Shown piece after piece: positions 1-64,000 of a stretch of DNA of 64,000 nt (position 1 is its first letter; each line of letters starts with the position of its first letter). The notes under the pieces are model-generated. The model had not been told where the DNA came from and ran no database searches. It saw nothing but the letters and a program-made list of their open reading frames with translations. Position numbers and translations under genes: made by a program. Origin of the DNA: an uncultured Ignavibacteriota bacterium (GTDB lineage: Bacteria; Bacteroidota; Ignavibacteria; UBA10030; BY39); contig CAMTWO010000024.1 in the NCBI GenBank assembly GCA_947085405.1, positions 579 through 64,578 of the forward strand, given 5' to 3'.

Positions 1-1
1 A

Positions 2-3000
2 ATTACAGGTCAAGTTTGGTTTCGTGGAAATAATTTCCCTGTGAAGATAGGCGGACCGTGCATTACTTATGATCCGAATAATAATCCTAATGGTCCCTAT
101 AACATGTACATGGGCGGATTTGGTCCGAATAATGGAAAAGCATATTTGTATAAAAGTGAGAATGATGGTCAGTCATGGTCAAAGGTTCTGTCTTTCGAAC
201 AATTTCAAAATTCGTCAGGTTTTAATGGTGAAGGCATCACTTGCATAAGTATAAAAGAAGGCAATCCACATCATATATGGGTAGGGACAACTAATGGGAT
301 AGTGTTTACAACAAATGGAGGCGTAAACTGGAATCGTGTTTCAATACCGGGAGTTTCTACACCTTACGTTAAAAGAATTTTACTTAGAAAAGAAGGAAGT
401 ATTATAACGGGTGCAATGGTAACATGGGGGAAAAATAAAGACACAACCGGTATAGGTAGATTATTAACACCTAATTGGTCATACGAACCTTTAAATTCAA
501 ATTTTAAATCTGGTTTGGACCCAACACCATCAGACACAGGAAGCAGTTTGTATTCTGCGCTTGCGTTTGTTGATTCGTTGGAAAATGTGGTCATGGCTGG
601 TAAAGAAAGTAGACCATTTAGGAAAACAACAAATTTCGGATTTTCTTGGACAGGTGATCTTGTCCATCCCGATAAAATCCGTTTTTGGTATGACGATGCT
701 TCAATCAATAACATCCCGAAGCATTCAAACGAAGCTCAGAATCATCCCATTTCTCCGGATTACCAAAGTTATTCTGGTATGACTAGTTTGGTAAAAAATC
801 CAAATAATGGTTTGGGAAACCAATGGTATATGAGCGGAGGTAAAGGGGCACGAATGACAACACGAGGGATATCTCATCCTGATTCCGTCAGTGCTTCACG
901 CTGGAAATACACGGTCTTTGGACAAGCGATGACAGTAAATTATGATGTGGTATTTAATACTGTTAATTATACAGGTTATCCGAACGGACGGAAAGCTATC
1001 TATCTGCCCCTGTCCGATTGGACGATGGGCTGGACTTATCAGGATAGATTAAATAACATTGTATCTAACGGGATGATCAGTGATGCATTGTCTTATGATA
1101 GACAAAAGACTTTCCAATCGAATCTATCCGACACATATATTTCAAACGTCATACGAATACTAATTGATCCTGATAACCCTAATCTCAGTTATTGCGTAGG
1201 TGGCAGTGTCTATGGTTTTACAGCTGAAAATCGAAGAGCGGGATTTTATGTAAGAACATTGAATACTAACGGAACATTCACGACAGAGCGCAACACAACA
1301 CATCAGTTTTTGACAGATAACGACAGAGCAATAGTTGATGCAATTATATATAAAAAACCGGATAATGTAAACAGAATAATAGCCTTAGTGGGCGGAAATA
1401 GAGCATCGTATCCACCAGGTGGGACGATTGGTCTGTTTTATTCTGATAATGGAGGCGTGAGTTGGTCGCAAGGAACATTTACAGTCCAAAGTGGTGTGAT
1501 GGGTAAACAAACGATGCAGGCATATAACAATTCATTAATACCTGGTCTAAGATCTGGCTTGGATGGGTCGATAGGAGATCTCTTTAATGGTCATTTTTCA
1601 CTCTCATACGCAGGAGGTTCGTTAGTATACTTATGGCTTCAATCGGACACCACTAGCGGATCGTATGGAGGTGGATTGTTCATCTCGACTGATAATGGGG
1701 CAAATTGGGGTGCAGGTGCAGATATAGACAGTGGAAATATATATTGGGGTGCTGGTTCTTTGAAGTATATTGGAAATGACAGATTAGCTTTAGCATTTCG
1801 GGATTTTAGAACAACGCCAAAAGGATTATATATTGGGTCAATCAATAGAGCTAATAATGGAAGTGTCAGTTGGGCTGAATTTGGTGTCGTTGGACCCACT
1901 CGCTTTGCAAGTGCCGAACATCTTGATGTTAATTTAGACAGATGGGTAGTATATGGAAAAAGGGATGGTGATTTGTATAATCAAATCTATCTCTCAATTA
2001 ATAACGGTAATTGGCAAAGGATTGGGCCTCTTACACCGCAACACCTGCCCGGAGTTAAAAGTTTGAGAATAAGACCGGATAAAAATGAAATCTGGGTTGC
2101 AACAGGCGGACAAGGGGTGTGGAAATTTAACGACTTTGATCCAAGATTTACAGTCAAAGATGTAGGAATAAATACTGGCTGGAATATGTTAAGTGTTCCA
2201 TTAGAGATTTTTGATTTTAGAGCTAACTCTGTTTACAACAATCGAATACCATCTACAAGTGTTTTTACATATGATAACGGGAATTATATCATTAGCGACT
2301 CACTTACAAACGGAATTGGCTACTGGGTAAAATATTCTTCAAGCCAAAATATTAATTATGCCGGGTTATCAAAAAGTTTTATTGTTCCAGTTAAAGCCGG
2401 TTGGAATATGATCGGTTCGGTTGATCAGAATCTTCCAAAATCTAAAATATATTCTAATCCAGAAAACTTAATCATATCTAATTTCTACGGTTATGAAAAT
2501 AGTTATCACAATGCAGATACAATAAAATCTGGGAAAGGTTATTGGGTAAAAGCAAACTTGAGCGGTACTATTACACTTGATAGAAATTCAACCTATTCAA
2601 GAACACAATACCAATGTTCAGACGACTCTTTACCAAATCCGTCAGGTGCGCCGCCAATTCCAACACTTGTTTCACCCACCAACGGCAGCACCGGGATTTC
2701 GAATTATCCAACGTTGCGTTGGAAACGACCCGAGTCCATATCTTTAACTTACCGTTTGCAAATTTCTACAAACAGTTGTTATACAAATCTTCTCTACGAT
2801 GAATCATCAATATCTGATACATCAATACAAATCGGTTTATCTTACAACACAAAATATTATTGGCGGGTAACTGCAACGAATGATGTTACCACGAGCAGTT
2901 GGTCAAATACTTGGAACTTTACAACACGATCAGCGCCGCAGATTGATCCTTGCGACCCGGTCGTATCATCGCTTTCTTCTCTCGATAAATTTACTGTAAG

Positions 3001-3676
3001 AGGCGCAGATGGAAATAGTCAGGATATGTTCATTAGAAATGGTGCTAAGGGAATTAATTTAGGTATAAGCGATTTCGATATGCCGCCTTATCCACCTAAG
3101 AACCTTTTTAATGCACGGTTTCAATCGGATAAGTTTATAGAAACCATTCTTCCTAACGGGAAAATCAAAAAGATGCCAATTGTTATAAAGCATGCACAAT
3201 ATCCTGTTGAAATCAGTTGGGATGTAAAGGATGCAAATAATATAAACTATTGGATATATAAACCTGGTTCCAATAACGAAAAAGTGTCCCTCAGTGGTAA
3301 GGGTAAACTATCCGTTCCGAATACATCAAACGATATACTATTTGTAGAGGCCCAAGCAGCGTTACCAAGGCCTTGTGAATTTTATAAAATATCTACCGAA
3401 GAAAATATACCTGAAAACTTTTCATTATACCAGAACTATCCTAATCCCTTCAATCCAACAACAATAATCACATACGATTTACCTGAAAACAGTTATGTAA
3501 ACTTGAAAATATATGATGTTTTGGGCAGAGAAGTAGCAAAATTAGTAGAGGAATACCAAGAAGCCGGTTATAAATCTGTAGAATTTGATGCTTTAAATTT
3601 GACTAGCGGTGTTTATTTTTATAAATTAGTAGCAGGTAATTACACTTCAATCAAGAAAATGCTACTGTTACGTTAG
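2..3676 (+). CDS. Large secreted BNR/Asp-box (sialidase-like) repeat protein with fibronectin-III-like region and C-terminal T9SS sorting domain; 5' end outside window
   Basis: Frame is open from window position 2, and MKIGGP at 41 has no signal peptide, so the start is probably upstream. Repeated Asp-box motifs SxDxGxxW (SENDGQSWS, TTNGGVNWN, SDNGGVSWS, STDNGANWG). C-terminus NYPNPFNPTTIITYDLP...KIYDVLGREVAKLVEE...VYFYKLVAGNY...KKMLLLR is a type-A T9SS CTD. Confidence 0.8.
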   Translation: MTGQVWFRGNNFPVKIGGPCITYDPNNNPNGPYNMYMGGFGPNNGKAYLYKSENDGQSWSKVLSFEQFQNSSGFNGEGITCISIKEGNPHHIWVGTTNGIVFTTNGGVNWNRVSIPGVSTPYVKRILLRKEGSIITGAMVTWGKNKDTTGIGRLLTPNWSYEPLNSNFKSGLDPTPSDTGSSLYSALAFVDSLENVVMAGKESRPFRKTTNFGFSWTGDLVHPDKIRFWYDDASINNIPKHSNEAQNHPISPDYQSYSGMTSLVKNPNNGLGNQWYMSGGKGARMTTRGISHPDSVSASRWKYTVFGQAMTVNYDVVFNTVNYTGYPNGRKAIYLPLSDWTMGWTYQDRLNNIVSNGMISDALSYDRQKTFQSNLSDTYISNVIRILIDPDNPNLSYCVGGSVYGFTAENRRAGFYVRTLNTNGTFTTERNTTHQFLTDNDRAIVDAIIYKKPDNVNRIIALVGGNRASYPPGGTIGLFYSDNGGVSWSQGTFTVQSGVMGKQTMQAYNNSLIPGLRSGLDGSIGDLFNGHFSLSYAGGSLVYLWLQSDTTSGSYGGGLFISTDNGANWGAGADIDSGNIYWGAGSLKYIGNDRLALAFRDFRTTPKGLYIGSINRANNGSVSWAEFGVVGPTRFASAEHLDVNLDRWVVYGKRDGDLYNQIYLSINNGNWQRIGPLTPQHLPGVKSLRIRPDKNEIWVATGGQGVWKFNDFDPRFTVKDVGINTGWNMLSVPLEIFDFRANSVYNNRIPSTSVFTYDNGNYIISDSLTNGIGYWVKYSSSQNINYAGLSKSFIVPVKAGWNMIGSVDQNLPKSKIYSNPENLIISNFYGYENSYHNADTIKSGKGYWVKANLSGTITLDRNSTYSRTQYQCSDDSLPNPSGAPPIPTLVSPTNGSTGISNYPTLRWKRPESISLTYRLQISTNSCYTNLLYDESSISDTSIQIGLSYNTKYYWRVTATNDVTTSSWSNTWNFTTRSAPQIDPCDPVVSSLSSLDKFTVRGADGNSQDMFIRNGAKGINLGISDFDMPPYPPKNLFNARFQSDKFIETILPNGKIKKMPIVIKHAQYPVEISWDVKDANNINYWIYKPGSNNEKVSLSGKGKLSVPNTSNDILFVEAQAALPRPCEFYKISTEENIPENFSLYQNYPNPFNPTTIITYDLPENSYVNLKIYDVLGREVAKLVEEYQEAGYKSVEFDALNLTSGVYFYKLVAGNYTSIKKMLLLR

Positions 3677-3714
3677 AAAAAAATGAAATATGGCATAAAA
3701 ATAAGAGGAAGTAT

Positions 3715-5946
3715 ATGAAATTCGATGAACGGTGTAAGTCTAATCTTCTGAAAGCACAGGAAGAAGCTAAAACATTGCGCCACCAAAAAGTGGAACCCGA
3801 ACACATCCTCTGGGTAGAGTTGCAAGTGAACGAAGCAAGCTTTGTTGAGTTTTTAGGTTCTCAAAAAATTTCTAAAGCTCACGTTCAGGGTGTAATCAAA
3901 AAGAGAATGGAGGATTTGCCAAGGTCTGCAACCAGCGACACACGTGAAGCTTCGCCACGAATGAAAACCTGTTTTGAAAAAGCAAAAAGGGAAGATAGCC
4001 AAGATGTTAGCTGGAGAGACTTAGTCGTTGCCGTTGTCGAAATTGAGAACGACCCGCTCACTGAAGTTATTTGGGATTGTGCAATAACTCCTTATGAGTA
4101 TAAGAATTTTACTAAAGGCGAGAAAGAGCTTGCAACCGTAACGCTCGGTGAATCTGAAAAAGAAGATGTGCTTTCCAAGTTCTGCATCGATTTGGTTAAG
4201 CAAGCGCAGGAAGGAAAGTTAGGTGCTGTCATCGGCAGACAAACTGAGATTCGTCAAATTACAACGATTCTCTCTCAAAAAATGACAAACAATCCGATAC
4301 TTATCGGCGACGCCGGTGTTGGAAAAACTCATATTGTAGAAGGACTCGCAGTTAAGATTGCAGCCGGTGAAGCAGGTCCTATTTTAAATGGAAAGAAAAT
4401 TTTATCTCTTGATGTTGGATTGTTGTTAGCGGGTGCAAACTATCGCGGTGAATTCGAAGAGAGGTTGAAAGCGATTATTAAAGCAATTTCAGGACACAAA
4501 GGAAACACAATTCTTTTTGTGGATGAGATTCATACGCTAATGGGAGCCGGTCAAACATCAGGTGCGCTCGATGCGGCAAATTTAATTAAGCCAGCGCTAG
4601 CGCGCGGCGAGTTGTGGCTGATTGGTGCAACAACTTATGCTGAATACAGAAAACATATCGAGAAAGACCCAGCTTTTACTCGCCGTTTTGGAAGAGTGAA
4701 TGTCCCCGAGCCGACGCACGAGGAAACCGTTACAATATTAAAAGGAGTGCGTGAGAAATTTCAGAAACACCATCAAGCCACAGTTCCCGACGACCAGATT
4801 GAAACAATCGTTAGCTTGTCCGGCAGATATATCGGCGATAATCAATTTCCCGCTAAAGCAATTCAAACGCTCGATAACACACTTGCGCGAGTACGACTTG
4901 CAAATGTTCTGGGTGAACGCCCCGATATGGTTGTTACGAATGAAGATGTAGCAGTGTCGGTTGGTGAGAAAACTGGAATTCCAGTTGATAAAATATTTAA
5001 AGATGAATCTACACGATTGTTAGGTATTGAAGATGTTCTCAAGAAAGATGTTGTGGGTCAGGATGAGGTAATCAGCACAATTGCAAAACGCTTACGTATG
5101 ATGTCGTTACCATTCCGTGATTCTGTCCGCCCAAGAGGAATCTTCTTATTTATAGGTCCATCAGGTGTTGGCAAAACTTATCTTGCTAAACAAATTGCGA
5201 TTGAACTATATGCCAGCTCGAAACAGTTGGTCCGTTTGGATATGTCGGAATACACTGATGAGCACACTTCTCGCCGACTCGTTGGTGCTGACCCCGGTTT
5301 GGTAGGTTACGAAGAAGGCGGTGTTCTCACTGAAGCCATTCGCCGCAGGCCTTATTCAATGGTGCTGTTGGATGAAATTGATAAGGCACATAAAAAAGTG
5401 TGTAACCTGTTCCTGCAAGTTTTTGATGAGGGCAGGTTGACCGATAGTCAGGGACATACGATTAATTTTTCGAACACGGTATTTATTCTTACATCCAATT
5501 ACGGTTTTACCGGAGCTGATATTGATGTCGCTAAAATCGATGAGAGCCAACAAGCACAGAAAGCGCTCGACCATTTCAAACGACACCTTGGACCCGAATT
5601 TATTAAACGTATGGACGAAGTCGTGGTTTTCAAATTCCTCAAACCTGAAGATGTACATAGAGTTGTTGACCAAAAATTAGCTTCCTACAGTCAGGAGTTT
5701 TCAAAATCGCCGGGCGGTCATCCGGTTAATATCGAACTCCTGCCGGAAGCGAGAGAACTTATTGTAAAGAACGGTTATCAGAAAGAATTCGGAGCCCGTT
5801 CAATCACTACTTTTATAGATACAGAATTAGCAAGTATAATGGCGACTGAAATTCTGAAGCGCCGACAACAGAAAGGAGGTATGTATATCCCGGATAAAAT
5901 ATTAATAACTACAAAGGACTCTATCTTAGATGTTGTCATTGATTAA
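3715..5946 (+). CDS. ClpV/ClpA-like double-AAA+ ATPase (Clp_N repeats, two nucleotide-binding domains, no long M-domain); candidate sheath-recycling ATPase of the adjacent contractile system
   Basis: Walker A GDAGVGKT (D1) and GPSGVGKT (D2), Walker B ILFVDEIH and MVLLDEIDKAH, sensor motif GLVGYEEGG, N-terminal Clp_N repeats. Only a ~40-aa linker between D1 and D2 (743 aa total), unlike ClpB. AGAGGA RBS 6 nt upstream of ATG. Confidence 0.8.
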   Translation: MKFDERCKSNLLKAQEEAKTLRHQKVEPEHILWVELQVNEASFVEFLGSQKISKAHVQGVIKKRMEDLPRSATSDTREASPRMKTCFEKAKREDSQDVSWRDLVVAVVEIENDPLTEVIWDCAITPYEYKNFTKGEKELATVTLGESEKEDVLSKFCIDLVKQAQEGKLGAVIGRQTEIRQITTILSQKMTNNPILIGDAGVGKTHIVEGLAVKIAAGEAGPILNGKKILSLDVGLLLAGANYRGEFEERLKAIIKAISGHKGNTILFVDEIHTLMGAGQTSGALDAANLIKPALARGELWLIGATTYAEYRKHIEKDPAFTRRFGRVNVPEPTHEETVTILKGVREKFQKHHQATVPDDQIETIVSLSGRYIGDNQFPAKAIQTLDNTLARVRLANVLGERPDMVVTNEDVAVSVGEKTGIPVDKIFKDESTRLLGIEDVLKKDVVGQDEVISTIAKRLRMMSLPFRDSVRPRGIFLFIGPSGVGKTYLAKQIAIELYASSKQLVRLDMSEYTDEHTSRRLVGADPGLVGYEEGGVLTEAIRRRPYSMVLLDEIDKAHKKVCNLFLQVFDEGRLTDSQGHTINFSNTVFILTSNYGFTGADIDVAKIDESQQAQKALDHFKRHLGPEFIKRMDEVVVFKFLKPEDVHRVVDQKLASYSQEFSKSPGGHPVNIELLPEARELIVKNGYQKEFGARSITTFIDTELASIMATEILKRRQQKGGMYIPDKILITTKDSILDVVID

Positions 5947-6022
5947 AAGATGGATACAAAAATTATTTGGAAAGAAAGTATCAAATAAAAAAATATCTAA
6001 CAACAAAAATAAAGGAATAACC

Positions 6023-6559
6023 ATGGGTAAAACACAAGATGTCGACAAAGCTCGACGAATACTTCCCACAAATGCTGCACCGGGAGTTGCTGAACTTAAC
6101 AGTAACTTCACTACAATAATCGCTTCGGTTAATCCTGAGACTGCCGGTGAAGATTGCACACCCGTAGAATGTGGTTCGGTTGCAGAGGTTGCAGCTAACT
6201 TCAAACCTAAAGTTGACCTCGAAATTAAAAAGCTCGACAAGTTAGGAGCCGATAAGGTCGAAGAATCAACCGCAACTGTAACGATGAACTACGGCGAAGA
6301 ACCATCGCAGATCATGGATGATTTCGGGGCTGAAAACATTGCCGTAAAAGCAAAATCTTCCGAAGGCGAAAGAGTTTTGCTCGATCAGCAGCTCTCGTAT
6401 CTTGCATTAGAGGATTTACAGGAGCGTTTAAAAGATCAAAAAGTAGCTCAACTCTTCCAGAACAACAAAGAAGCTTTAATTCAAACCCTCGAGGCAGAAA
6501 TTGAGCGGATGAAGAAATTGATCGAAGATGTAAAATTAGAATCTCTCGGTGGAGATTAA
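6023..6559 (+). CDS. Hypothetical protein with C-terminal coiled coil; possible TssB-like small sheath subunit
   Basis: ATG at 6023 preceded by AAAGGAATAA. The upstream in-frame ATG at 5930 overlaps the ATPase gene. The segment VTMNYGEEPSQIMDDFGAENIAVKA...LLDQQLSYLALEDLQERLKD resembles the TssB/VipA conserved core (LNF.SLADF.PD.V...L..L.ELR..L). Similarity is weak. Confidence 0.4.
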   Translation: MGKTQDVDKARRILPTNAAPGVAELNSNFTTIIASVNPETAGEDCTPVECGSVAEVAANFKPKVDLEIKKLDKLGADKVEESTATVTMNYGEEPSQIMDDFGAENIAVKAKSSEGERVLLDQQLSYLALEDLQERLKDQKVAQLFQNNKEALIQTLEAEIERMKKLIEDVKLESLGGD

Positions 6560-6611
6560 CTAAATAATTAATAACAAAACTATTAACAATAATCCTTAAG
6601 GAGAAATAACT

Positions 6612-7031
6612 ATGCCACAACCAAAATCTGTAAAGATCAGCGGGGTTGAAATAGACGAAGTCGAAGGTGTAACTCTGAATATTGATACACCCACCGGTCC
6701 AAGAGGAGACTATGATGGACGGACCTGTGCCGCAACTGTAGAATTATACAGACGAGCTCGCAACACACCGACAAGTGAGATGTTTAAACTTGCCACAAAT
6801 GAAGATGGTCGTTTAAAAATTATTGAAGGAACGATTGTTCTACAGGATGCCGAGCTTAAAGAAACATACACAATCGAGATGAAGGAAGCATACATAAGTA
6901 GTTGGGAATTCCATCAACCCCCCGAAGATACCGATATGTACGAAACGATAAAATTTAAAGTCGGTAAAATGTCGCTATCAGGCGGTGGAAAATCTAAAAC
7001 ATTCAGTGTTCCTGAATTTAAACGCAAGTAA
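6612..7031 (+). CDS. Contractile-system inner tube protein (Hcp / phage tail tube-like), paralog 1
   Basis: 139 aa, strong AAGGAG RBS. N-terminal pattern SVKISGVEIDEVEGVTLNIDTP resembles the tail-tube signature (F.V.IDG......V.GL). Clear paralog of the next gene (shared ATNEDGR, GTI, KVG..........GGKG). Confidence 0.5.
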   Translation: MPQPKSVKISGVEIDEVEGVTLNIDTPTGPRGDYDGRTCAATVELYRRARNTPTSEMFKLATNEDGRLKIIEGTIVLQDAELKETYTIEMKEAYISSWEFHQPPEDTDMYETIKFKVGKMSLSGGGKSKTFSVPEFKRK

Positions 7032-7049
7032 AGGAAAGGAGATAATAAA

Positions 7050-7469
7050 ATGATAAAAGATTATGCAATAAAACTAAACGGGGTTACAATCCCTAATGTT
7101 CAAGAAGTACGAGTGCGCATCGAAACACCCGGAGATTCACGTGGTATCTACAGAGAGCCAACCTTTGCTGCTACAATCAACATTACCCGTGATGCAAGCA
7201 ATAATGCAATCGTGGATGCGTTTGGTATGGCAACTAACGAAGACGGCAGGAAGAACATTCTTACGAGCGGTACTATCGAATGTCATGGTGACGATGTAAA
7301 AGATAACTATGCTTTCGAGATCAAGAAAGCTTTTATGTCACGATGGTCGCTTATTAATCCTATAAAACCCGAATTACCTACGCTTGAATCATTTGAAATA
7401 AAAGTTGGAGAATTAGATTATAAAGCTGGCGGTAAAGGTGCGAAATTTGCACTCAAAGCTTTTAAATAA
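7050..7469 (+). CDS. Contractile-system inner tube protein (Hcp / phage tail tube-like), paralog 2
   Basis: 139 aa, RBS AAAGGAG. About 35% identical to the 6612-7031 product across the full length. Confidence 0.5.
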   Translation: MIKDYAIKLNGVTIPNVQEVRVRIETPGDSRGIYREPTFAATINITRDASNNAIVDAFGMATNEDGRKNILTSGTIECHGDDVKDNYAFEIKKAFMSRWSLINPIKPELPTLESFEIKVGELDYKAGGKGAKFALKAFK

Positions 7470-7504
7470 AATTGAACAAATAAATATCATGAAAGGATAG
7501 AACC

Positions 7505-8935
7505 ATGCCAGATGAAAAAGATAAAACTCAGGTTCGTGAAACAACTGCTGTAGCTATAAAAACGAATGAACTCGCCGCTATACTTGGTCCAAAAACCGGG
7601 TCATTGCTTCCTGACGGAGTTGCACTAAAGATTTTACCCTCTGCAAAAGATTTCCCGATGGAAAATATGCAAACTTCTAAGGAGTCGGTCGCAAAGCCAC
7701 TGAAGATTACCCGCTCTAAAGCCGACGTAAACGCGGGCTATGTTTATCTTAAGCGATTAGAAGTGCTTAAAGATATGCTTGCCGGCGCGGCTGACCTTGC
7801 AACTCTGCGAGCTCGTGTAAAAGAAAGACGTGAAATGGTTTCTCAAGTATTCCAACAGAACATGGCAGCATTTTTTGCAAAACAACGTGGGCTGGAAAAA
7901 ACATACAGAGAACTCGACACGTTTTTCTATGAATCGCGCCTCAACCCGGGTGAAGCCGTAGCTTATGTCTCAATAGTCAATGCACACGCCGACCGTGATT
8001 TCAATGCGATAATGGATCCTGAAACGGGTCTTGCTGCAAGATTTCCTAACCGTGAAAACTTCGATATGAAAAGCTTAATCGGTATGTTTGTAATTCCGGA
8101 TTGGCCCGGAAGCGAAGCAAAACTTTCTAAGTATGGAGAACTTGCAAACCACAGTATGGCTCACCTCTTCTGCGGTTTCCCGGATATGTCAATTAAAGAA
8201 GCGCAAGAGTTGTTCGATGTTGGCGGTGATTTAGCTGAACTGAAATCTACAGACCCGATTAAACAACACATCTCCGTAGTTGCTAATCCGCTTAGAATAC
8301 GCCGTGCAAATCGCTTCGAGAAGGAACTTGGAGACTTTTATATTAACCCTGCAGGTATTCTTGCCGGTAAGATATACAAAGGCGATATCAAAGAAGGCAT
8401 CCATATTGCCCAGGCAAATAAACCACACGAAATAAAAATACCAACACCAGACGGCTCACCGTTAGAAATGAAGTGGAACATACGCGGTGGTCAGCAGATG
8501 AAGTTCAATAAAGCATTGATTCCTGTTGCATTTTATGAAGGACTTGTGTTCTGGGGTGTAGATACATTGTATTTAGCCGGCGGTCAAGGTGACGAAGGAA
8601 TGGACCAGTACACTGTAAAACGGTGCGATGAGTACATTGCTAAAGTTGTTCTACATTATCTCAACGGCCGCACATTCGTTCCAAATGAGCAGTCAAGCCG
8701 TGACCAGATTCAATCAGCAGTGCAAAAATTCCTGATGCACAACACCGGCGGTCCTGCAAAGATGCTTGAGTATGGTAAGGTTGACGGCGTTGAGGTAGTT
8801 ACCAATCCGGATGGCTCTGTGAACAATCAGGCAATTGATATTCGTATAAATGTTAAATACAAGAATGCGATACGCCAGTTGAACATGTTTCTGGTTTCTA
8901 CAGATTCAGAGCATTGGAAAGAAGGTAGTAAGTAA
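7505..8935 (+). CDS. Contractile sheath protein (TssC / phage sheath-like)
   Basis: 476 aa, the size of Bacteroidota-type TssC. Sits immediately downstream of the two tube genes and upstream of the spike and baseplate genes. Strong RBS GAAAGGA. Followed by two hairpin terminators. Confidence 0.55.
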   Translation: MPDEKDKTQVRETTAVAIKTNELAAILGPKTGSLLPDGVALKILPSAKDFPMENMQTSKESVAKPLKITRSKADVNAGYVYLKRLEVLKDMLAGAADLATLRARVKERREMVSQVFQQNMAAFFAKQRGLEKTYRELDTFFYESRLNPGEAVAYVSIVNAHADRDFNAIMDPETGLAARFPNRENFDMKSLIGMFVIPDWPGSEAKLSKYGELANHSMAHLFCGFPDMSIKEAQELFDVGGDLAELKSTDPIKQHISVVANPLRIRRANRFEKELGDFYINPAGILAGKIYKGDIKEGIHIAQANKPHEIKIPTPDGSPLEMKWNIRGGQQMKFNKALIPVAFYEGLVFWGVDTLYLAGGQGDEGMDQYTVKRCDEYIAKVVLHYLNGRTFVPNEQSSRDQIQSAVQKFLMHNTGGPAKMLEYGKVDGVEVVTNPDGSVNNQAIDIRINVKYKNAIRQLNMFLVSTDSEHWKEGSK

Positions 8936-8986
8936 TTTTTTAACCGTTCCTCCAAAGGGTGACAAGTAAAACGGTTAGTTAAACTA

Positions 8987-9014
8987 CTTAGTGTCCGTCA
9001 GTTGACGGACTAAG
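8987..9014 (+). terminator. Stem-loop (cttagtgtccgtca g ttgacggactaag) downstream of the sheath gene
   Basis: A perfect 8-bp core palindrome gtccgtca/tgacggac extended by ctta/taag, followed by a T-rich tract (ctctttgtg). Confidence 0.5.
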
Positions 9015-9123
9015 TGCTCTTTGTGAATAAGTGGTAACTGATGTTATGCATTCAAAGTTATCGTGTCTCAATAGCCCCGAACTTCACAGGTCGTGTGATA
9101 ACTGTAGGAACTCATCCCCCGAC

Positions 9124-9160
9124 CCCTTCTCTTGCCAAGAGAAGGGGGAATTGGATTTTT
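9124..9160 (+). terminator. Rho-independent terminator-like hairpin (ccccttctcttg/caagagaagggg) followed by a T-run
   Basis: A perfect 12-bp inverted repeat at 9124-9148, then gaattggattttt. This is the second hairpin in the 310-bp gap between the sheath and spike genes. Confidence 0.55.
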
Positions 9161-9245
9161 CTCCGCGGGGTTGAGTTCATTATATATACTTTTTACACAA
9201 CCCCTTAATAACTTACTATTTTATAATTAGATAATCAGGTGACTT

Positions 9246-11003
9246 ATGGCTTCTAAAGTAACTAATATAATTGTAACCGCTACAATAAATGGAAAGCCAC
9301 ACGGCTTGCGATTCGTAAACGCTAACGTGTGGCAATCGCTTTTTTCGCATTGCAAAATACGCCTTGCACTCGGATTCGATGAAGCGGAATGTAATTCTGT
9401 TTTCGATAAAGCGGTTTCCTCATGGCTCGGTGAAAAGTTAGAACTCACTGTTTCGGACCAATTAGATAACAGTATTTCTAAAAAATATATTGGCATCATT
9501 CACAACCTTCACCTCGAGACCGGTAATCTTATAGTCGATGCTATGTCGGAAGATTATTCTCTCAACTTCGTCGAGAAACATAAATCCTTCGTCGATATGT
9601 CTGCTTTCGATGTAGTGAATACAATTGTTAAAAATAAAACGTTTGCAAATTCCTTGACGGGACCGTCAAACGGAGTTCAGTTTCGGTTTTTGCACCAGTA
9701 TGACGAAACAGATTATGAATTCTTAAAGCGCCTCGCACGTTACGATGGCTGCGTCTTGTATCATGATGGCGAGACATTTAGATACGAACCAAAACTAAGC
9801 GGAACGAAGGAAATTAAATTAGGATTAGAAAATATTTCGGATGTCCGGCTTAATTGTTTTCTGGGAGATACGAGGTTCCACGGCGTTCCTTATGATTATC
9901 AGAAACATTCTGAGTCATCAGATTTGGTTGTAAACTCAGGAAGTTACCCGGCGCCTAATCATCCCTTTGGTTCAAAAATTTTCCAAAAATCAAATGACCT
10001 ACATAAAGAACCGACTGAAATTTACAAAGAGCCGATTGTGCAGAAAAGTGACTTTGAGAACTTTATTAAAAATCAGCAGGCATTTTACAGCGGACTGCAT
10101 ATCAACGTAACGGGGACAACAAATCATCCGATGGTTACAATCGGGCGTGCGATTGAGGCACCCGATCATCCGATATTGAAAGATAAGTTTGTAGTGGTGG
10201 AATTAGAAGCCGAATTTAAAGGTAATATTTACAGCGCATCATTCAAGGCAGCCGTTAAAGATTCTATCTTGCGAAAATTAGCCACCGACGAACGTGAATA
10301 CATGGGGCTTTTACAACCAGCGATAGTTGTCGATAATAAAGACCCTGAAAATATTGGCAGGGTGCAAATTCGTTACCTCTGGGATACGGATGGGAGTGCT
10401 CACGCTTGGGCTCGTGTGTTAACATCTTTTGCCGGTTCTGACCACGGCTCGCACCTAACTCCGCGAATATCAGATCAGGTTTTGGTTGGATGCGAACACG
10501 GCAACACATCGCTTCCGGTAGTCATCGGTTCACTTTATCACAGCGAAAACAAACCCGATTGTAAAACGGATAACGGCACCGAAGAAGTGCTGATTGCAAA
10601 AACTTCTTCCGGCTCGGAAATTCGAGTTATTGAAAAACAAGGTTCTGAGCAAATCTTGATCACTATGCCCAACGGTGAAAACCTGATACGGATGGAACAC
10701 AAAGGTCCCAAAATTTTCATCGAGTCGAACAATGGGACTATAGAGATTCACGCAAAAACGATAAAGATCAATGCCGATGATAAAATTGAAATGAAAGCTG
10801 ACAAAATTGAAATTTCAGCAACCTCCAAAGCCGAGATCAAAGCACAGGATATTGATGCGACGGCAGGTAATAAGCTATCTCTCGCTGGCTCATCTTCTGC
10901 CGAATTGAAATCGTCAGCATCAGTCAAAGTTAGCGGTACGCAAGTCGAATCTTCAGCAGCCGCAACTAACGTAATCAAAGGAGCAATGGTACAAATTAAT
11001 TAA
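9246..11003 (+). CDS. VgrG-like spike protein (gp27/gp5 hub fused to a C-terminal beta-helix)
   Basis: 585 aa. Central region RVQIRYLWDTDGSAHAWARVLTSFAGSDHGSHLTPRISDQVLVGCEHGNTSLPVVIGSLYH resembles the gp5 OB-fold / phage baseplate V / VgrG core. C-terminus carries repetitive beta-strand motifs (IEIHAKTIKINADDKIEMKADKIEISATSKAEIKAQDID...). Confidence 0.65.
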   Translation: MASKVTNIIVTATINGKPHGLRFVNANVWQSLFSHCKIRLALGFDEAECNSVFDKAVSSWLGEKLELTVSDQLDNSISKKYIGIIHNLHLETGNLIVDAMSEDYSLNFVEKHKSFVDMSAFDVVNTIVKNKTFANSLTGPSNGVQFRFLHQYDETDYEFLKRLARYDGCVLYHDGETFRYEPKLSGTKEIKLGLENISDVRLNCFLGDTRFHGVPYDYQKHSESSDLVVNSGSYPAPNHPFGSKIFQKSNDLHKEPTEIYKEPIVQKSDFENFIKNQQAFYSGLHINVTGTTNHPMVTIGRAIEAPDHPILKDKFVVVELEAEFKGNIYSASFKAAVKDSILRKLATDEREYMGLLQPAIVVDNKDPENIGRVQIRYLWDTDGSAHAWARVLTSFAGSDHGSHLTPRISDQVLVGCEHGNTSLPVVIGSLYHSENKPDCKTDNGTEEVLIAKTSSGSEIRVIEKQGSEQILITMPNGENLIRMEHKGPKIFIESNNGTIEIHAKTIKINADDKIEMKADKIEISATSKAEIKAQDIDATAGNKLSLAGSSSAELKSSASVKVSGTQVESSAAATNVIKGAMVQIN

Positions 11004-11183
11004 AAATTTAAAAAAAATCTAAATTCAAAACACTAAATTCTAAATTCCGAAGGAATCACTTAGTGACAAATCTTAAATTCAAATAACACAATATATGAAT
11101 TCGTTAAATATTAGTTACAGTATTTTGGGTTTTGAATATTCGAATTTGTTTCGGATTTCAAAATTAGAAATTAGAAATTATTT

Positions 11184-11636
11184 ATGGCAGTTTTACATAT
11201 TCCATTAACATTATCGCCAATCGGTACTTTTCAAAGGGCGAGTACTGAAGAGAATATAGTCGGTTCACGACTTCGATTATTTGTTCTATCGGGTGCTGGC
11301 GAATATCTCAAATTACCATCGCCGGGCATTCGTGCTATGTGGGTTCAATTCTACAATATGGGAATGAGCGCCCGCTTCTGCGATATTATGGAAGAAGACA
11401 GACGAAGATCTCTCGAACAGATTATTAAAGCCGAAGTGAACAATTGGTTTGGAGATATAGCGGAAATTCAGGATGTGAACTTGGTTGGTGATGAGCACGA
11501 AGAAAATGGAATTAAATTCCGCACCGAGAATAAAGAATATGTTTTTAAATTTAAGGTATCAAGAAGCGAAAAAGGACTGAAAGCAGGAACTGTAGGTCCG
11601 TGGAATATTATCGAGGAAACACATGACGTTCACTGA
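11184..11636 (+). CDS. gp25/TssE-like baseplate wedge protein (GPW_gp25 lysozyme-like fold)
   Basis: 150 aa. Matches the gp25 pattern I.GSRLRLFVLSGAGEYLKLPSPGI......F..........IIKAEVNNW (cf. i.qsi..iL.T..GER...P.fG......F......wEPR). Overlaps the next gene by 14 nt. Confidence 0.55.
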   Translation: MAVLHIPLTLSPIGTFQRASTEENIVGSRLRLFVLSGAGEYLKLPSPGIRAMWVQFYNMGMSARFCDIMEEDRRRSLEQIIKAEVNNWFGDIAEIQDVNLVGDEHEENGIKFRTENKEYVFKFKVSRSEKGLKAGTVGPWNIIEETHDVH

Positions 11637-13134
11637 TTTTAAATCACGTTTTATCAGTCAGTACAAGGGGGATATAAAAGATCCCATACTAACAACAATC
11701 CTACAAACTCTTGAAGCTTATCAGGAGGAAGTACAGGATCAACTCCTTTTATCAACCTATGCTCAACGGAGCGATCAGGTTTCCGACGGTTTGTTTGAAG
11801 TGCTTCGCCGTCATTTGTTTGGTCAGATGTTTCCGGGTCCGGCGTATGTTGTTCTGCAATCTACTTTGCGTGAGGTTAAAACTGCACAGCCGGTGTTATT
11901 GGAGCAAGCTCATTATTTCAACGTACAAGATAAGGAAGGGGCAAAAGTTCTATTCGCTCCTCAATACCCCGCTTGGATTGTTCCTGCCAACACGAACGAT
12001 GTTCGGGTTGATAGCTATGGCGACGACCTGATGCTTGGCTTTAGCATTTATATCGGTAATTTGCAAGACATCGAAAATGGTGAAGTAAGTATTTTCACAG
12101 GCGATATAGACCCGCTGCTGGTGGAACGACTCCGCTGCCGAATTACACAAACTACCGGTTTCAAAGTTATCGAAAATTCGAGGAAGTCAGTTATTAGAAC
12201 TAAATATCCGGGTAACTACAACATCATTGATGATTTCTTTCTCACACCTTATGAATCCCGCTTCATCAAAATTCCTTTCGATATTTTCATCGCCGCTTCA
12301 TCAAGTCGAGGAAAAGATGATATGATATGGATTCCTTTTCCGGGGCTTGGGGCTTTTGCACAAGAATTGGAAAAGAAACTCACACTCAATTCATTTCTTA
12401 CCTGGAATATGGTGGAGATGGAAGCTCTTGCGTTGCCAGTCGATCAATTCCGGTATAACATTCCGATTACCGCGCATAAGTCGAAGGAAACAATCATTAC
12501 TTCGGTTACAGACCTCGGCACAGACCCGCCGATTGAATACATAAACGCTGCTACAGTTATGGATCCGGGTTATCCGTTTCAATATACTACGTCGGTTGAT
12601 ATTCATAAAGATGAAATTGTTTTAGCTTTTTCTCCACCGCCTTCGGGCACAGTGAAAGTACAATATTGTCAGTACGATATTGGAGATGAATGCATCAACA
12701 TTGCATCAGGAAGAAGTTTCGGACTTTATCAAGGAATAGATGAAAGAGTAAAAAGCGCTCAATCGATTACTCCGACTCATCGTATCGAGGCTCTGAATAA
12801 CAAAGCACACATCTGGAATTATTTCAGATCGCTTCTTGCAAGCCGCCATCGCTGGTTAACTAAAGACGACTTGCGTGCAGCTATGATAGGTTATCCTCCA
12901 TTTAGCCATCGAAGTGATTTAGTTAACGCAAATGATATTTCATTTGAAGAAAAAGTCGGGCGTGTTAAAGGATTTTTAACTCCATTCACCGAAATAAATA
13001 TTCCTGTAAATGATGGTGGATTATTAGACGAGCCCGACAAAAGTTACTTCGAACAGCAAATAAGCGATTATATTAGAGGTAGAACAGTGAATGGTAATTT
13101 TATCAGAATAAAACTTGTATCTGCAGAAACATAA
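11623..13134 (+). CDS. Baseplate wedge protein (TssF / baseplate J / gp6-like), putative
   Basis: 503 aa. Position directly after gp25 and before the next wedge gene follows the TssE-TssF-TssG order. Translationally coupled at both ends (overlap at start, TAATG junction at end). No specific motif recognised. Confidence 0.4.
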   Translation: MTFTDFKSRFISQYKGDIKDPILTTILQTLEAYQEEVQDQLLLSTYAQRSDQVSDGLFEVLRRHLFGQMFPGPAYVVLQSTLREVKTAQPVLLEQAHYFNVQDKEGAKVLFAPQYPAWIVPANTNDVRVDSYGDDLMLGFSIYIGNLQDIENGEVSIFTGDIDPLLVERLRCRITQTTGFKVIENSRKSVIRTKYPGNYNIIDDFFLTPYESRFIKIPFDIFIAASSSRGKDDMIWIPFPGLGAFAQELEKKLTLNSFLTWNMVEMEALALPVDQFRYNIPITAHKSKETIITSVTDLGTDPPIEYINAATVMDPGYPFQYTTSVDIHKDEIVLAFSPPPSGTVKVQYCQYDIGDECINIASGRSFGLYQGIDERVKSAQSITPTHRIEALNNKAHIWNYFRSLLASRHRWLTKDDLRAAMIGYPPFSHRSDLVNANDISFEEKVGRVKGFLTPFTEINIPVNDGGLLDEPDKSYFEQQISDYIRGRTVNGNFIRIKLVSAET

Positions 13135-13985
13135 TGGACGAGAAAGAAAAAATAGAAATACCACTTCAGATTGCTTCACTTGAAGACCTCCTGCCAATTG
13201 GACTGCTCGATAAAGATGAATCGGTTGGGACTTCAAATGCCGTAAAAGCATTGCGTATAATTGAACGGCTTATACAAGATGCGGGCTTGAACAGCATGGA
13301 GCATTCACGTTACGCTCTTCTGCAATCTTTTCCTCGCCTGTTTGCTGATAGAGACGGACAAACTTTCGAGACGCTGCACGAAGATATTCCCGATTATGTT
13401 CGCCAATATACCGCAGCGTTATGCCCTGAATGGTACTCAGATTTCATCTCATCTCTATCCGATGACCAAGCTGAAGTATTTCTGAAGAATTATGTCCATG
13501 CTCATGAAACTTGGGGACATCCGGAGGGAATAGCGACTCTTGTTCGAACGATGTTAGAAAGTTCAACTCAGTTTCCTGTCCCCGTCGTAGTGAAAAAATT
13601 AGAATATCAGGAGCGACCAATCCCGGATGAACTTCAGTCTAAATTAGGTGCGAAGGATAATTATTCAATAATCGGAAAAAATTTTGTTCTCGGCAAAAAA
13701 TTCAAGTCGCGCCCTAAATATTATAACATCATAATCGGACCGATAAATGTTAGAACGCTTGAAAAATTCCAGGAAGCGGGTTGGGCTGAGGATGCAAATG
13801 CAAGTAAAAAATTGTACCGGCTTGTAGAATTTGCCGAGCCGTTTTATTTTCACGCTCGTATTCAAATCCTGTTAGAAACCGCAGGATTCGTACTGGGACG
13901 AGCATCCATAGGAAAAGACCGATTGGGTATTGTTGAAAGTGAATTGGAAGAATATGTTGATACTTTGTTTGGCGTTAAAGGTTAA
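13134..13985 (+). CDS. Baseplate wedge protein (TssG / gp7-like), putative
   Basis: 283 aa. TAATG start overlap with the upstream gene. Assignment rests on gene order only. Confidence 0.3.
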   Translation: MDEKEKIEIPLQIASLEDLLPIGLLDKDESVGTSNAVKALRIIERLIQDAGLNSMEHSRYALLQSFPRLFADRDGQTFETLHEDIPDYVRQYTAALCPEWYSDFISSLSDDQAEVFLKNYVHAHETWGHPEGIATLVRTMLESSTQFPVPVVVKKLEYQERPIPDELQSKLGAKDNYSIIGKNFVLGKKFKSRPKYYNIIIGPINVRTLEKFQEAGWAEDANASKKLYRLVEFAEPFYFHARIQILLETAGFVLGRASIGKDRLGIVESELEEYVDTLFGVKG

Positions 13986-14014
13986 AAAAAATCATAAATC
14001 ATAAATCGTAAATT

Positions 14015-14665
14015 ATGGGACAACCAGCCGCACGTATAAGCGACATGCACGTATGCCCGATGGTAACACCGGGCGTTCCGCCAATTCCACATGTTGGTGG
14101 TCCTATTACTGGACCAGGAGTTCCTAACGTACTAATCGGTGGTATGCCTGCCGCTGTAATGGGCGATATGGCAACATGTGTGGGTCCACCGGATACTATT
14201 CTTAAAGGTTCGGTAGGTGTTCTGATTGGTGGCAAACCCGCTGCACGAATGGGCGATACTTGCGCACACGGCGGCACAATCGTTCTCGGATGTCCGACTG
14301 TTTTGATTGGCGAAGTGATGCCTGGCGCACCACCTGTTATTGTGCCACCTTTCGCTGTGCCGGTTCAGCCGGAAATGAAATCAAGCGAGAAAAAAACTAC
14401 TTCCCCAACTCCACCATCCAAAAAAGCTGAACAGAAACCTACTAAGAAAGAAGAAAAAAAGAAAACCGATTGGATTGAAGTAGAAGTAACAGATGAAGAT
14501 GGAAAACCGATGATAGGTGAAAAATATGAGATTGAGTTGCCAGACGGCTCTATTAAAAGAGGTGTTATTGATGCAAAAGGTAAAATTAAATTAGAGGGCG
14601 TTGAACCCGGAACTTGCAAAATTACTTTTCCTGAAATTGATTCTGAAGAATGGGAAATAAAATAA
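14015..14665 (+). CDS. PAAR-repeat spike-tip protein with Lys/Pro-rich linker and ~70-aa C-terminal beta domain
   Basis: The N-terminal 100 aa are a classic PAAR domain (PAARISDMHVCP..., GGMPAAVMGDMATCVGP, GGKPAARMGDTCAHGG). This is followed by KKTTSPTPPSKKAEQKPTKKEEKKK and a small domain (KYEIELPDGSIKRGVIDAKGKIKLEGVEPGTCKITF). Confidence 0.85.
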   Translation: MGQPAARISDMHVCPMVTPGVPPIPHVGGPITGPGVPNVLIGGMPAAVMGDMATCVGPPDTILKGSVGVLIGGKPAARMGDTCAHGGTIVLGCPTVLIGEVMPGAPPVIVPPFAVPVQPEMKSSEKKTTSPTPPSKKAEQKPTKKEEKKKTDWIEVEVTDEDGKPMIGEKYEIELPDGSIKRGVIDAKGKIKLEGVEPGTCKITFPEIDSEEWEIK

Positions 14666-15337
14666 TTGGAGCTATACATGAGCAAGGTACACATAGTAAA
14701 ACAAGGTGAGTGTTTAGCGAGCATTGCAAAGAAGAATGAGTTTAAAAATTGGAAAACTATTTATGAACATCCAGATAATAAAGATTTAAAAAATAAGAGG
14801 CCAAATCCAAATATTTTGTTCCCGGGCGATAGGATTATTATACCCGATAAATCGTTAAAGCAAGCAAATATAGAAACCAATGGAAAATACAAAATTAAGA
14901 TTAAGACGCAAAAAGTACAATTTAGAATTTACTTAAAAGATAGAAAAGGAAAACCTATAGCAAATAAGAATTATGAATTAATGATTGATAATCGAACATT
15001 TTACGGAACGACCGGTTCAAAGGGGTTAATAGAAAGAGAAATATCGGAAGATGCTGACGTTGGATATTTAACTGTAGAGATTAATGAACCACCATATAGT
15101 GAGAAATATAGTTGGAAAATTAAGATCGGAAATCTTGATCCAGCAGATGAAATCAGCGGAATACAAGCTCGTTTAAACAACTTAGGGTTTTCCTGCGGCA
15201 CTGTTGATGGTATCATTGGACAAAAAACGAAGGATGCATTAAAAGCTTTTCAACGGAGTTATAACATAGAACCAACGGGGAAAATTGATAATACTACAAA
15301 GAAGAAAATAGAAGATATTCATGACCAAAAAAGTTGA
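14666..15337 (+). CDS. LysM-domain plus peptidoglycan-binding (PG_binding_1) domain protein
   Basis: N-terminal LysM (KVHIVKQGECLASIAKKNEF...ILFPGDRIIIP). C-terminal PG_binding_1 (IQARLNNLGFSCGTVDGIIGQKTKDALKAFQRSYNIEPTGKID). Starts immediately after the PAAR gene stop. Confidence 0.75.
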   Translation: MELYMSKVHIVKQGECLASIAKKNEFKNWKTIYEHPDNKDLKNKRPNPNILFPGDRIIIPDKSLKQANIETNGKYKIKIKTQKVQFRIYLKDRKGKPIANKNYELMIDNRTFYGTTGSKGLIEREISEDADVGYLTVEINEPPYSEKYSWKIKIGNLDPADEISGIQARLNNLGFSCGTVDGIIGQKTKDALKAFQRSYNIEPTGKIDNTTKKKIEDIHDQKS

Positions 15338-15346
15338 TTGTATTAT

Positions 15347-16375
15347 ATGAGTAACAATGAAGCATTAATTTCTCGAGTATCATCAGACTCATCTGAAGCT
15401 AATACCTTGGTGCCAACAGCATACGAAAACCGCTTAATTGTTGTAGCACAAGGTATCGAACGTCAGGATAAAGATTTTGTTGGTGAGGACGAGATTTACC
15501 GAATACCTAATTATTTAAGAAATAGGATATCTGGATTGTTATTTAGTTCTGAAACTTTTGGCACTTACGTAAGTCATGAACAAGGCGTAATTTTTAATAT
15601 AAGTATTGTGACAAAGAAAGATGAATACAAATCATTTCTTGAAACGCCTGGAGTTCATGTTGTTTATAGCGGTCATGCGCGGTATGGTAGAGGACCTTGT
15701 TTTGGAGATGACCATGGACCAGGAGAAGATTGGGAAAATGGTACAGATCCTATGAGAACTGGATTATACAGAATAGGTTATCCTTACATTGCAATTTCAT
15801 TAGAAGATATTCCTCATCATCAGTACACTGCAAATGTGATTCCGGCGTCTGAGGTAATATCGAAGAATGAATGTCATCCCGATCTTAAACGAGCGTATTC
15901 GCGTTTGCGAACTTACAGTATTAATAACTTAGATCCAAGTGGTGTACTTATTAACCATGTAGCAGGTTCATTTAGCCCAGAAGATAGAATATGGGCAATT
16001 AAAGGATCTGTAGGCGGTCACCGTGGGACTCATCTTGTCCTTCGTGCCGGCTGGGAAAACACAGTTAGTTCACCAATGGACCTTGGTGCTACAAATATTC
16101 AGTGTCGTGTATTTTGTCATTTTGGGTGTAGTACATTCAAACATAATTATCGAATATTACGATTCGAAAAATATTGGAGAAGAACTGACACAGATCGGTT
16201 TGCGTTTTGGACAACTGCTCCTTCATACTTCATTGCGACTCGGTTTTGGCTTGTTAGGATATTGACCTATCCTAAATATAATGCTTTCGAATCATGGAAG
16301 CCTAGTTTAGATTATGCTGTTAAACGCACAAATCAGGATTTGAGAAGTATAGGACATACATATCGAATAATATAA
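15347..16375 (+). CDS. Hypothetical protein; candidate cargo/effector (His/Cys-containing region GHARYGRGPCFGDDHGPGED, C-terminal hydrophobic segment)
   Basis: ORF follows directly after the LysM gene. ATG at 15347 (a TTG at 15338 is also in frame). No recognisable family; the effector role is inferred from position only. Confidence 0.45.
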   Translation: MSNNEALISRVSSDSSEANTLVPTAYENRLIVVAQGIERQDKDFVGEDEIYRIPNYLRNRISGLLFSSETFGTYVSHEQGVIFNISIVTKKDEYKSFLETPGVHVVYSGHARYGRGPCFGDDHGPGEDWENGTDPMRTGLYRIGYPYIAISLEDIPHHQYTANVIPASEVISKNECHPDLKRAYSRLRTYSINNLDPSGVLINHVAGSFSPEDRIWAIKGSVGGHRGTHLVLRAGWENTVSSPMDLGATNIQCRVFCHFGCSTFKHNYRILRFEKYWRRTDTDRFAFWTTAPSYFIATRFWLVRILTYPKYNAFESWKPSLDYAVKRTNQDLRSIGHTYRII

Positions 16376-16421
16376 TGTTAAATTATGTAAAAACATTTTT
16401 TAAAAATGGTAAGTTTGGAGC

Positions 16422-17099
16422 GTGTTTATGATAACTTCTAAAATTTCTAAAAATTACAATTTTTTATTTTCTACGATTTTAATGCTACTTATTCTTAGTG
16501 GATGCGAACAAAATATTGAAAGGAGAAAAAATATGACTAAAGATCAAGTAATTGAAAGATTAAAACAAATAGATGAGAAACAATATGCAATAATAGATTT
16601 CCTTGCAGATTCATTATTGAATGATATAAGAGAGAAAGTTACCGCAGTTTCATCCTGCTGGCTTGATCCAGATAAGAACCTATCTTCTAATGCTGCAATG
16701 TTAATTAGTCAACTAGACGAAATTGCAATCATTCCGTTAATGAACACCAGTGTTCCCGAAAGCATCACAAAAAGAGTCTGGCTAATTCACACTATAACAG
16801 AAGCTGAGTTGGAATTGCGGGAAAAACTAATTGCTTATCTCGACAAGATGTTAGAAGATAAGTCGTCAGTTCTGATTCCAGAGCCCATCGGAAGAGAAGA
16901 AGAGTTACCCAAGCCACGGCGTGTTTGTGACGAAGCTTATATGCAAATGAGGCGATTATTAAATACATCAGAAAAAGTTGAAGAATATTACCTTAATGTG
17001 GATGCTTACTTAGATTTAACAGATGATGAAAAAGATAAAGAGATTTCAAAAGTGAAAAAAGCACGAGTATGGAAGAAATTTATCGAAGATTTCGATTAA
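16422..17099 (+). CDS. Lipoprotein (signal peptide plus lipobox LSGC); possible immunity protein
   Basis: N-terminus MFMITSKISKNYNFLFSTILMLLILSGC has a type II signal peptide. 46 bp downstream of the candidate effector. Confidence 0.5.
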   Translation: MFMITSKISKNYNFLFSTILMLLILSGCEQNIERRKNMTKDQVIERLKQIDEKQYAIIDFLADSLLNDIREKVTAVSSCWLDPDKNLSSNAAMLISQLDEIAIIPLMNTSVPESITKRVWLIHTITEAELELREKLIAYLDKMLEDKSSVLIPEPIGREEELPKPRRVCDEAYMQMRRLLNTSEKVEEYYLNVDAYLDLTDDEKDKEISKVKKARVWKKFIEDFD

Positions 17100-17132
17100 A
17101 CATGGTCTAAAAAATTTCTATTATTAATATTT

Positions 17133-17561
17133 ATGCAAGTACATTTCAGCGGACATATAACAGCTCCCTCGCCCCAGAAGGTAAGTGAAAGTGACCTTAT
17201 GGCTTTAATGCCTAATGAACGCAGGGGTTGTTTCGTTTATTCAGTGAGAGTTGAATTTCCGGAAAATAATTTGGCTGTCATGTTTACACCCTCAATTTTT
17301 ATAAACAAATCCCTCAGCAATAATGAAGCGAGCGAAGTAGAAACACATGAAAGACGGCATTTTGAGGATTTCCGCCGTCTTGCAAGAGAATTGAAGGCAG
17401 ATATAGAAGATGCAATAGAGGCAGGTAAAGATCCTGAAATCCGTACCCGTTTAGAGTGGTTCGACTATGATAATTGTATCGCGAGACAGAGTAGGCACAA
17501 TGAAGAGGGTATTACTGATATTTTACCCTGTATACAACCCTTTTCCTCGAGACCTATTTAG
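17133..17561 (+). CDS. Hypothetical protein
   Basis: 142-aa ORF with no recognisable motif. Confidence 0.3.
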   Translation: MQVHFSGHITAPSPQKVSESDLMALMPNERRGCFVYSVRVEFPENNLAVMFTPSIFINKSLSNNEASEVETHERRHFEDFRRLARELKADIEDAIEAGKDPEIRTRLEWFDYDNCIARQSRHNEEGITDILPCIQPFSSRPI

Positions 17562-17642
17562 TTTAAATTTTATTTGATAATACCATAAAAAATGTTAAAT
17601 TATAACGTAACTGTTCAATAAATATTAGAAAGAAATTAAATC

Positions 17643-20159
17643 TTGGATATATTGGTAGTTATTTTAATATTGGGAATTTTAACCGGTATTCTTGCTGGGG
17701 TATATTTTTTTAAACGTCGAAAAGTTACGGTTAAACTTTCTACCGACGAATTTAATCTATTAACGAGAAAATATTTTGACAGGTATGAATTACGCTCTTT
17801 TCTTGTGCGCGGCGACTTTAATACGACATACGAGGCATTCGACACCGAAAAAAATAAAACAGTATTGATTCGCGTACTTCATAAAAAACTCATCTATAAC
17901 GACAACGTTGCACAGCAATTTCAGTTTAAAGCTGAAATGTTAAAATATCTAGCGGAACGTTTCCCCGGAAAACTATTCCTACAAAATATTCGCTTCGGTA
18001 CCACATACGTTGACGATGAACCGCGTCCATTCATAGTAACTGATTTGATACACGGCGTTTCATTAGCTGAAGTGCTCGATAAACAAAACCGCCTTTCCCC
18101 CAACGACGCAATAAAAATAATCAACCAAATTGGAAAAGCTATTTCGGCTGCTCATAGCCAGAGAATCTGGATTCGCGATTTAGCGCCCGGAAACATTATC
18201 TTAAGTTTAGATGACGGCGGGAATTTAGTTGTCACGCTCGCTAACATCGGAGTCCCATTTAAAAATCTTCCTTCCGACGAAGCCGTACAATTCAAGCAAG
18301 GTTACTATTCTCCCGAGGACAAACGCGGAGAATCAGTTAACGAACAATCCGACGTTTATGCACTAGCTGCTTTGATGTTTAAAATGTTAGAAGGATACGA
18401 CCTCTCGTTCCGCAACGAAGGTGAGCCGTGGTCGGGAATTACCTCCGTGCTCGAAAATGCGTTAATGAACGACCCGCACAAACGCCCGTCTTCAGTTGAG
18501 AACTTTTTGAAAACAACAAATTCTATTCTCACTTTTAAATCGAATGTTAAGGATATGCGATGGAGTGTTGTGATTCCACAAATTTTAAAAGGACATACAA
18601 CAGTAAAGGTAAAATCGTCAGGACAAGAAACTATTGCACGAAAAGCCCCCGGGCGAGGTGTTGGTATTCCGATGTCCAAACAGACAAAAGAAAAAGTTTC
18701 TCATTCTTTACTAACCGGATTAGCAACGGCAATTATTTTTTGGTTTGGTAAAAAAATTGAATCTGTGCTTTCGAGTCCCAAAAAAGCAATAAGAGTAGCT
18801 ACAATTAGTATAGTAGCATTAGCAGTTGGATTGTGGTATTTTGTTTTTTCTCCCGATAAAACTACAATTTCAGTTTTTACCGAACCGCCGGGAGCCGTTG
18901 TTACGGTAAACGATGCACCAAGTGGAAAAAACACACCTCTTGAAAACTTCACTGTCGATGTTGGTAAATTATCAATAAAAGTTCACAAAAAAGATTTCTT
19001 CGCAGCCGAAACTTCTATCGTTACCAGCGAAGGACAGCATACAGAGTTGAATTTTAACCTAAAACCATCCGGGACATTATCGATTTCTGTAATGCCTCCC
19101 GACGCGATTGTAGTAGTAAATAAAGATACGATTCCACCTTTCCAACTTGGGAGTGTTGAACGGTCGGTTGGTAAGCATCGGATTACTGTGTTGCATTCCG
19201 TTTACGGCGAGAAGTCCGAAGATGTAGATTTAAAACAGGGAGAAAATAAAAATCTTCGATATAATCTCGCACCCACAGGTGGGGCTGCTCTGGTGGAAAG
19301 GTTGATAATTAATTCTGAACCTTCAGGAGCTTCGGTATTTATCGGCGAAATGGAGATCGGAAAAACTCCATACAGAGATAGTCTTATTCAACCGGGTTAT
19401 CACAAAATTAAAATCGTTGTCGGACCTGACTTTGAAGATTACGAACAGGTCGTTAGAATTATTGGAAATAAACCTGTAACAATCGAAGCTAAATTATCCC
19501 CCGCCGGATTTATTAATATATCTTCACAACCGGGCGGTGTTCCGGTATTTATGGACGGAAAAGAGATTGGAGTTACACCGGTAACAAACCAGAAGGTTGC
19601 ATCGGGCAGACATAGATTTAAAATGCAAAAGGATGGATTTAAAGATTTCGACACGACAGTAAACATATCGCAAAAACAATCTTACACTATAAGTAAAAAT
19701 TTAGTCCCGATGATCGGTAAGCTGAAACTGCGTGCAAAACCTTACGGCTCAATTTATATAGACGACCAACTGAAAAAATCGGATACTGATACTCCGTTTA
19801 ATATTGAAGTTCCATCCGGAACGCGTAAAATAAAAATTACACACCCGAAATACGGAACTTGGGAAAAATCAGTAAATATTAAAACTGAAGAATCGCTCGA
19901 AATTTTAGTCGATTTTGATAAAATCTATACTCTAACGATTACTGCTTTTGACGATGCCGGAAGCCCACTCCGTGCCGAAATATTTGTAGATGATAAATCG
20001 GAGGGTAAACAAACGCCATCGCAAATTAAAGTTCGGAGCGGATTGCATAAAATTGAAGTCCGTTTGGATGGTTACACGCTATTAGATGGGGCGAAAACTA
20101 TTAACTTTGAAAAGGATTTTGATCAGCCATTAAAATTCACACTCAAAAAAGGAAAATAG
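17643..20159 (+). CDS. Membrane protein with a degenerate Ser/Thr kinase-like domain (predicted pseudokinase) followed by six PEGA domains
   Basis: TTG start. N-terminal TM segment. Kinase-like core retains IRDLAPGN (HRDLKPxN-like) and SPE...DVYALAALMF, but the VAIK lysine is replaced (VLIRVL), there is no GxGxxG loop, and the DFG triplet is LAN. A second hydrophobic span (~aa 360-395) is followed by six repeats of the PEGA pattern (e.g. SEPSGASVFIGEMEIGKTPY, SQPGGVPVFMDGKEIGVTPV). Confidence 0.7.
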   Translation: MDILVVILILGILTGILAGVYFFKRRKVTVKLSTDEFNLLTRKYFDRYELRSFLVRGDFNTTYEAFDTEKNKTVLIRVLHKKLIYNDNVAQQFQFKAEMLKYLAERFPGKLFLQNIRFGTTYVDDEPRPFIVTDLIHGVSLAEVLDKQNRLSPNDAIKIINQIGKAISAAHSQRIWIRDLAPGNIILSLDDGGNLVVTLANIGVPFKNLPSDEAVQFKQGYYSPEDKRGESVNEQSDVYALAALMFKMLEGYDLSFRNEGEPWSGITSVLENALMNDPHKRPSSVENFLKTTNSILTFKSNVKDMRWSVVIPQILKGHTTVKVKSSGQETIARKAPGRGVGIPMSKQTKEKVSHSLLTGLATAIIFWFGKKIESVLSSPKKAIRVATISIVALAVGLWYFVFSPDKTTISVFTEPPGAVVTVNDAPSGKNTPLENFTVDVGKLSIKVHKKDFFAAETSIVTSEGQHTELNFNLKPSGTLSISVMPPDAIVVVNKDTIPPFQLGSVERSVGKHRITVLHSVYGEKSEDVDLKQGENKNLRYNLAPTGGAALVERLIINSEPSGASVFIGEMEIGKTPYRDSLIQPGYHKIKIVVGPDFEDYEQVVRIIGNKPVTIEAKLSPAGFINISSQPGGVPVFMDGKEIGVTPVTNQKVASGRHRFKMQKDGFKDFDTTVNISQKQSYTISKNLVPMIGKLKLRAKPYGSIYIDDQLKKSDTDTPFNIEVPSGTRKIKITHPKYGTWEKSVNIKTEESLEILVDFDKIYTLTITAFDDAGSPLRAEIFVDDKSEGKQTPSQIKVRSGLHKIEVRLDGYTLLDGAKTINFEKDFDQPLKFTLKKGK

Positions 20160-20326
20160 ATAAATTAAAGAAACCGCTGAAAAATCTTTCTACCTTTTAA
20201 CCGTTTCATTTATCCGCCTCTCCGAAGGAGTCCATTGGACTGGCGGGACGGTTTATAAACAATTTTTCAGAAGTGTTTAATATAAAAAGATGAAGCTAAT
20301 TCACAAAAACCAAAATTGGAGGATGT

Positions 20327-20890
20327 ATGATAGGTAAGTTGTTGTACAAGTATCGAAATGTTGCTGCCGTAATAATTGGAGTTATTATATTTGGGTTTTT
20401 CCTGCCCACTCTCGCTCCTATTATGGCACAAACGCAGAATGTCTGCGATGAAAAAATAAAGCAAGCCGAACAAAAGTTCTACGATGGACTGTTCGACGAT
20501 GCGATAGCGCTTTTAAACAATTGTTTAAAAGAGAGCAGCGTTACTAAGCAAGAACGAGCACGAGCTCACGAATTGCTTGCAAAAGTATATCTTGGAAAAG
20601 ACTATCAGGAACAAGCTGAAAATGCTATAAGAAAGCTATTAGAGTTGGTTCCCACCTATGCACCTAACCCTGATAAAGATACACCGACTTATGTAGCTTT
20701 AGTAGAAAAAATCAGAAGTCAACAGCCAGAAGAACCTCAAGCTACTGATGAACAAAAAAATGATAAAGCGTGGTACGAGAATACCTGGGTTATAGTAGGT
20801 GCCGGTGTTGCTGTGGTTGGGGCTGTAGTTGCAGTACTTCTGCTGACAAAAGAGGAGAAGAAACAGCCACCAACCGTATATCCGGATTAA
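20327..20890 (+). CDS. Signal-peptide/TM - helical (TPR-like) domain - C-terminal TM anchor protein, paralog A
   Basis: 187 aa. About 60% identical to the 22330-22905 product (CDEKIKQAEQKFYDGLFDDAIALLNNCLKE...LLAKVYLGKDY...LLELVPTY). Pro/Glu-rich linker then C-terminal hydrophobic helix. Confidence 0.6.
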   Translation: MIGKLLYKYRNVAAVIIGVIIFGFFLPTLAPIMAQTQNVCDEKIKQAEQKFYDGLFDDAIALLNNCLKESSVTKQERARAHELLAKVYLGKDYQEQAENAIRKLLELVPTYAPNPDKDTPTYVALVEKIRSQQPEEPQATDEQKNDKAWYENTWVIVGAGVAVVGAVVAVLLLTKEEKKQPPTVYPD

Positions 20891-20974
20891 AATATTCTGA
20901 TTTTATTTGAAAGAAAAAAAAGTTAGTATGGAAATTAATTATCAATATGAAAACATTATATGTGGAGAATACTT

Positions 20975-22243
20975 ATGAAAAATATATTTATTATTATAAT
21001 TGCAACTTTGTTGCTTGGTCTTATGTTTTTTGGATGCAAAAAAGATGAAGGAGCTCTCGGACCGATCACGGTAAGTGGTTTTGTCAAAGATTTTTTTGGA
21101 TTACCAGTGAGCGGAGCTGCTGTAATCATTCCTGGGAAGTCTGCTGTAACTACTAGCGCCGCCGGAACTTTCTCAATTCCAAACGTTACTGTTCCGTACG
21201 ATATATCTGTGGTAATAAGTGCGGGAAACGTTGCGATGATATATCAGGGCTTGAATCGCCCCGACCCCAAACTTCTCTATCTTTCTTTCCCGTCTATATC
21301 GAGAAATGCAACAATCACCGGTACAGCACCCGCCGCGTCTGGAAAAACGACTAAAATTTATTTTGTAAGTGGCGCTAATTTTTCCTCGGTTACTGCCGAC
21401 CCAACAACTGGAGCTTACTCCTTTAATGCCTATTGGTATGATACTTCCAATACCGCAAATGGAAAACTATACTTATTAAGGTATTCTACTGACATTGCGG
21501 GGACTCCAACCATCTTCGACGGATATGCTTCAAAATCGCTTACAGTTCAAAACGGTGCAAGCTATACAAATCAAAATTTCTCAACTGCTGACGTTATTGA
21601 CCCACCAGATGTAACGATCACTGGCGTTGTAAATACTCCAGCAGGTTATTCGCTTTCAAATCGGCGTCTGTACATTATATTCGATAATGCCAAAATTAGT
21701 TTAAGGAGTGAGCTTACCCCAATCGTCTCGAATAATTTTACATTTGCTGTTCCCAATATATCGGGTGTTCAATTCGGAATCCGGGCAGATGCGTCGATGA
21801 GCAGCACACCCAACACGGTAGGTACTTCTTTCACTAAATTAGGAATAAACGCCGGGTCAACGAACGTAAATGTTACGTTGGAGTCCTCGCCACGGTTGGC
21901 ACTACCTCCTCATAATGCTGCAAATATAGATTATAATTCAGAGTTTACATGGAGTCAAGGTACGGGCGACGGTGTAAATCTTGTTCAAATTTATTCTTCA
22001 GCTACTAACAGCCCCAGATATTATATCTTCACAAGGGCGTCGAATTTAAAAATACCCGATTTTTCGGTACACGGATTAGGGTTACCAGCAAATACGTCTT
22101 ATTCTTGGAGAGTTTATCGGTACTTACCAATTCCTTCTACTGATTATGCCGCATCAAATACATTTGTAAAGTGGTTGCGAGAAATGACTTCCGATTTAGG
22201 TTATACATATTCCGAAACATTTAATTTTACAACTAAGCCATAA
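20975..22243 (+). CDS. Lipoprotein with carboxypeptidase-regulatory-like beta-sandwich region
   Basis: MKNIFIIIIATLLLGLMFFGC lipobox. VSGFVKDFFGLPVSGAAVIIPGKS...GTFSIPNV pattern. An alternative upstream ATG lies at 20960. Confidence 0.55.
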   Translation: MKNIFIIIIATLLLGLMFFGCKKDEGALGPITVSGFVKDFFGLPVSGAAVIIPGKSAVTTSAAGTFSIPNVTVPYDISVVISAGNVAMIYQGLNRPDPKLLYLSFPSISRNATITGTAPAASGKTTKIYFVSGANFSSVTADPTTGAYSFNAYWYDTSNTANGKLYLLRYSTDIAGTPTIFDGYASKSLTVQNGASYTNQNFSTADVIDPPDVTITGVVNTPAGYSLSNRRLYIIFDNAKISLRSELTPIVSNNFTFAVPNISGVQFGIRADASMSSTPNTVGTSFTKLGINAGSTNVNVTLESSPRLALPPHNAANIDYNSEFTWSQGTGDGVNLVQIYSSATNSPRYYIFTRASNLKIPDFSVHGLGLPANTSYSWRVYRYLPIPSTDYAASNTFVKWLREMTSDLGYTYSETFNFTTKP

Positions 22244-22329
22244 AATATTAATTTTATAAATAAACAAATCTATGGATAGATTAGAGGTAAACAATTAACT
22301 AATTAATAAAAACATTTGGAGGACGAATT

Positions 22330-22905
22330 ATGTTTAAACGATTTCTTTTTAATCGTGGCGGTCCATTAGTAATTATTATTTGGACAATAATTATCGCTCT
22401 GTTGTTTCAACCCCTTACCGGAGCTTATGCTCAGGTAAAGGGAGTATGTGAGGAGAGGTTGAAAGAAGCAGAGAAAAAATTTTATGACGGTCTTTTTGAC
22501 GACGCAATAACCTTGCTGAATCAATGTCTTAAAGAACCAAATCTTGCTCAACAGGAGAGGGCAAAAACACACGAGCTTTTAGCTAAAGTTTACTTAGGTA
22601 AAGATTATCTTGACCAGGCGGAGAATGCACTTAAAAAATTACTTGAGTTAGTTCCCACTTATACAGCTAATCCAGAAAGGGATACGCCAACATTTGTTGC
22701 CTTAGTCGATAAAGTAAAAGCTGAGCAACCTAAAGAACCTGAACCCGCAGAGAAAAAAGAAGAACCAGGCGCTTGGTACACAAACACATGGGTGTTGGTT
22801 GGTACCGGCGTAGCAGTTGCCGGTGGAGTTGCTCTGTTACTTCTTTCCGGTAAAAAAGAAGCAGAGACAGTAAATCCACTTCCTGCTCCACCAGGTTTGC
22901 CCTGA
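22330..22905 (+). CDS. Signal-peptide/TM - helical (TPR-like) domain - C-terminal TM anchor protein, paralog B
   Basis: 191 aa, GGAGGA RBS. Paralog of the 20327-20890 product. Confidence 0.6.
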   Translation: MFKRFLFNRGGPLVIIIWTIIIALLFQPLTGAYAQVKGVCEERLKEAEKKFYDGLFDDAITLLNQCLKEPNLAQQERAKTHELLAKVYLGKDYLDQAENALKKLLELVPTYTANPERDTPTFVALVDKVKAEQPKEPEPAEKKEEPGAWYTNTWVLVGTGVAVAGGVALLLLSGKKEAETVNPLPAPPGLP

Positions 22906-22961
22906 ACTATTTTAAAATATTAAACATGAAATATAAATTAATTTAAAGGAGAAAATTGGTC

Positions 22962-23759
22962 ATGAAAACATTTACTATTATTGTCTTAAGCCTAACCTTA
23001 ATCACAATTTCTTTCGCACAAGTACCGCAACTTGTTAATTACCAAGGTAAACTTGATTCTGCTGGTGTGCCTTTAAGCGGGACAAGAAATCTAACTTTTA
23101 AAATTTATGATGCCGCGACCGCCGGTTCTACACTCTGGACCGAGTTGCAGGCAAATGTAGCAATTGCAAACGGAATATTTAATGTGCTATTAGGAAGTGT
23201 TACACCCTTTACTGGGGGTGTCTTCGGTGGAACAGGTGAGCGTTATTTAGGAGTTACGGTAGGGACAGGAACTGAAATGGCACCTCGATATCGCATTACC
23301 AGTACAGCATTTTCAATTCGCGCCGCGAGTGCAGATTATGTATTATTTCAAAAGAATCCTATTTTAACCAGTCAAGCTACAACTCCATCGATCCTTTCTC
23401 TAACTACAACAGCTCAAACAGCAAGGACTTTGGCATTTACTGCACCGATGGCTGGGAAGATATTAGTAACAGCAAGCGGATTTTTAGAGATGGTTCTTTC
23501 GGTTAGCACTCCAACTTATGCAACTGTAAACCTTACAAACATTTCTACACCAACAGCTGTTTATGGGGATGGTATCATTGTATTACGTACTCCAAACACA
23601 CTACCTGCTGGTTCTTATTTTACTATTCCTTGGTCAGTAACTCGTGTATTCACTGTTACAGGAAGCGGGTCAGTATATGTACACGGTAAAATTGAATCTA
23701 GCTCTAATTCTGGAAGTTTATACGTATCAAGTATGTCTGTTCTATTTGTTCCAGATTGA
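22962..23759 (+). CDS. Secreted hypothetical protein (signal peptide)
   Basis: MKTFTIIVLSLTLITISFAQ signal peptide. AGGAG RBS 10 nt upstream of ATG 22962 (a TTG at 22956 is also in frame). Confidence 0.5.
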   Translation: MKTFTIIVLSLTLITISFAQVPQLVNYQGKLDSAGVPLSGTRNLTFKIYDAATAGSTLWTELQANVAIANGIFNVLLGSVTPFTGGVFGGTGERYLGVTVGTGTEMAPRYRITSTAFSIRAASADYVLFQKNPILTSQATTPSILSLTTTAQTARTLAFTAPMAGKILVTASGFLEMVLSVSTPTYATVNLTNISTPTAVYGDGIIVLRTPNTLPAGSYFTIPWSVTRVFTVTGSGSVYVHGKIESSSNSGSLYVSSMSVLFVPD

Positions 23760-23856
23760 TATTTTTTAATGACTCACTAATATTCAATAAATACAAGAAT
23801 AACTATATGAATGATCTTGAAATTAATAATATAAAAATAGATTGGAGGGTGATATT

Positions 23857-25752
23857 ATGAAATATAAATATAAAATAATACTCGGACTTATATTAGTCTG
23901 TATTAGTTATAAATCGTTTTCACAAACGCAATTATCGACATCAACACAAAGTAACGCTGGCGGTGTTTCTTCAAGTGGAGCTTTTACACTAACATCCACT
24001 TTCGGCCAACCATCACCTATCGGTATCGGTGTAAGCGGACAAATTAATTCTTCAAGCGGCTACATTTATCAAGCTACATTAGATGCTACTGCACCGACTA
24101 TCTCATTAGCTTCTATATCTCCTCCGGTAGCTGCTCAGCAGGTTACAGTCGTATTTACAGTAACTGATTTATCCGGCGTGGCAAATGCAACGTTGTTCTA
24201 TCGGCGGGGCGGCGATCAAACATTCACACCACTCACATTAACTAAAACAGTTAATAACTTTGATGGCGTTATTCCAGCAAGCTCCGTTACCTCTCGCGGT
24301 TTAGAATTTTATGTTACCGCTGCAGATGTTTATAATAACATTGCACGTTTTCCGGTTAGCAATATTTATTCTGCACAAGTTGCTGTTTTAGGTGGAGTTA
24401 CAAAACCAACAGCTCAACCTGCCGGCAGCGAACAAAATGCATATCGGCTGATTTCCCTACCAATAAGTGCAACTAATAAAACTCCCAACGCAGTATTGGA
24501 AGACGATTTAGGCGGCTACAATAATACCAAATGGCGGTTTTTTGAATTGAAGGATGGAAAATTACCTTACGTTGAGTTTGGAAATACATCGCAAATGCTT
24601 CCGGGAAAATCTTTCTGGCTGATTGTAAAGGAAGCTGGCAAGGTTATAAATACCGGTGCGGGTACTTCAAATTTCACACATAGAACTTATCCCATTCAGT
24701 TAGATACAGGTTGGACGTTCATCGGAAATCCATTTGACTTTGATATTCCGCTTGGTAATTTAGTTCGGAAAAGTGGCAGTGCTTTGGACCTGCGTAGTTA
24801 CTTTGGAAGCTGGTCAAATTATAGCAGTGCATTAATTCCGTTTGAGGGATATGCTGTCTCTAATTTATCGGGTTCGGTGGATACTCTTTTTGTAAATCCT
24901 AATATAGGTGTCCCCATACCATTAAAACAAGATGCCGAAAAATCAGAAGATGTTATCTGGAAAATAAAAATATTAGCAGAATGTAAAGACGCTAAAGATG
25001 ATGATAATGAAATAGTTATATCTCAGTCGGCAAAGGTTGATTATGATGAGTTAGACAAACCCGAACCGCCCGTAATCGGCGAATTTGTGTCTGTCTATTT
25101 TCCTCGCTCGAACTGGGGAAAGATATTGGATAAATTCTGCGTTGATGCCCGACCGAATCCTGCGGATGGGGCGGACTGGGAATTCGAAGTTCTCAGTAAT
25201 ATCGAAGATAAAATTGATTTGAAATTTGATGGATTGGAAAATATACCGCTTGAAACCGAAGTTGTGTTGATAGATAAGCTGATAAAATCGACTCAAGATT
25301 TGAAACAATCGGATAAATACTCTTTTACGAATATATCCAAAACTAATCCACGAAAGATGAACATATTAGTTGGAAGTCAATCATTTATTCAAAATAAACT
25401 AACAGAAATTGGGGCGATACCATCTGAATTCGAGCTATCCCAAAATTTCCCCAACCCGTTTAATCCTACTACTGTTATCCGATATGGCTTGCCTAATGCT
25501 GCTCACGTAACTATCAAAATTTATGATCTACTCGGACAAGAAATTATAACACTTGTGGATGAAGCACAAGAGAAGGGTTATCGTTCGGTTGAGTGGAATG
25601 GAAAAAATAGTTTGGGTACTGATATCGCCAGCGGATTATCCTCCAAAGGCGGATACGCCTCTGGCGTATATTTCTACAGGATTGAAGCATCTGATATACA
25701 AAATCCGGGTAATAAATTTGTACAAGTGAAAAGGATGCTCCTCCTACGCTGA
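23857..25752 (+). CDS. T9SS-sorted secreted protein (C-terminal Por sorting domain)
   Basis: Signal peptide MKYKYKIILGLILVCISYKSFSQ. C-terminus FPNPFNPTTVIRYGLP...KIYDLLGQEIITLVDE...VYFYRIEA...KRMLLLR. GGAGGG RBS. Confidence 0.75.
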   Translation: MKYKYKIILGLILVCISYKSFSQTQLSTSTQSNAGGVSSSGAFTLTSTFGQPSPIGIGVSGQINSSSGYIYQATLDATAPTISLASISPPVAAQQVTVVFTVTDLSGVANATLFYRRGGDQTFTPLTLTKTVNNFDGVIPASSVTSRGLEFYVTAADVYNNIARFPVSNIYSAQVAVLGGVTKPTAQPAGSEQNAYRLISLPISATNKTPNAVLEDDLGGYNNTKWRFFELKDGKLPYVEFGNTSQMLPGKSFWLIVKEAGKVINTGAGTSNFTHRTYPIQLDTGWTFIGNPFDFDIPLGNLVRKSGSALDLRSYFGSWSNYSSALIPFEGYAVSNLSGSVDTLFVNPNIGVPIPLKQDAEKSEDVIWKIKILAECKDAKDDDNEIVISQSAKVDYDELDKPEPPVIGEFVSVYFPRSNWGKILDKFCVDARPNPADGADWEFEVLSNIEDKIDLKFDGLENIPLETEVVLIDKLIKSTQDLKQSDKYSFTNISKTNPRKMNILVGSQSFIQNKLTEIGAIPSEFELSQNFPNPFNPTTVIRYGLPNAAHVTIKIYDLLGQEIITLVDEAQEKGYRSVEWNGKNSLGTDIASGLSSKGGYASGVYFYRIEASDIQNPGNKFVQVKRMLLLR

Positions 25753-25790
25753 CTTGCCCGCCGAAGCGTTCACGCATAGGCGGGAGCTTC
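25746..25790. repeat. GC-rich palindromic element (CCCGCC...AGCGTTCA...GGCGGG), copy 1; terminator-like
   Basis: ttgcccgccgaagcgttcacgcataggcgggagcttcgg, immediately after the stop of the T9SS gene. Two alternative stems: cccgcc/ggcggg and ccgaagc/gcttcgg. Confidence 0.5.
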
Positions 25791-25818
25791 GGAGGATAAA
25801 TGCTGATGAAATAAATTT

Positions 25819-26892
25819 ATGAATCGATGGTGGAAATATTATTTATTCGTGTCGGTTGCGGTGCTGACGCTGCAGTTTAGCTGCAAAGACAAGATAGTTG
25901 ACCCGCCGGTAAAAAACCCGCGTGAATATACGTGGACTGTTGATACAATTGCATACCCCGGCAGCTATCAAACGGCTATGCGTAGTATCTATGCAACCGC
26001 ACCAAACAATGTTTATGTCGTTGGACATAATGATCAACCAGGGCCTGGAACAATGTTTAGATATGATGGAAAAAGCTGGAAGACTACAAAATTTCATCAA
26101 GCTGAAGGTGGTCAAATAGTTGGAGCATTAAGTTTAAGTTCAATATATGGATTTGGGCAAAATAATATTTGGGCAGTAGGTCACACGTCATCTTACAATC
26201 CAAATCCGCCGCCGAATTTTTTATTTAGCAGTAAAATCATCCAATTTGACGGTGTGAAGTGGAAAGAACATAGTGTGAGCGATGGGGGTATGCTTCAAAC
26301 TGTATGGGGAAGTAGCCCAAACGACCTTTGGGCAGGAGGTGGAAGTACGCTTTTTCATTATGATGGATTAAAATGGACAAAACAGCAAATGGATCCACGA
26401 GACGGTTTCTACCATATTCATGGATTATCGAGTAATGAAATTTATCTTCTTGGAATAAGAACCTTAGATCCATTGAATCCATGGCAGCAGTATCATGTAC
26501 TACTAAGATATAACGGCTTTTCGTGGAGTGTTATCGACTCTGTTTCTGTAATGTCATACACGTATCCATTTGGAGTCGCTCGATTAGGAAGTATGAGTGG
26601 TACGATGTATTCTCTTGCGGATGGAGTCTATTCCTTGCGCGGTGGTGTCTGGAAGCAAGAATTAACCACTAACTCGCCGCTGCAATGTCTGTATGCATAC
26701 AGCAGCACAAATGCTTTTGTCGTAGGTCAAAACTCGCTCATCTATCATTATGATGGACAGACATGGCAACAACTTATGAATATAGTGGATGACGGTTGGT
26801 GGTTCACTGGGGTTTGGAATAGTGAGAAGGAAGCATTTATTGTCGGGCATGATGCAGGTGGATATAAAACTATAGTCCTTCATGGTAAGTAA
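25819..26892 (+). CDS. Lipoprotein with repeated hDGxxW beta-propeller-like motifs
   Basis: Signal peptide plus lipobox LQFSC. Repeats YDGKSWKTT, FDGVKWKEH, YDGLKWTKQ, YNGFSWSVI, YDGQTWQQL. Confidence 0.55.
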   Translation: MNRWWKYYLFVSVAVLTLQFSCKDKIVDPPVKNPREYTWTVDTIAYPGSYQTAMRSIYATAPNNVYVVGHNDQPGPGTMFRYDGKSWKTTKFHQAEGGQIVGALSLSSIYGFGQNNIWAVGHTSSYNPNPPPNFLFSSKIIQFDGVKWKEHSVSDGGMLQTVWGSSPNDLWAGGGSTLFHYDGLKWTKQQMDPRDGFYHIHGLSSNEIYLLGIRTLDPLNPWQQYHVLLRYNGFSWSVIDSVSVMSYTYPFGVARLGSMSGTMYSLADGVYSLRGGVWKQELTTNSPLQCLYAYSSTNAFVVGQNSLIYHYDGQTWQQLMNIVDDGWWFTGVWNSEKEAFIVGHDAGGYKTIVLHGK

Positions 26893-26933
26893 AAAGGAAA
26901 TATTAAAACGGAATAATTTCTAAATAAAATGAA

Positions 26934-28599
26934 ATGAGAATTGCTATGAAATCGATAATCTTAATTATGCTTGTAATATTTTTAGTGGCAACAGAACTTT
27001 TTTCACAAGATCACATTGCTCCGTGTAACGGACCGCAGAATCATTCTGGAGGGATATGCTATGGCTATGCAACAGGAAGAGCGGCAGGAAAGTTGGCTGG
27101 CGATTCTATTTGTAATCCGTTAACATTTTATCAGGATTCAATTAACACTGCCTTTTTTATCTACGTCTCAGATACATCGCTGAGTGGGTTACAGTTGGGT
27201 GATATCATAAAATTCAAAAAACATGCTGCATATGTGGTCTCTGTGGGTAGCCCAATTGGTACGAGTCGGGGTCGATCAATATTCTACGATGTGGGTTAAA
27301 GAAGAAAAGAATATTAGTTTAGATAGTGTAAAAAAAATTTATGGGGCATGGTCCGGATATTATAGTGCAAAATTGATAGATATCACAGTACAAAATAGTT
27401 TTTCTGGTGGAATGGTAAAGATTAATAATTCTACTGTCAGCACTGGCACTAAGACAGTGGACTGGAGGTCTCATCAATCGCTTGAGGCAGTTGATAGACA
27501 AAATATACTTGAACCGATAAACAACGTGTACTATGTTCGTTTATTTCAATACTGGATGATACCATTGAAAGATAATAATTATAATTCAAGTGTAACGATC
27601 GTACCAAAGCCAGGTCGAACATATACAGCTGTCTTCGAAAAAGAACTCAACATTACATTTCAGAACAATTTTGTAGGCGCTAATGGTGGACAGATAAAGG
27701 TAAATGGAATAATTCAAAATGCTCCATTTACTACAGGGGTACTAGCGAGAAACCCACCACAATCAATCACATCTGAAGCAATGTATCAGGTAATAAATAG
27801 AATAGAAAACACATTCAAATTTTGGATAAACAACAAAACTCTCAATACAGTGAAAACAGCCTTAGCTACGTTTTATCCGAACGACCACACTACATACACT
27901 GCTCACTTTAATGCCAAACCCCTACATCCTGATTACTTGTATGCAGGTGGTGAAGTTGGTCAGCCAGTTCGTCTCACATGGCAAACACATCCGCATAGTA
28001 ATGTAACGTATGAAATCTGGCGTAAAATTGATGCCGGTAAAGGAACCCCCTCTCAACCTCCATTGCTCTTGTCAAGTTTGCCTCGGGCAACAACATCCTA
28101 CACAGATTACGCTTATACTAATACTGACGGTTACACAGATGATCTTGTGTGGTATGATGTGCGCTCAAAGTTTTCGCTTAACAATACTCAATCCGACCCC
28201 TGGTGGGTGGCTGCTTTTGCAACCGATGGTTCCGGTGGTGGCCTGCCTCTTCCAAAAATTGCTCAAGGAGAAGACCTCAATATAATGGAGATGAGCGTTC
28301 CCACAAACTATCAAATTACTTCTTATCCCAATCCATTTAATCCAACCACTGTTATTAAATATGCCTTGCCTAATGCTACTCACGTAACTATCAAAATTTA
28401 TGATCTACTCGGACAAGAAATTATAACACTTGTCGATGAAGCACAAGAGAACGGTTATCGTTCGGTTGAATGGAACGGTACGAACAATGCAGGTTCTACT
28501 GTAGCGAGCGGAATCTATATTTACCGGTTATCTGGGGTGAACTTACAAAACTCCAACGACCGCTTTGGTCAGACAAAACGGATGTTATTAATCAAATAG
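26934..28599 (+). pseudogene. T9SS-sorted secreted protein interrupted by a +1 frameshift near 27223-27299 (either a pseudogene or an assembly error)
   Basis: ORF 26934-27299 carries the signal peptide (MRIAMKSIILIMLVIFLVATELFSQ). ORF 27223-28599, in the +1 frame, has no signal peptide but carries the T9SS CTD (YPNPFNPTTVIKYALPNATHVTIKIYDLLGQEIITLVDE...KRMLLIK). The two overlap by 77 nt around a GGGG run. Confidence 0.45.
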
Positions 28600-28611
28600 T
28601 GATTTAATACT

Positions 28612-28706
28612 CCCCGCCCCCGCCAGAACCCCGCCCGACCGGCTGACGCCAGTCAGGCGGGCAGAGGCTTTGTCGGGCTGGCGAACGCTGAAAGCGGGCG
28701 GGCATT
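28612..28706. repeat. GC-rich palindromic element cluster (CCCGCC.../...GGCGGG with AGCGTTC core in reverse orientation), copy 2
   Basis: ccccgcccccgccagaaccccgcccgaccggctgacgccagtcaggcgggcagaggctttgtcgggctggcgaacgctgaaagcgggcgggc, in an otherwise AT-rich context. Confidence 0.45.
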
Positions 28707-28999
28707 ATTCCAAAGCTCTATCATTCAATGTTGGAGTTTTTTTATTTTCAAATACCTATTAAACCACTTCCTACGTTTCATAAACACTATTTTTCGCTTG
28801 ATTTCGGATGTTCCCGCACTTGGATTGCAATTTCCCGCACTTTTTTTACATTGTGATTATAAGCACTTAAAAAAGCAGGATTACTATTACAATTTAGAGG
28901 TTTTTTTGCTGAGGTAAACAGTTTTTCGTGGCATAATTGTTGGGCTAATTACAAACGTAATTAAATGAAATACTCAATAACTAATATTTAGGAGGTTCT

Positions 29000-30976
29000 A
29001 TGTTAAAAAGAATCACAATTTTTGCGTTACTTCTTTTATTTGTCGGATTGGCAATGGCTCAGTTGCCACCGGCTCCAACAAATTTGACAGTGGAAAAAAT
29101 AATCAATCCAAACAGTTTTAGCTTTGCTAAACTTCAATGGGAATATTCAATTCTGAATTTTCGCTTTAATGTTTACAAAGCAGTCGATAATCAGCCATTT
29201 ATTAAAATTAGCAATACTGGAATAAAAGACTTTATCGACAGGATGGTTCCACCAGGGCACATTTATCGATACTATGTTACTGCCGTACAAAATAATCTAA
29301 CTGAAAGTTTACCGAGCAACGAAGTGATTTTTGTACCGGATTCAACTCCGCCGCCGCCGATGATGGTCCGTGGATTCATCTCAGGAAATATTGTAAACGA
29401 TTCAACGGGTGAACCGATAAGCGGGGTAAGATTAAGGTTTTACAAATTAAACGGATGGATGTATTGGCGCGAAGCTCGCACAGATTCTCTCGGCAATTAT
29501 TTTGCACCGTTAGACACAGGAAAATACCTCGTCTATGCGAGTAAATGGACTTACGTTCCTGAATGGTTCGATAATTCATTGACACGTGAAGGTGCGACAC
29601 CTGTATTAATCAGTGCCGGTGATACCAGTACAGCTAATTTTGGATTAAACCGCGTTCTTCTTCCTCCACCACCTGTATGGGTTTCTGTGAGTGGAAATGT
29701 AATTGATAGCAATGCACAAACTCCCATCCAAGATGCACTTGTTCTCTTTATGCGAACAAACCGCACAATAAACATGGCTCAAAACCAAGACGGATACCTT
29801 TTTGGCAATAGAGAAGAAAATATGTTCGTCCACGGTTTTGGGACAATAAACGGCATTATTGGGAAAGCTCGCACCGATGAGAACGGTGATTACACTGTTC
29901 GCGTACCCGCCGGATTTTCGTACATAGCATTGGCAGTAAAACCAGGCTATATACCTGAATTTTACAATAATAAACTCACTCCTTTTGATGCAGATAGAAT
30001 CTTAGTTAGCGGTACTCTGACCGGAATTAACTTTGATTTAGTAGTTAACCCGCTAACACAAAACAGTATTGCCGGTAAGGTGAAAAATGCAGACGGTGAT
30101 GGAGTAATCTCTAAAGTTGTATTATTCCAGAAATTAGCAAACCGAATATTCCCGGTACGCTGCACAGTTACAGACACGTTAGGCGATTATAACTTCAATT
30201 ATATATATCCGGGTTATTACTTTGCAAAAGCAGTTCCGCTTGCATTCTATGCGCCTGCATGGTATGATGCAGATAGCTGTGGAATATACTGTTGGGTGAA
30301 TGCCGATAGTTTCTTAGTAAATGGAAACACGACAGGAATAGATATTTGTGTCCTACCAATCGTCCCCGGCGGATTTGCCAGCATCTCAGGCAGCATAAAT
30401 GAAATCGGTAAATCCAGTAATGTTCAAGGTGTTACAGTATATGCGGTTTCATTAGCTACAAATTTAATAGCAAGTTATGATATTACTGAAGAAGATGGAT
30501 CATTCGAACTCTCCGGTTTAGCTCCCGGATCATACAAAGTTGTTGTTGATAAAGAAGGATACAACGCTGTTAGCACACCAGTGTACTCTGTAAGTTCAGA
30601 AAATAATTTTACGGAAGACAATGTACAAATTCTTATATCGAGTGCAACCCTGGGTGTGGGCGGAATAGATAATTTACCTGATAACTATTCACTCAATCAA
30701 AACTATCCTAACCCGTTCAACCCGACAACCGAAATTAGCTTTACGATTCCAATAACGAGCAAGGTTGATGTCGCTGTTTTCAATCTACTCGGTCAACAAA
30801 TTGCCTCATTGATTAACGGTGAACTAACCGCAGGACATTATAACGTCGTATGGAATGGAACTGATGCTAATGGTAGATTGGTTGGAAGCGGTGTCTATTT
30901 CTACAAGTTAACTGCAAACTCATTAGACAACAGCGTTACTTTTACTAACGTTAAAAAAATGTTGTTGCTCAAATAG
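29000..30976 (+). CDS. T9SS-sorted secreted protein with carboxypeptidase-regulatory-like repeats
   Basis: TAGGAGG RBS. Signal peptide MLKRITIFALLLLFVGLAMAQ. C-terminus YPNPFNPTTEISFTIP...VFNLLGQQIASL...VYFYKLTA...KKMLLLK. Confidence 0.75.
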   Translation: MLKRITIFALLLLFVGLAMAQLPPAPTNLTVEKIINPNSFSFAKLQWEYSILNFRFNVYKAVDNQPFIKISNTGIKDFIDRMVPPGHIYRYYVTAVQNNLTESLPSNEVIFVPDSTPPPPMMVRGFISGNIVNDSTGEPISGVRLRFYKLNGWMYWREARTDSLGNYFAPLDTGKYLVYASKWTYVPEWFDNSLTREGATPVLISAGDTSTANFGLNRVLLPPPPVWVSVSGNVIDSNAQTPIQDALVLFMRTNRTINMAQNQDGYLFGNREENMFVHGFGTINGIIGKARTDENGDYTVRVPAGFSYIALAVKPGYIPEFYNNKLTPFDADRILVSGTLTGINFDLVVNPLTQNSIAGKVKNADGDGVISKVVLFQKLANRIFPVRCTVTDTLGDYNFNYIYPGYYFAKAVPLAFYAPAWYDADSCGIYCWVNADSFLVNGNTTGIDICVLPIVPGGFASISGSINEIGKSSNVQGVTVYAVSLATNLIASYDITEEDGSFELSGLAPGSYKVVVDKEGYNAVSTPVYSVSSENNFTEDNVQILISSATLGVGGIDNLPDNYSLNQNYPNPFNPTTEISFTIPITSKVDVAVFNLLGQQIASLINGELTAGHYNVVWNGTDANGRLVGSGVYFYKLTANSLDNSVTFTNVKKMLLLK

Positions 30977-31006
30977 TTAACCCCTTTAAACAATAGTTAA
31001 CTCCTC

Positions 31007-31055
31007 GAAAAACCCGTTTTCCTGATCAATTTGGAAAGCGGGTTTTTCATAATTT
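31007..31055 (+). terminator. Rho-independent terminator (gaaaaacccgttttcc / ggaaagcgggtttttc plus T-rich tail)
   Basis: A 16-bp stem with one mismatch, loop tgatcaattt, followed by ataatttatt. Confidence 0.6.
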
Positions 31056-31113
31056 ATTGAAATAAGTTAAAATTTTTTGTAGATTCTTTTTGAACAAACA
31101 ATAAAGTGGATTT

Positions 31114-33969
31114 ATGATTAATAAAGTTGCGGTTATAATGCTCCTGACTCTGAGTATTACACAAACTGGCCTTACTTTAACGCAGGTGAAAAAAACAAAA
31201 CAAGATTTTCCAATTAAAGAGTTATTCACAAGTCGTTCTCAACCAGCAATAAAAGTGCCTATGAAGTCTTCATACTTTCCGCCAGCCGCGGCTGTTTCGA
31301 GTGTGATATTTGAAGAAAGTTTTGAAGGTACGACAGGATTTTCACCGGCAGGATGGAAAACTGTAAATAAGGATGGTGGCGGAACGACAGGTCCCTGGTT
31401 TCAAGGAAATTCAACTATATTCACAGCTTACCACGGTAACGGGTATGCGGCTGCTAACTATCAGGGTGCCAACGATTTTTATATCGACGAATGGCTAATA
31501 TCACCACTTATATCATCTATAAGCTTGAGCGATACACTCTGCTTCTATCATCGATCTCCGGATTACTCATCATGGGCTGATTCTATTGAAGTACGAATAT
31601 CTACTACAGATACTGCTATTGCATCGTTCACTAAAAGAATAGATTACTTTGAAACTTCTACTACGGGTTGGGCACAGAAAAAATATTCGTTAAAAAATTT
31701 TGTAACAAACGGTAGCAATATTTATATAGCTTTTAGATATTTAATATACGACGGTGGAATATCGGGTTTTAACTCGGATTATGTTGGAATTGATCTGGTA
31801 CAGATTATCAGACCTAAATTGCAAACAGATATGAAGGTTTTTTCGATCGACTATCCGATTCATAGCACAAAGGTCGTTCAAGGAAGCACTATTTATCCCG
31901 TTGCTACTTTTGAGAATGTAGGCAGCTTAACCTTATCGAACATACCCGTTAGAATGAAAATATTTTCACCCACTGGAGCAGTTTACGAAAGCAACCAAAT
32001 AATATCATCATTAAACCCAAACCAATCCACGCCAATAACTTTCGACAACTATACACCGCTTGTCAATGGAGTTTACCAAGTTAGAGCCTATTCGCTATTC
32101 GTCGGGGACGAGAACAGAGTAAACGACTCTTTAGCGATATCTTTCAAAGCCGCAATTTTATTATCAGGAACATTTACTGTGGGAGTCGGAGGCCACATCC
32201 AGACGATCAATAAAGCCATCGATTCATTGTCCAATAATATTATTTCAGGCGACATCACGTTATCATTAATTAACAATACTTATAACGAAATCCCGATTAC
32301 AATTCCAGATTTGGATTATTCGTTTTCTACGAACAAAGTTATCATCAAACCTGCAAACGGTATGTCGCCCACTATTAATATCAATTCCACGATAGAAAAA
32401 CCCTACGGCATTTCTATTAACGGAGCGACAAAAATTGTAATTAACGGATCCAATAGTGATTTAGAAGATAAAAATCTTACATTAATTTTATTGGGGTCTG
32501 AGGGTAAGATCGGTATTAGTATCGGTAGTGTTTTTGGCGCCAGCGCCGATAGCAACACGATAAAAAATCTGAACATCCGAACTGGAGCTGATTCTTTACT
32601 CTCATCAAACGGATATTTCGGAATACTCGTAACTGGTTACAGCAGTGCTTTCCCATCTGCGGGAAACATTATTTACAACTGCGATATTACAAAGCATGGT
32701 TCTATCGGAATTGCTGCTCAGTGGTTGAACGGTGTTACGATTGAAAAAAATTACATACACGACTGGAAACAACTTAGCGGCGATAACGATGTGCATGGAA
32801 TCTGGATCGCCGACGGAGTAGTAAATGCAGTCGTCTGTAGAAATATCATCAGTAATATCAGAACTGCTGTAAATTATGCGTGGACGATAGGAATAGAGAA
32901 CAGCTCGGGTTCAAATTCTTACTCAAATTTCTACAATAATTTTATTCATAATATTTTATCATACGGGGCGGGTGGACTAGTTAATTATTCACTCGGAATA
33001 TACAGTAGCAGTACTGCAAACACCGGGGATAGCTATTACTACAATTCAATTTACCTTTCCGGAAACGACCTCTCAACGTCGTCATCAAGCCGAACTGCAG
33101 GTTTTGAATTTTATGGAGGGGCAAACATCACTCTGAAAAACAACATTGTTTTTAACGAAACAAATCTGGCGGGAAGCTCCACATATAATAAGGCTTATGC
33201 AATATATCTTGCTGCATTGCCAACAAATTTTGTTTCGAATAATAACAATCTATACGCTCCGGGAACGAAGGGGGCTGTTGGATACAATGCAGGTAACAGA
33301 TTCACAATCACAGATTGGAAGAATTCTTTTACACCCAAACAAGATAGTTTAAGTATTAGCGCCGATCCTTTTTTTGTTTCTCAAAGTAGTGGTAATTTAC
33401 ATATTTTAACTTCTGAGTCGTCGCCTGTTAATGCTGCCGCTGTTCCAATTCCGGGTATTACGACAGATATCGACGGACAGAAGCGGAACTCCATAACCCC
33501 CGATATTGGTGCAGATGAATTTACACCTGGCGAATTTATGGTGCCAGCTATTTATTCCGCAGGATGGAACCTCGTCTCAGTTCCGCTTACCGTTTCCGAC
33601 TATACCAAAACCGCAATTTTCCCCCTCTCAATCTCGAATGCATTTTCATTCGACGGTAATTACAAAGTACAACAAACATTAAAAAATGGAATTGGTTATT
33701 GGTTAAAATTCAGTTCACCCCAAACGATATTTATGGAGGGTTTTTCACGGCTTATCGACACGGTCGATGTAAAAGTAGGATGGAATTTAATCGGCTCGGT
33801 ATCCTTTTCGATTCCTGTAAGTTCAATAATACAGATCCCTGCGAATAACATAATATCCCTGATATATGGTTATAATTTGGGCTATCATTCTGTAACTTCA
33901 ATTGTTCCGGGAAGAGGATACTGGGTAAAAGTACGGCAGGATGGAAAACTTCTCCTCATCTCTCAATAA
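31114..33969 (+). CDS. Large secreted right-handed parallel beta-helix (pectate-lyase fold) protein with C-terminal GWN...GYW(V/L)K domain
   Basis: Signal peptide. Beta-helix repeat signatures (NIIYNCDITKHGSIGIAAQWLNGVTIEKNYIHD, CRNIISNI). C-terminal ~150 aa (GWNLVSVPLTV...GIGYWLKFSS...GWNLIGSVS...GRGYWVKV) is homologous to an internal domain of the first ORF. Confidence 0.7.
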   Translation: MINKVAVIMLLTLSITQTGLTLTQVKKTKQDFPIKELFTSRSQPAIKVPMKSSYFPPAAAVSSVIFEESFEGTTGFSPAGWKTVNKDGGGTTGPWFQGNSTIFTAYHGNGYAAANYQGANDFYIDEWLISPLISSISLSDTLCFYHRSPDYSSWADSIEVRISTTDTAIASFTKRIDYFETSTTGWAQKKYSLKNFVTNGSNIYIAFRYLIYDGGISGFNSDYVGIDLVQIIRPKLQTDMKVFSIDYPIHSTKVVQGSTIYPVATFENVGSLTLSNIPVRMKIFSPTGAVYESNQIISSLNPNQSTPITFDNYTPLVNGVYQVRAYSLFVGDENRVNDSLAISFKAAILLSGTFTVGVGGHIQTINKAIDSLSNNIISGDITLSLINNTYNEIPITIPDLDYSFSTNKVIIKPANGMSPTININSTIEKPYGISINGATKIVINGSNSDLEDKNLTLILLGSEGKIGISIGSVFGASADSNTIKNLNIRTGADSLLSSNGYFGILVTGYSSAFPSAGNIIYNCDITKHGSIGIAAQWLNGVTIEKNYIHDWKQLSGDNDVHGIWIADGVVNAVVCRNIISNIRTAVNYAWTIGIENSSGSNSYSNFYNNFIHNILSYGAGGLVNYSLGIYSSSTANTGDSYYYNSIYLSGNDLSTSSSSRTAGFEFYGGANITLKNNIVFNETNLAGSSTYNKAYAIYLAALPTNFVSNNNNLYAPGTKGAVGYNAGNRFTITDWKNSFTPKQDSLSISADPFFVSQSSGNLHILTSESSPVNAAAVPIPGITTDIDGQKRNSITPDIGADEFTPGEFMVPAIYSAGWNLVSVPLTVSDYTKTAIFPLSISNAFSFDGNYKVQQTLKNGIGYWLKFSSPQTIFMEGFSRLIDTVDVKVGWNLIGSVSFSIPVSSIIQIPANNIISLIYGYNLGYHSVTSIVPGRGYWVKVRQDGKLLLISQ

Positions 33970-34055
33970 ATCACTGATTATAATTTATTACGAACAAAGA
34001 AACGTGTAATATTGAGAGAACTCGGTTTTTAAATTTTTTCTTCGAGAATATTTGT

Positions 34056-35153
34056 TTATATCGCTGCCTCGGTATCTTTCCGGAAGAAATGTAATTTAGC
34101 AGTATCGATATAAAGCGGAAAGTTTTCGTTCACTTTTAACCGGTTATCGGGTGGCACACGGGCCACTAACTTTTCGCCGTTTCTGGTTGCGAAATAAACA
34201 AACATTTCGTTCCCTACCGTTTCTATAACTTCGATGAATCCTATTATCTCCTTCAACGCCGCTGAATTAGAATGCGTGTGAATGTGCTCGGGTCTGATTC
34301 CTAATACAATTTCTTTATTTGTATAAGCTGCTAATTTATTTCTGAATTCATCTGGTAAATTACATTCAAAAGTTTTATTCAGGGATGTGTACTGCAGTTG
34401 ACCGTCGTTATGAATTTTACCTTCAACAAAATTCATCGTCGGACTTCCAATAAACGAAGCAACAAATTTATTTACAGGATTATTGTAGATGTTCAGCGGT
34501 GTATCGACCTGATGTATGTGTCCGTCTTTCATTACAACAATTCTGTCGCCCATCGACATTGCTTCAACCTGGTCGTGTGTTACGTAAATCATCGTGGTTT
34601 CGATTTGGTGATGCAGCCGCGAAATTTCGGTTCGCATTTGAACACGCAGGTTTGCATCGAGATTGCTGAGCGGTTCATCGAATAAAAATACTTTCGGCTG
34701 ACGCACAATCGCCCTGCCCAAAGCAACACGCTGACGCTGCCCGCCCGAAAGGGCTTTCGGTTTACGCTCTAACAACTGGCTAATGCCAAGTATATCGGCA
34801 GCTTTTTGAACACGTTTTTTAATCTCGGCTTTATCATACTTTCGTAATTTCAAACCGAACGCTAAATTTTCAAACACATTCATGTGCGGGTAGAGAGCGT
34901 AATTTTGAAATACCATGGCAATGTCCCTGTCTTTCGGTGGGATGTCGTTCACGACTTTTTCGTCAATTGAAATCGTGCCGCTTGTAATTTCTTCGAGTCC
35001 GGCAATCATCCTCAATGTTGTCGATTTACCGCATCCCGAAGGTCCAACCAACACGATGAACTCTTTATCCGGTATTACCAAGTTCACATCGTGAACAACC
35101 GTTACGTTTGGTTCGAATGTTTTCCGAACGTTTTCTAATTTTACTGAGCCCAT
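34056..35153 (-). CDS. ABC transporter ATP-binding protein, MalK/UgpC (carbohydrate importer) family
   Basis: Walker A GPSGCGKST, Q-loop, LSGGQRQRVALGRA signature, Walker B VFLFDEPLSNLD. C-terminal regulatory/TOBE-like domain. Confidence 0.85.
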   Translation of the reverse strand: MGSVKLENVRKTFEPNVTVVHDVNLVIPDKEFIVLVGPSGCGKSTTLRMIAGLEEITSGTISIDEKVVNDIPPKDRDIAMVFQNYALYPHMNVFENLAFGLKLRKYDKAEIKKRVQKAADILGISQLLERKPKALSGGQRQRVALGRAIVRQPKVFLFDEPLSNLDANLRVQMRTEISRLHHQIETTMIYVTHDQVEAMSMGDRIVVMKDGHIHQVDTPLNIYNNPVNKFVASFIGSPTMNFVEGKIHNDGQLQYTSLNKTFECNLPDEFRNKLAAYTNKEIVLGIRPEHIHTHSNSAALKEIIGFIEVIETVGNEMFVYFATRNGEKLVARVPPDNRLKVNENFPLYIDTAKLHFFRKDTEAAI

Positions 35154-35254
35154 ATTTTTCTCTCATTTATTCTTGTAAAATATATATATTTTTCTTTTAA
35201 CTTAAAAACACTTATCTTTTTACTGAAGTTATCAAATACTCATAAACTTAGCAA

Positions 35255-35932
35255 ATGGAAAAAATTATCGAACACTTATATATTTTACCGATACTGTTAT
35301 TTTCTGTTATCGTCCACGAAATTTCACACGGTTATATGGCTTTGCGTTTAGGCGATCCAACCGCAAAAATGATGGGGCGATTAACTTTCAATCCAATTCC
35401 ACACATCGATCCAATCGGTTCAGTCCTTGTGCCCCTCTTCTCTTTATTTATGGCGGGGCAGATTTTTATCGCATGGGCAAAACCGGTTCCCGTAAATCCA
35501 ATGAACTTTTCGAATTTCAAACGCGACGATATACTTGTTTCAATAGTAGGTCCACTCTCGAATATCGCCCTGGCTTTTGTGTGCGCCATTGCTTTCATTT
35601 TAGCTCACACATTCACTCCATTAGTCCAACAAGCGAATATCGAATTGTTAACCGAAATGTGGGGCTTCTTAAACAAAATGTTCCTCGGTGGATTGTATCT
35701 CAACGTCATACTCGCCGTGTTCAATATGCTGCCGATTCCGCCATTAGATGGTTCACACGTTGTTGCTAATTTTTTGCCGGACGCCATCAGCGAACAATAT
35801 CGTAACATCGGTTTCTTCGGTATATTCATAATAATTCTATTGATGCGTGTTGACGCTTTCAGAACAATTTTTTTCGGCATCATCGAAACTATAGCATTTC
35901 CCTTTTTAATGTTAATAAATATTCTTACATAA
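35255..35932 (+). CDS. Site-2 protease family (peptidase M50) integral membrane zinc metalloprotease
   Basis: HEISHG (HExxH) within the first TM helix and multiple hydrophobic helices; ~225 aa, typical of SpoIVFB-like M50B proteases. Confidence 0.7.
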   Translation: MEKIIEHLYILPILLFSVIVHEISHGYMALRLGDPTAKMMGRLTFNPIPHIDPIGSVLVPLFSLFMAGQIFIAWAKPVPVNPMNFSNFKRDDILVSIVGPLSNIALAFVCAIAFILAHTFTPLVQQANIELLTEMWGFLNKMFLGGLYLNVILAVFNMLPIPPLDGSHVVANFLPDAISEQYRNIGFFGIFIIILLMRVDAFRTIFFGIIETIAFPFLMLINILT

Positions 35933-35950
35933 ATATTTGAGAGGAAAGTA

Positions 35951-36952
35951 ATGAAACTTTATGACATCGGAATTGTAGGTTCCACCGGATTAGTTGGAAG
36001 AAAAATTTTGGAAGTTCTCGAACAACGCAAGTTTCCCGTCGGAAAATTACATCTTCTTGCTACCGAAAAATCGATAGGCACGCAAATTGACTTTAAAGGA
36101 AAAACTTATTTTGTAGAAAAGTTAACCGCCGATGTATTGTCAGGTTTCGATTTTGTGTTTTTTAGTGCAGGCGGTCCCGTCAGTAAAGAGTTCGCTCCCA
36201 TCGCGGCGCAAAAAGGAGCCCTCGTAATTGATAACAGCAGCACGTTTCGTATGGAAGATTGGGTTCCGCTTGTTGTTCCCGAAGTAAATCCGCACAAAGT
36301 GTTAAAACATAAAGGCATCATTGCCAACCCCAACTGCTCGACAATTCAAATGGTAGTTGCCTTAAAACCGCTGCACGATAAGTGGAAAATAAAAAGAATA
36401 ATCGTATCAACGTATCAGTCCGTAACGGGCGCCGGTCAGTATGCTGTTGACCAGCTTGAAGATGAGGTGCAAAAAGTTCCGATGCGAAAACAAAAATTCC
36501 CTCATCAAATTGCTTATAACTGTTTTCCGCACATAGATATTTTTTATGAAGATGGTTATACACGAGAAGAATTAAAAATGGTGAACGAAACACGAAAAAT
36601 TATGGAAGAGCCGGCACTGAAAATTACAGCAACCTGTGTGCGTATTCCGTCAATCGGAGGACACGGCGAAGCAATCAATATTGAATTTGAAAAACCGTTT
36701 GAACTTGAAGAAGTTAAAAAAGTTTTAAGCAGTGCACCGGGAGTTGTGCTGCAGGACGACCCGATGCAAAATATTTATCCAATGCCAATTTGGTCGCATA
36801 ATCGCGATGAAGTATTCGTCGGACGGTTACGAAGGGATGAAACAATTAAGAACGGTTTGAATATGTGGGTTGTTTCCGATAATCTGCGTAAAGGTGCCGC
36901 AACTAATGCCGTGCAGATTGCCGAGGAATACATTTTAAGAAAATCAGTTTAG
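35951..36952 (+). CDS. asd: Aspartate-semialdehyde dehydrogenase
   Basis: N-terminal GIVGSTGLVGRKILEVL Rossmann fold and active-site IANPNCSTI; 333 aa. Confidence 0.9.
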   Translation: MKLYDIGIVGSTGLVGRKILEVLEQRKFPVGKLHLLATEKSIGTQIDFKGKTYFVEKLTADVLSGFDFVFFSAGGPVSKEFAPIAAQKGALVIDNSSTFRMEDWVPLVVPEVNPHKVLKHKGIIANPNCSTIQMVVALKPLHDKWKIKRIIVSTYQSVTGAGQYAVDQLEDEVQKVPMRKQKFPHQIAYNCFPHIDIFYEDGYTREELKMVNETRKIMEEPALKITATCVRIPSIGGHGEAINIEFEKPFELEEVKKVLSSAPGVVLQDDPMQNIYPMPIWSHNRDEVFVGRLRRDETIKNGLNMWVVSDNLRKGAATNAVQIAEEYILRKSV

Positions 36953-36954
36953 GT

Positions 36955-38799
36955 ATGAAAATACCATTTAGAGACCGGTTAAAATTAGGGCCGATATTGT
37001 GCGACGGTGCAATGGGAACGCTGCTCGATTTATACGAGTACGACGAACTTCCGCACGAAATCCAAAACATTAAAAACCCGGACATCGTTGAACGACTTCA
37101 TTGCGAATATATTGAAGCCGGTTCAGAGATAATCGAGACGAATACATTCTCGGCAAACCGTTTCCGTTTGGCAGATTATCATTTAGAAGACAAAATAAGA
37201 GAGATAAATTTAGCAGGAGTTGAAATTGCTCGCCGTGCTGCCGGTGATAAAGTTTATGTTGCCGGTGCAGTTGGTCCAACAGGAAAATTAATGGAACCAA
37301 TCGGAAAAGTAAAACGGCAGCAGGTGCGCGATGCGTTCAAAGAACAGGTTGAGTATCTGCTTGAAGGAGGTATCGACCTGATAATGCTTGAAACTTTTGT
37401 AAGCATTCAGGAACTTGATGAAGCAATCGAAGCTGTGAAATCGCTTACAAACATTCCCCTTATTGCACAAAAAGCTTTCGCCGAAGACGGCTCGATACTC
37501 GCAGGCAATTATCCAATCGAAGTTGTCGAGCACATAATCGAAAAAGGTGTAGATATAGTTGGGGCAAATTGTACTGTCGGACCGCAGCGGATGTTCGGGA
37601 TTATCCGCAATCTTCATAAAGAGGGAATCTATCTTGTTGCTCAACCTGCTGCAGGAATTCCATCCCTGCAGGATGGACGATCGATTTATCACACATCTCC
37701 TGAATATTTAGCAACTTATGCGCGCGAGCTTGTTCAAAGCGGAGTTACAATAATTGGCGCCTGCTGCGGCTCAACGCCGGCTCATATCCGTGCTATCAGA
37801 GATGCAATTAAAGATGTTCAAGTTAAAAGAGGTGATATTAAATCTTCGGCTAATCCGTCAACTGACGGACGAATGGTATCACTCGACGCAGAGATGGAAT
37901 TGCAATATGATGCAGAAAAATTTCGTAAATCGAAATTTGCACGGAACATCGGAAAAAAAATATTAACTACTGTAGAACTCGACATCCCGCGCGGCGTTGA
38001 TATGCGAAAAGTAATTGAGGGGGCGCAAAAATGTTACGAACTTGGAGTTGATGCAGTAAACATCACCGACGGCGCCCGAGCCAGGCTAAGGATGAGCCCT
38101 GTAGCCGTTTCGCAACTGATTATGCAAAAGGTTGGCATCGAAACAATTACACACTTTACAGCCCGCGATAAAAATTTACTGGCTTTACAAGCCGACTTGC
38201 TCGGTTCGCATGCCCTCGGCATTAAAAATTTGCTTTGTATAACAGGCGACCCGGCAAACATCGGCGATTATCCACAAGCCCGATCCGTCTTCGATGTTGA
38301 TTCAATAGGATTAATAAGAGCGGTGAGTTCTATGAACCGCGGCGTCGATTTGTTAGGACACACAATCGGTGAGCCGACTTCTTTTTTAATTGCCTGTGCT
38401 GCAAATCCGTTAGCCGCCGATATGGATTTCGAGATTGAGCGGCTTGAGAAGAAAGCCGAAGCTGGCGCCGAAATAATTTTTACTCAGCCCTTATACGAAT
38501 TGAAAACTCTTGAAGATTTTATAAAGCGAATTGAACATTTGCATTTACCTTTAATGGTTGGCGTTCTCCCTTTACGAAGTTACAAGCATACCGACTTTTT
38601 ACATAACGAAGTTCCGGGAATGATAATACCTGAAAAAGTCAGAGAAAAAATCCGGAACGCCGGAAGCGATGCCGCAAAAGTTGGTGTTGAGTTATCGAAA
38701 GAATTTATTAAAGAAGCAACACAGATTGTTCAGGGAATTTACATGATGCCGCCCTTTGGAAAGTATAATGTTGTAAGCGAACTGATGGAGAGGATTTGA
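36955..38799 (+). CDS. Bifunctional homocysteine S-methyltransferase / 5,10-methylenetetrahydrofolate reductase (YitJ-like fusion)
   Basis: N-terminal Hcy-binding domain (ILCDGAMGTLL...). C-terminal MTHFR domain (VNITDGARARLRMSPVAVSQ...HFTARDKN...LLCITGDP). 614 aa. Confidence 0.85.
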   Translation: MKIPFRDRLKLGPILCDGAMGTLLDLYEYDELPHEIQNIKNPDIVERLHCEYIEAGSEIIETNTFSANRFRLADYHLEDKIREINLAGVEIARRAAGDKVYVAGAVGPTGKLMEPIGKVKRQQVRDAFKEQVEYLLEGGIDLIMLETFVSIQELDEAIEAVKSLTNIPLIAQKAFAEDGSILAGNYPIEVVEHIIEKGVDIVGANCTVGPQRMFGIIRNLHKEGIYLVAQPAAGIPSLQDGRSIYHTSPEYLATYARELVQSGVTIIGACCGSTPAHIRAIRDAIKDVQVKRGDIKSSANPSTDGRMVSLDAEMELQYDAEKFRKSKFARNIGKKILTTVELDIPRGVDMRKVIEGAQKCYELGVDAVNITDGARARLRMSPVAVSQLIMQKVGIETITHFTARDKNLLALQADLLGSHALGIKNLLCITGDPANIGDYPQARSVFDVDSIGLIRAVSSMNRGVDLLGHTIGEPTSFLIACAANPLAADMDFEIERLEKKAEAGAEIIFTQPLYELKTLEDFIKRIEHLHLPLMVGVLPLRSYKHTDFLHNEVPGMIIPEKVREKIRNAGSDAAKVGVELSKEFIKEATQIVQGIYMMPPFGKYNVVSELMERI

Positions 38800-38865
38800 T
38801 TGGATCATCGGTTTATTGAATCATTGAAACAATGAACCGATGGATAAATGGATCAATGGAGTAAT

Positions 38866-38893
38866 GCCTGCCCGCCTTCAGCGTTCAGGCGGG
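38866..38893. repeat. GC-rich palindromic element (CCCGCC-TTCAGCGTTCA-GGCGGG), copy 3, followed by T-run; likely terminator
   Basis: gcccgccttcagcgttcaggcgggg then agtaatgaagtttt, about 70 bp after the stop of the 36955-38799 gene. Confidence 0.5.
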
Positions 38894-39085
38894 GAGTAAT
38901 GAAGTTTTAATAAGCCCGTTTTCTTGAGGGAAATCGGCTCTTTTATTTTTGTAGGTCGGTCAACGCCTCTCTCGACCTATCAACGATTCTATCGAATCGT
39001 AGATTCGTAGAACGGTCTCGTAGATACGTTTTTTACGTTCTGAAGAAGTCGGCTTTTCTTTTATATCCTTTTTTGTTATTTTCAA

Positions 39086-39853
39086 ATGCCTATGTTAATC
39101 AAAAATAAACTTACTGAAGATTTTATCAGCGTATGCCGGCGCCTGTACGAGAAGGGCTTTGTTTCGGCAACCGACGGCAATGTGAGCGTTCGGCTGGAAA
39201 CCGGGACATTCCTGACTACACGAACCGGTGTGAACAAAGGAATGGTCGCTGATGAAGATATTATCGAAGTAAATCTGCACGGCGAGGTTGTTTCGGGCAA
39301 CTACGCTCCCTCAACTGAATTAGCAATGCACTTATTTATCTACCATCAGCGTCCTGATGTAAACGCAGTCGTTCACGCACATCCCCCGCATGCAACAGGA
39401 TTTGCCACAGCCCGCCAGTCATTAACCGGTTGCGTGTTTCCCGAAGTCATCGTAGGTCTGGGGGCAATCCCGCTTGCCGAATACGCAACGCCATCAACAC
39501 TCGAAGTCGTTAAAGCTATTGAACCGTTTGTTAAACAAGCCGATGCGATACTACTTGCTAATCACGGTGTTGTAACTTACGGCAACGATTTGTTCGATGC
39601 TTATTACAAAATGGAAAAAGTTGAACACGCAGCTCACATTACATTCGTAGCACGGATGTTAGGAGGCGAAAATCTTCTATCGCAGCAAGATGTAGAAAAA
39701 TTAAAAGCTATTAGCAAAGAAAGTTATGGAAAAGATTTTTCAGACAGGCTCGCTTGCGAAACTTCCTACACGTGCAAACAGAGTGGTACACCGGAACAGA
39801 CCGAAAATTCAGAAGACGATTTAAAAACTTATATAAAAAAGTATTATCTATGA
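39086..39853 (+). CDS. Class II aldolase/adducin family protein (FucA/MtnB-like)
   Basis: FVSATDGNVSVRL, TGVNKG, and His-rich metal site VHAHPPHATGFA. Confidence 0.8.
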   Translation: MPMLIKNKLTEDFISVCRRLYEKGFVSATDGNVSVRLETGTFLTTRTGVNKGMVADEDIIEVNLHGEVVSGNYAPSTELAMHLFIYHQRPDVNAVVHAHPPHATGFATARQSLTGCVFPEVIVGLGAIPLAEYATPSTLEVVKAIEPFVKQADAILLANHGVVTYGNDLFDAYYKMEKVEHAAHITFVARMLGGENLLSQQDVEKLKAISKESYGKDFSDRLACETSYTCKQSGTPEQTENSEDDLKTYIKKYYL

Positions 39854-40971
39854 AACGTAAACTTAAAATAGGCGTTCTGTTTGGCGGAAGGTCTGCCGAG
39901 CATGAAGTATCGTTAGTATCGGCTACTTCAGTAATCAACGCACTCGACAAGAAGAAGTATGATGTTGTTCCGATTGGAATTACTTTAGATGGCAGGTGGA
40001 TAAGCTCGCCCGATACGCTTGAAGTTTTGAAATCAAGAAAAAAAATAAACCAACAGCCACAAAAAATTCTACTGCCGGATCCAAACTTACAAGGTATAGT
40101 AGAAATATTTTCAAAAATAAATTCTAAAGAAAAAATTGATGTGGTATTTCCGGTTCTTCACGGGACGTTTGGAGAGGATGGAACGGTGCAAGGGTTACTT
40201 GAACTTGCGAACATTCCGTATGTGGGGGCTGGTGTGCTTGCATCATCGGTTGCAATGGATAAAATTGTGGCACGCCGGCTTTACAAGGCAGCGGGCATTT
40301 CCGTTACACCCGACGTATCGTTTTTGTGGAAAGAATTCAAGGTAAATAAAAAGTTTTTTTTAGGGCAAGTAGCTGATGAACTTGGGTTTCCGTGCTTTGT
40401 TAAACCGGCGAATATGGGTTCGAGCGTAGGTATTACAAAAGCGCACAACAGTCGTGAGCTTGAAGGTGCAGTCGTGCTTGCCGCAAATTATGACCGGAAA
40501 ATTTTAGTCGAGAAAGCAGTTCAGAATGCCCGCGAAATCGAGGTTAGCTTGTTGGGCAACGACAATCCGATAGTTTCGGTGCTGGGCGAGATAATTTCGT
40601 CGAACGAATTTTACGACTACAACGCAAAATATGTGGATGGCAAGTCAACCTCGGAAATACCCGCAAACATTTCCAAACGAGTTTCGGATAAAATTAAAGA
40701 ATATGCTTTGCGGGGATACAAGGCAATAGATTGTTCGGGTATGGCGCGTGCCGACTTTTTAGTAGAAAGAGATTCTAATAAAATCTATTTAAACGAACTC
40801 AACACAATTCCCGGATTCACATCAATCAGTATGTATCCGAAACTTTGGGAAGCATCGGGAATCCCATATCCCAAACTGTTAGATATGTTAATTAAGGTAG
40901 CAATTGAAAGATTCGAAGAGAAGTCGAAGTTGAAAACCGCTTACAGACCGAAGAAAGATTGGTATAAATGA
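39850..40971 (+). CDS. ddl: D-alanine--D-alanine ligase
   Basis: MKRKLKIGVLFGGRSAEHEVSLVSA, ATP-grasp motifs, C-terminal ELNTIPGFT. The ATG at 39850 overlaps the upstream stop (ATGA) and is preferred over the in-frame ATG at 39754. Confidence 0.9.
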   Translation: MKRKLKIGVLFGGRSAEHEVSLVSATSVINALDKKKYDVVPIGITLDGRWISSPDTLEVLKSRKKINQQPQKILLPDPNLQGIVEIFSKINSKEKIDVVFPVLHGTFGEDGTVQGLLELANIPYVGAGVLASSVAMDKIVARRLYKAAGISVTPDVSFLWKEFKVNKKFFLGQVADELGFPCFVKPANMGSSVGITKAHNSRELEGAVVLAANYDRKILVEKAVQNAREIEVSLLGNDNPIVSVLGEIISSNEFYDYNAKYVDGKSTSEIPANISKRVSDKIKEYALRGYKAIDCSGMARADFLVERDSNKIYLNELNTIPGFTSISMYPKLWEASGIPYPKLLDMLIKVAIERFEEKSKLKTAYRPKKDWYK

Positions 40972-41019
40972 TTTTGGAATCTTGCTATTTTTTTTTATCT
41001 TTAAATAAAAGGTTTAACA

Positions 41020-41253
41020 ATGGAATATATTTCTGAAAGAATTACAATAGATGAGAACCTATGTAATGGGAAACCTACAATCAGAGGGAAAAGAATCACT
41101 GTTCAAACAGTTTTAGAATTTCTTAGCGCCGGAACCAGTGTTGATGAAATACTATACCAATATCCATCTTTGGATATTGAAGATATAAAAGCGTGTTTAA
41201 AATTTGCTGCAGAATTAATGAATCGCGGATATATTATTAAAACGGTAGCTTGA
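41020..41253 (+). CDS. DUF433 domain protein (antitoxin-like partner of DUF5615)
   Basis: 77 aa. ENLCNGKPTIRGKRITVQTVLEFLSAGTSVDEILYQYPSLDIEDIKACLKFAAEL is typical of DUF433. Confidence 0.7.
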   Translation: MEYISERITIDENLCNGKPTIRGKRITVQTVLEFLSAGTSVDEILYQYPSLDIEDIKACLKFAAELMNRGYIIKTVA

Positions 41254-41597
41254 TGTTAAAAAAGTATTTGATTGATGTTAATCTGCCTTATTATTTTTCT
41301 TTATGGAAGGGCGAAGAGTTTATACATCTGAAAGATATAAATGAAACATAGACTGATTCTCAAGTATGGGATTATTCCAAAACTAACAACCTAACGATTA
41401 TTACTAAGGACAGTGATTTTTCGAATCGAATACTTTTATCTGAACCTCCTCCGAAAGTAATCCATATAAAATTTGGTAACTTAAAGATGAAAAGATTTTT
41501 TGATGTCTTGTCTCTGGCATGGGAGCCAATCAAAAATACAAGTGAAAAATATAAGCTTGTGAATGTATTTGCCGATAGGGTGGAAGGAATAAATTGA
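41253..41597 (+). pseudogene. DUF5615 (Mut7-C/PIN-like toxin partner of DUF433) interrupted by an in-frame TAG at 41349-41351
   Basis: The ATG at 41253 overlaps the DUF433 stop (TGATG). The translation MLKKYLIDVNLPYYFSLWKGEEFIHLKDINET*TDSQVWDYSKTNNLTIITKDSDFSNRILLSEPPPKVIHIKFGNLKMKRFF... is collinear with the intact paralog at 51743-52099 apart from the internal stop. Confidence 0.6.
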
Positions 41598-41620
41598 TGT
41601 TCCCACAATAATTATCATTT

Positions 41621-43735
41621 TTAAACCTTCCCCTTCAGCAACCTCAAACCGTTTAGAATAACTAATAGCGCCGCTCCATCGTCAGCCAATATTGCAAGCC
41701 ACAAAGTTGCAATACCCGATGCACCCAATATCAAAAATATTCCTTTCGTTACTAATGCGATCGTGATGTTCTGCTTAATAATTCGAAGTGTTTTTCTGGA
41801 TAACTCAATAGTTTCAGAAACTTTCGAGAGGTTATCCGACATCAACACGATGTTCGAAGTTTCGATAGCGGCATCAGTTCCGGCTGTTCCCATTGCAATT
41901 CCAATTGTTGCTGCTGCCAAAGCAGGCGCGTCGTTTACGCCGTCGCCTACCATACCGACATTTCCATAAATATTTTTTAACTCATTAATCGCTTCAACTT
42001 TATGTTCGGGGAGTAATTGTGAACGCACATCGTCGATGCCAAGTTCGCTGGCAATCGAGCGGGCTGTTGATTCGTTGTCGCCTGTAAGCATGATAACTTT
42101 TTTGATGCCAGCATTGTGAAGAAGCGATATCGCTTGTTTACTTTCTTCCCGCGCAGTATCTACAACAGAGATAACTCCAACAGGAATGTTGTCTTCAATT
42201 ATAACTACAACAGTCTTTCCCTCGTTCTCTAATTGATGAAGTTTACTCTCCACTTGATTGTTGCACGCTTGCAGTTCTTCACAAAAATTGTGATTGCCGA
42301 GTATATATGTTTTTCCCTCGACAACTCCTTTAATACCTTTTCCCGGAAACGATTCAAACTCATGAACGACAATATCTTGAAATGATATATCTTCTTCGAT
42401 TGCTTTCAGTTCAATTGCCGCAGCTAACGGATGTTCCGACTTTGCTTCAATTGCTGCAGCAATCCTTAAAAGTTCAGTATTAGAAACTGAATTCAAAGGA
42501 ACCACATCAACAACTTTTGGCTTACCTTCCGTTAAAGTGCCAGTTTTATCAATCGCGATTGCAGATATTTTACCGATTTCTTCCAAATATCTGCCGCCTT
42601 TTATAAGAACTCCGTTGCGAGCAGCGCTTGTTATTCCGCTTACAATCGTTACCGGCGTTGAGATTACGAGAGCGCAGGGACAAGCGATTACAAGCATTAC
42701 TAATGAGCGGTAAAACCATTCGCTGAAAGGTTGAGAAAAGAAGAGCGGCGGGAAAATCGCAATTATAATTGCGATAATAACTACCGACGGAGTATAGTAG
42801 CGAGCAAACTTTTCGATAAATGTTTGACTTTTGGATTTCTCCGATTGTGCCTCTTCAACAAGATGAATGATGTGTGCTAATTTAGTATCGCGATAACTAT
42901 GTGTAACTTGAAACTCAATAACTCCTTTGCCATTAATGGTGCCGGCATATACGGAATCACTTTCGCTTTTAAAAACCGGCAGCGATTCGCCGGTTATAAG
43001 TGATTCGTTCACTGATGTTTTTCCGTGAGTAATAATTCCATCAAGCGAAACTCTCTCGCCGGGGCGAACAATAATTATTTCTCCGATATTAATATCTTCA
43101 ACTTTTTTTGTAATCTCCCCGTTGCCGTTTTTAACAGAGGCAGTTTGAGGCGAAAGTTCCATTAGCGATCGGATCGCATTACGAGTTCGTTCGATGCTGT
43201 ACGATTCGAGTAACAAAGCTAACGAAAACATAAATATTACCGCCGCTGCTTCAGCAAACTCACCGATTATTACAGCACCGATTGTTGCAACGGACATAAG
43301 AAAGTTCATGTCTAACGCAAGATTGACAACTGCCCTGTACCCCTTTATGGCAATCTGCCATCCGCCGCTGCATATTGCTGCAACGAAAATTACTATAGTT
43401 ACCGACTGAGTTACTCCGAAATAACTTAACACGATACCCAAGAAAGTTAAGAAACCTGCAGTGGTTGTAAAAAATAAATTAGAATATTTCGCCCATAAAT
43501 TTTTTGGCTTAACAGAAGTTTCAAACCTTTGAGCTTTAAAGCCGGCTGAGTTGAGCACGTTAATAATTTTTTCTTCCGGGCAAGTATGTGTTACGCTTAA
43601 TCGTTGCGTGATGATGTTGAAGTTAAATTGATCAATACCGTCGGTTGAAGAAAGTTTTTTTCGCACAACAACCTCTTCTTCCGCGCAGCAAACTCCTTTC
43701 ACATACAGAAGTGTATTTTTACTTTTTTTACTCAT
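41621..43735 (-). CDS. Heavy-metal (Zn/Cd/Pb-type, P1B-2) translocating P-type ATPase
   Basis: Transmembrane CPC motif (IACPCALVISTP), phosphorylation site DKTGTLT, hinge GDGVNDAPAL. N-terminal HMA-like domain with CCxxE-type motif GVCCAEEE. Confidence 0.9.
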   Translation of the reverse strand: MSKKSKNTLLYVKGVCCAEEEVVVRKKLSSTDGIDQFNFNIITQRLSVTHTCPEEKIINVLNSAGFKAQRFETSVKPKNLWAKYSNLFFTTTAGFLTFLGIVLSYFGVTQSVTIVIFVAAICSGGWQIAIKGYRAVVNLALDMNFLMSVATIGAVIIGEFAEAAAVIFMFSLALLLESYSIERTRNAIRSLMELSPQTASVKNGNGEITKKVEDINIGEIIIVRPGERVSLDGIITHGKTSVNESLITGESLPVFKSESDSVYAGTINGKGVIEFQVTHSYRDTKLAHIIHLVEEAQSEKSKSQTFIEKFARYYTPSVVIIAIIIAIFPPLFFSQPFSEWFYRSLVMLVIACPCALVISTPVTIVSGITSAARNGVLIKGGRYLEEIGKISAIAIDKTGTLTEGKPKVVDVVPLNSVSNTELLRIAAAIEAKSEHPLAAAIELKAIEEDISFQDIVVHEFESFPGKGIKGVVEGKTYILGNHNFCEELQACNNQVESKLHQLENEGKTVVVIIEDNIPVGVISVVDTAREESKQAISLLHNAGIKKVIMLTGDNESTARSIASELGIDDVRSQLLPEHKVEAINELKNIYGNVGMVGDGVNDAPALAAATIGIAMGTAGTDAAIETSNIVLMSDNLSKVSETIELSRKTLRIIKQNITIALVTKGIFLILGASGIATLWLAILADDGAALLVILNGLRLLKGKV

Positions 43736-43740
43736 ACAGC

Positions 43741-44097
43741 TTACTCCGTTGTATGCCGTAAAGCAGCTTTTATTAAATCTTCAATATGCTCATCGTCTAT
43801 TGTATAATAAGCCATTTTGCCATCGCGCCGATGTTTTACAATTCGGGAGTTTTTAAGCAGACGAAGCTGGTGTGAAATTGCAGACTCAGTTAAGTTGAGA
43901 AGAGCTGCGATGTCGCAAACACAGAGTTCTTCTTTTGCTAATGACATTACAATTTTTAAGCGGGTAGGGTCGCTCAGTATTTTAAAGATTTCGGAAGCTT
44001 CTAAAATATTTTGTTCGTTTTTGATTGCACTCTGGGCAGATTTAACTTTGTCTTTGTGCACAATTCCAATTTTGCAAACGGGGATTGGTTTAGCCAT
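43741..44097 (-). CDS. ArsR/SmtB family metal-responsive repressor (CadC-like)
   Basis: Winged-HTH LSDPTRLKIVMSL...ISHQLRLLKNSRIV, with metal-site cysteines ELCVCDIA. Sits directly upstream of, and co-oriented with, the P-type ATPase. Confidence 0.85.
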   Translation of the reverse strand: MAKPIPVCKIGIVHKDKVKSAQSAIKNEQNILEASEIFKILSDPTRLKIVMSLAKEELCVCDIAALLNLTESAISHQLRLLKNSRIVKHRRDGKMAYYTIDDEHIEDLIKAALRHTTE

Positions 44098-44117
44098 ATT
44101 TATTCTTTCATATTAAC

Positions 44118-44133
44118 GATTGAGCAATTGTTC
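44118..44133. promoter_or_regulatory. Imperfect 16-bp palindrome TTGAGCAATTGTTCAA in the cadC promoter region; candidate ArsR-family operator
   Basis: Located 21-36 bp upstream of the cadC-like start (minus strand). Half-sites ttgagcaa and ttgaacaa (reverse complement) differ at one position. Confidence 0.3.
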
Positions 44134-44239
44134 AACTGTAATATAATAACTGCAATTTGGAATTCAAAATACTGAAGGATTAAAAATACTTGATAAGTAC
44201 ACTTTGAATTAATATATTAATGAAAATAGCACTGAAAAT

Positions 44240-44776
44240 ATGAGTAAAGCCAAATATTATTTACCCCTTACTTTTAGTTTGTTGATTTTCTCCAGTCATG
44301 TTCTTGCCCTTGGGAATGAAAATAATTCAGAAATAGATACCATCGAAGTTTTTACCCCCGGCTTTAGAAGTATCCAATTAGATGGTGTTATAATGATATT
44401 TTCAAGTGCTGGTATCTCAGGCTCAGTTGATTATGATCTCTTCGCAATAACAAAAAAAACGAGTGTAGGTATCAGAACAGGTATTGAGTATTACGCAATA
44501 CTAGGATTTGAATCAGTAGAAGGTCCTTTCACAGACTATAATATTCTTGCGCGTTCAACAACGGGAGGGAAACATTTTAGATGGGACATATATGCCGGTT
44601 TAACATACCACACTTCTTCTGACAAGAAAGAAGACTCATCAAAAATTTCCCCCAAATATGGTATGGAATTTAAATACATGTTTGTACCTAAATTTTTAGG
44701 TTTCTTAATCAAAGCAAGTGTAACTCAAGATAAATGTTTAGCTGGGATTGGTGCTGTAATTAGTTTTCAGTTTTAG
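44240..44776 (+). CDS. Small secreted protein, putative outer-membrane beta-barrel (C-terminal Phe)
   Basis: Signal peptide MSKAKYYLPLTFSLLIFSSHVLALG, alternating hydrophobic strands, terminal ...ISFQF. Confidence 0.45.
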   Translation: MSKAKYYLPLTFSLLIFSSHVLALGNENNSEIDTIEVFTPGFRSIQLDGVIMIFSSAGISGSVDYDLFAITKKTSVGIRTGIEYYAILGFESVEGPFTDYNILARSTTGGKHFRWDIYAGLTYHTSSDKKEDSSKISPKYGMEFKYMFVPKFLGFLIKASVTQDKCLAGIGAVISFQF

Positions 44777-44870
44777 TAAAAATAGGATTAACTAACAGCT
44801 TCCTACAAGTTTGTGGTATTATCATCAGACCATATCACACGTTAAATCCATACTCGCGAATTAATAAAAA

Positions 44871-44898
44871 AGCCAACTCAGCCCTCGCCAAGTTGGCT
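44871..44898. terminator. Bidirectional rho-independent terminator (agccaact...agttggct flanked by A/T runs) between convergent genes
   Basis: aaaaaagccaactcagccctcgccaagttggcttaaaaaaaa, giving a T-run on either strand. Confidence 0.65.
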
Positions 44899-44921
44899 TA
44901 AAAAAAATTATTTAATACTAC

Positions 44922-45278
44922 TTACTTCTTCTTCGCACTTTCCCAAAGTGCCAACTGGCAGCCGTCGGGAGTTTCAAACTTTGCCCACCAGCCCATCTGA
45001 GCAATCGGAGATTTCGGAACTACAACTTTTCCTTTTAGTTTTTTAATCTCTTTTAATTTTATATCAATAGAATCTACCTCGATGTAAATCAATACCGCAT
45101 GCTTCTTTGCCATTTTCTTCACTTTATAAAATCCACCGTGTGGCTTTTGTGGTGCATAAAAAAGCATGTAATCCCAATCGGGCACTTCCTCAAATTTCCA
45201 ACCGAATAATTTTCCGAAAAACTTTTGTGTCATCTTAAAATCAGTTGTTGGTAATTCTATATGTCCAACACTATGCAT
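44922..45278 (-). CDS. VOC (glyoxalase/bleomycin-resistance fold) family protein
   Basis: 118 aa. MHSVGHIELPTTDFKMTQKFFGKLFGWKFEE...GGFY... fits the glyoxalase-fold pattern. Confidence 0.65.
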   Translation of the reverse strand: MHSVGHIELPTTDFKMTQKFFGKLFGWKFEEVPDWDYMLFYAPQKPHGGFYKVKKMAKKHAVLIYIEVDSIDIKLKEIKKLKGKVVVPKSPIAQMGWWAKFETPDGCQLALWESAKKK

Positions 45279-45311
45279 GTAATCTCCTTAAGTATAATTT
45301 ATTATTGTTAA

Positions 45312-46601
45312 TTAATTTCTTTTCTCCATTTGATATATCACCGAATCCATTCCCTCGATTACCAATGTATCTAATAAACTGTCGGGCGATTTTTCAGAGG
45401 GCTGATCGAGGTTACCGATATTATCAATCGCTTTTTGTGTGTTTGGAATTATCGAATCGGTAAGATTCTTGAAGTTATCGTTCGACACAATCTTCCGCAG
45501 CATGTTTTTATTGGCTGTGCTTTTGGCTAACTTTGTGCCGAGGTCGTTTATCGACTTCGAAGTTTCGGGAGTTAATGCCTGAGAGCTTGCGTTAATCATT
45601 CTTCCAATATCTATCACGCTATCTCTTAAAATCTTATTTGGTTTACCCATCGCAGAAGTGATTGCATAAGCTGTATGGCTCAAACTTGCACTGAGGAGTC
45701 CCACCATACTTTGAAGTGCCCGATTCAAGCTTCCGCCGGCTTGCTCGATATTTTCTCCGAAAACCTCCAAGCCATAACTCAGTGAGCTACCTAAAGATTC
45801 GAGACCTTTTCGGATTTCGGCACCCTGACTTTCGTTTCCGTAAGCGGAAATTTTAGCAGCTTCAATTTCCGATAAACCACGTGTATATGACGAAAGAAGT
45901 TTGGTTGTTTGATCAATATCGAATTGTATTCGTTCAACAAGTTGCGAGGCTTTTTTATCAAAGTAAAAGTTCCGTGCACGATAAAAATGCCATAAGGCAA
46001 TTTGCATCATTGTTTGCAGAAGTGCCGGGTCGGTGCTTATAGTTGCCATCGCTTTTTCACCGACATGCAGATTGATAGCGGCTTCCCATTCTTTAGCGTC
46101 AAGACGTAAAAACCATTGCCGCGCCGCAATCAGGTCGCCCAGATCTTCAATCCTCTGAATTTCTTTTTCGATGCCGCGCTGCAAATATGCCGTGGCTATC
46201 ATATAAGCACAGCTTGCAGCCGATTTTTGTAAGCCGGTTTCGGAAAACAAACGGAAGCAAAATATCAATTGTTCAACTACCTTCTCTGAAACTGCGCCCT
46301 GATAATAGTATGGTTGTATTTTAGCAAAAATGTCTTTAGCGCGGACTAAATATAAATCGGTAGTTTCGCGGTATCGCTGTTTTAAAACTGCAGCTCGTTT
46401 GGTGTGCTTGTCTAAATATTGTTTATCTTCGTTGCGGAGTGCAGAGATTGCATTTTTTATGTCGGAAAGTGAGAGAGTTTCCGAAATGTTCTTCCTGCCA
46501 CACATATAGCAGAACTCGCGCGATTGCGAATAGTCGATCCACTTGTGTCCGCAGTGGATACATCTCTCGACTCCAATTTTAATAGATATTGTTTGTGCCA
46601 T
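45312..46601 (-). CDS. Hypothetical protein with N-terminal zinc-ribbon (CIHCGHKW...CYMCGRK)
   Basis: 429 aa. Beyond the N-terminal CxxC...CxxC the protein is mostly alpha-helical. Confidence 0.45.
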   Translation of the reverse strand: MAQTISIKIGVERCIHCGHKWIDYSQSREFCYMCGRKNISETLSLSDIKNAISALRNEDKQYLDKHTKRAAVLKQRYRETTDLYLVRAKDIFAKIQPYYYQGAVSEKVVEQLIFCFRLFSETGLQKSAASCAYMIATAYLQRGIEKEIQRIEDLGDLIAARQWFLRLDAKEWEAAINLHVGEKAMATISTDPALLQTMMQIALWHFYRARNFYFDKKASQLVERIQFDIDQTTKLLSSYTRGLSEIEAAKISAYGNESQGAEIRKGLESLGSSLSYGLEVFGENIEQAGGSLNRALQSMVGLLSASLSHTAYAITSAMGKPNKILRDSVIDIGRMINASSQALTPETSKSINDLGTKLAKSTANKNMLRKIVSNDNFKNLTDSIIPNTQKAIDNIGNLDQPSEKSPDSLLDTLVIEGMDSVIYQMEKRN

Positions 46602-46620
46602 ACTTTAACCCTGAAATTAA

Positions 46621-47787
46621 TTAATGACGTCTATCGCGAAGTTGTGTAATCAAGCGTACATATTCTTCTTCTGTTAATTCACCGAATGCGTATTTATTCT
46701 CGACAGTCTCTCTATCGAAACGAGCCGCCGGAACCGAAGCAACTTTTTGATATGCTTCGTTAGAGCGAATCCTGTTGAAGCCGCGTAATGTTTCAAGCTC
46801 TTGCTCGAACATATTTTTAACAGCGGCATCGGTTAAATCGCTGTTCAACGAGTTTGAAAATTGCCGCATCGATGTTAAAGAGGCAAACTCTTTTATTCCT
46901 ATGTTCTGTAATATATCGAGGGCAATTTCAAACTCTTTGCCTTTATAATAAAAATGGTAAGCGAGTTTATATTCGTTCTCGGCTAAATACCATTCTGCAA
47001 TTTCTTTATACTCTGCCGGTGTTAGATTCGCTGAATCGTAAAAATAAAAAGCCGATTTGAAATCGTTTTCAGACCGTTTGATTTCAGCCATGCTTCTCTT
47101 GTCGTCTTCTGCCCAGTAAATCCACTCAACATATTCGTTACGGTTTAAGTCGCGGGCGAATTCTATCAATTCCGCAATGTTATCAAACCCTTTGTAAAAA
47201 AGGTACATCAATTGCTCGATATCGCGGTTGTGAGGATTTTGGATAATTGTCTGTTTTAGAATTTCGAAAAGTTCAAGTAAGTAATTTTGTGAGATTGCAA
47301 AAAAAAGCTTGATAGGAATTTTGGGTAACCTACGGAGGAAACGCATCTCGTCTAAAAAAAGAAAACTGCGCTGATTATTTGAGAGGGGAACATCGATTTC
47401 TAATTGTTCGACTGCTTTATCAAATTTTTCTTTCAGGAATATTTTTCGGTTACCTGAATACCAGGCGGCTTCGGTTGTTCTGAAAGTTGATTCAAGAAAT
47501 TGTCGCCAACATCCTAACGAAGATTCGGAATAAGAATTTTCTGCTAAAGGTAGTGTGGTTTTTAATACCTCTATCAGATTTTTATTACGAGTCTCTATCG
47601 AATCGGTCGTACCTGTGTCGCGTAAAATTTGTGTTAGAAAATGATGCTTAATCCACGGACGGCTAAACTTTTCACTGATTTCGTGCTTCTTCTGGTTTCC
47701 CTCTTTATCGACTTCAATAACAGAGTTCGGATAACCGCCATTGCCGCCTAAAATTAAACGATCTTTATGAGTTAAAAAAATTTGCAT
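46621..47787 (-). CDS. Hypothetical protein
   Basis: 388 aa, helical-repeat-like; co-oriented with, and 19 bp from, the preceding gene. Confidence 0.45.
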   Translation of the reverse strand: MQIFLTHKDRLILGGNGGYPNSVIEVDKEGNQKKHEISEKFSRPWIKHHFLTQILRDTGTTDSIETRNKNLIEVLKTTLPLAENSYSESSLGCWRQFLESTFRTTEAAWYSGNRKIFLKEKFDKAVEQLEIDVPLSNNQRSFLFLDEMRFLRRLPKIPIKLFFAISQNYLLELFEILKQTIIQNPHNRDIEQLMYLFYKGFDNIAELIEFARDLNRNEYVEWIYWAEDDKRSMAEIKRSENDFKSAFYFYDSANLTPAEYKEIAEWYLAENEYKLAYHFYYKGKEFEIALDILQNIGIKEFASLTSMRQFSNSLNSDLTDAAVKNMFEQELETLRGFNRIRSNEAYQKVASVPAARFDRETVENKYAFGELTEEEYVRLITQLRDRRH

Positions 47788-47795
47788 CTATTTAT

Positions 47796-48032
47796 TTACA
47801 GCGTTTTATGTGTACCGTCGCATTTAGGTTTGTTCTTCGTGTGCTTGCAGCCGCAAAGAGCGATCTTAGATTTCTCAGTTAACTCAAACATTTCCGGTTT
47901 GATATCGGTAGTTTTATGCGCTCCATTGCAGAATGGCTGGTTAGTGGATAAACCACAAGCGCACCAATAATATTTTCCTGGCTCAAGCTCTAAAACAATT
48001 GGAGCTTTCTGAGCTATTTTAGGTTCTGTCAT
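47796..48032 (-). CDS. CDGSH iron-sulfur domain protein (two CDGSH-type motifs)
   Basis: CACGLSTNQPFCNGAHK and CGCKHTKNKPKCDGTHK match C-x-C-x2-S/T-x3-P-x-C-D/N-G-x-H. Confidence 0.75.
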   Translation of the reverse strand: MTEPKIAQKAPIVLELEPGKYYWCACGLSTNQPFCNGAHKTTDIKPEMFELTEKSKIALCGCKHTKNKPKCDGTHKTL

Positions 48033-48164
48033 AACAAACCTCCTTTATTTTGTTTAAAGTATAATGCTTATTTTTGAAATAATCAAGTTTTTTGTTGAAA
48101 ATATATAAGTTACCCTTTTTTACTTCAGTTTTAGGATAAGATTCAACGGTTATAATCAATAAAA

Positions 48165-49823
48165 TCAACATTTCATCATCGGTACTTTTACATTAAACTT
48201 TTTAGCATTATCAATCGCACGTTCGTAACCGGCATCAGCATGACGGATGATTCCCATTCCGGGGTCGTATGTTAGAACGCGGTCAAGCCGGCGTTCGGCT
48301 TCTTTCGTCCCGTCTGCAACTACAACCATTCCCGCGTGAATCGACATTCCAATACCAACGCCGCCGCCGTGATGAACACTTACCCAGCTCGCACCTCCGA
48401 CCGCATTCAGCAGAGCGTTAAGAATGGGCCAATCGGCAATTGCATCGCTGCCGTCTTTCATTTTTTCCGTTTCGCGATTCGGGGATGCAACTGAGCCACA
48501 GTCGAGATGATCTCGCCCAATTACAATCGGGGCTTTGACTTCTCCTCTTGCAACAAGGTCGTTAAAAATTTTGCCCATCTTTGCTCGCTCACCATAACCG
48601 AGCCAACAAATTCGTGCAGGCAATCCTTGAAAATTGATTCGCTTCTGTGCCGTTTCAATCCAACGAATGAGAGGTTTATTTTCCGGAAATGTTTCTATAA
48701 TCGCTCTATCGGTTCTGTAAATATCTTCAGGGTCGCCTGAAAGCGCAGCCCAGCGGAAAGGACCTTTTCCGTCGCAGAAAAGCGGACGGATATATTCAGG
48801 CACGAAGCCGGGAATATCGAAAGCATTCATCACGCCGTTTGCAAAAGCTTCGCCGCGTATGTTGTTGCCATAATCGAAAGTTACAGCTCCCCGCTTTTGA
48901 AGTTCGATCATTGCCAGTAGATGTTCGACAATTGAAATGCGTGTCATTGCAATATATTTTTGTGGATCGCTTTGTCGAAGTGCAAGAGCTTGCTGATATG
49001 AGATTCCTGCGGGCACGTAACCATTTAGCGTGTCGTGTGCGGATGTTTGGTCGGTGAGAATATCAGGAACAATTCCGCGTTTAACAATCTCCGGTAAAAC
49101 TTCTGCAGCATTACCCAACAATCCGACACTGAGCGCTTCCTTTTTCGCTTTCGCATCGAGAATAAGTTTGAGCGCTTCATCGAGATTGTCTGTAGTTTTA
49201 TCGAGGTAGCCGGTTTTTAAACGTTTCTCGATTCTTACTCGATCCACTTCGATTACAAGAATTACAGCACCGTTCATTGTCGCGGCAAGAGGTTGAGCGC
49301 CACCCATTCCGCCAAGACCGGCAGTGAGTATGAATTTTCCTGAAAGATTTCCGCCAAAGTATTTGTTACCGCATTCCACAAATGTTTCATAAGTGCCTTG
49401 CAGAATTCCTTGCGAGCCAATATAAATCCAGCTTCCGGCTGTCATTTGTCCGTACATTGTTAAACCGAGTCCTTCCAACCGACGGAACTCATCCCACGTA
49501 GCCCAATGCGGAACGAGCATAGAATTAGAAATCAGAACTCGCGGTGCATCGGTGTGGGTTTTAAAAATTCCGACAGGTTTTCCGGATTGAACGAGAAGCG
49601 TTTCATCATTTTCAAGTTCTTTCAAGCTGCGAATAATTGCATCGTAGCATTCCCAGTTTCGGGCAGCTTTTCCTGTTCCACCGTAAACTATAAGTTCTTC
49701 CGGTTTTTCTGCAACTTCCGCATCAAGGTTGTTCATTAACATACGAAGTGCGGCTTCCTGTATCCATCCCTTGCAGGAGATTTGAGTTCCAGTTGGTGCC
49801 TTAATATTTGAACGATTACTCAT
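48165..49823 (-). CDS. hutU: Urocanate hydratase
   Basis: 552 aa. Family similarity runs the full length, including the NAD-binding GGMGGAQP region. Confidence 0.9.
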
Positions 49824-49853
49824 AATAAATCCATTTTATTCTTAATAAATAAT

Positions 49854-50201
49854 TTATTTAATACTCTTCAACAAATACTCACTTAATTTTATCAATAATC
49901 GTTTGTGTCGATCAGTTGAAATTTCTCCAATGGCACCGGCTATATTTCTAATGGGAATTACTGCAAGAAAACCAAGCCTGATAAGGGATTGATTTAACAA
50001 TCCACTCTTGACGAAGTCATCATCTGATGTTGCTATTGTTTCATCGAAATTCTCAATATACAGATGTATCTGTGTGCTTATTCCACAGACTAAAACATCA
50101 CGGTAAGGAGATGGAAATTCACGTAGAATAACGGCAGGATGGTATTTGACTTTTCCGTCTGCTTGTGGAATTGGCGTGAGTATAATGTTTCCTTCCTTCA
50201 T
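49854..50201 (-). CDS. MazF/PemK-family endoribonuclease toxin
   Basis: GNIILTPIPQADGKVKYHPAVIL...DVLVCGISTQ matches the MazF core (GD.V..DF.P..G.E...RPAVVLS...C.P.TTQ). Confidence 0.65.
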   Translation of the reverse strand: MKEGNIILTPIPQADGKVKYHPAVILREFPSPYRDVLVCGISTQIHLYIENFDETIATSDDDFVKSGLLNQSLIRLGFLAVIPIRNIAGAIGEISTDRHKRLLIKLSEYLLKSIK

Positions 50202-50434
50202 TTTCGATATTCAGGGTTTGGTTCTTTAATTTTTGCAATCTTGTATTCCGGGTCGTTTTCCCCATAGGATCTCTCAAGCGATATCATAGAAAGAGTTGCC
50301 CAGTCACTACGGTCAACCTCTAACTTTTCTGATAGAACAGTAATTAAAAGTTTCGTGTTTGGTGTCAGATCAATAGGCTCATCAGGACAAATATTTTTAC
50401 CATCGAAATGAGCTGTTATTGTTTGAAGCTTCAT
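50198..50434 (-). CDS. Putative antitoxin for the MazF-like toxin
   Basis: 78-aa ORF immediately upstream of the toxin, overlapping it by 4 nt (ATGA). Confidence 0.4.
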   Translation of the reverse strand: MKLQTITAHFDGKNICPDEPIDLTPNTKLLITVLSEKLEVDRSDWATLSMISLERSYGENDPEYKIAKIKEPNPEYRK

Positions 50435-50444
50435 AAAACATCCT

Positions 50445-50927
50445 TTATAATTTATAGCCGATTTTTCTTAGAAAATCTTTTCTGAATTTAATATCGTCGT
50501 CAGTTTCGATACCCTTTGTTTTTAATCCGTCGATAACGCCAAGGATTCCACGACCTTGTTCGGTTTCTGCGATTATTACTTCGACTGGATTAGCGGTCGC
50601 ACAAAAGATATGGCAAACTTCAGGCACCATTTTAATTGTGTTGAGAATGTTTATCGGAAAACCATTTTCCATAAACAAAACGAATGAATGACCGGCGGAT
50701 AAAATCAAAGCATTCTTCTTTGCAATTTCGATTAGGTTTTGGTCATTACCGATATATCTTGCGAGCGACGGACCTGACGCTTCACAAAACGCAAGACCGA
50801 ATTTGATATTAGGGTTTGTCGAAACCACAGCTTCGTAAATATCTTCGACAGTTTTTATAAAATGCGCCTGCCCGAGTATGAAGTTCATATCGGCTGGCTT
50901 TTCAATTTTTACAATTTTTAGTTCCAT
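50445..50927 (-). CDS. Adenosine-specific kinase family (PF04008-like) protein
   Basis: 160 aa. MELKIVKIEKPADMNFILGQAHFIKTVEDIYEAV...CEASGPSL. Confidence 0.6.
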   Translation of the reverse strand: MELKIVKIEKPADMNFILGQAHFIKTVEDIYEAVVSTNPNIKFGLAFCEASGPSLARYIGNDQNLIEIAKKNALILSAGHSFVLFMENGFPINILNTIKMVPEVCHIFCATANPVEVIIAETEQGRGILGVIDGLKTKGIETDDDIKFRKDFLRKIGYKL

Positions 50928-50951
50928 ACTATTCTCCTATAATAAAGTATA

Positions 50952-51416
50952 TTAAATTTTCTTATCCAAAATCCGACTTAATTTTTTCGTGGTATTAGTT
51001 ATATGCGCCCCTTTCCAAAATACCTTCTTGCATTTCGGGCATTCGTAAAACTCAGTAAACCCTTCCCACGACCGTTGCGGGACTCTACTTTTGACAGTTT
51101 CCTTATCAATGACTTTTTCTACTTCTACATTACATTCAACACATCGTGAAAAAAGTTTTGTGGTTGTATCTAAACCAAACTGAGCAATAACACGTTTCAT
51201 CTGAACGTCAAAGTTTTCGCTGCAGATGTCGTAAAGAGTAACCGGTGTGATGCTCTCGGGAAAAGATTTCCGACGAGTTAGAAACACCCGATCCTCGCTG
51301 TTGCTTATATCTACCAGTTCTTTAAGCGATTTAGAGGAATCGTAAACAACATCGTTTCCTATAAGGCGAAGCCAACGGGCTAATTTCTCGAGCATCGTAT
51401 CAGCCACAAATTTCAT
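50952..51416 (-). CDS. Mut7-C RNase domain (DUF82) protein with C-terminal zinc ribbon
   Basis: MKFVADTMLEKLARWLRLIGNDVVYD...SRCVECN...CPKCKKVFWKGAH. Confidence 0.7.
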   Translation of the reverse strand: MKFVADTMLEKLARWLRLIGNDVVYDSSKSLKELVDISNSEDRVFLTRRKSFPESITPVTLYDICSENFDVQMKRVIAQFGLDTTTKLFSRCVECNVEVEKVIDKETVKSRVPQRSWEGFTEFYECPKCKKVFWKGAHITNTTKKLSRILDKKI

Positions 51417-51656
51417 GATAAACCTCTAAAGACTTTTACTAAATTTACGGATTTATTAGTTCAAAAAGAATATTGTGCGTTTTGATTATCTTAACTCCCT
51501 CAAAGTTCCTATTGCCGTTATTGATGAACGCTGCAAAACGAGAAAAGGGACTTAGAAATGAACTGAAATTGGTAATCGAAAATATGCAGCCATACTTTGG
51601 TCCGGCACTTCAGGCACGAAGCAGAGCAATATTACGAGAACTTAGTCGTTGAAAAA

Positions 51657-51743
51657 TCCCAAACTTGTGGTGAGCGAAGTCGAACCATCCTAATACGTCG
51701 TCCTCTGCTTTGTAATCTTCACGTCTTGCAACTGCGAAGCTTT
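51657..51743. repeat. Direct repeat copy A (~85 bp), a duplicate of the lptD 3' end
   Basis: tcccaaacttgtggtgagCGAAGtcgaaccatcctaatacgtcgtcctctgctttgtaatcttcacgtcttgcaactgcgaagcttt is identical to 52404-52485 except for a 5-nt insertion (cgaag). Confidence 0.8.
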
Positions 51744-52099
51744 TATTCTTCTCGTATACGAATTCTTGTTTCTTCCACAACCCAAAGCTTGCCGACAATT
51801 TCTTCTTTTATTAAAAGTTTGAGTAAGTTTTTGAAGACTTCTAATACATATAATTTATCGGATTTTATTAGTCTCAGAACAATAATTCCATTGTATTCTT
51901 TCGGGGGATAAGTTCTTATGTCAGAAAAATCTAAATCAAGGCTAACTAAAACCTTTTTCTCTTTTTTGCAAATATCAGCAATTGTTGAATCAGGTTTTCC
52001 GCTTAAATGTTCTTCATAAACTGTGCAAGCTTCCCAATTTTCGGATTTTAATAAATCAGCTAATTCGACAGGTAAATTTTCATCTAATTTGAAAATCAC
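51743..52099 (-). CDS. DUF5615 (Mut7-C/PIN-like) protein, toxin-like partner of DUF433
   Basis: MIFKLDENLPVELADLLKSENWEACTVYE...VLVSLDLDFSDIRTYPPKEYNGIIVLR. Confidence 0.7.
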   Translation of the reverse strand: MIFKLDENLPVELADLLKSENWEACTVYEEHLSGKPDSTIADICKKEKKVLVSLDLDFSDIRTYPPKEYNGIIVLRLIKSDKLYVLEVFKNLLKLLIKEEIVGKLWVVEETRIRIREE

Positions 52100-52101
52100 A
52101 G

Positions 52102-52344
<243 letters not shown>

Positions 52345-52403
52345 TTAATTATTCACTTAAAATTTATTCATAATTAATTTAATAATCAATCATGCATTCC
52401 AAA

Positions 52404-52485
52404 TTCCCAAACTTGTGGTGAGTCGAACCATCCTAATACGTCGTCCTCTGCTTTGTAATCTTCACGTCTTGCAACTGCGAAGCTT
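52404..52485. repeat. Direct repeat copy B (82 bp), forming the genuine 3' end of lptD
   Basis: See copy A. This copy encodes the C-terminal ~17 codons of the LptD ORF. Confidence 0.8.
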
Positions 52486-54919
52486 TCACACGTATTTCAA
52501 GTTTGTAATGCTTGTAGTTACCCATAGGAACCCATTCGAAATTCATAACCCAGCAATGCAGGTCGCGGTCGATACTTATACTCGGTGCTGAAATTTCTTT
52601 TCGTATCAAATCGTAATTGCCGTTCATTCTGAATTTCCAATTTTCTGTAAGATTAAATTCGAGAGATGTTGATATATTTGCTGATCGGTGTTTTGCTCTT
52701 GGTATATAACTTTCAGAAAAATTCCAGCTAAAAGATAGCCGCCATGGGATTGAGAAATCCGGTTCATCCCGCTGGTATAAGCCCTGATATCCGCTTTTGC
52801 GTTGTTGAACAGTATCGGTTTCCGATAATCCACCGGCTTTTTGCTTCCTATCTCCCGAAAGCGAAGTTGATAAACTAAGGGAGAAATTTTCCAAACGTGC
52901 TAACTTACCCTCGCTTATCATAAACTTATTAACCAACCGGTTTGACGTTTCATCAAATTTATACAAATTAAAACTGCTTGAGCCGCTGAAGTTCAATAAT
53001 TCACCAATACTTGTCCGGTAACCAACTCCGACGTTCGATAAATTTAAACTGTCGGCTGAAAAATTGTAGGAAACATTTGCACCAACATTCAGCAGTTGAA
53101 TTTTTTGTTCTTCCTGCTCTTCGGCTTTCGGTTTCAATTTCATTTCGAACTGATTTCCAACGTCGAAGCTTGCAAGCATCTGTCCTTTAGTAATATTCTT
53201 CCCATACATCTGTTTTGAATAATTGAATGCAAGGTTTGGCGTAACTGTGTGGCGGAATGCTGTAACGCCCAAAACATTCGGTTGAACAATTCCGTACACA
53301 CGTGTATTTGCCGAAACGCCCGACGAAATAAACCCGGCAAAATAATAATCTCTTTCGTTTATTTCCTGCAGAGTGCTATCGGCTGTATTGAGTATCGGAA
53401 CAAAATTATTGCTCTGCCTTCGTTCATCACGGAACGACAAGCTTGGTGTAACAGAGATATATCCGAATTTTGGCGATATGCTAATGCCGGAACTTTGATT
53501 TAATGCTTGTCGATTATCGCGTCTGAAAGTTTCAATATTTACGACCGGAACTGTTACAGGAATTTTTGCCCGGCTGTTAGAAGAATTTGCCTGGTAATTA
53601 TATCCGATTTGTTCATACCAAAGAAGATCTCCGATTACTTTTTTTCTGCGAAATGGATAACTCATACTTCGATTGAAACTGATGGCGGGCAATATTTCAT
53701 CAATTCTTCCGTTTGTTAAATTTTGTGTTCGCGATAAGTTCATTGAGCCGCTATTTTTTGTTCCTTCCCAGGATTTTGAGATTGTAGCATTTGAATATAT
53801 CGTTTGCTGTAACGCTTCCGATAAAGAGTTAGTTAATCTAAAATTATTATTACTCATAAATGAAAAATTTACATCAGCACGCATCGTCGGATCAATTTCT
53901 TGATTGTGCCGCAGGTTTAAGTTGTAGCCTTCATCTATTGAATAATTTGGATCGTTCTTTTCAGATGTAATAAATCGTTTGTACGCTCCTGAAATTCCGC
54001 CGCTAAATTTATAACGGAGTATGTAATTGAATTCAGAATTTACGATGTAGCTTCCGTTTGTGTACCAATCGCCGTGCAAAGCCAAATCGGTGTAGTCGCT
54101 CATCGCCCAGTAGTAACCGATTTTTCTGAGAAATCGTCCGTAGGTTGCGTTATCGCCATAAGCCGGAGCGAAGAAACCTGAACGTCTTCCCGATTTACTC
54201 GGAAAAACTCCAAAGGGAAGTGCAAACACCGGAACATCCGCAATGTGAAAGTAAATCGGTTCTGCAATTACTTTGTCGCGCACAATCATTTTCATTTTTG
54301 GGGATAGAAAATAAAAGTGCGGTTGGTCTTTATCGCAAGTGGTGTATTTACCATCGGCGATGAATAGCACATCTTTGCTCATCTTTTTAACCCGGCTGCC
54401 GTAGTAAATACCTTCGTCCGATTTTGTGTCGGCGAGTTTAATGTTGCCTTTCTGAGTTTTGAAGTTGTATAAAAGCTCGTGTCCTCTGAATTCCTCGCCG
54501 CCGTCAATCATTATCGGCGTGCCGGCATATTTTTTACCGGTCGTATCTGCGGTGTCGATGATGCCATGTGCATTCATCATCGCTGTGTGCCAGTTGATAT
54601 TGATACGTTCCGATTTCAACTCCATCAATTTATATTTGATGTTCGATTTACCATATAGCATCATCTTGCGGTTGGAGATTGAATAGACGATAGAATCTGT
54701 AGAAGAATATGTGATGGTCGTGTCGATACCGGATTGGCGCGGGGCTATTTCGGTTTTGAGAGTGTCTTGAACTAATGTTGTATCTGCAATCACACTTGAT
54801 TGTGGGGTAAAAATAGAATCAACAGATCTATTTTCCATCCCCCAAAGATAAGTCGTGTTGAGATTGGTTATTGATAGAACTAAAATTAAGAGTAAAATAT
54901 TTAAAAAATTATGAAACAT
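52433..54919 (-). CDS. lptD: LPS-assembly outer membrane protein LptD (OstA-like N-domain plus beta-barrel)
   Basis: 828 aa. KYTTCDKDQPHFYFLSPKMKMIVRDKVIAEPIYFHIADVPVFALPFGVFPSKSGRRSGFFAPAYG is collinear with the E. coli LptD region SYTTCEPGSNSWY...[25 protein letters not shown]. Confidence 0.85.
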   Translation of the reverse strand: MFHNFLNILLLILVLSITNLNTTYLWGMENRSVDSIFTPQSSVIADTTLVQDTLKTEIAPRQSGIDTTITYSSTDSIVYSISNRKMMLYGKSNIKYKLMELKSERININWHTAMMNAHGIIDTADTTGKKYAGTPIMIDGGEEFRGHELLYNFKTQKGNIKLADTKSDEGIYYGSRVKKMSKDVLFIADGKYTTCDKDQPHFYFLSPKMKMIVRDKVIAEPIYFHIADVPVFALPFGVFPSKSGRRSGFFAPAYGDNATYGRFLRKIGYYWAMSDYTDLALHGDWYTNGSYIVNSEFNYILRYKFSGGISGAYKRFITSEKNDPNYSIDEGYNLNLRHNQEIDPTMRADVNFSFMSNNNFRLTNSLSEALQQTIYSNATISKSWEGTKNSGSMNLSRTQNLTNGRIDEILPAISFNRSMSYPFRRKKVIGDLLWYEQIGYNYQANSSNSRAKIPVTVPVVNIETFRRDNRQALNQSSGISISPKFGYISVTPSLSFRDERRQSNNFVPILNTADSTLQEINERDYYFAGFISSGVSANTRVYGIVQPNVLGVTAFRHTVTPNLAFNYSKQMYGKNITKGQMLASFDVGNQFEMKLKPKAEEQEEQKIQLLNVGANVSYNFSADSLNLSNVGVGYRTSIGELLNFSGSSSFNLYKFDETSNRLVNKFMISEGKLARLENFSLSLSTSLSGDRKQKAGGLSETDTVQQRKSGYQGLYQRDEPDFSIPWRLSFSWNFSESYIPRAKHRSANISTSLEFNLTENWKFRMNGNYDLIRKEISAPSISIDRDLHCWVMNFEWVPMGNYKHYKLEIRVKASQLQDVKITKQRTTY

Positions 54920-54935
54920 TAATGATTTTCGTTAT

Positions 54936-55907
54936 TCATTTATTCATCACAAGACTTGCGGCGCCAAAAACTCCTGCAGTATTGCCAAGTTTTGCAGGTA
55001 TCACTTTCACATCGGGCTTGATAGAAGTTAAAACTCTGCTGCGTACAGATTTTGTAATCGCATTAAAAACATATTCGCCCGCCGCCGAAATCCCGCCGCC
55101 AACGACTACAATTCTTAAATCAAGCACGTTCAATATCGAAGCTATTGCAACTCCTAACAAATTACCGGCTTCTGATAATATTTCTTTTGCAAACGGATCG
55201 TCTTGTTCCGCTGCGACTGAAATAATATACGGCTCAATCAAACCAAGGTTACCTTTTACAAGCTGAATAATTTTTGATTGCGGTGCTTCTTTAGGCAGCT
55301 GCTCAAGTTTTTGCCGCGTTCGCTCGGAAAGATATCGCTGTCCGATGTAACTTTCGATGCAGCCGCGATTTCCACAATTACACAAAGGTCCGTTGTAATC
55401 GATAGTTGTATGTCCGATTTCGCCGGCACCGCCAAAAGGACCGCGGTAAATTTTGTTATCGAGTATAATACCGCCGCCAACACCAGTTCCCCAAATAACG
55501 AATAAAAAATTTTGATAGTCGATTCCAGCTCCAAATTTAGCCTCACCGAGTGCGGCTGCATTTGCATCGTTCTCTACAACTACTGGAAGATTAAATTCCT
55601 TTTTGATTACTTCACCTAAATTCACTTCAGTCCAATCTGTAAAATTGGGTGGATTCTTTACTGTGCTGTTATCGTTCTCAACAATTCCGGGCGCCCCGAT
55701 TCCGATACCGGTAAATTCATCGTACCGATATTCTAACATCAATTCCTTGATGATTACGTTCAATTGTTGTAAAACAGCACTCGGTCCTCGTAATGCAAAC
55801 GTATCAACTTTTTGCTGTGAAAGAATTTTACTTTCGACGATATCCACAACTCCGCCTTTAATAGTCGTAGCGCCGATGTCAATGCCGATTGCGAGATTGC
55901 GTTTCAT
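54936..55907 (-). CDS. ROK family sugar kinase (glucokinase/N-acetylglucosamine kinase-like)
   Basis: LAIGIDIGATTIKGGVVD, plus the zinc motif CNCGNRGCIESY. Start taken at MKRNL, giving an ATGA overlap with rarA; an upstream in-frame ATG also exists. Confidence 0.8.
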   Translation of the reverse strand: MKRNLAIGIDIGATTIKGGVVDIVESKILSQQKVDTFALRGPSAVLQQLNVIIKELMLEYRYDEFTGIGIGAPGIVENDNSTVKNPPNFTDWTEVNLGEVIKKEFNLPVVVENDANAAALGEAKFGAGIDYQNFLFVIWGTGVGGGIILDNKIYRGPFGGAGEIGHTTIDYNGPLCNCGNRGCIESYIGQRYLSERTRQKLEQLPKEAPQSKIIQLVKGNLGLIEPYIISVAAEQDDPFAKEILSEAGNLLGVAIASILNVLDLRIVVVGGGISAAGEYVFNAITKSVRSRVLTSIKPDVKVIPAKLGNTAGVFGAASLVMNK

Positions 55908-57253
55908 CTTTTCTTTTTCTTCCAAAGTTGGTTTAATCTTTCTCTCAAAGTTTTCTCTCTTCCATAATCGGTCGGCTTGTAATAAATTTTGTCTTTTAAA
56001 TTATCGGGAAGGAACTGCATTTCCACAAAACCGTCTTCGTAATTGTGGGCATACTTATAATCTTTTGAATATCCAAGTTCTTCCATCAATTTTGTCGGGG
56101 CGTTGCGGATGTGAAGCGGCACTGCCTCGTTCGGCAAGTTTCGCACGTCAGCCATTGCTTTTTCGATGGCAGTGTACGAAGCGTTGCTTTTCGGAACAGA
56201 TGCCAGATAAGTGGCAGTTTGTGAAAGCACGATACGGGCTTCCGGCATACCGATGTAATCGACGGCAGTGAAACAACTTGTAGCCAACGTAAGTGAATAC
56301 GGGTCGGCATTGCCGATGTCTTCCGATGCAAGCACAATCATTCTGCGGGCAATGAATTTCGGGTCTTCGCCGGCTTCTAACATTCGGGCGAGCCAATAAA
56401 CCGCAGCGTCGGGATCGCTGCCGCGAATACTTTTTATGAATGCTGAAATTATGTTATAATGTTCCTCGCCTGCTTTATCGTACTTGATTGCCTTCCGTTG
56501 AAATGCTGCCTCGATAATTTTTTTTGTAAGAACTTTTTCGCCTGTTTTGTTTTGCTTGGTTAGCTGTACACTTGTTTCAATTCCATTTAATAAAATTCGT
56601 GCATCACCGCCTGAAAGTAAAATAAGATGGTCGATCACATCATCCGGAAATTGCAGCTTTTGTTTTTTTAGAAATTCATCACCATCGACAGCTTGATTTA
56701 ATATTTGGATGAGTTCAACTTTCGCGAGAGGCTCAAGCACATAAACTTTGCATCGCGATAGAAGTGGTGAGATGACCTCGAAAGAAGGATTTTCAGTTGT
56801 AGCGCCGATTAGTGTTATCACGCCATCTTCAACGCTGTGAAGAAGTGCATCTTGCTGTGCTTTGTTGAAGCGATGGATTTCGTCGATGAAAAGTATTGTC
56901 TTTTTATTGAAATGTTTGCGGTTTGCTTCTGCCCGCTCAATAACAGTGCGAACATCTTTTACTCCTGACGAAACTGCACTGAGTTGAAAAAAATCGGCTT
57001 TTGTGTGGTTTGCAACGATACGCGCGAGTGTGGTTTTGCCGCACCCCGGCGGTCCCCAAAATATTATAGAGGGAAGCTCATCGTGCTCGATTAAAACCCG
57101 CAACGGCATCGCTTCGCCAAGCAAATGTGCCTGCCCAACAAACTCATCCAAAGTTTTCGGACGTGCTCGTTCGGCTAATGGACTTAATCCCGCCTTGTTA
57201 CTTTTTTGATATGTGTTGTTAAATAATTCCAAGTATGTAAATCCAAATTTCAA
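55904..57253 (-). CDS. rarA: Replication-associated recombination protein A (AAA+ ATPase MgsA/RarA)
   Basis: LAERARPKTLDEFVGQAHL, Walker A GPPGCGKTTLA, Walker B ILFIDEIHRF; 449 aa. Confidence 0.9.
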   Translation of the reverse strand: MKFGFTYLELFNNTYQKSNKAGLSPLAERARPKTLDEFVGQAHLLGEAMPLRVLIEHDELPSIIFWGPPGCGKTTLARIVANHTKADFFQLSAVSSGVKDVRTVIERAEANRKHFNKKTILFIDEIHRFNKAQQDALLHSVEDGVITLIGATTENPSFEVISPLLSRCKVYVLEPLAKVELIQILNQAVDGDEFLKKQKLQFPDDVIDHLILLSGGDARILLNGIETSVQLTKQNKTGEKVLTKKIIEAAFQRKAIKYDKAGEEHYNIISAFIKSIRGSDPDAAVYWLARMLEAGEDPKFIARRMIVLASEDIGNADPYSLTLATSCFTAVDYIGMPEARIVLSQTATYLASVPKSNASYTAIEKAMADVRNLPNEAVPLHIRNAPTKLMEELGYSKDYKYAHNYEDGFVEMQFLPDNLKDKIYYKPTDYGREKTLRERLNQLWKKKKR

Positions 57254-57303
57254 ATACTACCAAATAAATCCCAAAGGCAAAAACAAAATACAAAATGGCG
57301 AAT

Positions 57304-57762
57304 TTATCTTTGTGGCGATTTGGTTTTATTTATTATCGAACTTAAGATTTTTATTATTTCTTGTGATTCTATAATATCGTTTTCAAGAAGTTCCGCTTTT
57401 ATGTATTTCCCGCTGATAAGCCTTAACCAATATCTTGATTCTTTGGCTTCTTTTCTCGCAATTGTAAATTTGTTTGCAAAGTCCTTTTTAGTTACGCATC
57501 CATCTCCTTCTTCAACATTGGCACCTGTTGATGTACCAGCTTTTACTAATTGAGTTCGTATTACGACACATTCAACGGTTTTAGGTAACATTTCTGTGAT
57601 TTCCAAAATCCTTTGGGCAAATCTAAATGTTCTTTCACGGATATCATAAATCTTTTCATTTTTTGAATTTGTTTTTTTTTCATACTCCTGTAAATTTTCT
57701 GAAATAAAACTGTAAAATTCAGAAAAGTTATTTTGAGTTTTGTAATATTTGGTTTTTGTCAT
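57304..57762 (-). CDS. Four-helix-bundle protein of the 23S rRNA intervening-sequence protein family
   Basis: ERTFRFAQRILEI...VIRTQLVKAGTSTGANVEEG...KDFANKFTIARKEAKESRYWLRL. Confidence 0.7.
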   Translation of the reverse strand: MTKTKYYKTQNNFSEFYSFISENLQEYEKKTNSKNEKIYDIRERTFRFAQRILEITEMLPKTVECVVIRTQLVKAGTSTGANVEEGDGCVTKKDFANKFTIARKEAKESRYWLRLISGKYIKAELLENDIIESQEIIKILSSIINKTKSPQR

Positions 57763-58133
57763 TTAGCGTCGCTTTCTTTCAGCTTGTAAATCGTGTCTCC
57801 TTCTTTCACCATTCCGTGTTTTTCGCGAGCTGCTTTTTCAATAGCGAATTTATCTTTATCGAGCGACTTCGATTCCTGCTGAAGCCGTTTCTGTTCTTCG
57901 TTTGCTTCTTTAATTCTTTCAATCCACATTTTTTTCTCTTGTTCAAGCTGAGATCGTTTCAAGGGTCCTTTGTCGCTGATGAAGAAAAAGGTAATAAGAA
58001 TCAAAAACGGAATAATTCCCCATTTAAAAAGCTTATTTTTAAAAAGCTTTTTGATCCATCGTTCGGGTTGCCGCCAAGTCGGATTTTCTTTTCTGTAAAA
58101 CTGGTCGTCCATTGTAAACGAAATGTAACTCAA
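57759..58133 (-). CDS. FtsB/DivIC-like septum formation initiator (TM plus coiled coil)
   Basis: Single TM helix, a coiled coil, then REKHGMVKEGDTIYKL matching the FtsB C-terminal motif. Confidence 0.6.
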   Translation of the reverse strand: MSYISFTMDDQFYRKENPTWRQPERWIKKLFKNKLFKWGIIPFLILITFFFISDKGPLKRSQLEQEKKMWIERIKEANEEQKRLQQESKSLDKDKFAIEKAAREKHGMVKEGDTIYKLKESDAK

Positions 58134-58136
58134 AAT

Positions 58137-58970
58137 TTAAGATTTTGCAAGCATTGATTTTTCAAACAGCACCTCAAGCTCAGTCCCTCTTTGAACTGAT
58201 TTGGTTGTGACGAAGCTGTTCAATTCCATTAGCATAAAAATATTTTCTTGTGTCTCCCCCAAAAGTGGAAGTATGTTTGGATGAATTTCGATCTGTACTA
58301 CTCGTAATACCGGCGAAGATAAAATGTTTTCCATTCCACGCAATACATTTAACTCGGCGCCTTCAACGTCAATCTTGATAACCTGCGGCGAAAGGATCGA
58401 ACCACGCCTTATTAACTCATCGCTTTTTTGAATCTGAATTTTTTGTCCTTTCCCTGAAACCGGGTAGTCGGTGCGCACAGCCAGACTGTGTGTTCCGATG
58501 TTGGCTGATTCGGAAGTATGTAATTCGGCTATACCTTCAGATTCGCCAAGCGCCATCTGCAAAGGAGTTACATTCTTTAAATTATTTAGTTGAATATTTT
58601 TGGCGAGAAGTTTATAAGTGGATTTTTCCGGTTCGAAAGCAAAAACATTTCCCTTATTAACTTTTAGAGAAGAAAAGATGGTATAAATTCCATAACTCGC
58701 TCCGATATCCCACACAGTATCATTCGGTTGTAGTTTTTCTAAAAAAGTTTTTAAAACTTCCGATTCCCCCAAAAGCGATTCGACATCTTCTTTTATTTTA
58801 AAAGATGGTGTTGAAAATCTTGCAGTCAAACCCGAAAATGTTAACTCGGATTCAGCATTGAAGAGAAATACAAAATTATATAACGAGCGGAGTGGTTTAA
58901 ATAGACCAATCATCTTTAAAAATATTTTGAGCTTCAATTTTATGTTTTTTAAATCCATATTTCTTATCAA
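58137..58970 (-). CDS. FkbM family methyltransferase
   Basis: VWDIGASYGIYTIFSS SAM-binding motif; full-length FkbM-like. Confidence 0.8.
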   Translation of the reverse strand: MIRNMDLKNIKLKLKIFLKMIGLFKPLRSLYNFVFLFNAESELTFSGLTARFSTPSFKIKEDVESLLGESEVLKTFLEKLQPNDTVWDIGASYGIYTIFSSLKVNKGNVFAFEPEKSTYKLLAKNIQLNNLKNVTPLQMALGESEGIAELHTSESANIGTHSLAVRTDYPVSGKGQKIQIQKSDELIRRGSILSPQVIKIDVEGAELNVLRGMENILSSPVLRVVQIEIHPNILPLLGETQENIFMLMELNSFVTTKSVQRGTELEVLFEKSMLAKS

Positions 58971-59028
58971 ATATAAGAAATATTTTTTTAGTTTTGTAAT
59001 ATATGATTTTTGAATTTATATTAAACCA

Positions 59029-60732
59029 ATGTTTATACCGACTACAAAAGAAGAAATAAAGAAATTAGGTTGGAAAGAGTTGGATGTAATTCTTGTTAGT
59101 GGCGATACTTACATCGACAGCTCTTATAACGGCGCCGCCATCATCGGAAAATTGTTGATGAAATATGGATATAAGGTCGGAATAATTGCTCAACCGGATA
59201 TAAAGTCGGATATTGATATTAACCGACTCGGCGAGCCGAAATTATTTTGGGGAGTTACTTCGGGATGCGTTGATTCGATGGTAGCAAACTTTACTGCATC
59301 TAAAAAAAGAAGGCGAAACGACGATTTTACGCCCGGTGGCTTGAACACGAAACGACCCGATAGAGCAGTAATTGTGTACTCGAATCTAATCAGGCAGCAT
59401 TTTAAGAAAACTAAACCAATAGTTTTAGGCGGAGTTGAAGCAAGCCTGCGAAGAATTGCTCACTACGATTATTGGGACGATAAAATCCGGAAACCAATTT
59501 TGCTGGATGCCAAAGCCGATTATTTAGTTTATGGTATGGGAGAAAAACCGGTTTTAGATTTGGCTGAAAAGCTTTCCAAGAATGAAAATCCGTTGGAGAT
59601 TCGCGGCTTGTGTTACATATCGAAAGAACCGATAAAAAAATTTTTGTCGTTGCATTCTTTCGCCGATGTAGTGGCTGACAAAAAAAAGTTTATCGAAATG
59701 TTTCATATTTTCTATAACAACAATGATTCGTTAACGGCGAGAGGATTAAATCAAAAGTGTGCCGACAGGTATGTAATTCAAAACCCTCCCGCTCACCAAT
59801 ATTCACAGGATGAGCTTGATACAATTTATGACCTCGATTACGAGCGGGACGTTCATCCGTTTTACAGGAAAGAGGGAAAAGTAAAGGCGCTGGAAACAAT
59901 TCGATTTTCGATAACAACACACAGAGGATGTTTTGGCGAATGTAATTTTTGTTCGATAGGTGTTCATCAGGGAGAAAATATTGTATCAAGAAGCGAAGCA
60001 TCCATTTTGCGGGAAGCAAAAATTTTATCCGAACTGTCCGGCTTCAAAGGATACATTCACGATGTCGGTGGACCGACGGCGAATATGTTTGGGATGATCT
60101 GTAAAGTTAAGAAGCATACAGGTTTGTGCATAAACAAAAATTGTGCGTTCCCGCAAACCTGCAACGAATTAAACGTTAGCCACGAACCGCAAATTAAATT
60201 ACTCAAAAAAATCAGAAAGCTTGATGGTGTTAAGAAAGTTTTTGTAGCTTCAGGTTTGCGTTACGATTTGATAATCGACGATAAAAAATTTGGAAATGAA
60301 TACATTCAGGAGTTAGCGGCTCATCACGTGTCGGGACAGATTAAAGTAGCCCCCGAACACACCGACAAAAATGTTTTGAAGTTAATGCGAAAACCCGATA
60401 CGAAATATTTGGAAGAATTTAAAAAACGGTTTGATAAAACAAACAAACAGATTGGGAAGAAACAGTTTTTAACTTATTACCTGATAGCCGCACATCCGGG
60501 TTGCAGCGAGAACGATATGAAGAAATTAAAAAAATATGCAACCGAGGAACTTCATACAAACCCTGAACAAGTTCAGATATTTACGCCGCTGCCTTCAACT
60601 TATTCGGCGTTAATGTATTATACCGAGATTGATCCGTTTACAGGTAATAGATTATTCGTTGAGAAAGATATTGGGAAGAAGGAGAGACAGAAGAGAGCGG
60701 TAGTGAATGAAAAGGGAGAAGGCAGAAAGTAG
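59029..60732 (+). CDS. YgiQ family radical SAM protein (UPF0313)
   Basis: N-terminal YgiQ domain (GWKELDVILVSGDTYIDSSYNGAAIIGKLL) and radical SAM cysteine triad HRGCFGECNFCSI. Confidence 0.85.
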   Translation: MFIPTTKEEIKKLGWKELDVILVSGDTYIDSSYNGAAIIGKLLMKYGYKVGIIAQPDIKSDIDINRLGEPKLFWGVTSGCVDSMVANFTASKKRRRNDDFTPGGLNTKRPDRAVIVYSNLIRQHFKKTKPIVLGGVEASLRRIAHYDYWDDKIRKPILLDAKADYLVYGMGEKPVLDLAEKLSKNENPLEIRGLCYISKEPIKKFLSLHSFADVVADKKKFIEMFHIFYNNNDSLTARGLNQKCADRYVIQNPPAHQYSQDELDTIYDLDYERDVHPFYRKEGKVKALETIRFSITTHRGCFGECNFCSIGVHQGENIVSRSEASILREAKILSELSGFKGYIHDVGGPTANMFGMICKVKKHTGLCINKNCAFPQTCNELNVSHEPQIKLLKKIRKLDGVKKVFVASGLRYDLIIDDKKFGNEYIQELAAHHVSGQIKVAPEHTDKNVLKLMRKPDTKYLEEFKKRFDKTNKQIGKKQFLTYYLIAAHPGCSENDMKKLKKYATEELHTNPEQVQIFTPLPSTYSALMYYTEIDPFTGNRLFVEKDIGKKERQKRAVVNEKGEGRK

Positions 60733-60767
60733 TTGGCAATTGGCAGTAGGCGGTTTGCAGTTGGTAG

Positions 60768-63700
60768 CTAAACGTGTGTTAAAAGTTTTTCCTCTACATC
60801 ATTATAAATTTTGTCAACTTGATTTTGGATTTCGATAGTGTAACTTAATGCCGTGATAATTTTGCAGTATGTTTGAACTTCATCTAACGATAACTTCCGG
60901 CTTTTTCTGTCTTTTAGCCACTTCTTGCAAACTTTATAACCGCCAATTTGATATTCCCACACTTCAGATTTTACACCACTAAAGTATTGAGAAGAATTGA
61001 TGTTTACACGTTTGGTTTTTGGATCGTAGGTTACTTTTTCGATTCCTGAATCGCCCGAACCTTCAAATTTTGAGACGGGTTTATTTAATAGCTTTGAGTA
61101 TAGAAGATGAAGCCCGGCTAATTTTTCACCTAAACTTGAAAGCTTTTGGAATAGTTTAAAGTCGGATGTAAAAGGAATCTTTGGGAAATCGATTTTTAAA
61201 AACTCCGCGTATTTTTTTCTGTAAACAGTTGAATACATTACACCATAAACATAATAAAACATCTGTTCCGGAGTCGGAGATTTTTTGTAAGCGATTTTTA
61301 ATTGATCTAAAAGTGTTTTTGAGATATTAGGTGTTCGGGTTTCGTATTCTGTTTCGGGTTCAAAAAGAAGTAAAACATTTTTCAAAGTTTTTCGTTTTGG
61401 ATTTTTTTTATGACCGTATGAATATAACGGGAAAATATAACCGGTTTCTTTTGTTCTTATAGAAACACAGCAAATGTCGGCGATTGTATTTGTAACAAAA
61501 GCGTGCGAAAATTCTTCTACTGCTAATTGTCGCGTTACACACAGTCCGATGTTTGGTTTTAGGAAATGTTTCATTATTTCATATCTATCTCTATCGATAA
61601 GTTCTGACTTATAACAAATATTTCGGTTATCGAATGGACGATATGTGTATGGGCGGACGAATTCTTGTAATTTTATGTCTTTTAATATTTTGCGCACATT
61701 ACCCAATTTAAAATCTGTAGTATCGGTTAAACCAAGGGCTTTTTTTACAATCGCATCTTCCAAACTACTCGTGAAAGTTCTTAATCTTTGTTTTAGCTCG
61801 TCGCTCGAAAATCCAATTACAAAATGATCCCGATGAGTTTTTACACCGCTCGAGTTTTCTATAAATATATCCTTCACCGATATAAACTTGTTATAGCGCC
61901 TTGATTGTGCAAAATCTTTCTGAACAAAAAAGTAATATGGTTCTGCAGGAGTTAGCTTCTTCCATTTTGTTGTATCGGTGTTGTTCTTCTCTAAATAATT
62001 GTATTTCTTTTCTCTCAATCCGTAAACATCTTGATAAAAAACTTTTCCAAGTCCGTCCGATTTTTGATGTTTTACAAAAATTGAAATTGTTACACCTTGC
62101 ATTATATCAAATATGTTTTCGTCTTTACTTCCATCCGGACTTGTTTCGCCGATGCGGCTGCTTCCGTGTAAATTCAGTATGTAAATTTCGTTAAAACTTT
62201 CCAACAATCTTTTGCGCATCCCACGATGAATTAAGCCGGATAAATACGAGTTGTTCGTAATCATCCCAATTACGCCGAAGCCGGTTTTCTCAATTTTCCA
62301 TTGTGCAAATCGTATAAACTTAATATAGTCGTCCGAAAGCGGCTGAATGTTCCGCTCGCTTCTGACATCCTTCTTATAGAGTTCCATTTCTTTTTCGATA
62401 AAAGCGGATTTGTTCAGCGAACTTACTGAATAAGGAGGGTTCCCGACTATAACCAATATCGGCTGTTCCTTTTTAACTTTTGCTGCAAGATGCGATTCTT
62501 CCGAAATTGCCGACATCCCCGGTAAATTTATCTGTGCTAACTCTTCCATCTCTAAAGTGTTTGTGAGATATAATTTAAATCTGTCGTTTTCCTGCAAATG
62601 ATAACCGAGTTCGTCTAATAGAAATCCCATTTTGAGATGACCAACAGCATACGGTGCCATCATTAATTCGAGGGCATAAAAATTTTGGAGAATATGTTCC
62701 TGAATAAATTTATTTTTACCGCCAGCGCCGTATTTATTTTGAAATTCTGTTACAGCTTGTTTTGTTGCCTCAGCTAAAAAAGTGAGAGTTCCGGCTGCGG
62801 GGTCCAGCACAGTAATATTTTTAGATGCAAGCCCGTCCGGCTTATTAAATTTTTTCTGAAGAAGATTATGGACAGAATGGACAATGTATTTTACAACCGG
62901 TTCGGGAGTGTAATAAACTCCGCGCGTTTCCCGCACCGACGGATTGTATTCACTCAAAAATGTTTCGTAAAAATGAATAATCGGGTCGGAGCCTTTGCCG
63001 TTTGAAAAATATTCGTGCAGGATTTTTCCGACATCGGCTACATTAAGTATGTTTGCAATTTCGTCTATCGTCCATTCCATTTGTTTCGGAACATTGCCTA
63101 AAGAAATAAATTGAAAAACCTCCCGCAAAATACCAATCGTGCGGGGAATATAATTGAATGCAAGCTCCCTGTTGAAATCGCCCTCGCATCTCGTTCGTGC
63201 GGCAAACAAACCGTAAGTAATGGTTTGTGAATACAAATCGGCAAATTCAGCTTTTGATAATCCGGCATTCAGTGTTTGCTTGAATGCTTCGTAGAATCCG
63301 TTCAGGTAACCTGTTTTTGGTTCTTCATCTAATTGATGTATGATTACTTCTTCGTGGAGGAAACGTGTCCGCTTGGCAAGGTCAACAGCTAATGATTTTG
63401 CAGTAAAACGCTGCGGCTGGCTAAATGAGAAAAACTTTTCTAATAACTCGTAAAACTCTTTTTCGTTTTCTACAACAGGAACAGTTTTTAGTTTTGTTAA
63501 AAGATATGGTCGGCTGATTTGAACTTTGTCGATGAGCTGCCCTTCACGATACAATCGAAATTCAAAAAAGTTTGTGAGTATTATGTTCGGGAAAGTGTAT
63601 AAGTATCGTTTTAATTGTTCTGTAGTTTCGACCTGATCTAAATTTTCGATGAGCGGTTGTTTTGCTTCGATGTAGCCGGTTATGTGAAATTTTCCGTCCC

Positions 63701-63884
63701 AAATTCTGAAGTCGGGGTTTCCGGCTTCGGTTTGTTTTGGGAGGACGGTGATTTGAGTAGATTTCTTCTTTATAGATATAGAAAAATCCAGAAGAAGTTT
63801 TTCTAAAGCACCATAGAAGCTCTCTTCACGCGCATCTCCCCGGTTTGAGATTTCATATATATTTTGGAGGTATTGTCTGAGCAT
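60768..63884 (-). CDS. Type IIG restriction-modification enzyme (MmeI-like: N-terminal PD-ExK nuclease, N6-adenine methyltransferase, TRD)
   Basis: N-terminal GNPDFRIW...GYIEAKQP (PD...ExK). Methyltransferase motif IV VIVGNPPY and motif I-like LDPAAGTLTFL. 1038 aa. Confidence 0.75.
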   Translation of the reverse strand: MLRQYLQNIYEISNRGDAREESFYGALEKLLLDFSISIKKKSTQITVLPKQTEAGNPDFRIWDGKFHITGYIEAKQPLIENLDQVETTEQLKRYLYTFPNIILTNFFEFRLYREGQLIDKVQISRPYLLTKLKTVPVVENEKEFYELLEKFFSFSQPQRFTAKSLAVDLAKRTRFLHEEVIIHQLDEEPKTGYLNGFYEAFKQTLNAGLSKAEFADLYSQTITYGLFAARTRCEGDFNRELAFNYIPRTIGILREVFQFISLGNVPKQMEWTIDEIANILNVADVGKILHEYFSNGKGSDPIIHFYETFLSEYNPSVRETRGVYYTPEPVVKYIVHSVHNLLQKKFNKPDGLASKNITVLDPAAGTLTFLAEATKQAVTEFQNKYGAGGKNKFIQEHILQNFYALELMMAPYAVGHLKMGFLLDELGYHLQENDRFKLYLTNTLEMEELAQINLPGMSAISEESHLAAKVKKEQPILVIVGNPPYSVSSLNKSAFIEKEMELYKKDVRSERNIQPLSDDYIKFIRFAQWKIEKTGFGVIGMITNNSYLSGLIHRGMRKRLLESFNEIYILNLHGSSRIGETSPDGSKDENIFDIMQGVTISIFVKHQKSDGLGKVFYQDVYGLREKKYNYLEKNNTDTTKWKKLTPAEPYYFFVQKDFAQSRRYNKFISVKDIFIENSSGVKTHRDHFVIGFSSDELKQRLRTFTSSLEDAIVKKALGLTDTTDFKLGNVRKILKDIKLQEFVRPYTYRPFDNRNICYKSELIDRDRYEIMKHFLKPNIGLCVTRQLAVEEFSHAFVTNTIADICCVSIRTKETGYIFPLYSYGHKKNPKRKTLKNVLLLFEPETEYETRTPNISKTLLDQLKIAYKKSPTPEQMFYYVYGVMYSTVYRKKYAEFLKIDFPKIPFTSDFKLFQKLSSLGEKLAGLHLLYSKLLNKPVSKFEGSGDSGIEKVTYDPKTKRVNINSSQYFSGVKSEVWEYQIGGYKVCKKWLKDRKSRKLSLDEVQTYCKIITALSYTIEIQNQVDKIYNDVEEKLLTHV

Positions 63885-64000
63885 GATTAAGTGTGAGTAA
63901 ATTTACTCATTGAGCAGGAATAATACAAATAACTCCCATTTTTGAGTAATAATCAAAGTATTTAATAATTTTCCGAACGTTTTCCTTGACTTTATAAAAA

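Follow-up and report, generated by a model that had tools for sequence, protein, structure and literature searches.

A membrane pseudokinase with six PEGA domains as a candidate structural component of a divergent T6SS in Ignavibacteria and Kapabacteria

To our knowledge, T6SS membrane complexes are known in two forms only, TssJLM of the Pseudomonadota and TssNQOPR of the Bacteroidota, the latter published in 2024. PpkA, the T6SS-associated kinase, carries a vWA domain in the periplasm. It is catalytically active and acts together with Fha1/TagH and PppA/TagG (PMC13584744). In T6SSiii the inner membrane protein TssN, together with TssQOPR, supplies the only cytoplasmic domain of the envelope complex, and its gene is found near tssG/tssK with a TssQ-type TPR protein encoded nearby (PMC10781749). 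A membrane pseudokinase, EssB/YukC, is the interaction hub of T7SSb (PMC9600267), and the prediction of a 2025 review of bacterial pseudokinase families is that pseudokinases bound to the membrane might have a part in effector secretion (PMC12599244). We found no description in the literature of the pseudokinase-PEGA T6SS component analyzed here.

The window, which is the whole 64-kb stretch of DNA that was analyzed, contains a T6SS core spanning 3715..14665 (+), followed by the pseudokinase gene and a module of envelope protein genes. The features of the locus are:
3715-5946, + strand, ClpV
5930-6559, + strand, TssB-like protein
6612-7031 and 7050-7469, + strand, two Hcp-like ORFs
7505-8935, + strand, TssC
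9246-11003, + strand, VgrG
11184-11636, + strand, TssE-like protein (by position and size only)
11623-13134, + strand, TssF-like protein (by position and size only)
13134-13985, + strand, TssG
14015-14665, + strand, PAAR protein
14666..17561, + strand, variable cargo block from PAAR to the pseudokinase (PG_binding_1 protein, 345-aa ORF, 225-aa lipoprotein and 142-aa HExxH ORF)
17643..20159, + strand, membrane pseudokinase with six PEGA domains, whole gene (838 aa, TTG start)
20327..20890, + strand, TssQ-like TPR protein with a signal peptide and C-terminal TM anchor (NCBIfam TssQ_fam E 1e-6, 29 bits against a cut-off of 65)
20960..22243, + strand, 427-aa lipoprotein with lipobox FFGC and a CarboxypepD_reg domain
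22330..22905, + strand, second TssQ-like paralogue (NCBIfam TssQ_fam E 1.9e-6, below cut-off)
22956..25752, + strand, 267-aa secreted protein and 636-aa protein with a T9SS C-terminal sorting domain, syntenic with the module in clade A

The TssE and TssF assignments rest on position and size because PDB sequence searches with TssC alone and with TssE-like and TssF-like profiles gave nothing meaningful; the TssC of this T6SS lineage carries the NCBI label "hypothetical". The locus gave no match to TssJ, L, M, N, O, P or R, only the two weak TssQ-like proteins. No TssK-like gene lies within the window. A T6SS wholly devoid of TssK was considered and rejected, since related loci possess a TssK-like gene, and by analogy with the related locus L031 the gene may lie just left of the window.

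The presence of a kinase-type gene in a T6SS locus, with ClpV, TssC, VgrG, TssG and PAAR upstream, recalls PpkA/TagE of Pseudomonas, Serratia and Agrobacterium. The window protein differs from PpkA in its degenerate motifs, in having a six-PEGA ectodomain instead of vWA, and in sharing only 19% identity with it. A search for FHA and PP2C genes had been proposed in an earlier note on this DNA; it detected no FHA domain and no PP2C or SpoIIE match in the large ORFs (mostly at least 100-120 aa) scanned across the 64-kb window. The PpkA/Fha/PppA phosphorylation pathway is therefore not encoded in the window.

The 17643-20159 ORF encodes an N-terminal TM helix, a Hanks-type kinase fold, a second TM helix and six PEGA domains, in that order. 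A second possible TTG start at 17652, three codons downstream, would give a protein of 835 aa, the same length as the database twin P0001. The existence of 24 close homologs and an overall dN/dS of 0.07-0.11 indicate a real gene rather than a chance ORF. In the 838-aa protein, Pfam detects Pkinase at aa 52-260 (E 1.3e-15) and PEGA (PF08308) in six stretches (E 2e-54, 181.9 bits against a cut-off of 20.8). The six repeats of approximately 70 aa align on a common xPxGAxV...G..TP...G.H.I.V pattern, in agreement with the repeat number given in the earlier note. The parts of the protein are:
17646..17717, + strand, TM helix 1 (aa 2-25), followed by KRRK; Kyte-Doolittle (KD) hydropathy 2.77, AlphaFold2 (AF2) helix 2-25
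17718..17777, + strand, family-specific N-terminal extension (aa 26-45), VTVKLSTDEFNLL, a strand and helix before the N-lobe
17778..18542, + strand, Hanks-type kinase fold with degenerate catalytic motifs (aa 46-300)
18543..18632, + strand, kinase-fold C-terminal extension, conserved (aa 301-330), with invariant W307 and conserved K322/K324
18633..18701, + strand, low-confidence basic linker (aa 331-353); pLDDT <50 for residues 332-357
18702..18767, + strand, juxtamembrane helix (aa 354-375), LLTGLATAIIFWFGKKIESV, under the TM hydropathy threshold
18786..18854, + strand, TM helix 2 (aa 382-404); KD hydropathy 2.08, AF2 helix 379-402
18855..20156, + strand, six tandem PEGA beta-sandwich domains, identified by Pfam, repeat alignment and AF2 (all-beta, pLDDT 80-93); approximate bounds aa 404-473, 474-546, 551-622, 623-691, 692-761 and 762-838

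Kyte-Doolittle hydropathy exceeds 1.6 in residues 1-25 and 382-404 and nowhere else, giving a total of two TM helices. The earlier note had correctly placed a TM segment after the kinase domain but had overlooked the N-terminal helix. By the positive-inside rule, TM helix 1 is predicted to be N-out/C-in, which would put the kinase-like domain in the cytoplasm, and the PEGA array is predicted to be periplasmic. A periplasmic location of the kinase-like domain was rejected on the basis of the KRRK that follows TM helix 1 and the Lys-rich stretch before TM helix 2. The juxtamembrane helix probably lies on the cytoplasmic face of the membrane, given its sub-threshold hydropathy and the basic stretch after it (four Lys and one Arg between aa 370 and 384). 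In the N-terminal extension, L32, D35, L39, L40 and F45 are conserved across the family.

Although the protein adopts the bilobal protein-kinase fold, its catalytic motifs are degenerate. They were mapped by phmmer and MAFFT alignments to Mycobacterium tuberculosis PknB, and their positions were confirmed by translating the coordinates:
17802..17828, + strand, degenerate Gly-rich loop LVRGDFNTT; the PknB counterpart is LGFGGMSEV
17871..17873, + strand, Arg77 in place of the beta3 (VAIK) lysine, within VLIRVL; pairs with PknB K40
17934..17936, + strand, Glu98, the retained alphaC glutamate; pairs with PknB E59
18171..18194, + strand, catalytic loop IRDLAPGN against HRDxKxxN, with Ile for His and Ala for Lys
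18243..18251, + strand, N201-I202-G203 in place of DFG in the MAFFT alignment with PknB, in the context LA-NIG
18309..18317, + strand, SPE, the equivalent of the APE motif; Y221, Y222, P224 and E225 invariant

The GxGxxG pattern is absent, with VRGDFN aligned to GFGGMS of PknB. Asp179 and Asn184 of the catalytic loop are present and pair with PknB D138 and N143. In the AlphaFold2 model, strand beta8 (195-199) stops just before A200-N201-I202-G203. The earlier note, which had reported loss of the glycine-rich loop, the VAIK lysine and the DFG Asp and retention of the APE region, is borne out at each of these positions. Its further statement that the catalytic-loop Asp is kept is true of this protein, but in about half of the family the position is Glu.

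To be precise, among 29 aligned family members the catalytic Asp position is Asp in 13, Glu in 15 and Ala in one. The beta3 position is Arg in 26/29 and Lys in one. The DFG Asp is absent from 21/29 members, the position being Asn in 20 and Asp in eight, while Asn184 is kept in 28/29. No member has a Gly-rich loop, and the HRD His and catalytic-loop Lys are missing throughout; Lys, Asp and Asp are kept together in a single protein, P0073. Local misalignment, which the earlier note had named as a possible source of the apparent losses, is excluded by seven canonical kinase-PEGA/TonB proteins (P0025-P0031) in the same MAFFT alignment with PknB. These have GxGxxG, VAIK, HRD and DFG in register, where the window protein and its relatives have RGDFN, VxxR, (I,V)R(D,E)xxPxN and AN(I,V)G. 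Drift at catalytic positions (D/E at HRD, N/D at DFG) amid invariant neighboring residues is the pattern predicted by loss of catalysis. The dN/dS of the pseudokinase domain is 0.05-0.065, equal to or below that of the PEGA part; this strong purifying selection indicates that something other than catalysis keeps the fold in place. Judged by its motifs, the protein is predicted to be a catalytically dead or nearly dead Hanks-type pseudokinase, as the earlier note had proposed, and the family-wide losses support this assignment. The substitutions are conservative (K>R, D>N/E), and so the pseudokinase may still bind nucleotide.

The family comprises approximately 17 clusters (50% identity) in a set of 1.84 billion representatives, and all of its clusters come from Ignavibacteria or Kapabacteria MAGs. 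It is rare, given that pattern scans of genomes and metagenomes yielded only a few further loci. The proteins of L015 (Acidobacteriota) and L020-L027 were rejected as members, being generic kinases of 24-29% identity without T6SS neighbors. The closest sequence relatives outside the family are canonical receptor kinases with PEGA ectodomains (E ~1e-19). Such receptors (P0025-P0031) share the order kinase, TM helix, PEGA, but their catalytic motifs are intact, a T6SS link is not known for them, and several carry TonB_C. ActPs1-3, GLW, CP1, DYD and DLHK are likewise conserved families of Hanks-derived pseudokinases, and DYD is also membrane-bound with Arg replacing the beta3 Lys. In the published descriptions, however, GLW replaces HRD in the GLW family, DYD replaces DFG in the DYD family, which has no alphaC Glu, and CP1 and DLHK are cytosolic. 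Their hosts are Actinobacteria, Firmicutes, Proteobacteria and Cyanobacteria rather than Ignavibacteria/Kapabacteria, and for none of them are PEGA domains or a link to T6SS described. In motifs, taxa and domain partners, the present family differs from all of them as published.

Most family copies are encoded just downstream of tssE-like/tssF-like/tssG/PAAR/cargo genes. The order TssC-VgrG-TssE-like-TssF-like-TssG(-PAAR-cargo/DUF4123)-pseudokinase is found in the window and in L001/2, L003, L004, L006 and L008-10; in L006 the pseudokinase gene directly follows tssG, and in the other loci it follows tssG-PAAR-cargo. Where core genes are 87-96% identical the pseudokinase is 88-91% identical and the intervening cargo has been swapped. 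In the Kapabacteria loci L003, L013 and L014, the pseudokinase gene is two genes before a TssK-like gene (448/460-aa family; PF05936 E 6.5e-5; 12812-14191 in L003), whose only PDB profile matches are TssK. This arrangement recalls the tssJ-K-L-M and tssG-K-N gene orders (PMC10781749). Three clades with a mutual identity of only ~27-47% differ in the genes downstream of the pseudokinase, yet all adjoin the same T6SS core, the T6SS adaptor family DUF4123 or a TssK-like gene. The clade-B pseudokinase has no PEGA domains, its periplasmic part being likewise all-beta; an adjoining 521-aa gene encodes three PEGA domains and TPR, and is followed by a gene for a PD40/OMP beta-barrel protein. The clade-B split of pseudokinase and PEGA is domain shuffling. 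Searches of Pfam and the PDB with the 497-, 459- and 739-aa clade B/C neighbors gave no usable match. A single conserved small partner across clades was rejected, the small proteins encoded behind the pseudokinase in clades B and C being beta-rich lipoproteins or TM proteins and not TPR proteins. In L032 (assembly GCA_964454445.1), a T6SS core of the same lineage, TssG is followed at once by housekeeping genes, and the surrounding 10 kb hold no pseudokinase. In L007 (GCA_964471945.1)/L012 and in L011 the pseudokinase module is separate from any T6SS gene.

The earlier note had placed the pseudokinase gene at the distal end of the locus. This does not hold, as conserved companion genes continue to at least nt 22905 and probably to nt 25752. 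The first TssQ-like gene (20327..20890) is conserved beside the pseudokinase in related loci. The 167-nt spacer between the two genes is not more stably folded than shuffled sequence (z = -1.6), and a consensus scan found no intergenic terminator downstream of the pseudokinase gene. Distant relatives of the 427-aa lipoprotein were found outside any T6SS. T9SS-sorted proteins are present in and around the pseudokinase module.

Apart from the pseudokinase domain, the adjacent downstream module of envelope proteins encodes no sizeable cytoplasmic domain. As with TssN, TssQ-like TPR proteins are encoded nearby, and the host group is the same at phylum level under GTDB Bacteroidota; the pseudokinase gene lies directly behind tssG in L006 and behind PAAR and cargo genes elsewhere. 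TssN has five TM helices, an EccD-like cytoplasmic domain and neither kinase fold nor PEGA (PMC10781749), whereas two TM helices and a kinase fold are found here. With EssB/YukC the protein has in common a cytoplasmic pseudokinase, a TM helix, an extracytoplasmic domain and a secretion-system locus (PMC9600267; PMC12599244), which makes EssB/YukC the best functional analogy, although we detected no specific sequence or structure relationship between them. EssB/YukC belongs to T7SSb of Firmicutes and has one TM helix, a far more eroded pseudokinase domain of ~200 aa and a helical ectodomain.

We tentatively propose that the pseudokinase is a structural, non-catalytic, envelope-spanning component of a divergent T6SS. 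The protein would be anchored in the inner membrane by its two TM helices, and the pseudokinase domain would provide a docking platform for the baseplate/sheath machinery (TssK-like, TssE-like, TssF-like, TssG). The six PEGA domains could form a stalk of ~20 nm across the periplasm that would meet the TPR (TssQ-like) proteins, lipoproteins and outer-membrane/surface proteins encoded just downstream. Such a mode of action would resemble those of EssB/YukC and of TssN in the T6SSiii membrane complex. The earlier note had likewise favored a scaffold or sensor over a phosphotransferase; the protein can now be described as a conserved companion of a divergent T6SS lineage and not a one-off. Several observations count against a structural role, namely L032 without a local pseudokinase, the detached L007/L012 and L011 modules, the clade-variable downstream genes, the non-T6SS relatives of the 427-aa neighbor, the conservative substitutions, and P0073 with its Lys, Asp and Asp.

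An accessory regulator would fit both L032 and the detached modules, and the main rival explanation, which we regard as rather unlikely, is a non-catalytic sensor/switch derived from a PpkA/TagE-like receptor kinase. The PEGA domains would sense an envelope or contact cue and the pseudokinase would relay it allosterically, e.g., by dimerization, licensing T6SS assembly and not forming a stoichiometric part of it. The receptor-kinase architecture and the existence of canonical kinase-PEGA receptors (P0025-31) are consistent with such a derivation, and conservation of the R77-E98 pair, N184, SPE and the activation segment suggests that an active-like conformation is maintained. However, the fixed neighbors are envelope proteins and not regulators, and the pseudokinase is conserved as strongly as the structural core genes. 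Its neighborhood has no conserved FHA or PP2C gene, sigma factor or response regulator; an RR-SpoIIE gene in L006 is ~4 kb off on the opposite strand and is not conserved.

A second alternative is an atypical active kinase or nucleotide-dependent switch in which Arg77, Arg56 and Asn201 would bind ATP and Asp179 would transfer phosphate to a T6SS component. R56 and R77 could hold nucleotide, as proposed for DYD and DLHK pseudokinases (PMC12599244), and the beta3-Arg families (DYD, ActPs2) and DLHK have been suggested or modeled to bind ATP or other ligands non-canonically. The presence of Asp179, Asn184 and Glu98, the conservative nature of every substitution and the Lys, Asp and Asp of P0073 also fit this reading. 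It is nevertheless improbable in view of the Gly-rich loop, HRD His and loop Lys missing from every member, the replacement of the catalytic Asp in 16 of 29 and the loss of the DFG Asp in most, drift at catalytic positions amid invariant surroundings, and a window without a partner phosphatase or FHA reader. An envelope protein with no T6SS function, e.g., a cell-surface or T9SS-cargo module lying beside T6SS loci, would accommodate the detached modules, the T9SS-sorted proteins and the non-T6SS relatives of the 427-aa neighbor, but is highly improbable given that three such divergent clades all lie beside T6SS-associated genes and that the family was not seen outside lineages carrying this T6SS.

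A structural component is the reading we prefer. A more specific form of it, possible but on the doubtful side, is that pseudokinase-PEGA proteins serve as inner-membrane hub in a third, undescribed type of T6SS membrane complex, distinct from TssJLM and TssNQOPR, in an Ignavibacteria/Kapabacteria lineage unrecognized by annotation pipelines.

This locus suggests that a deep-branching Bacteroidota lineage has a T6SS with neither TssJLM nor TssNQOPR. There, a pseudokinase is the sole conserved membrane protein possessing a cytoplasmic domain. Such systems, now "hypothetical" at NCBI, could be found and annotated by the motifs RGDFN, VxxR and AN[IV]G combined with a PF17541-only TssC. If the structural role is true, a Bacteroidota family would join the few conserved families of bacterial pseudokinases, and T7SSb and T6SS, two unrelated designs, would each have taken up a dead Hanks kinase independently to serve as membrane hub, a case of convergence.

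The pseudokinase gene (17643-20159, forward strand) encodes 838 aa, and translation of these coordinates returned the motif strings quoted in the earlier note at their expected places. The protein contains:

aa 52-260, Pkinase domain (Pfam E 1.3e-15)
C-terminal part, six PEGA stretches (Pfam E 2e-54)

The six PEGA repeats align with each other, bearing out the window protein as a genuine PEGA-domain protein. The earlier note had described one TM segment followed by six PEGA repeats; the repeats and a segment at aa 382-404 are present, and an N-terminal TM helix (aa 1-25) had been overlooked. These are the only two TM-grade segments by Kyte-Doolittle analysis, and AlphaFold2 models helices at both. 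A KRRK cluster lies directly after the first and a basic stretch (four Lys, one Arg) ahead of the second, which by the positive-inside rule would place the kinase-like domain in the cytoplasm and the PEGA array in the periplasm. TM helix 1 (17646-17717) has a dN of 0.55-0.72 against related loci L008-L010, versus 0.03-0.06 for the rest of the gene, suggesting that the cargo/pseudokinase junction is a recombination breakpoint. The 167-nt spacer 3' of the gene contains an imperfect GC-rich hairpin at 20199-20252 (AACCGUUU...CCGCC/GGCGG...GACGGUU), which folds no better than shuffled sequence (z = -1.6).

The best PDB match by phmmer is Mycobacterium tuberculosis PknB (E 8e-18), with R77, E98, D179 and N184 paired to PknB K40, E59, D138 and N143. 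The AlphaFold2 model (mean pLDDT 82; kinase domain 81-94) has a Foldseek TM(target) to PknB of 0.70-0.79, leaving no doubt about the kinase fold. Because the DFG region was ambiguous in HMMER, its position was checked by MAFFT alignment, where N201-I202-G203 falls on D-F-G of PknB, and in the model, where strand beta8 comprises residues 195-199 with A200-N-I-G immediately after. The Gly-rich loop, VAIK Lys and DFG Asp are thus absent, as had been claimed: VRGDFN forms a degenerate Gly-loop, Arg replaces the VAIK Lys, IRDLAPGN replaces HRDxKxxN, and NIG replaces DFG. The catalytic-loop Asp (Asp179) and the APE region (as SPE) are retained, also as claimed, along with the alphaC Glu and catalytic-loop Asn. 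A local misalignment concealing canonical residues is ruled out, since seven canonical kinase-PEGA/TonB proteins (P0025-P0031) in the same MAFFT alignment show GxGxxG, VAIK, HRD and DFG in register.

Only 24 close relatives emerged from 5.8 billion proteins in a word-indexed search; beyond these the E-value falls to about 1e-19, the level of generic kinases. Among 1.84 billion 50%-identity representatives, a profile built on the first 440 aa matched about 17 clusters over its whole length. Where a source is named, it is a MAG of Ignavibacteriales/Ignavibacteriaceae, Candidatus Kapaibacterium or 'Bacteroidota bacterium'. Residues at the catalytic positions were counted in 29 members:

beta3 (VAIK Lys): Arg 26, Gly 1, Ser 1, Lys 1
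HRD Asp: Asp 13, Glu 15, Ala 1
DFG Asp: Asn 20, Asp 8, other 1
catalytic-loop Asn: retained in 28
Gly-rich loop: missing in all 29

Only P0073 combines Lys, Asp and Asp. The drifting positions are flanked by highly conserved RGDFNTT, ANxGVPFKxLP and GYYSPE, and in comparisons of the window with three relatives (88-91% identity) the pseudokinase domain has a dN/dS of 0.05-0.065 and the PEGA part one of 0.07-0.13. Such conservation of the fold alongside relaxation at the catalytic positions marks a pseudoenzyme. The substitutions are conservative, however, and the invariant R56 and R77 might yet bind a nucleotide or another anion, as in models of the DYD and DLHK families (PMC12599244).

The analysis is computational and drawn from MAGs, and the left end of the T6SS locus is cut by the window edge. 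The locus comprises:

ClpV, 5' of the pseudokinase, same strand
5930-6559, TssB-like ORF matching 176-178-aa proteins of related loci
6612-7031 and 7050-7469, two paralogous Hcp-like ORFs of 139 aa each, the first with a faint PF05638 match (E 0.03)
TssC, 5' of the pseudokinase, same strand, matching PF17541 only (E 5e-28)
VgrG, 5' of the pseudokinase, same strand
TssE-like (150 aa) and TssF-like (503 aa) proteins, 5' of the pseudokinase, identified from position and size only
TssG, then PAAR, 5' of the pseudokinase, same strand
14666-17561, 2.9-kb variable block from PAAR to the pseudokinase, not conserved in close relatives: 223-aa PG_binding_1 protein, 345-aa ORF, 225-aa lipoprotein (lipobox LSGC), 142-aa ORF
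two paralogous TPR proteins, 3' of the pseudokinase, each with a signal peptide and C-terminal TM anchor
20960-22243, 427-aa lipoprotein, 3' of the pseudokinase (family P0213-P0245)
267-aa secreted protein and 636-aa T9SS-sorted protein, completing the downstream set

From its matches, ORF 5930-6559 is probably TssB with a true start near Met32. The core at 7505-13134 is unusually divergent: the TssE-like and TssF-like proteins have no Pfam or PDB profile match, and TssC has no NCBIfam match and no PDB relative by phmmer. TssC homologues of this lineage (P0246-P0292) form 47 clusters, and every one named at NCBI is a 'hypothetical protein'. Models for TssJ, L, M, N, O, P, R, A and K matched nothing in the locus. 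The variable block, replaced or much more diverged in relatives with 87-96% identical flanking genes, is probably an effector/immunity cassette. Its 142-aa ORF (17133-17561), immediately 5' of the pseudokinase, has an HExxH motif (THERRH), 56-66% identity in L008-L010 and no Pfam or NCBIfam match, and could encode a small metallopeptidase-like toxin or adaptor. Unrelated to the pseudokinase is a 1038-aa Type ISP restriction-modification enzyme at 60768-63884 on the reverse strand (Type_ISP_C 2.5e-90, N6_Mtase).

Both TPR proteins match NCBIfam TssQ_fam weakly (28-29 bits, cut-off 65); this TssQ-like name and the TssK-like name used below both rest on scores below curated thresholds. Relatives of the 427-aa lipoprotein (31-34% identity) occur in non-T6SS settings, for example in Calidithermus terrae and next to ribosomal and ATP synthase genes. 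T9SS C-terminal sorting domains are found in four proteins flanking or within the locus (41-3676, 23842-25752, 27223-28599, 29000-30976). In clade A the 636-aa T9SS-sorted protein and the pseudokinase module are syntenic, which hints at a surface partner delivered by T9SS.

Related loci were recovered for three clades of the family. Clade A, PEGA-fused (window, L006-L012, L016), has the pseudokinase directly 3' of tssG (L006) or after tssG-PAAR-cargo (window, L008-L010), with the TssQ-like and lipoprotein genes after it. In L006, a 942-aa ORF right after VgrG (3221-6049) has a weak PI3_PI4_kinase match and is a candidate VgrG-linked effector. Clade B pseudokinases (L001/L002, L004, L005; about 735 aa) have a different, all-beta periplasmic region by AlphaFold2, and adjoin a 521-aa gene encoding three PEGA domains and TPR, with a PD40/OMP beta-barrel protein next. 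This shuffling of PEGA and TPR modules between neighbours argues for joint action of their products. Clade C, from Kapabacteria (L003, L013, L014), has the order OmpA-like, DUF4123-like, pseudokinase, small TM protein, 460-aa protein, 739-aa protein. The 460-aa protein and a 448-aa homologue 5' of ClpV in L030 match PF05936 (E 6.5e-5, 22.3 bits versus cut-off 23.4), and their sole PDB profile matches are two TssK chains, colinear but not significant; they are TssK-like. Such 448-460-aa proteins are paired in this T6SS lineage with a soluble 730-739-aa protein (L030:914-4471; L003:12812-16416; L013:6271-9877) that has a coiled coil and weak P-loop GTPase matches (MMR_HSR1, DO-GTPase2). In some loci the pair lies 5' of ClpV, in Kapabacteria 3' of the pseudokinase. 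The window lacks it, but by analogy to L031 it may lie just beyond the left edge.

From the decayed catalytic machinery, the strong constraint on fold and surface, and the fixed place between baseplate genes and envelope proteins, we tentatively infer a non-catalytic, envelope-spanning T6SS component, at slightly under even chances. The pseudokinase domain, the module's only cytoplasmic domain of any size, would offer the baseplate a natural place to dock. The six beta-sandwich domains in tandem, each about 70 aa long, could span some 20 nm, a reach we assume from Ig-like domains in general, which would suffice for partners near the outer membrane. The main rival, a receptor turned allosteric switch and derived from a PpkA-like kinase, is unlikely, and would explain why the gene is missing from some loci; the T6SS core of the same lineage in L032 runs directly into housekeeping genes. 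An atypical active kinase is improbable; with Gly-loop, VAIK Lys and DFG Asp all missing, the protein is not predicted to be a competent Hanks kinase. An envelope protein unrelated to T6SS is more improbable still. The synteny does have further exceptions: in L007/L012 and L011 the module stands apart from any T6SS gene.

As a non-catalytic T6SS component, the pseudokinase would resemble two known hubs. Within the T6SSiii membrane complex, TssN alone has a cytoplasmic domain; it binds TssK, and the gene order is tssG-K-N (PMC10781749). Here, too, the envelope module has one cytoplasmic domain of any size, that of the pseudokinase. EssB/YukC, the interaction hub of T7SSb, is likewise a membrane pseudokinase, unable to bind ATP (PMC9600267). 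Folds and neighbours differ, however, and it is not a homologue of either. As far as the window shows, it is not a member of the PpkA/TagE threonine-phosphorylation pathway either, given the predicted inactivity, the lack of a vWA domain and the lack of Fha and PppA in the window; the FHA/PP2C search proposed earlier found neither domain among the large ORFs of the 64 kb. The seven published bacterial pseudokinase families are, as described, from other phyla and have other signatures. The term pseudokinase does not occur in a 2026 review on accessory factors of the T6SS. Full-text searching brought up no paper that combines 'PEGA domain' with T6SS, and pseudokinase with 'type VI secretion' or with PEGA gave nothing relevant in the literature searched. 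The protein is a T6SS-linked receptor-kinase architecture turned pseudokinase, in an unannotated T6SS lineage.
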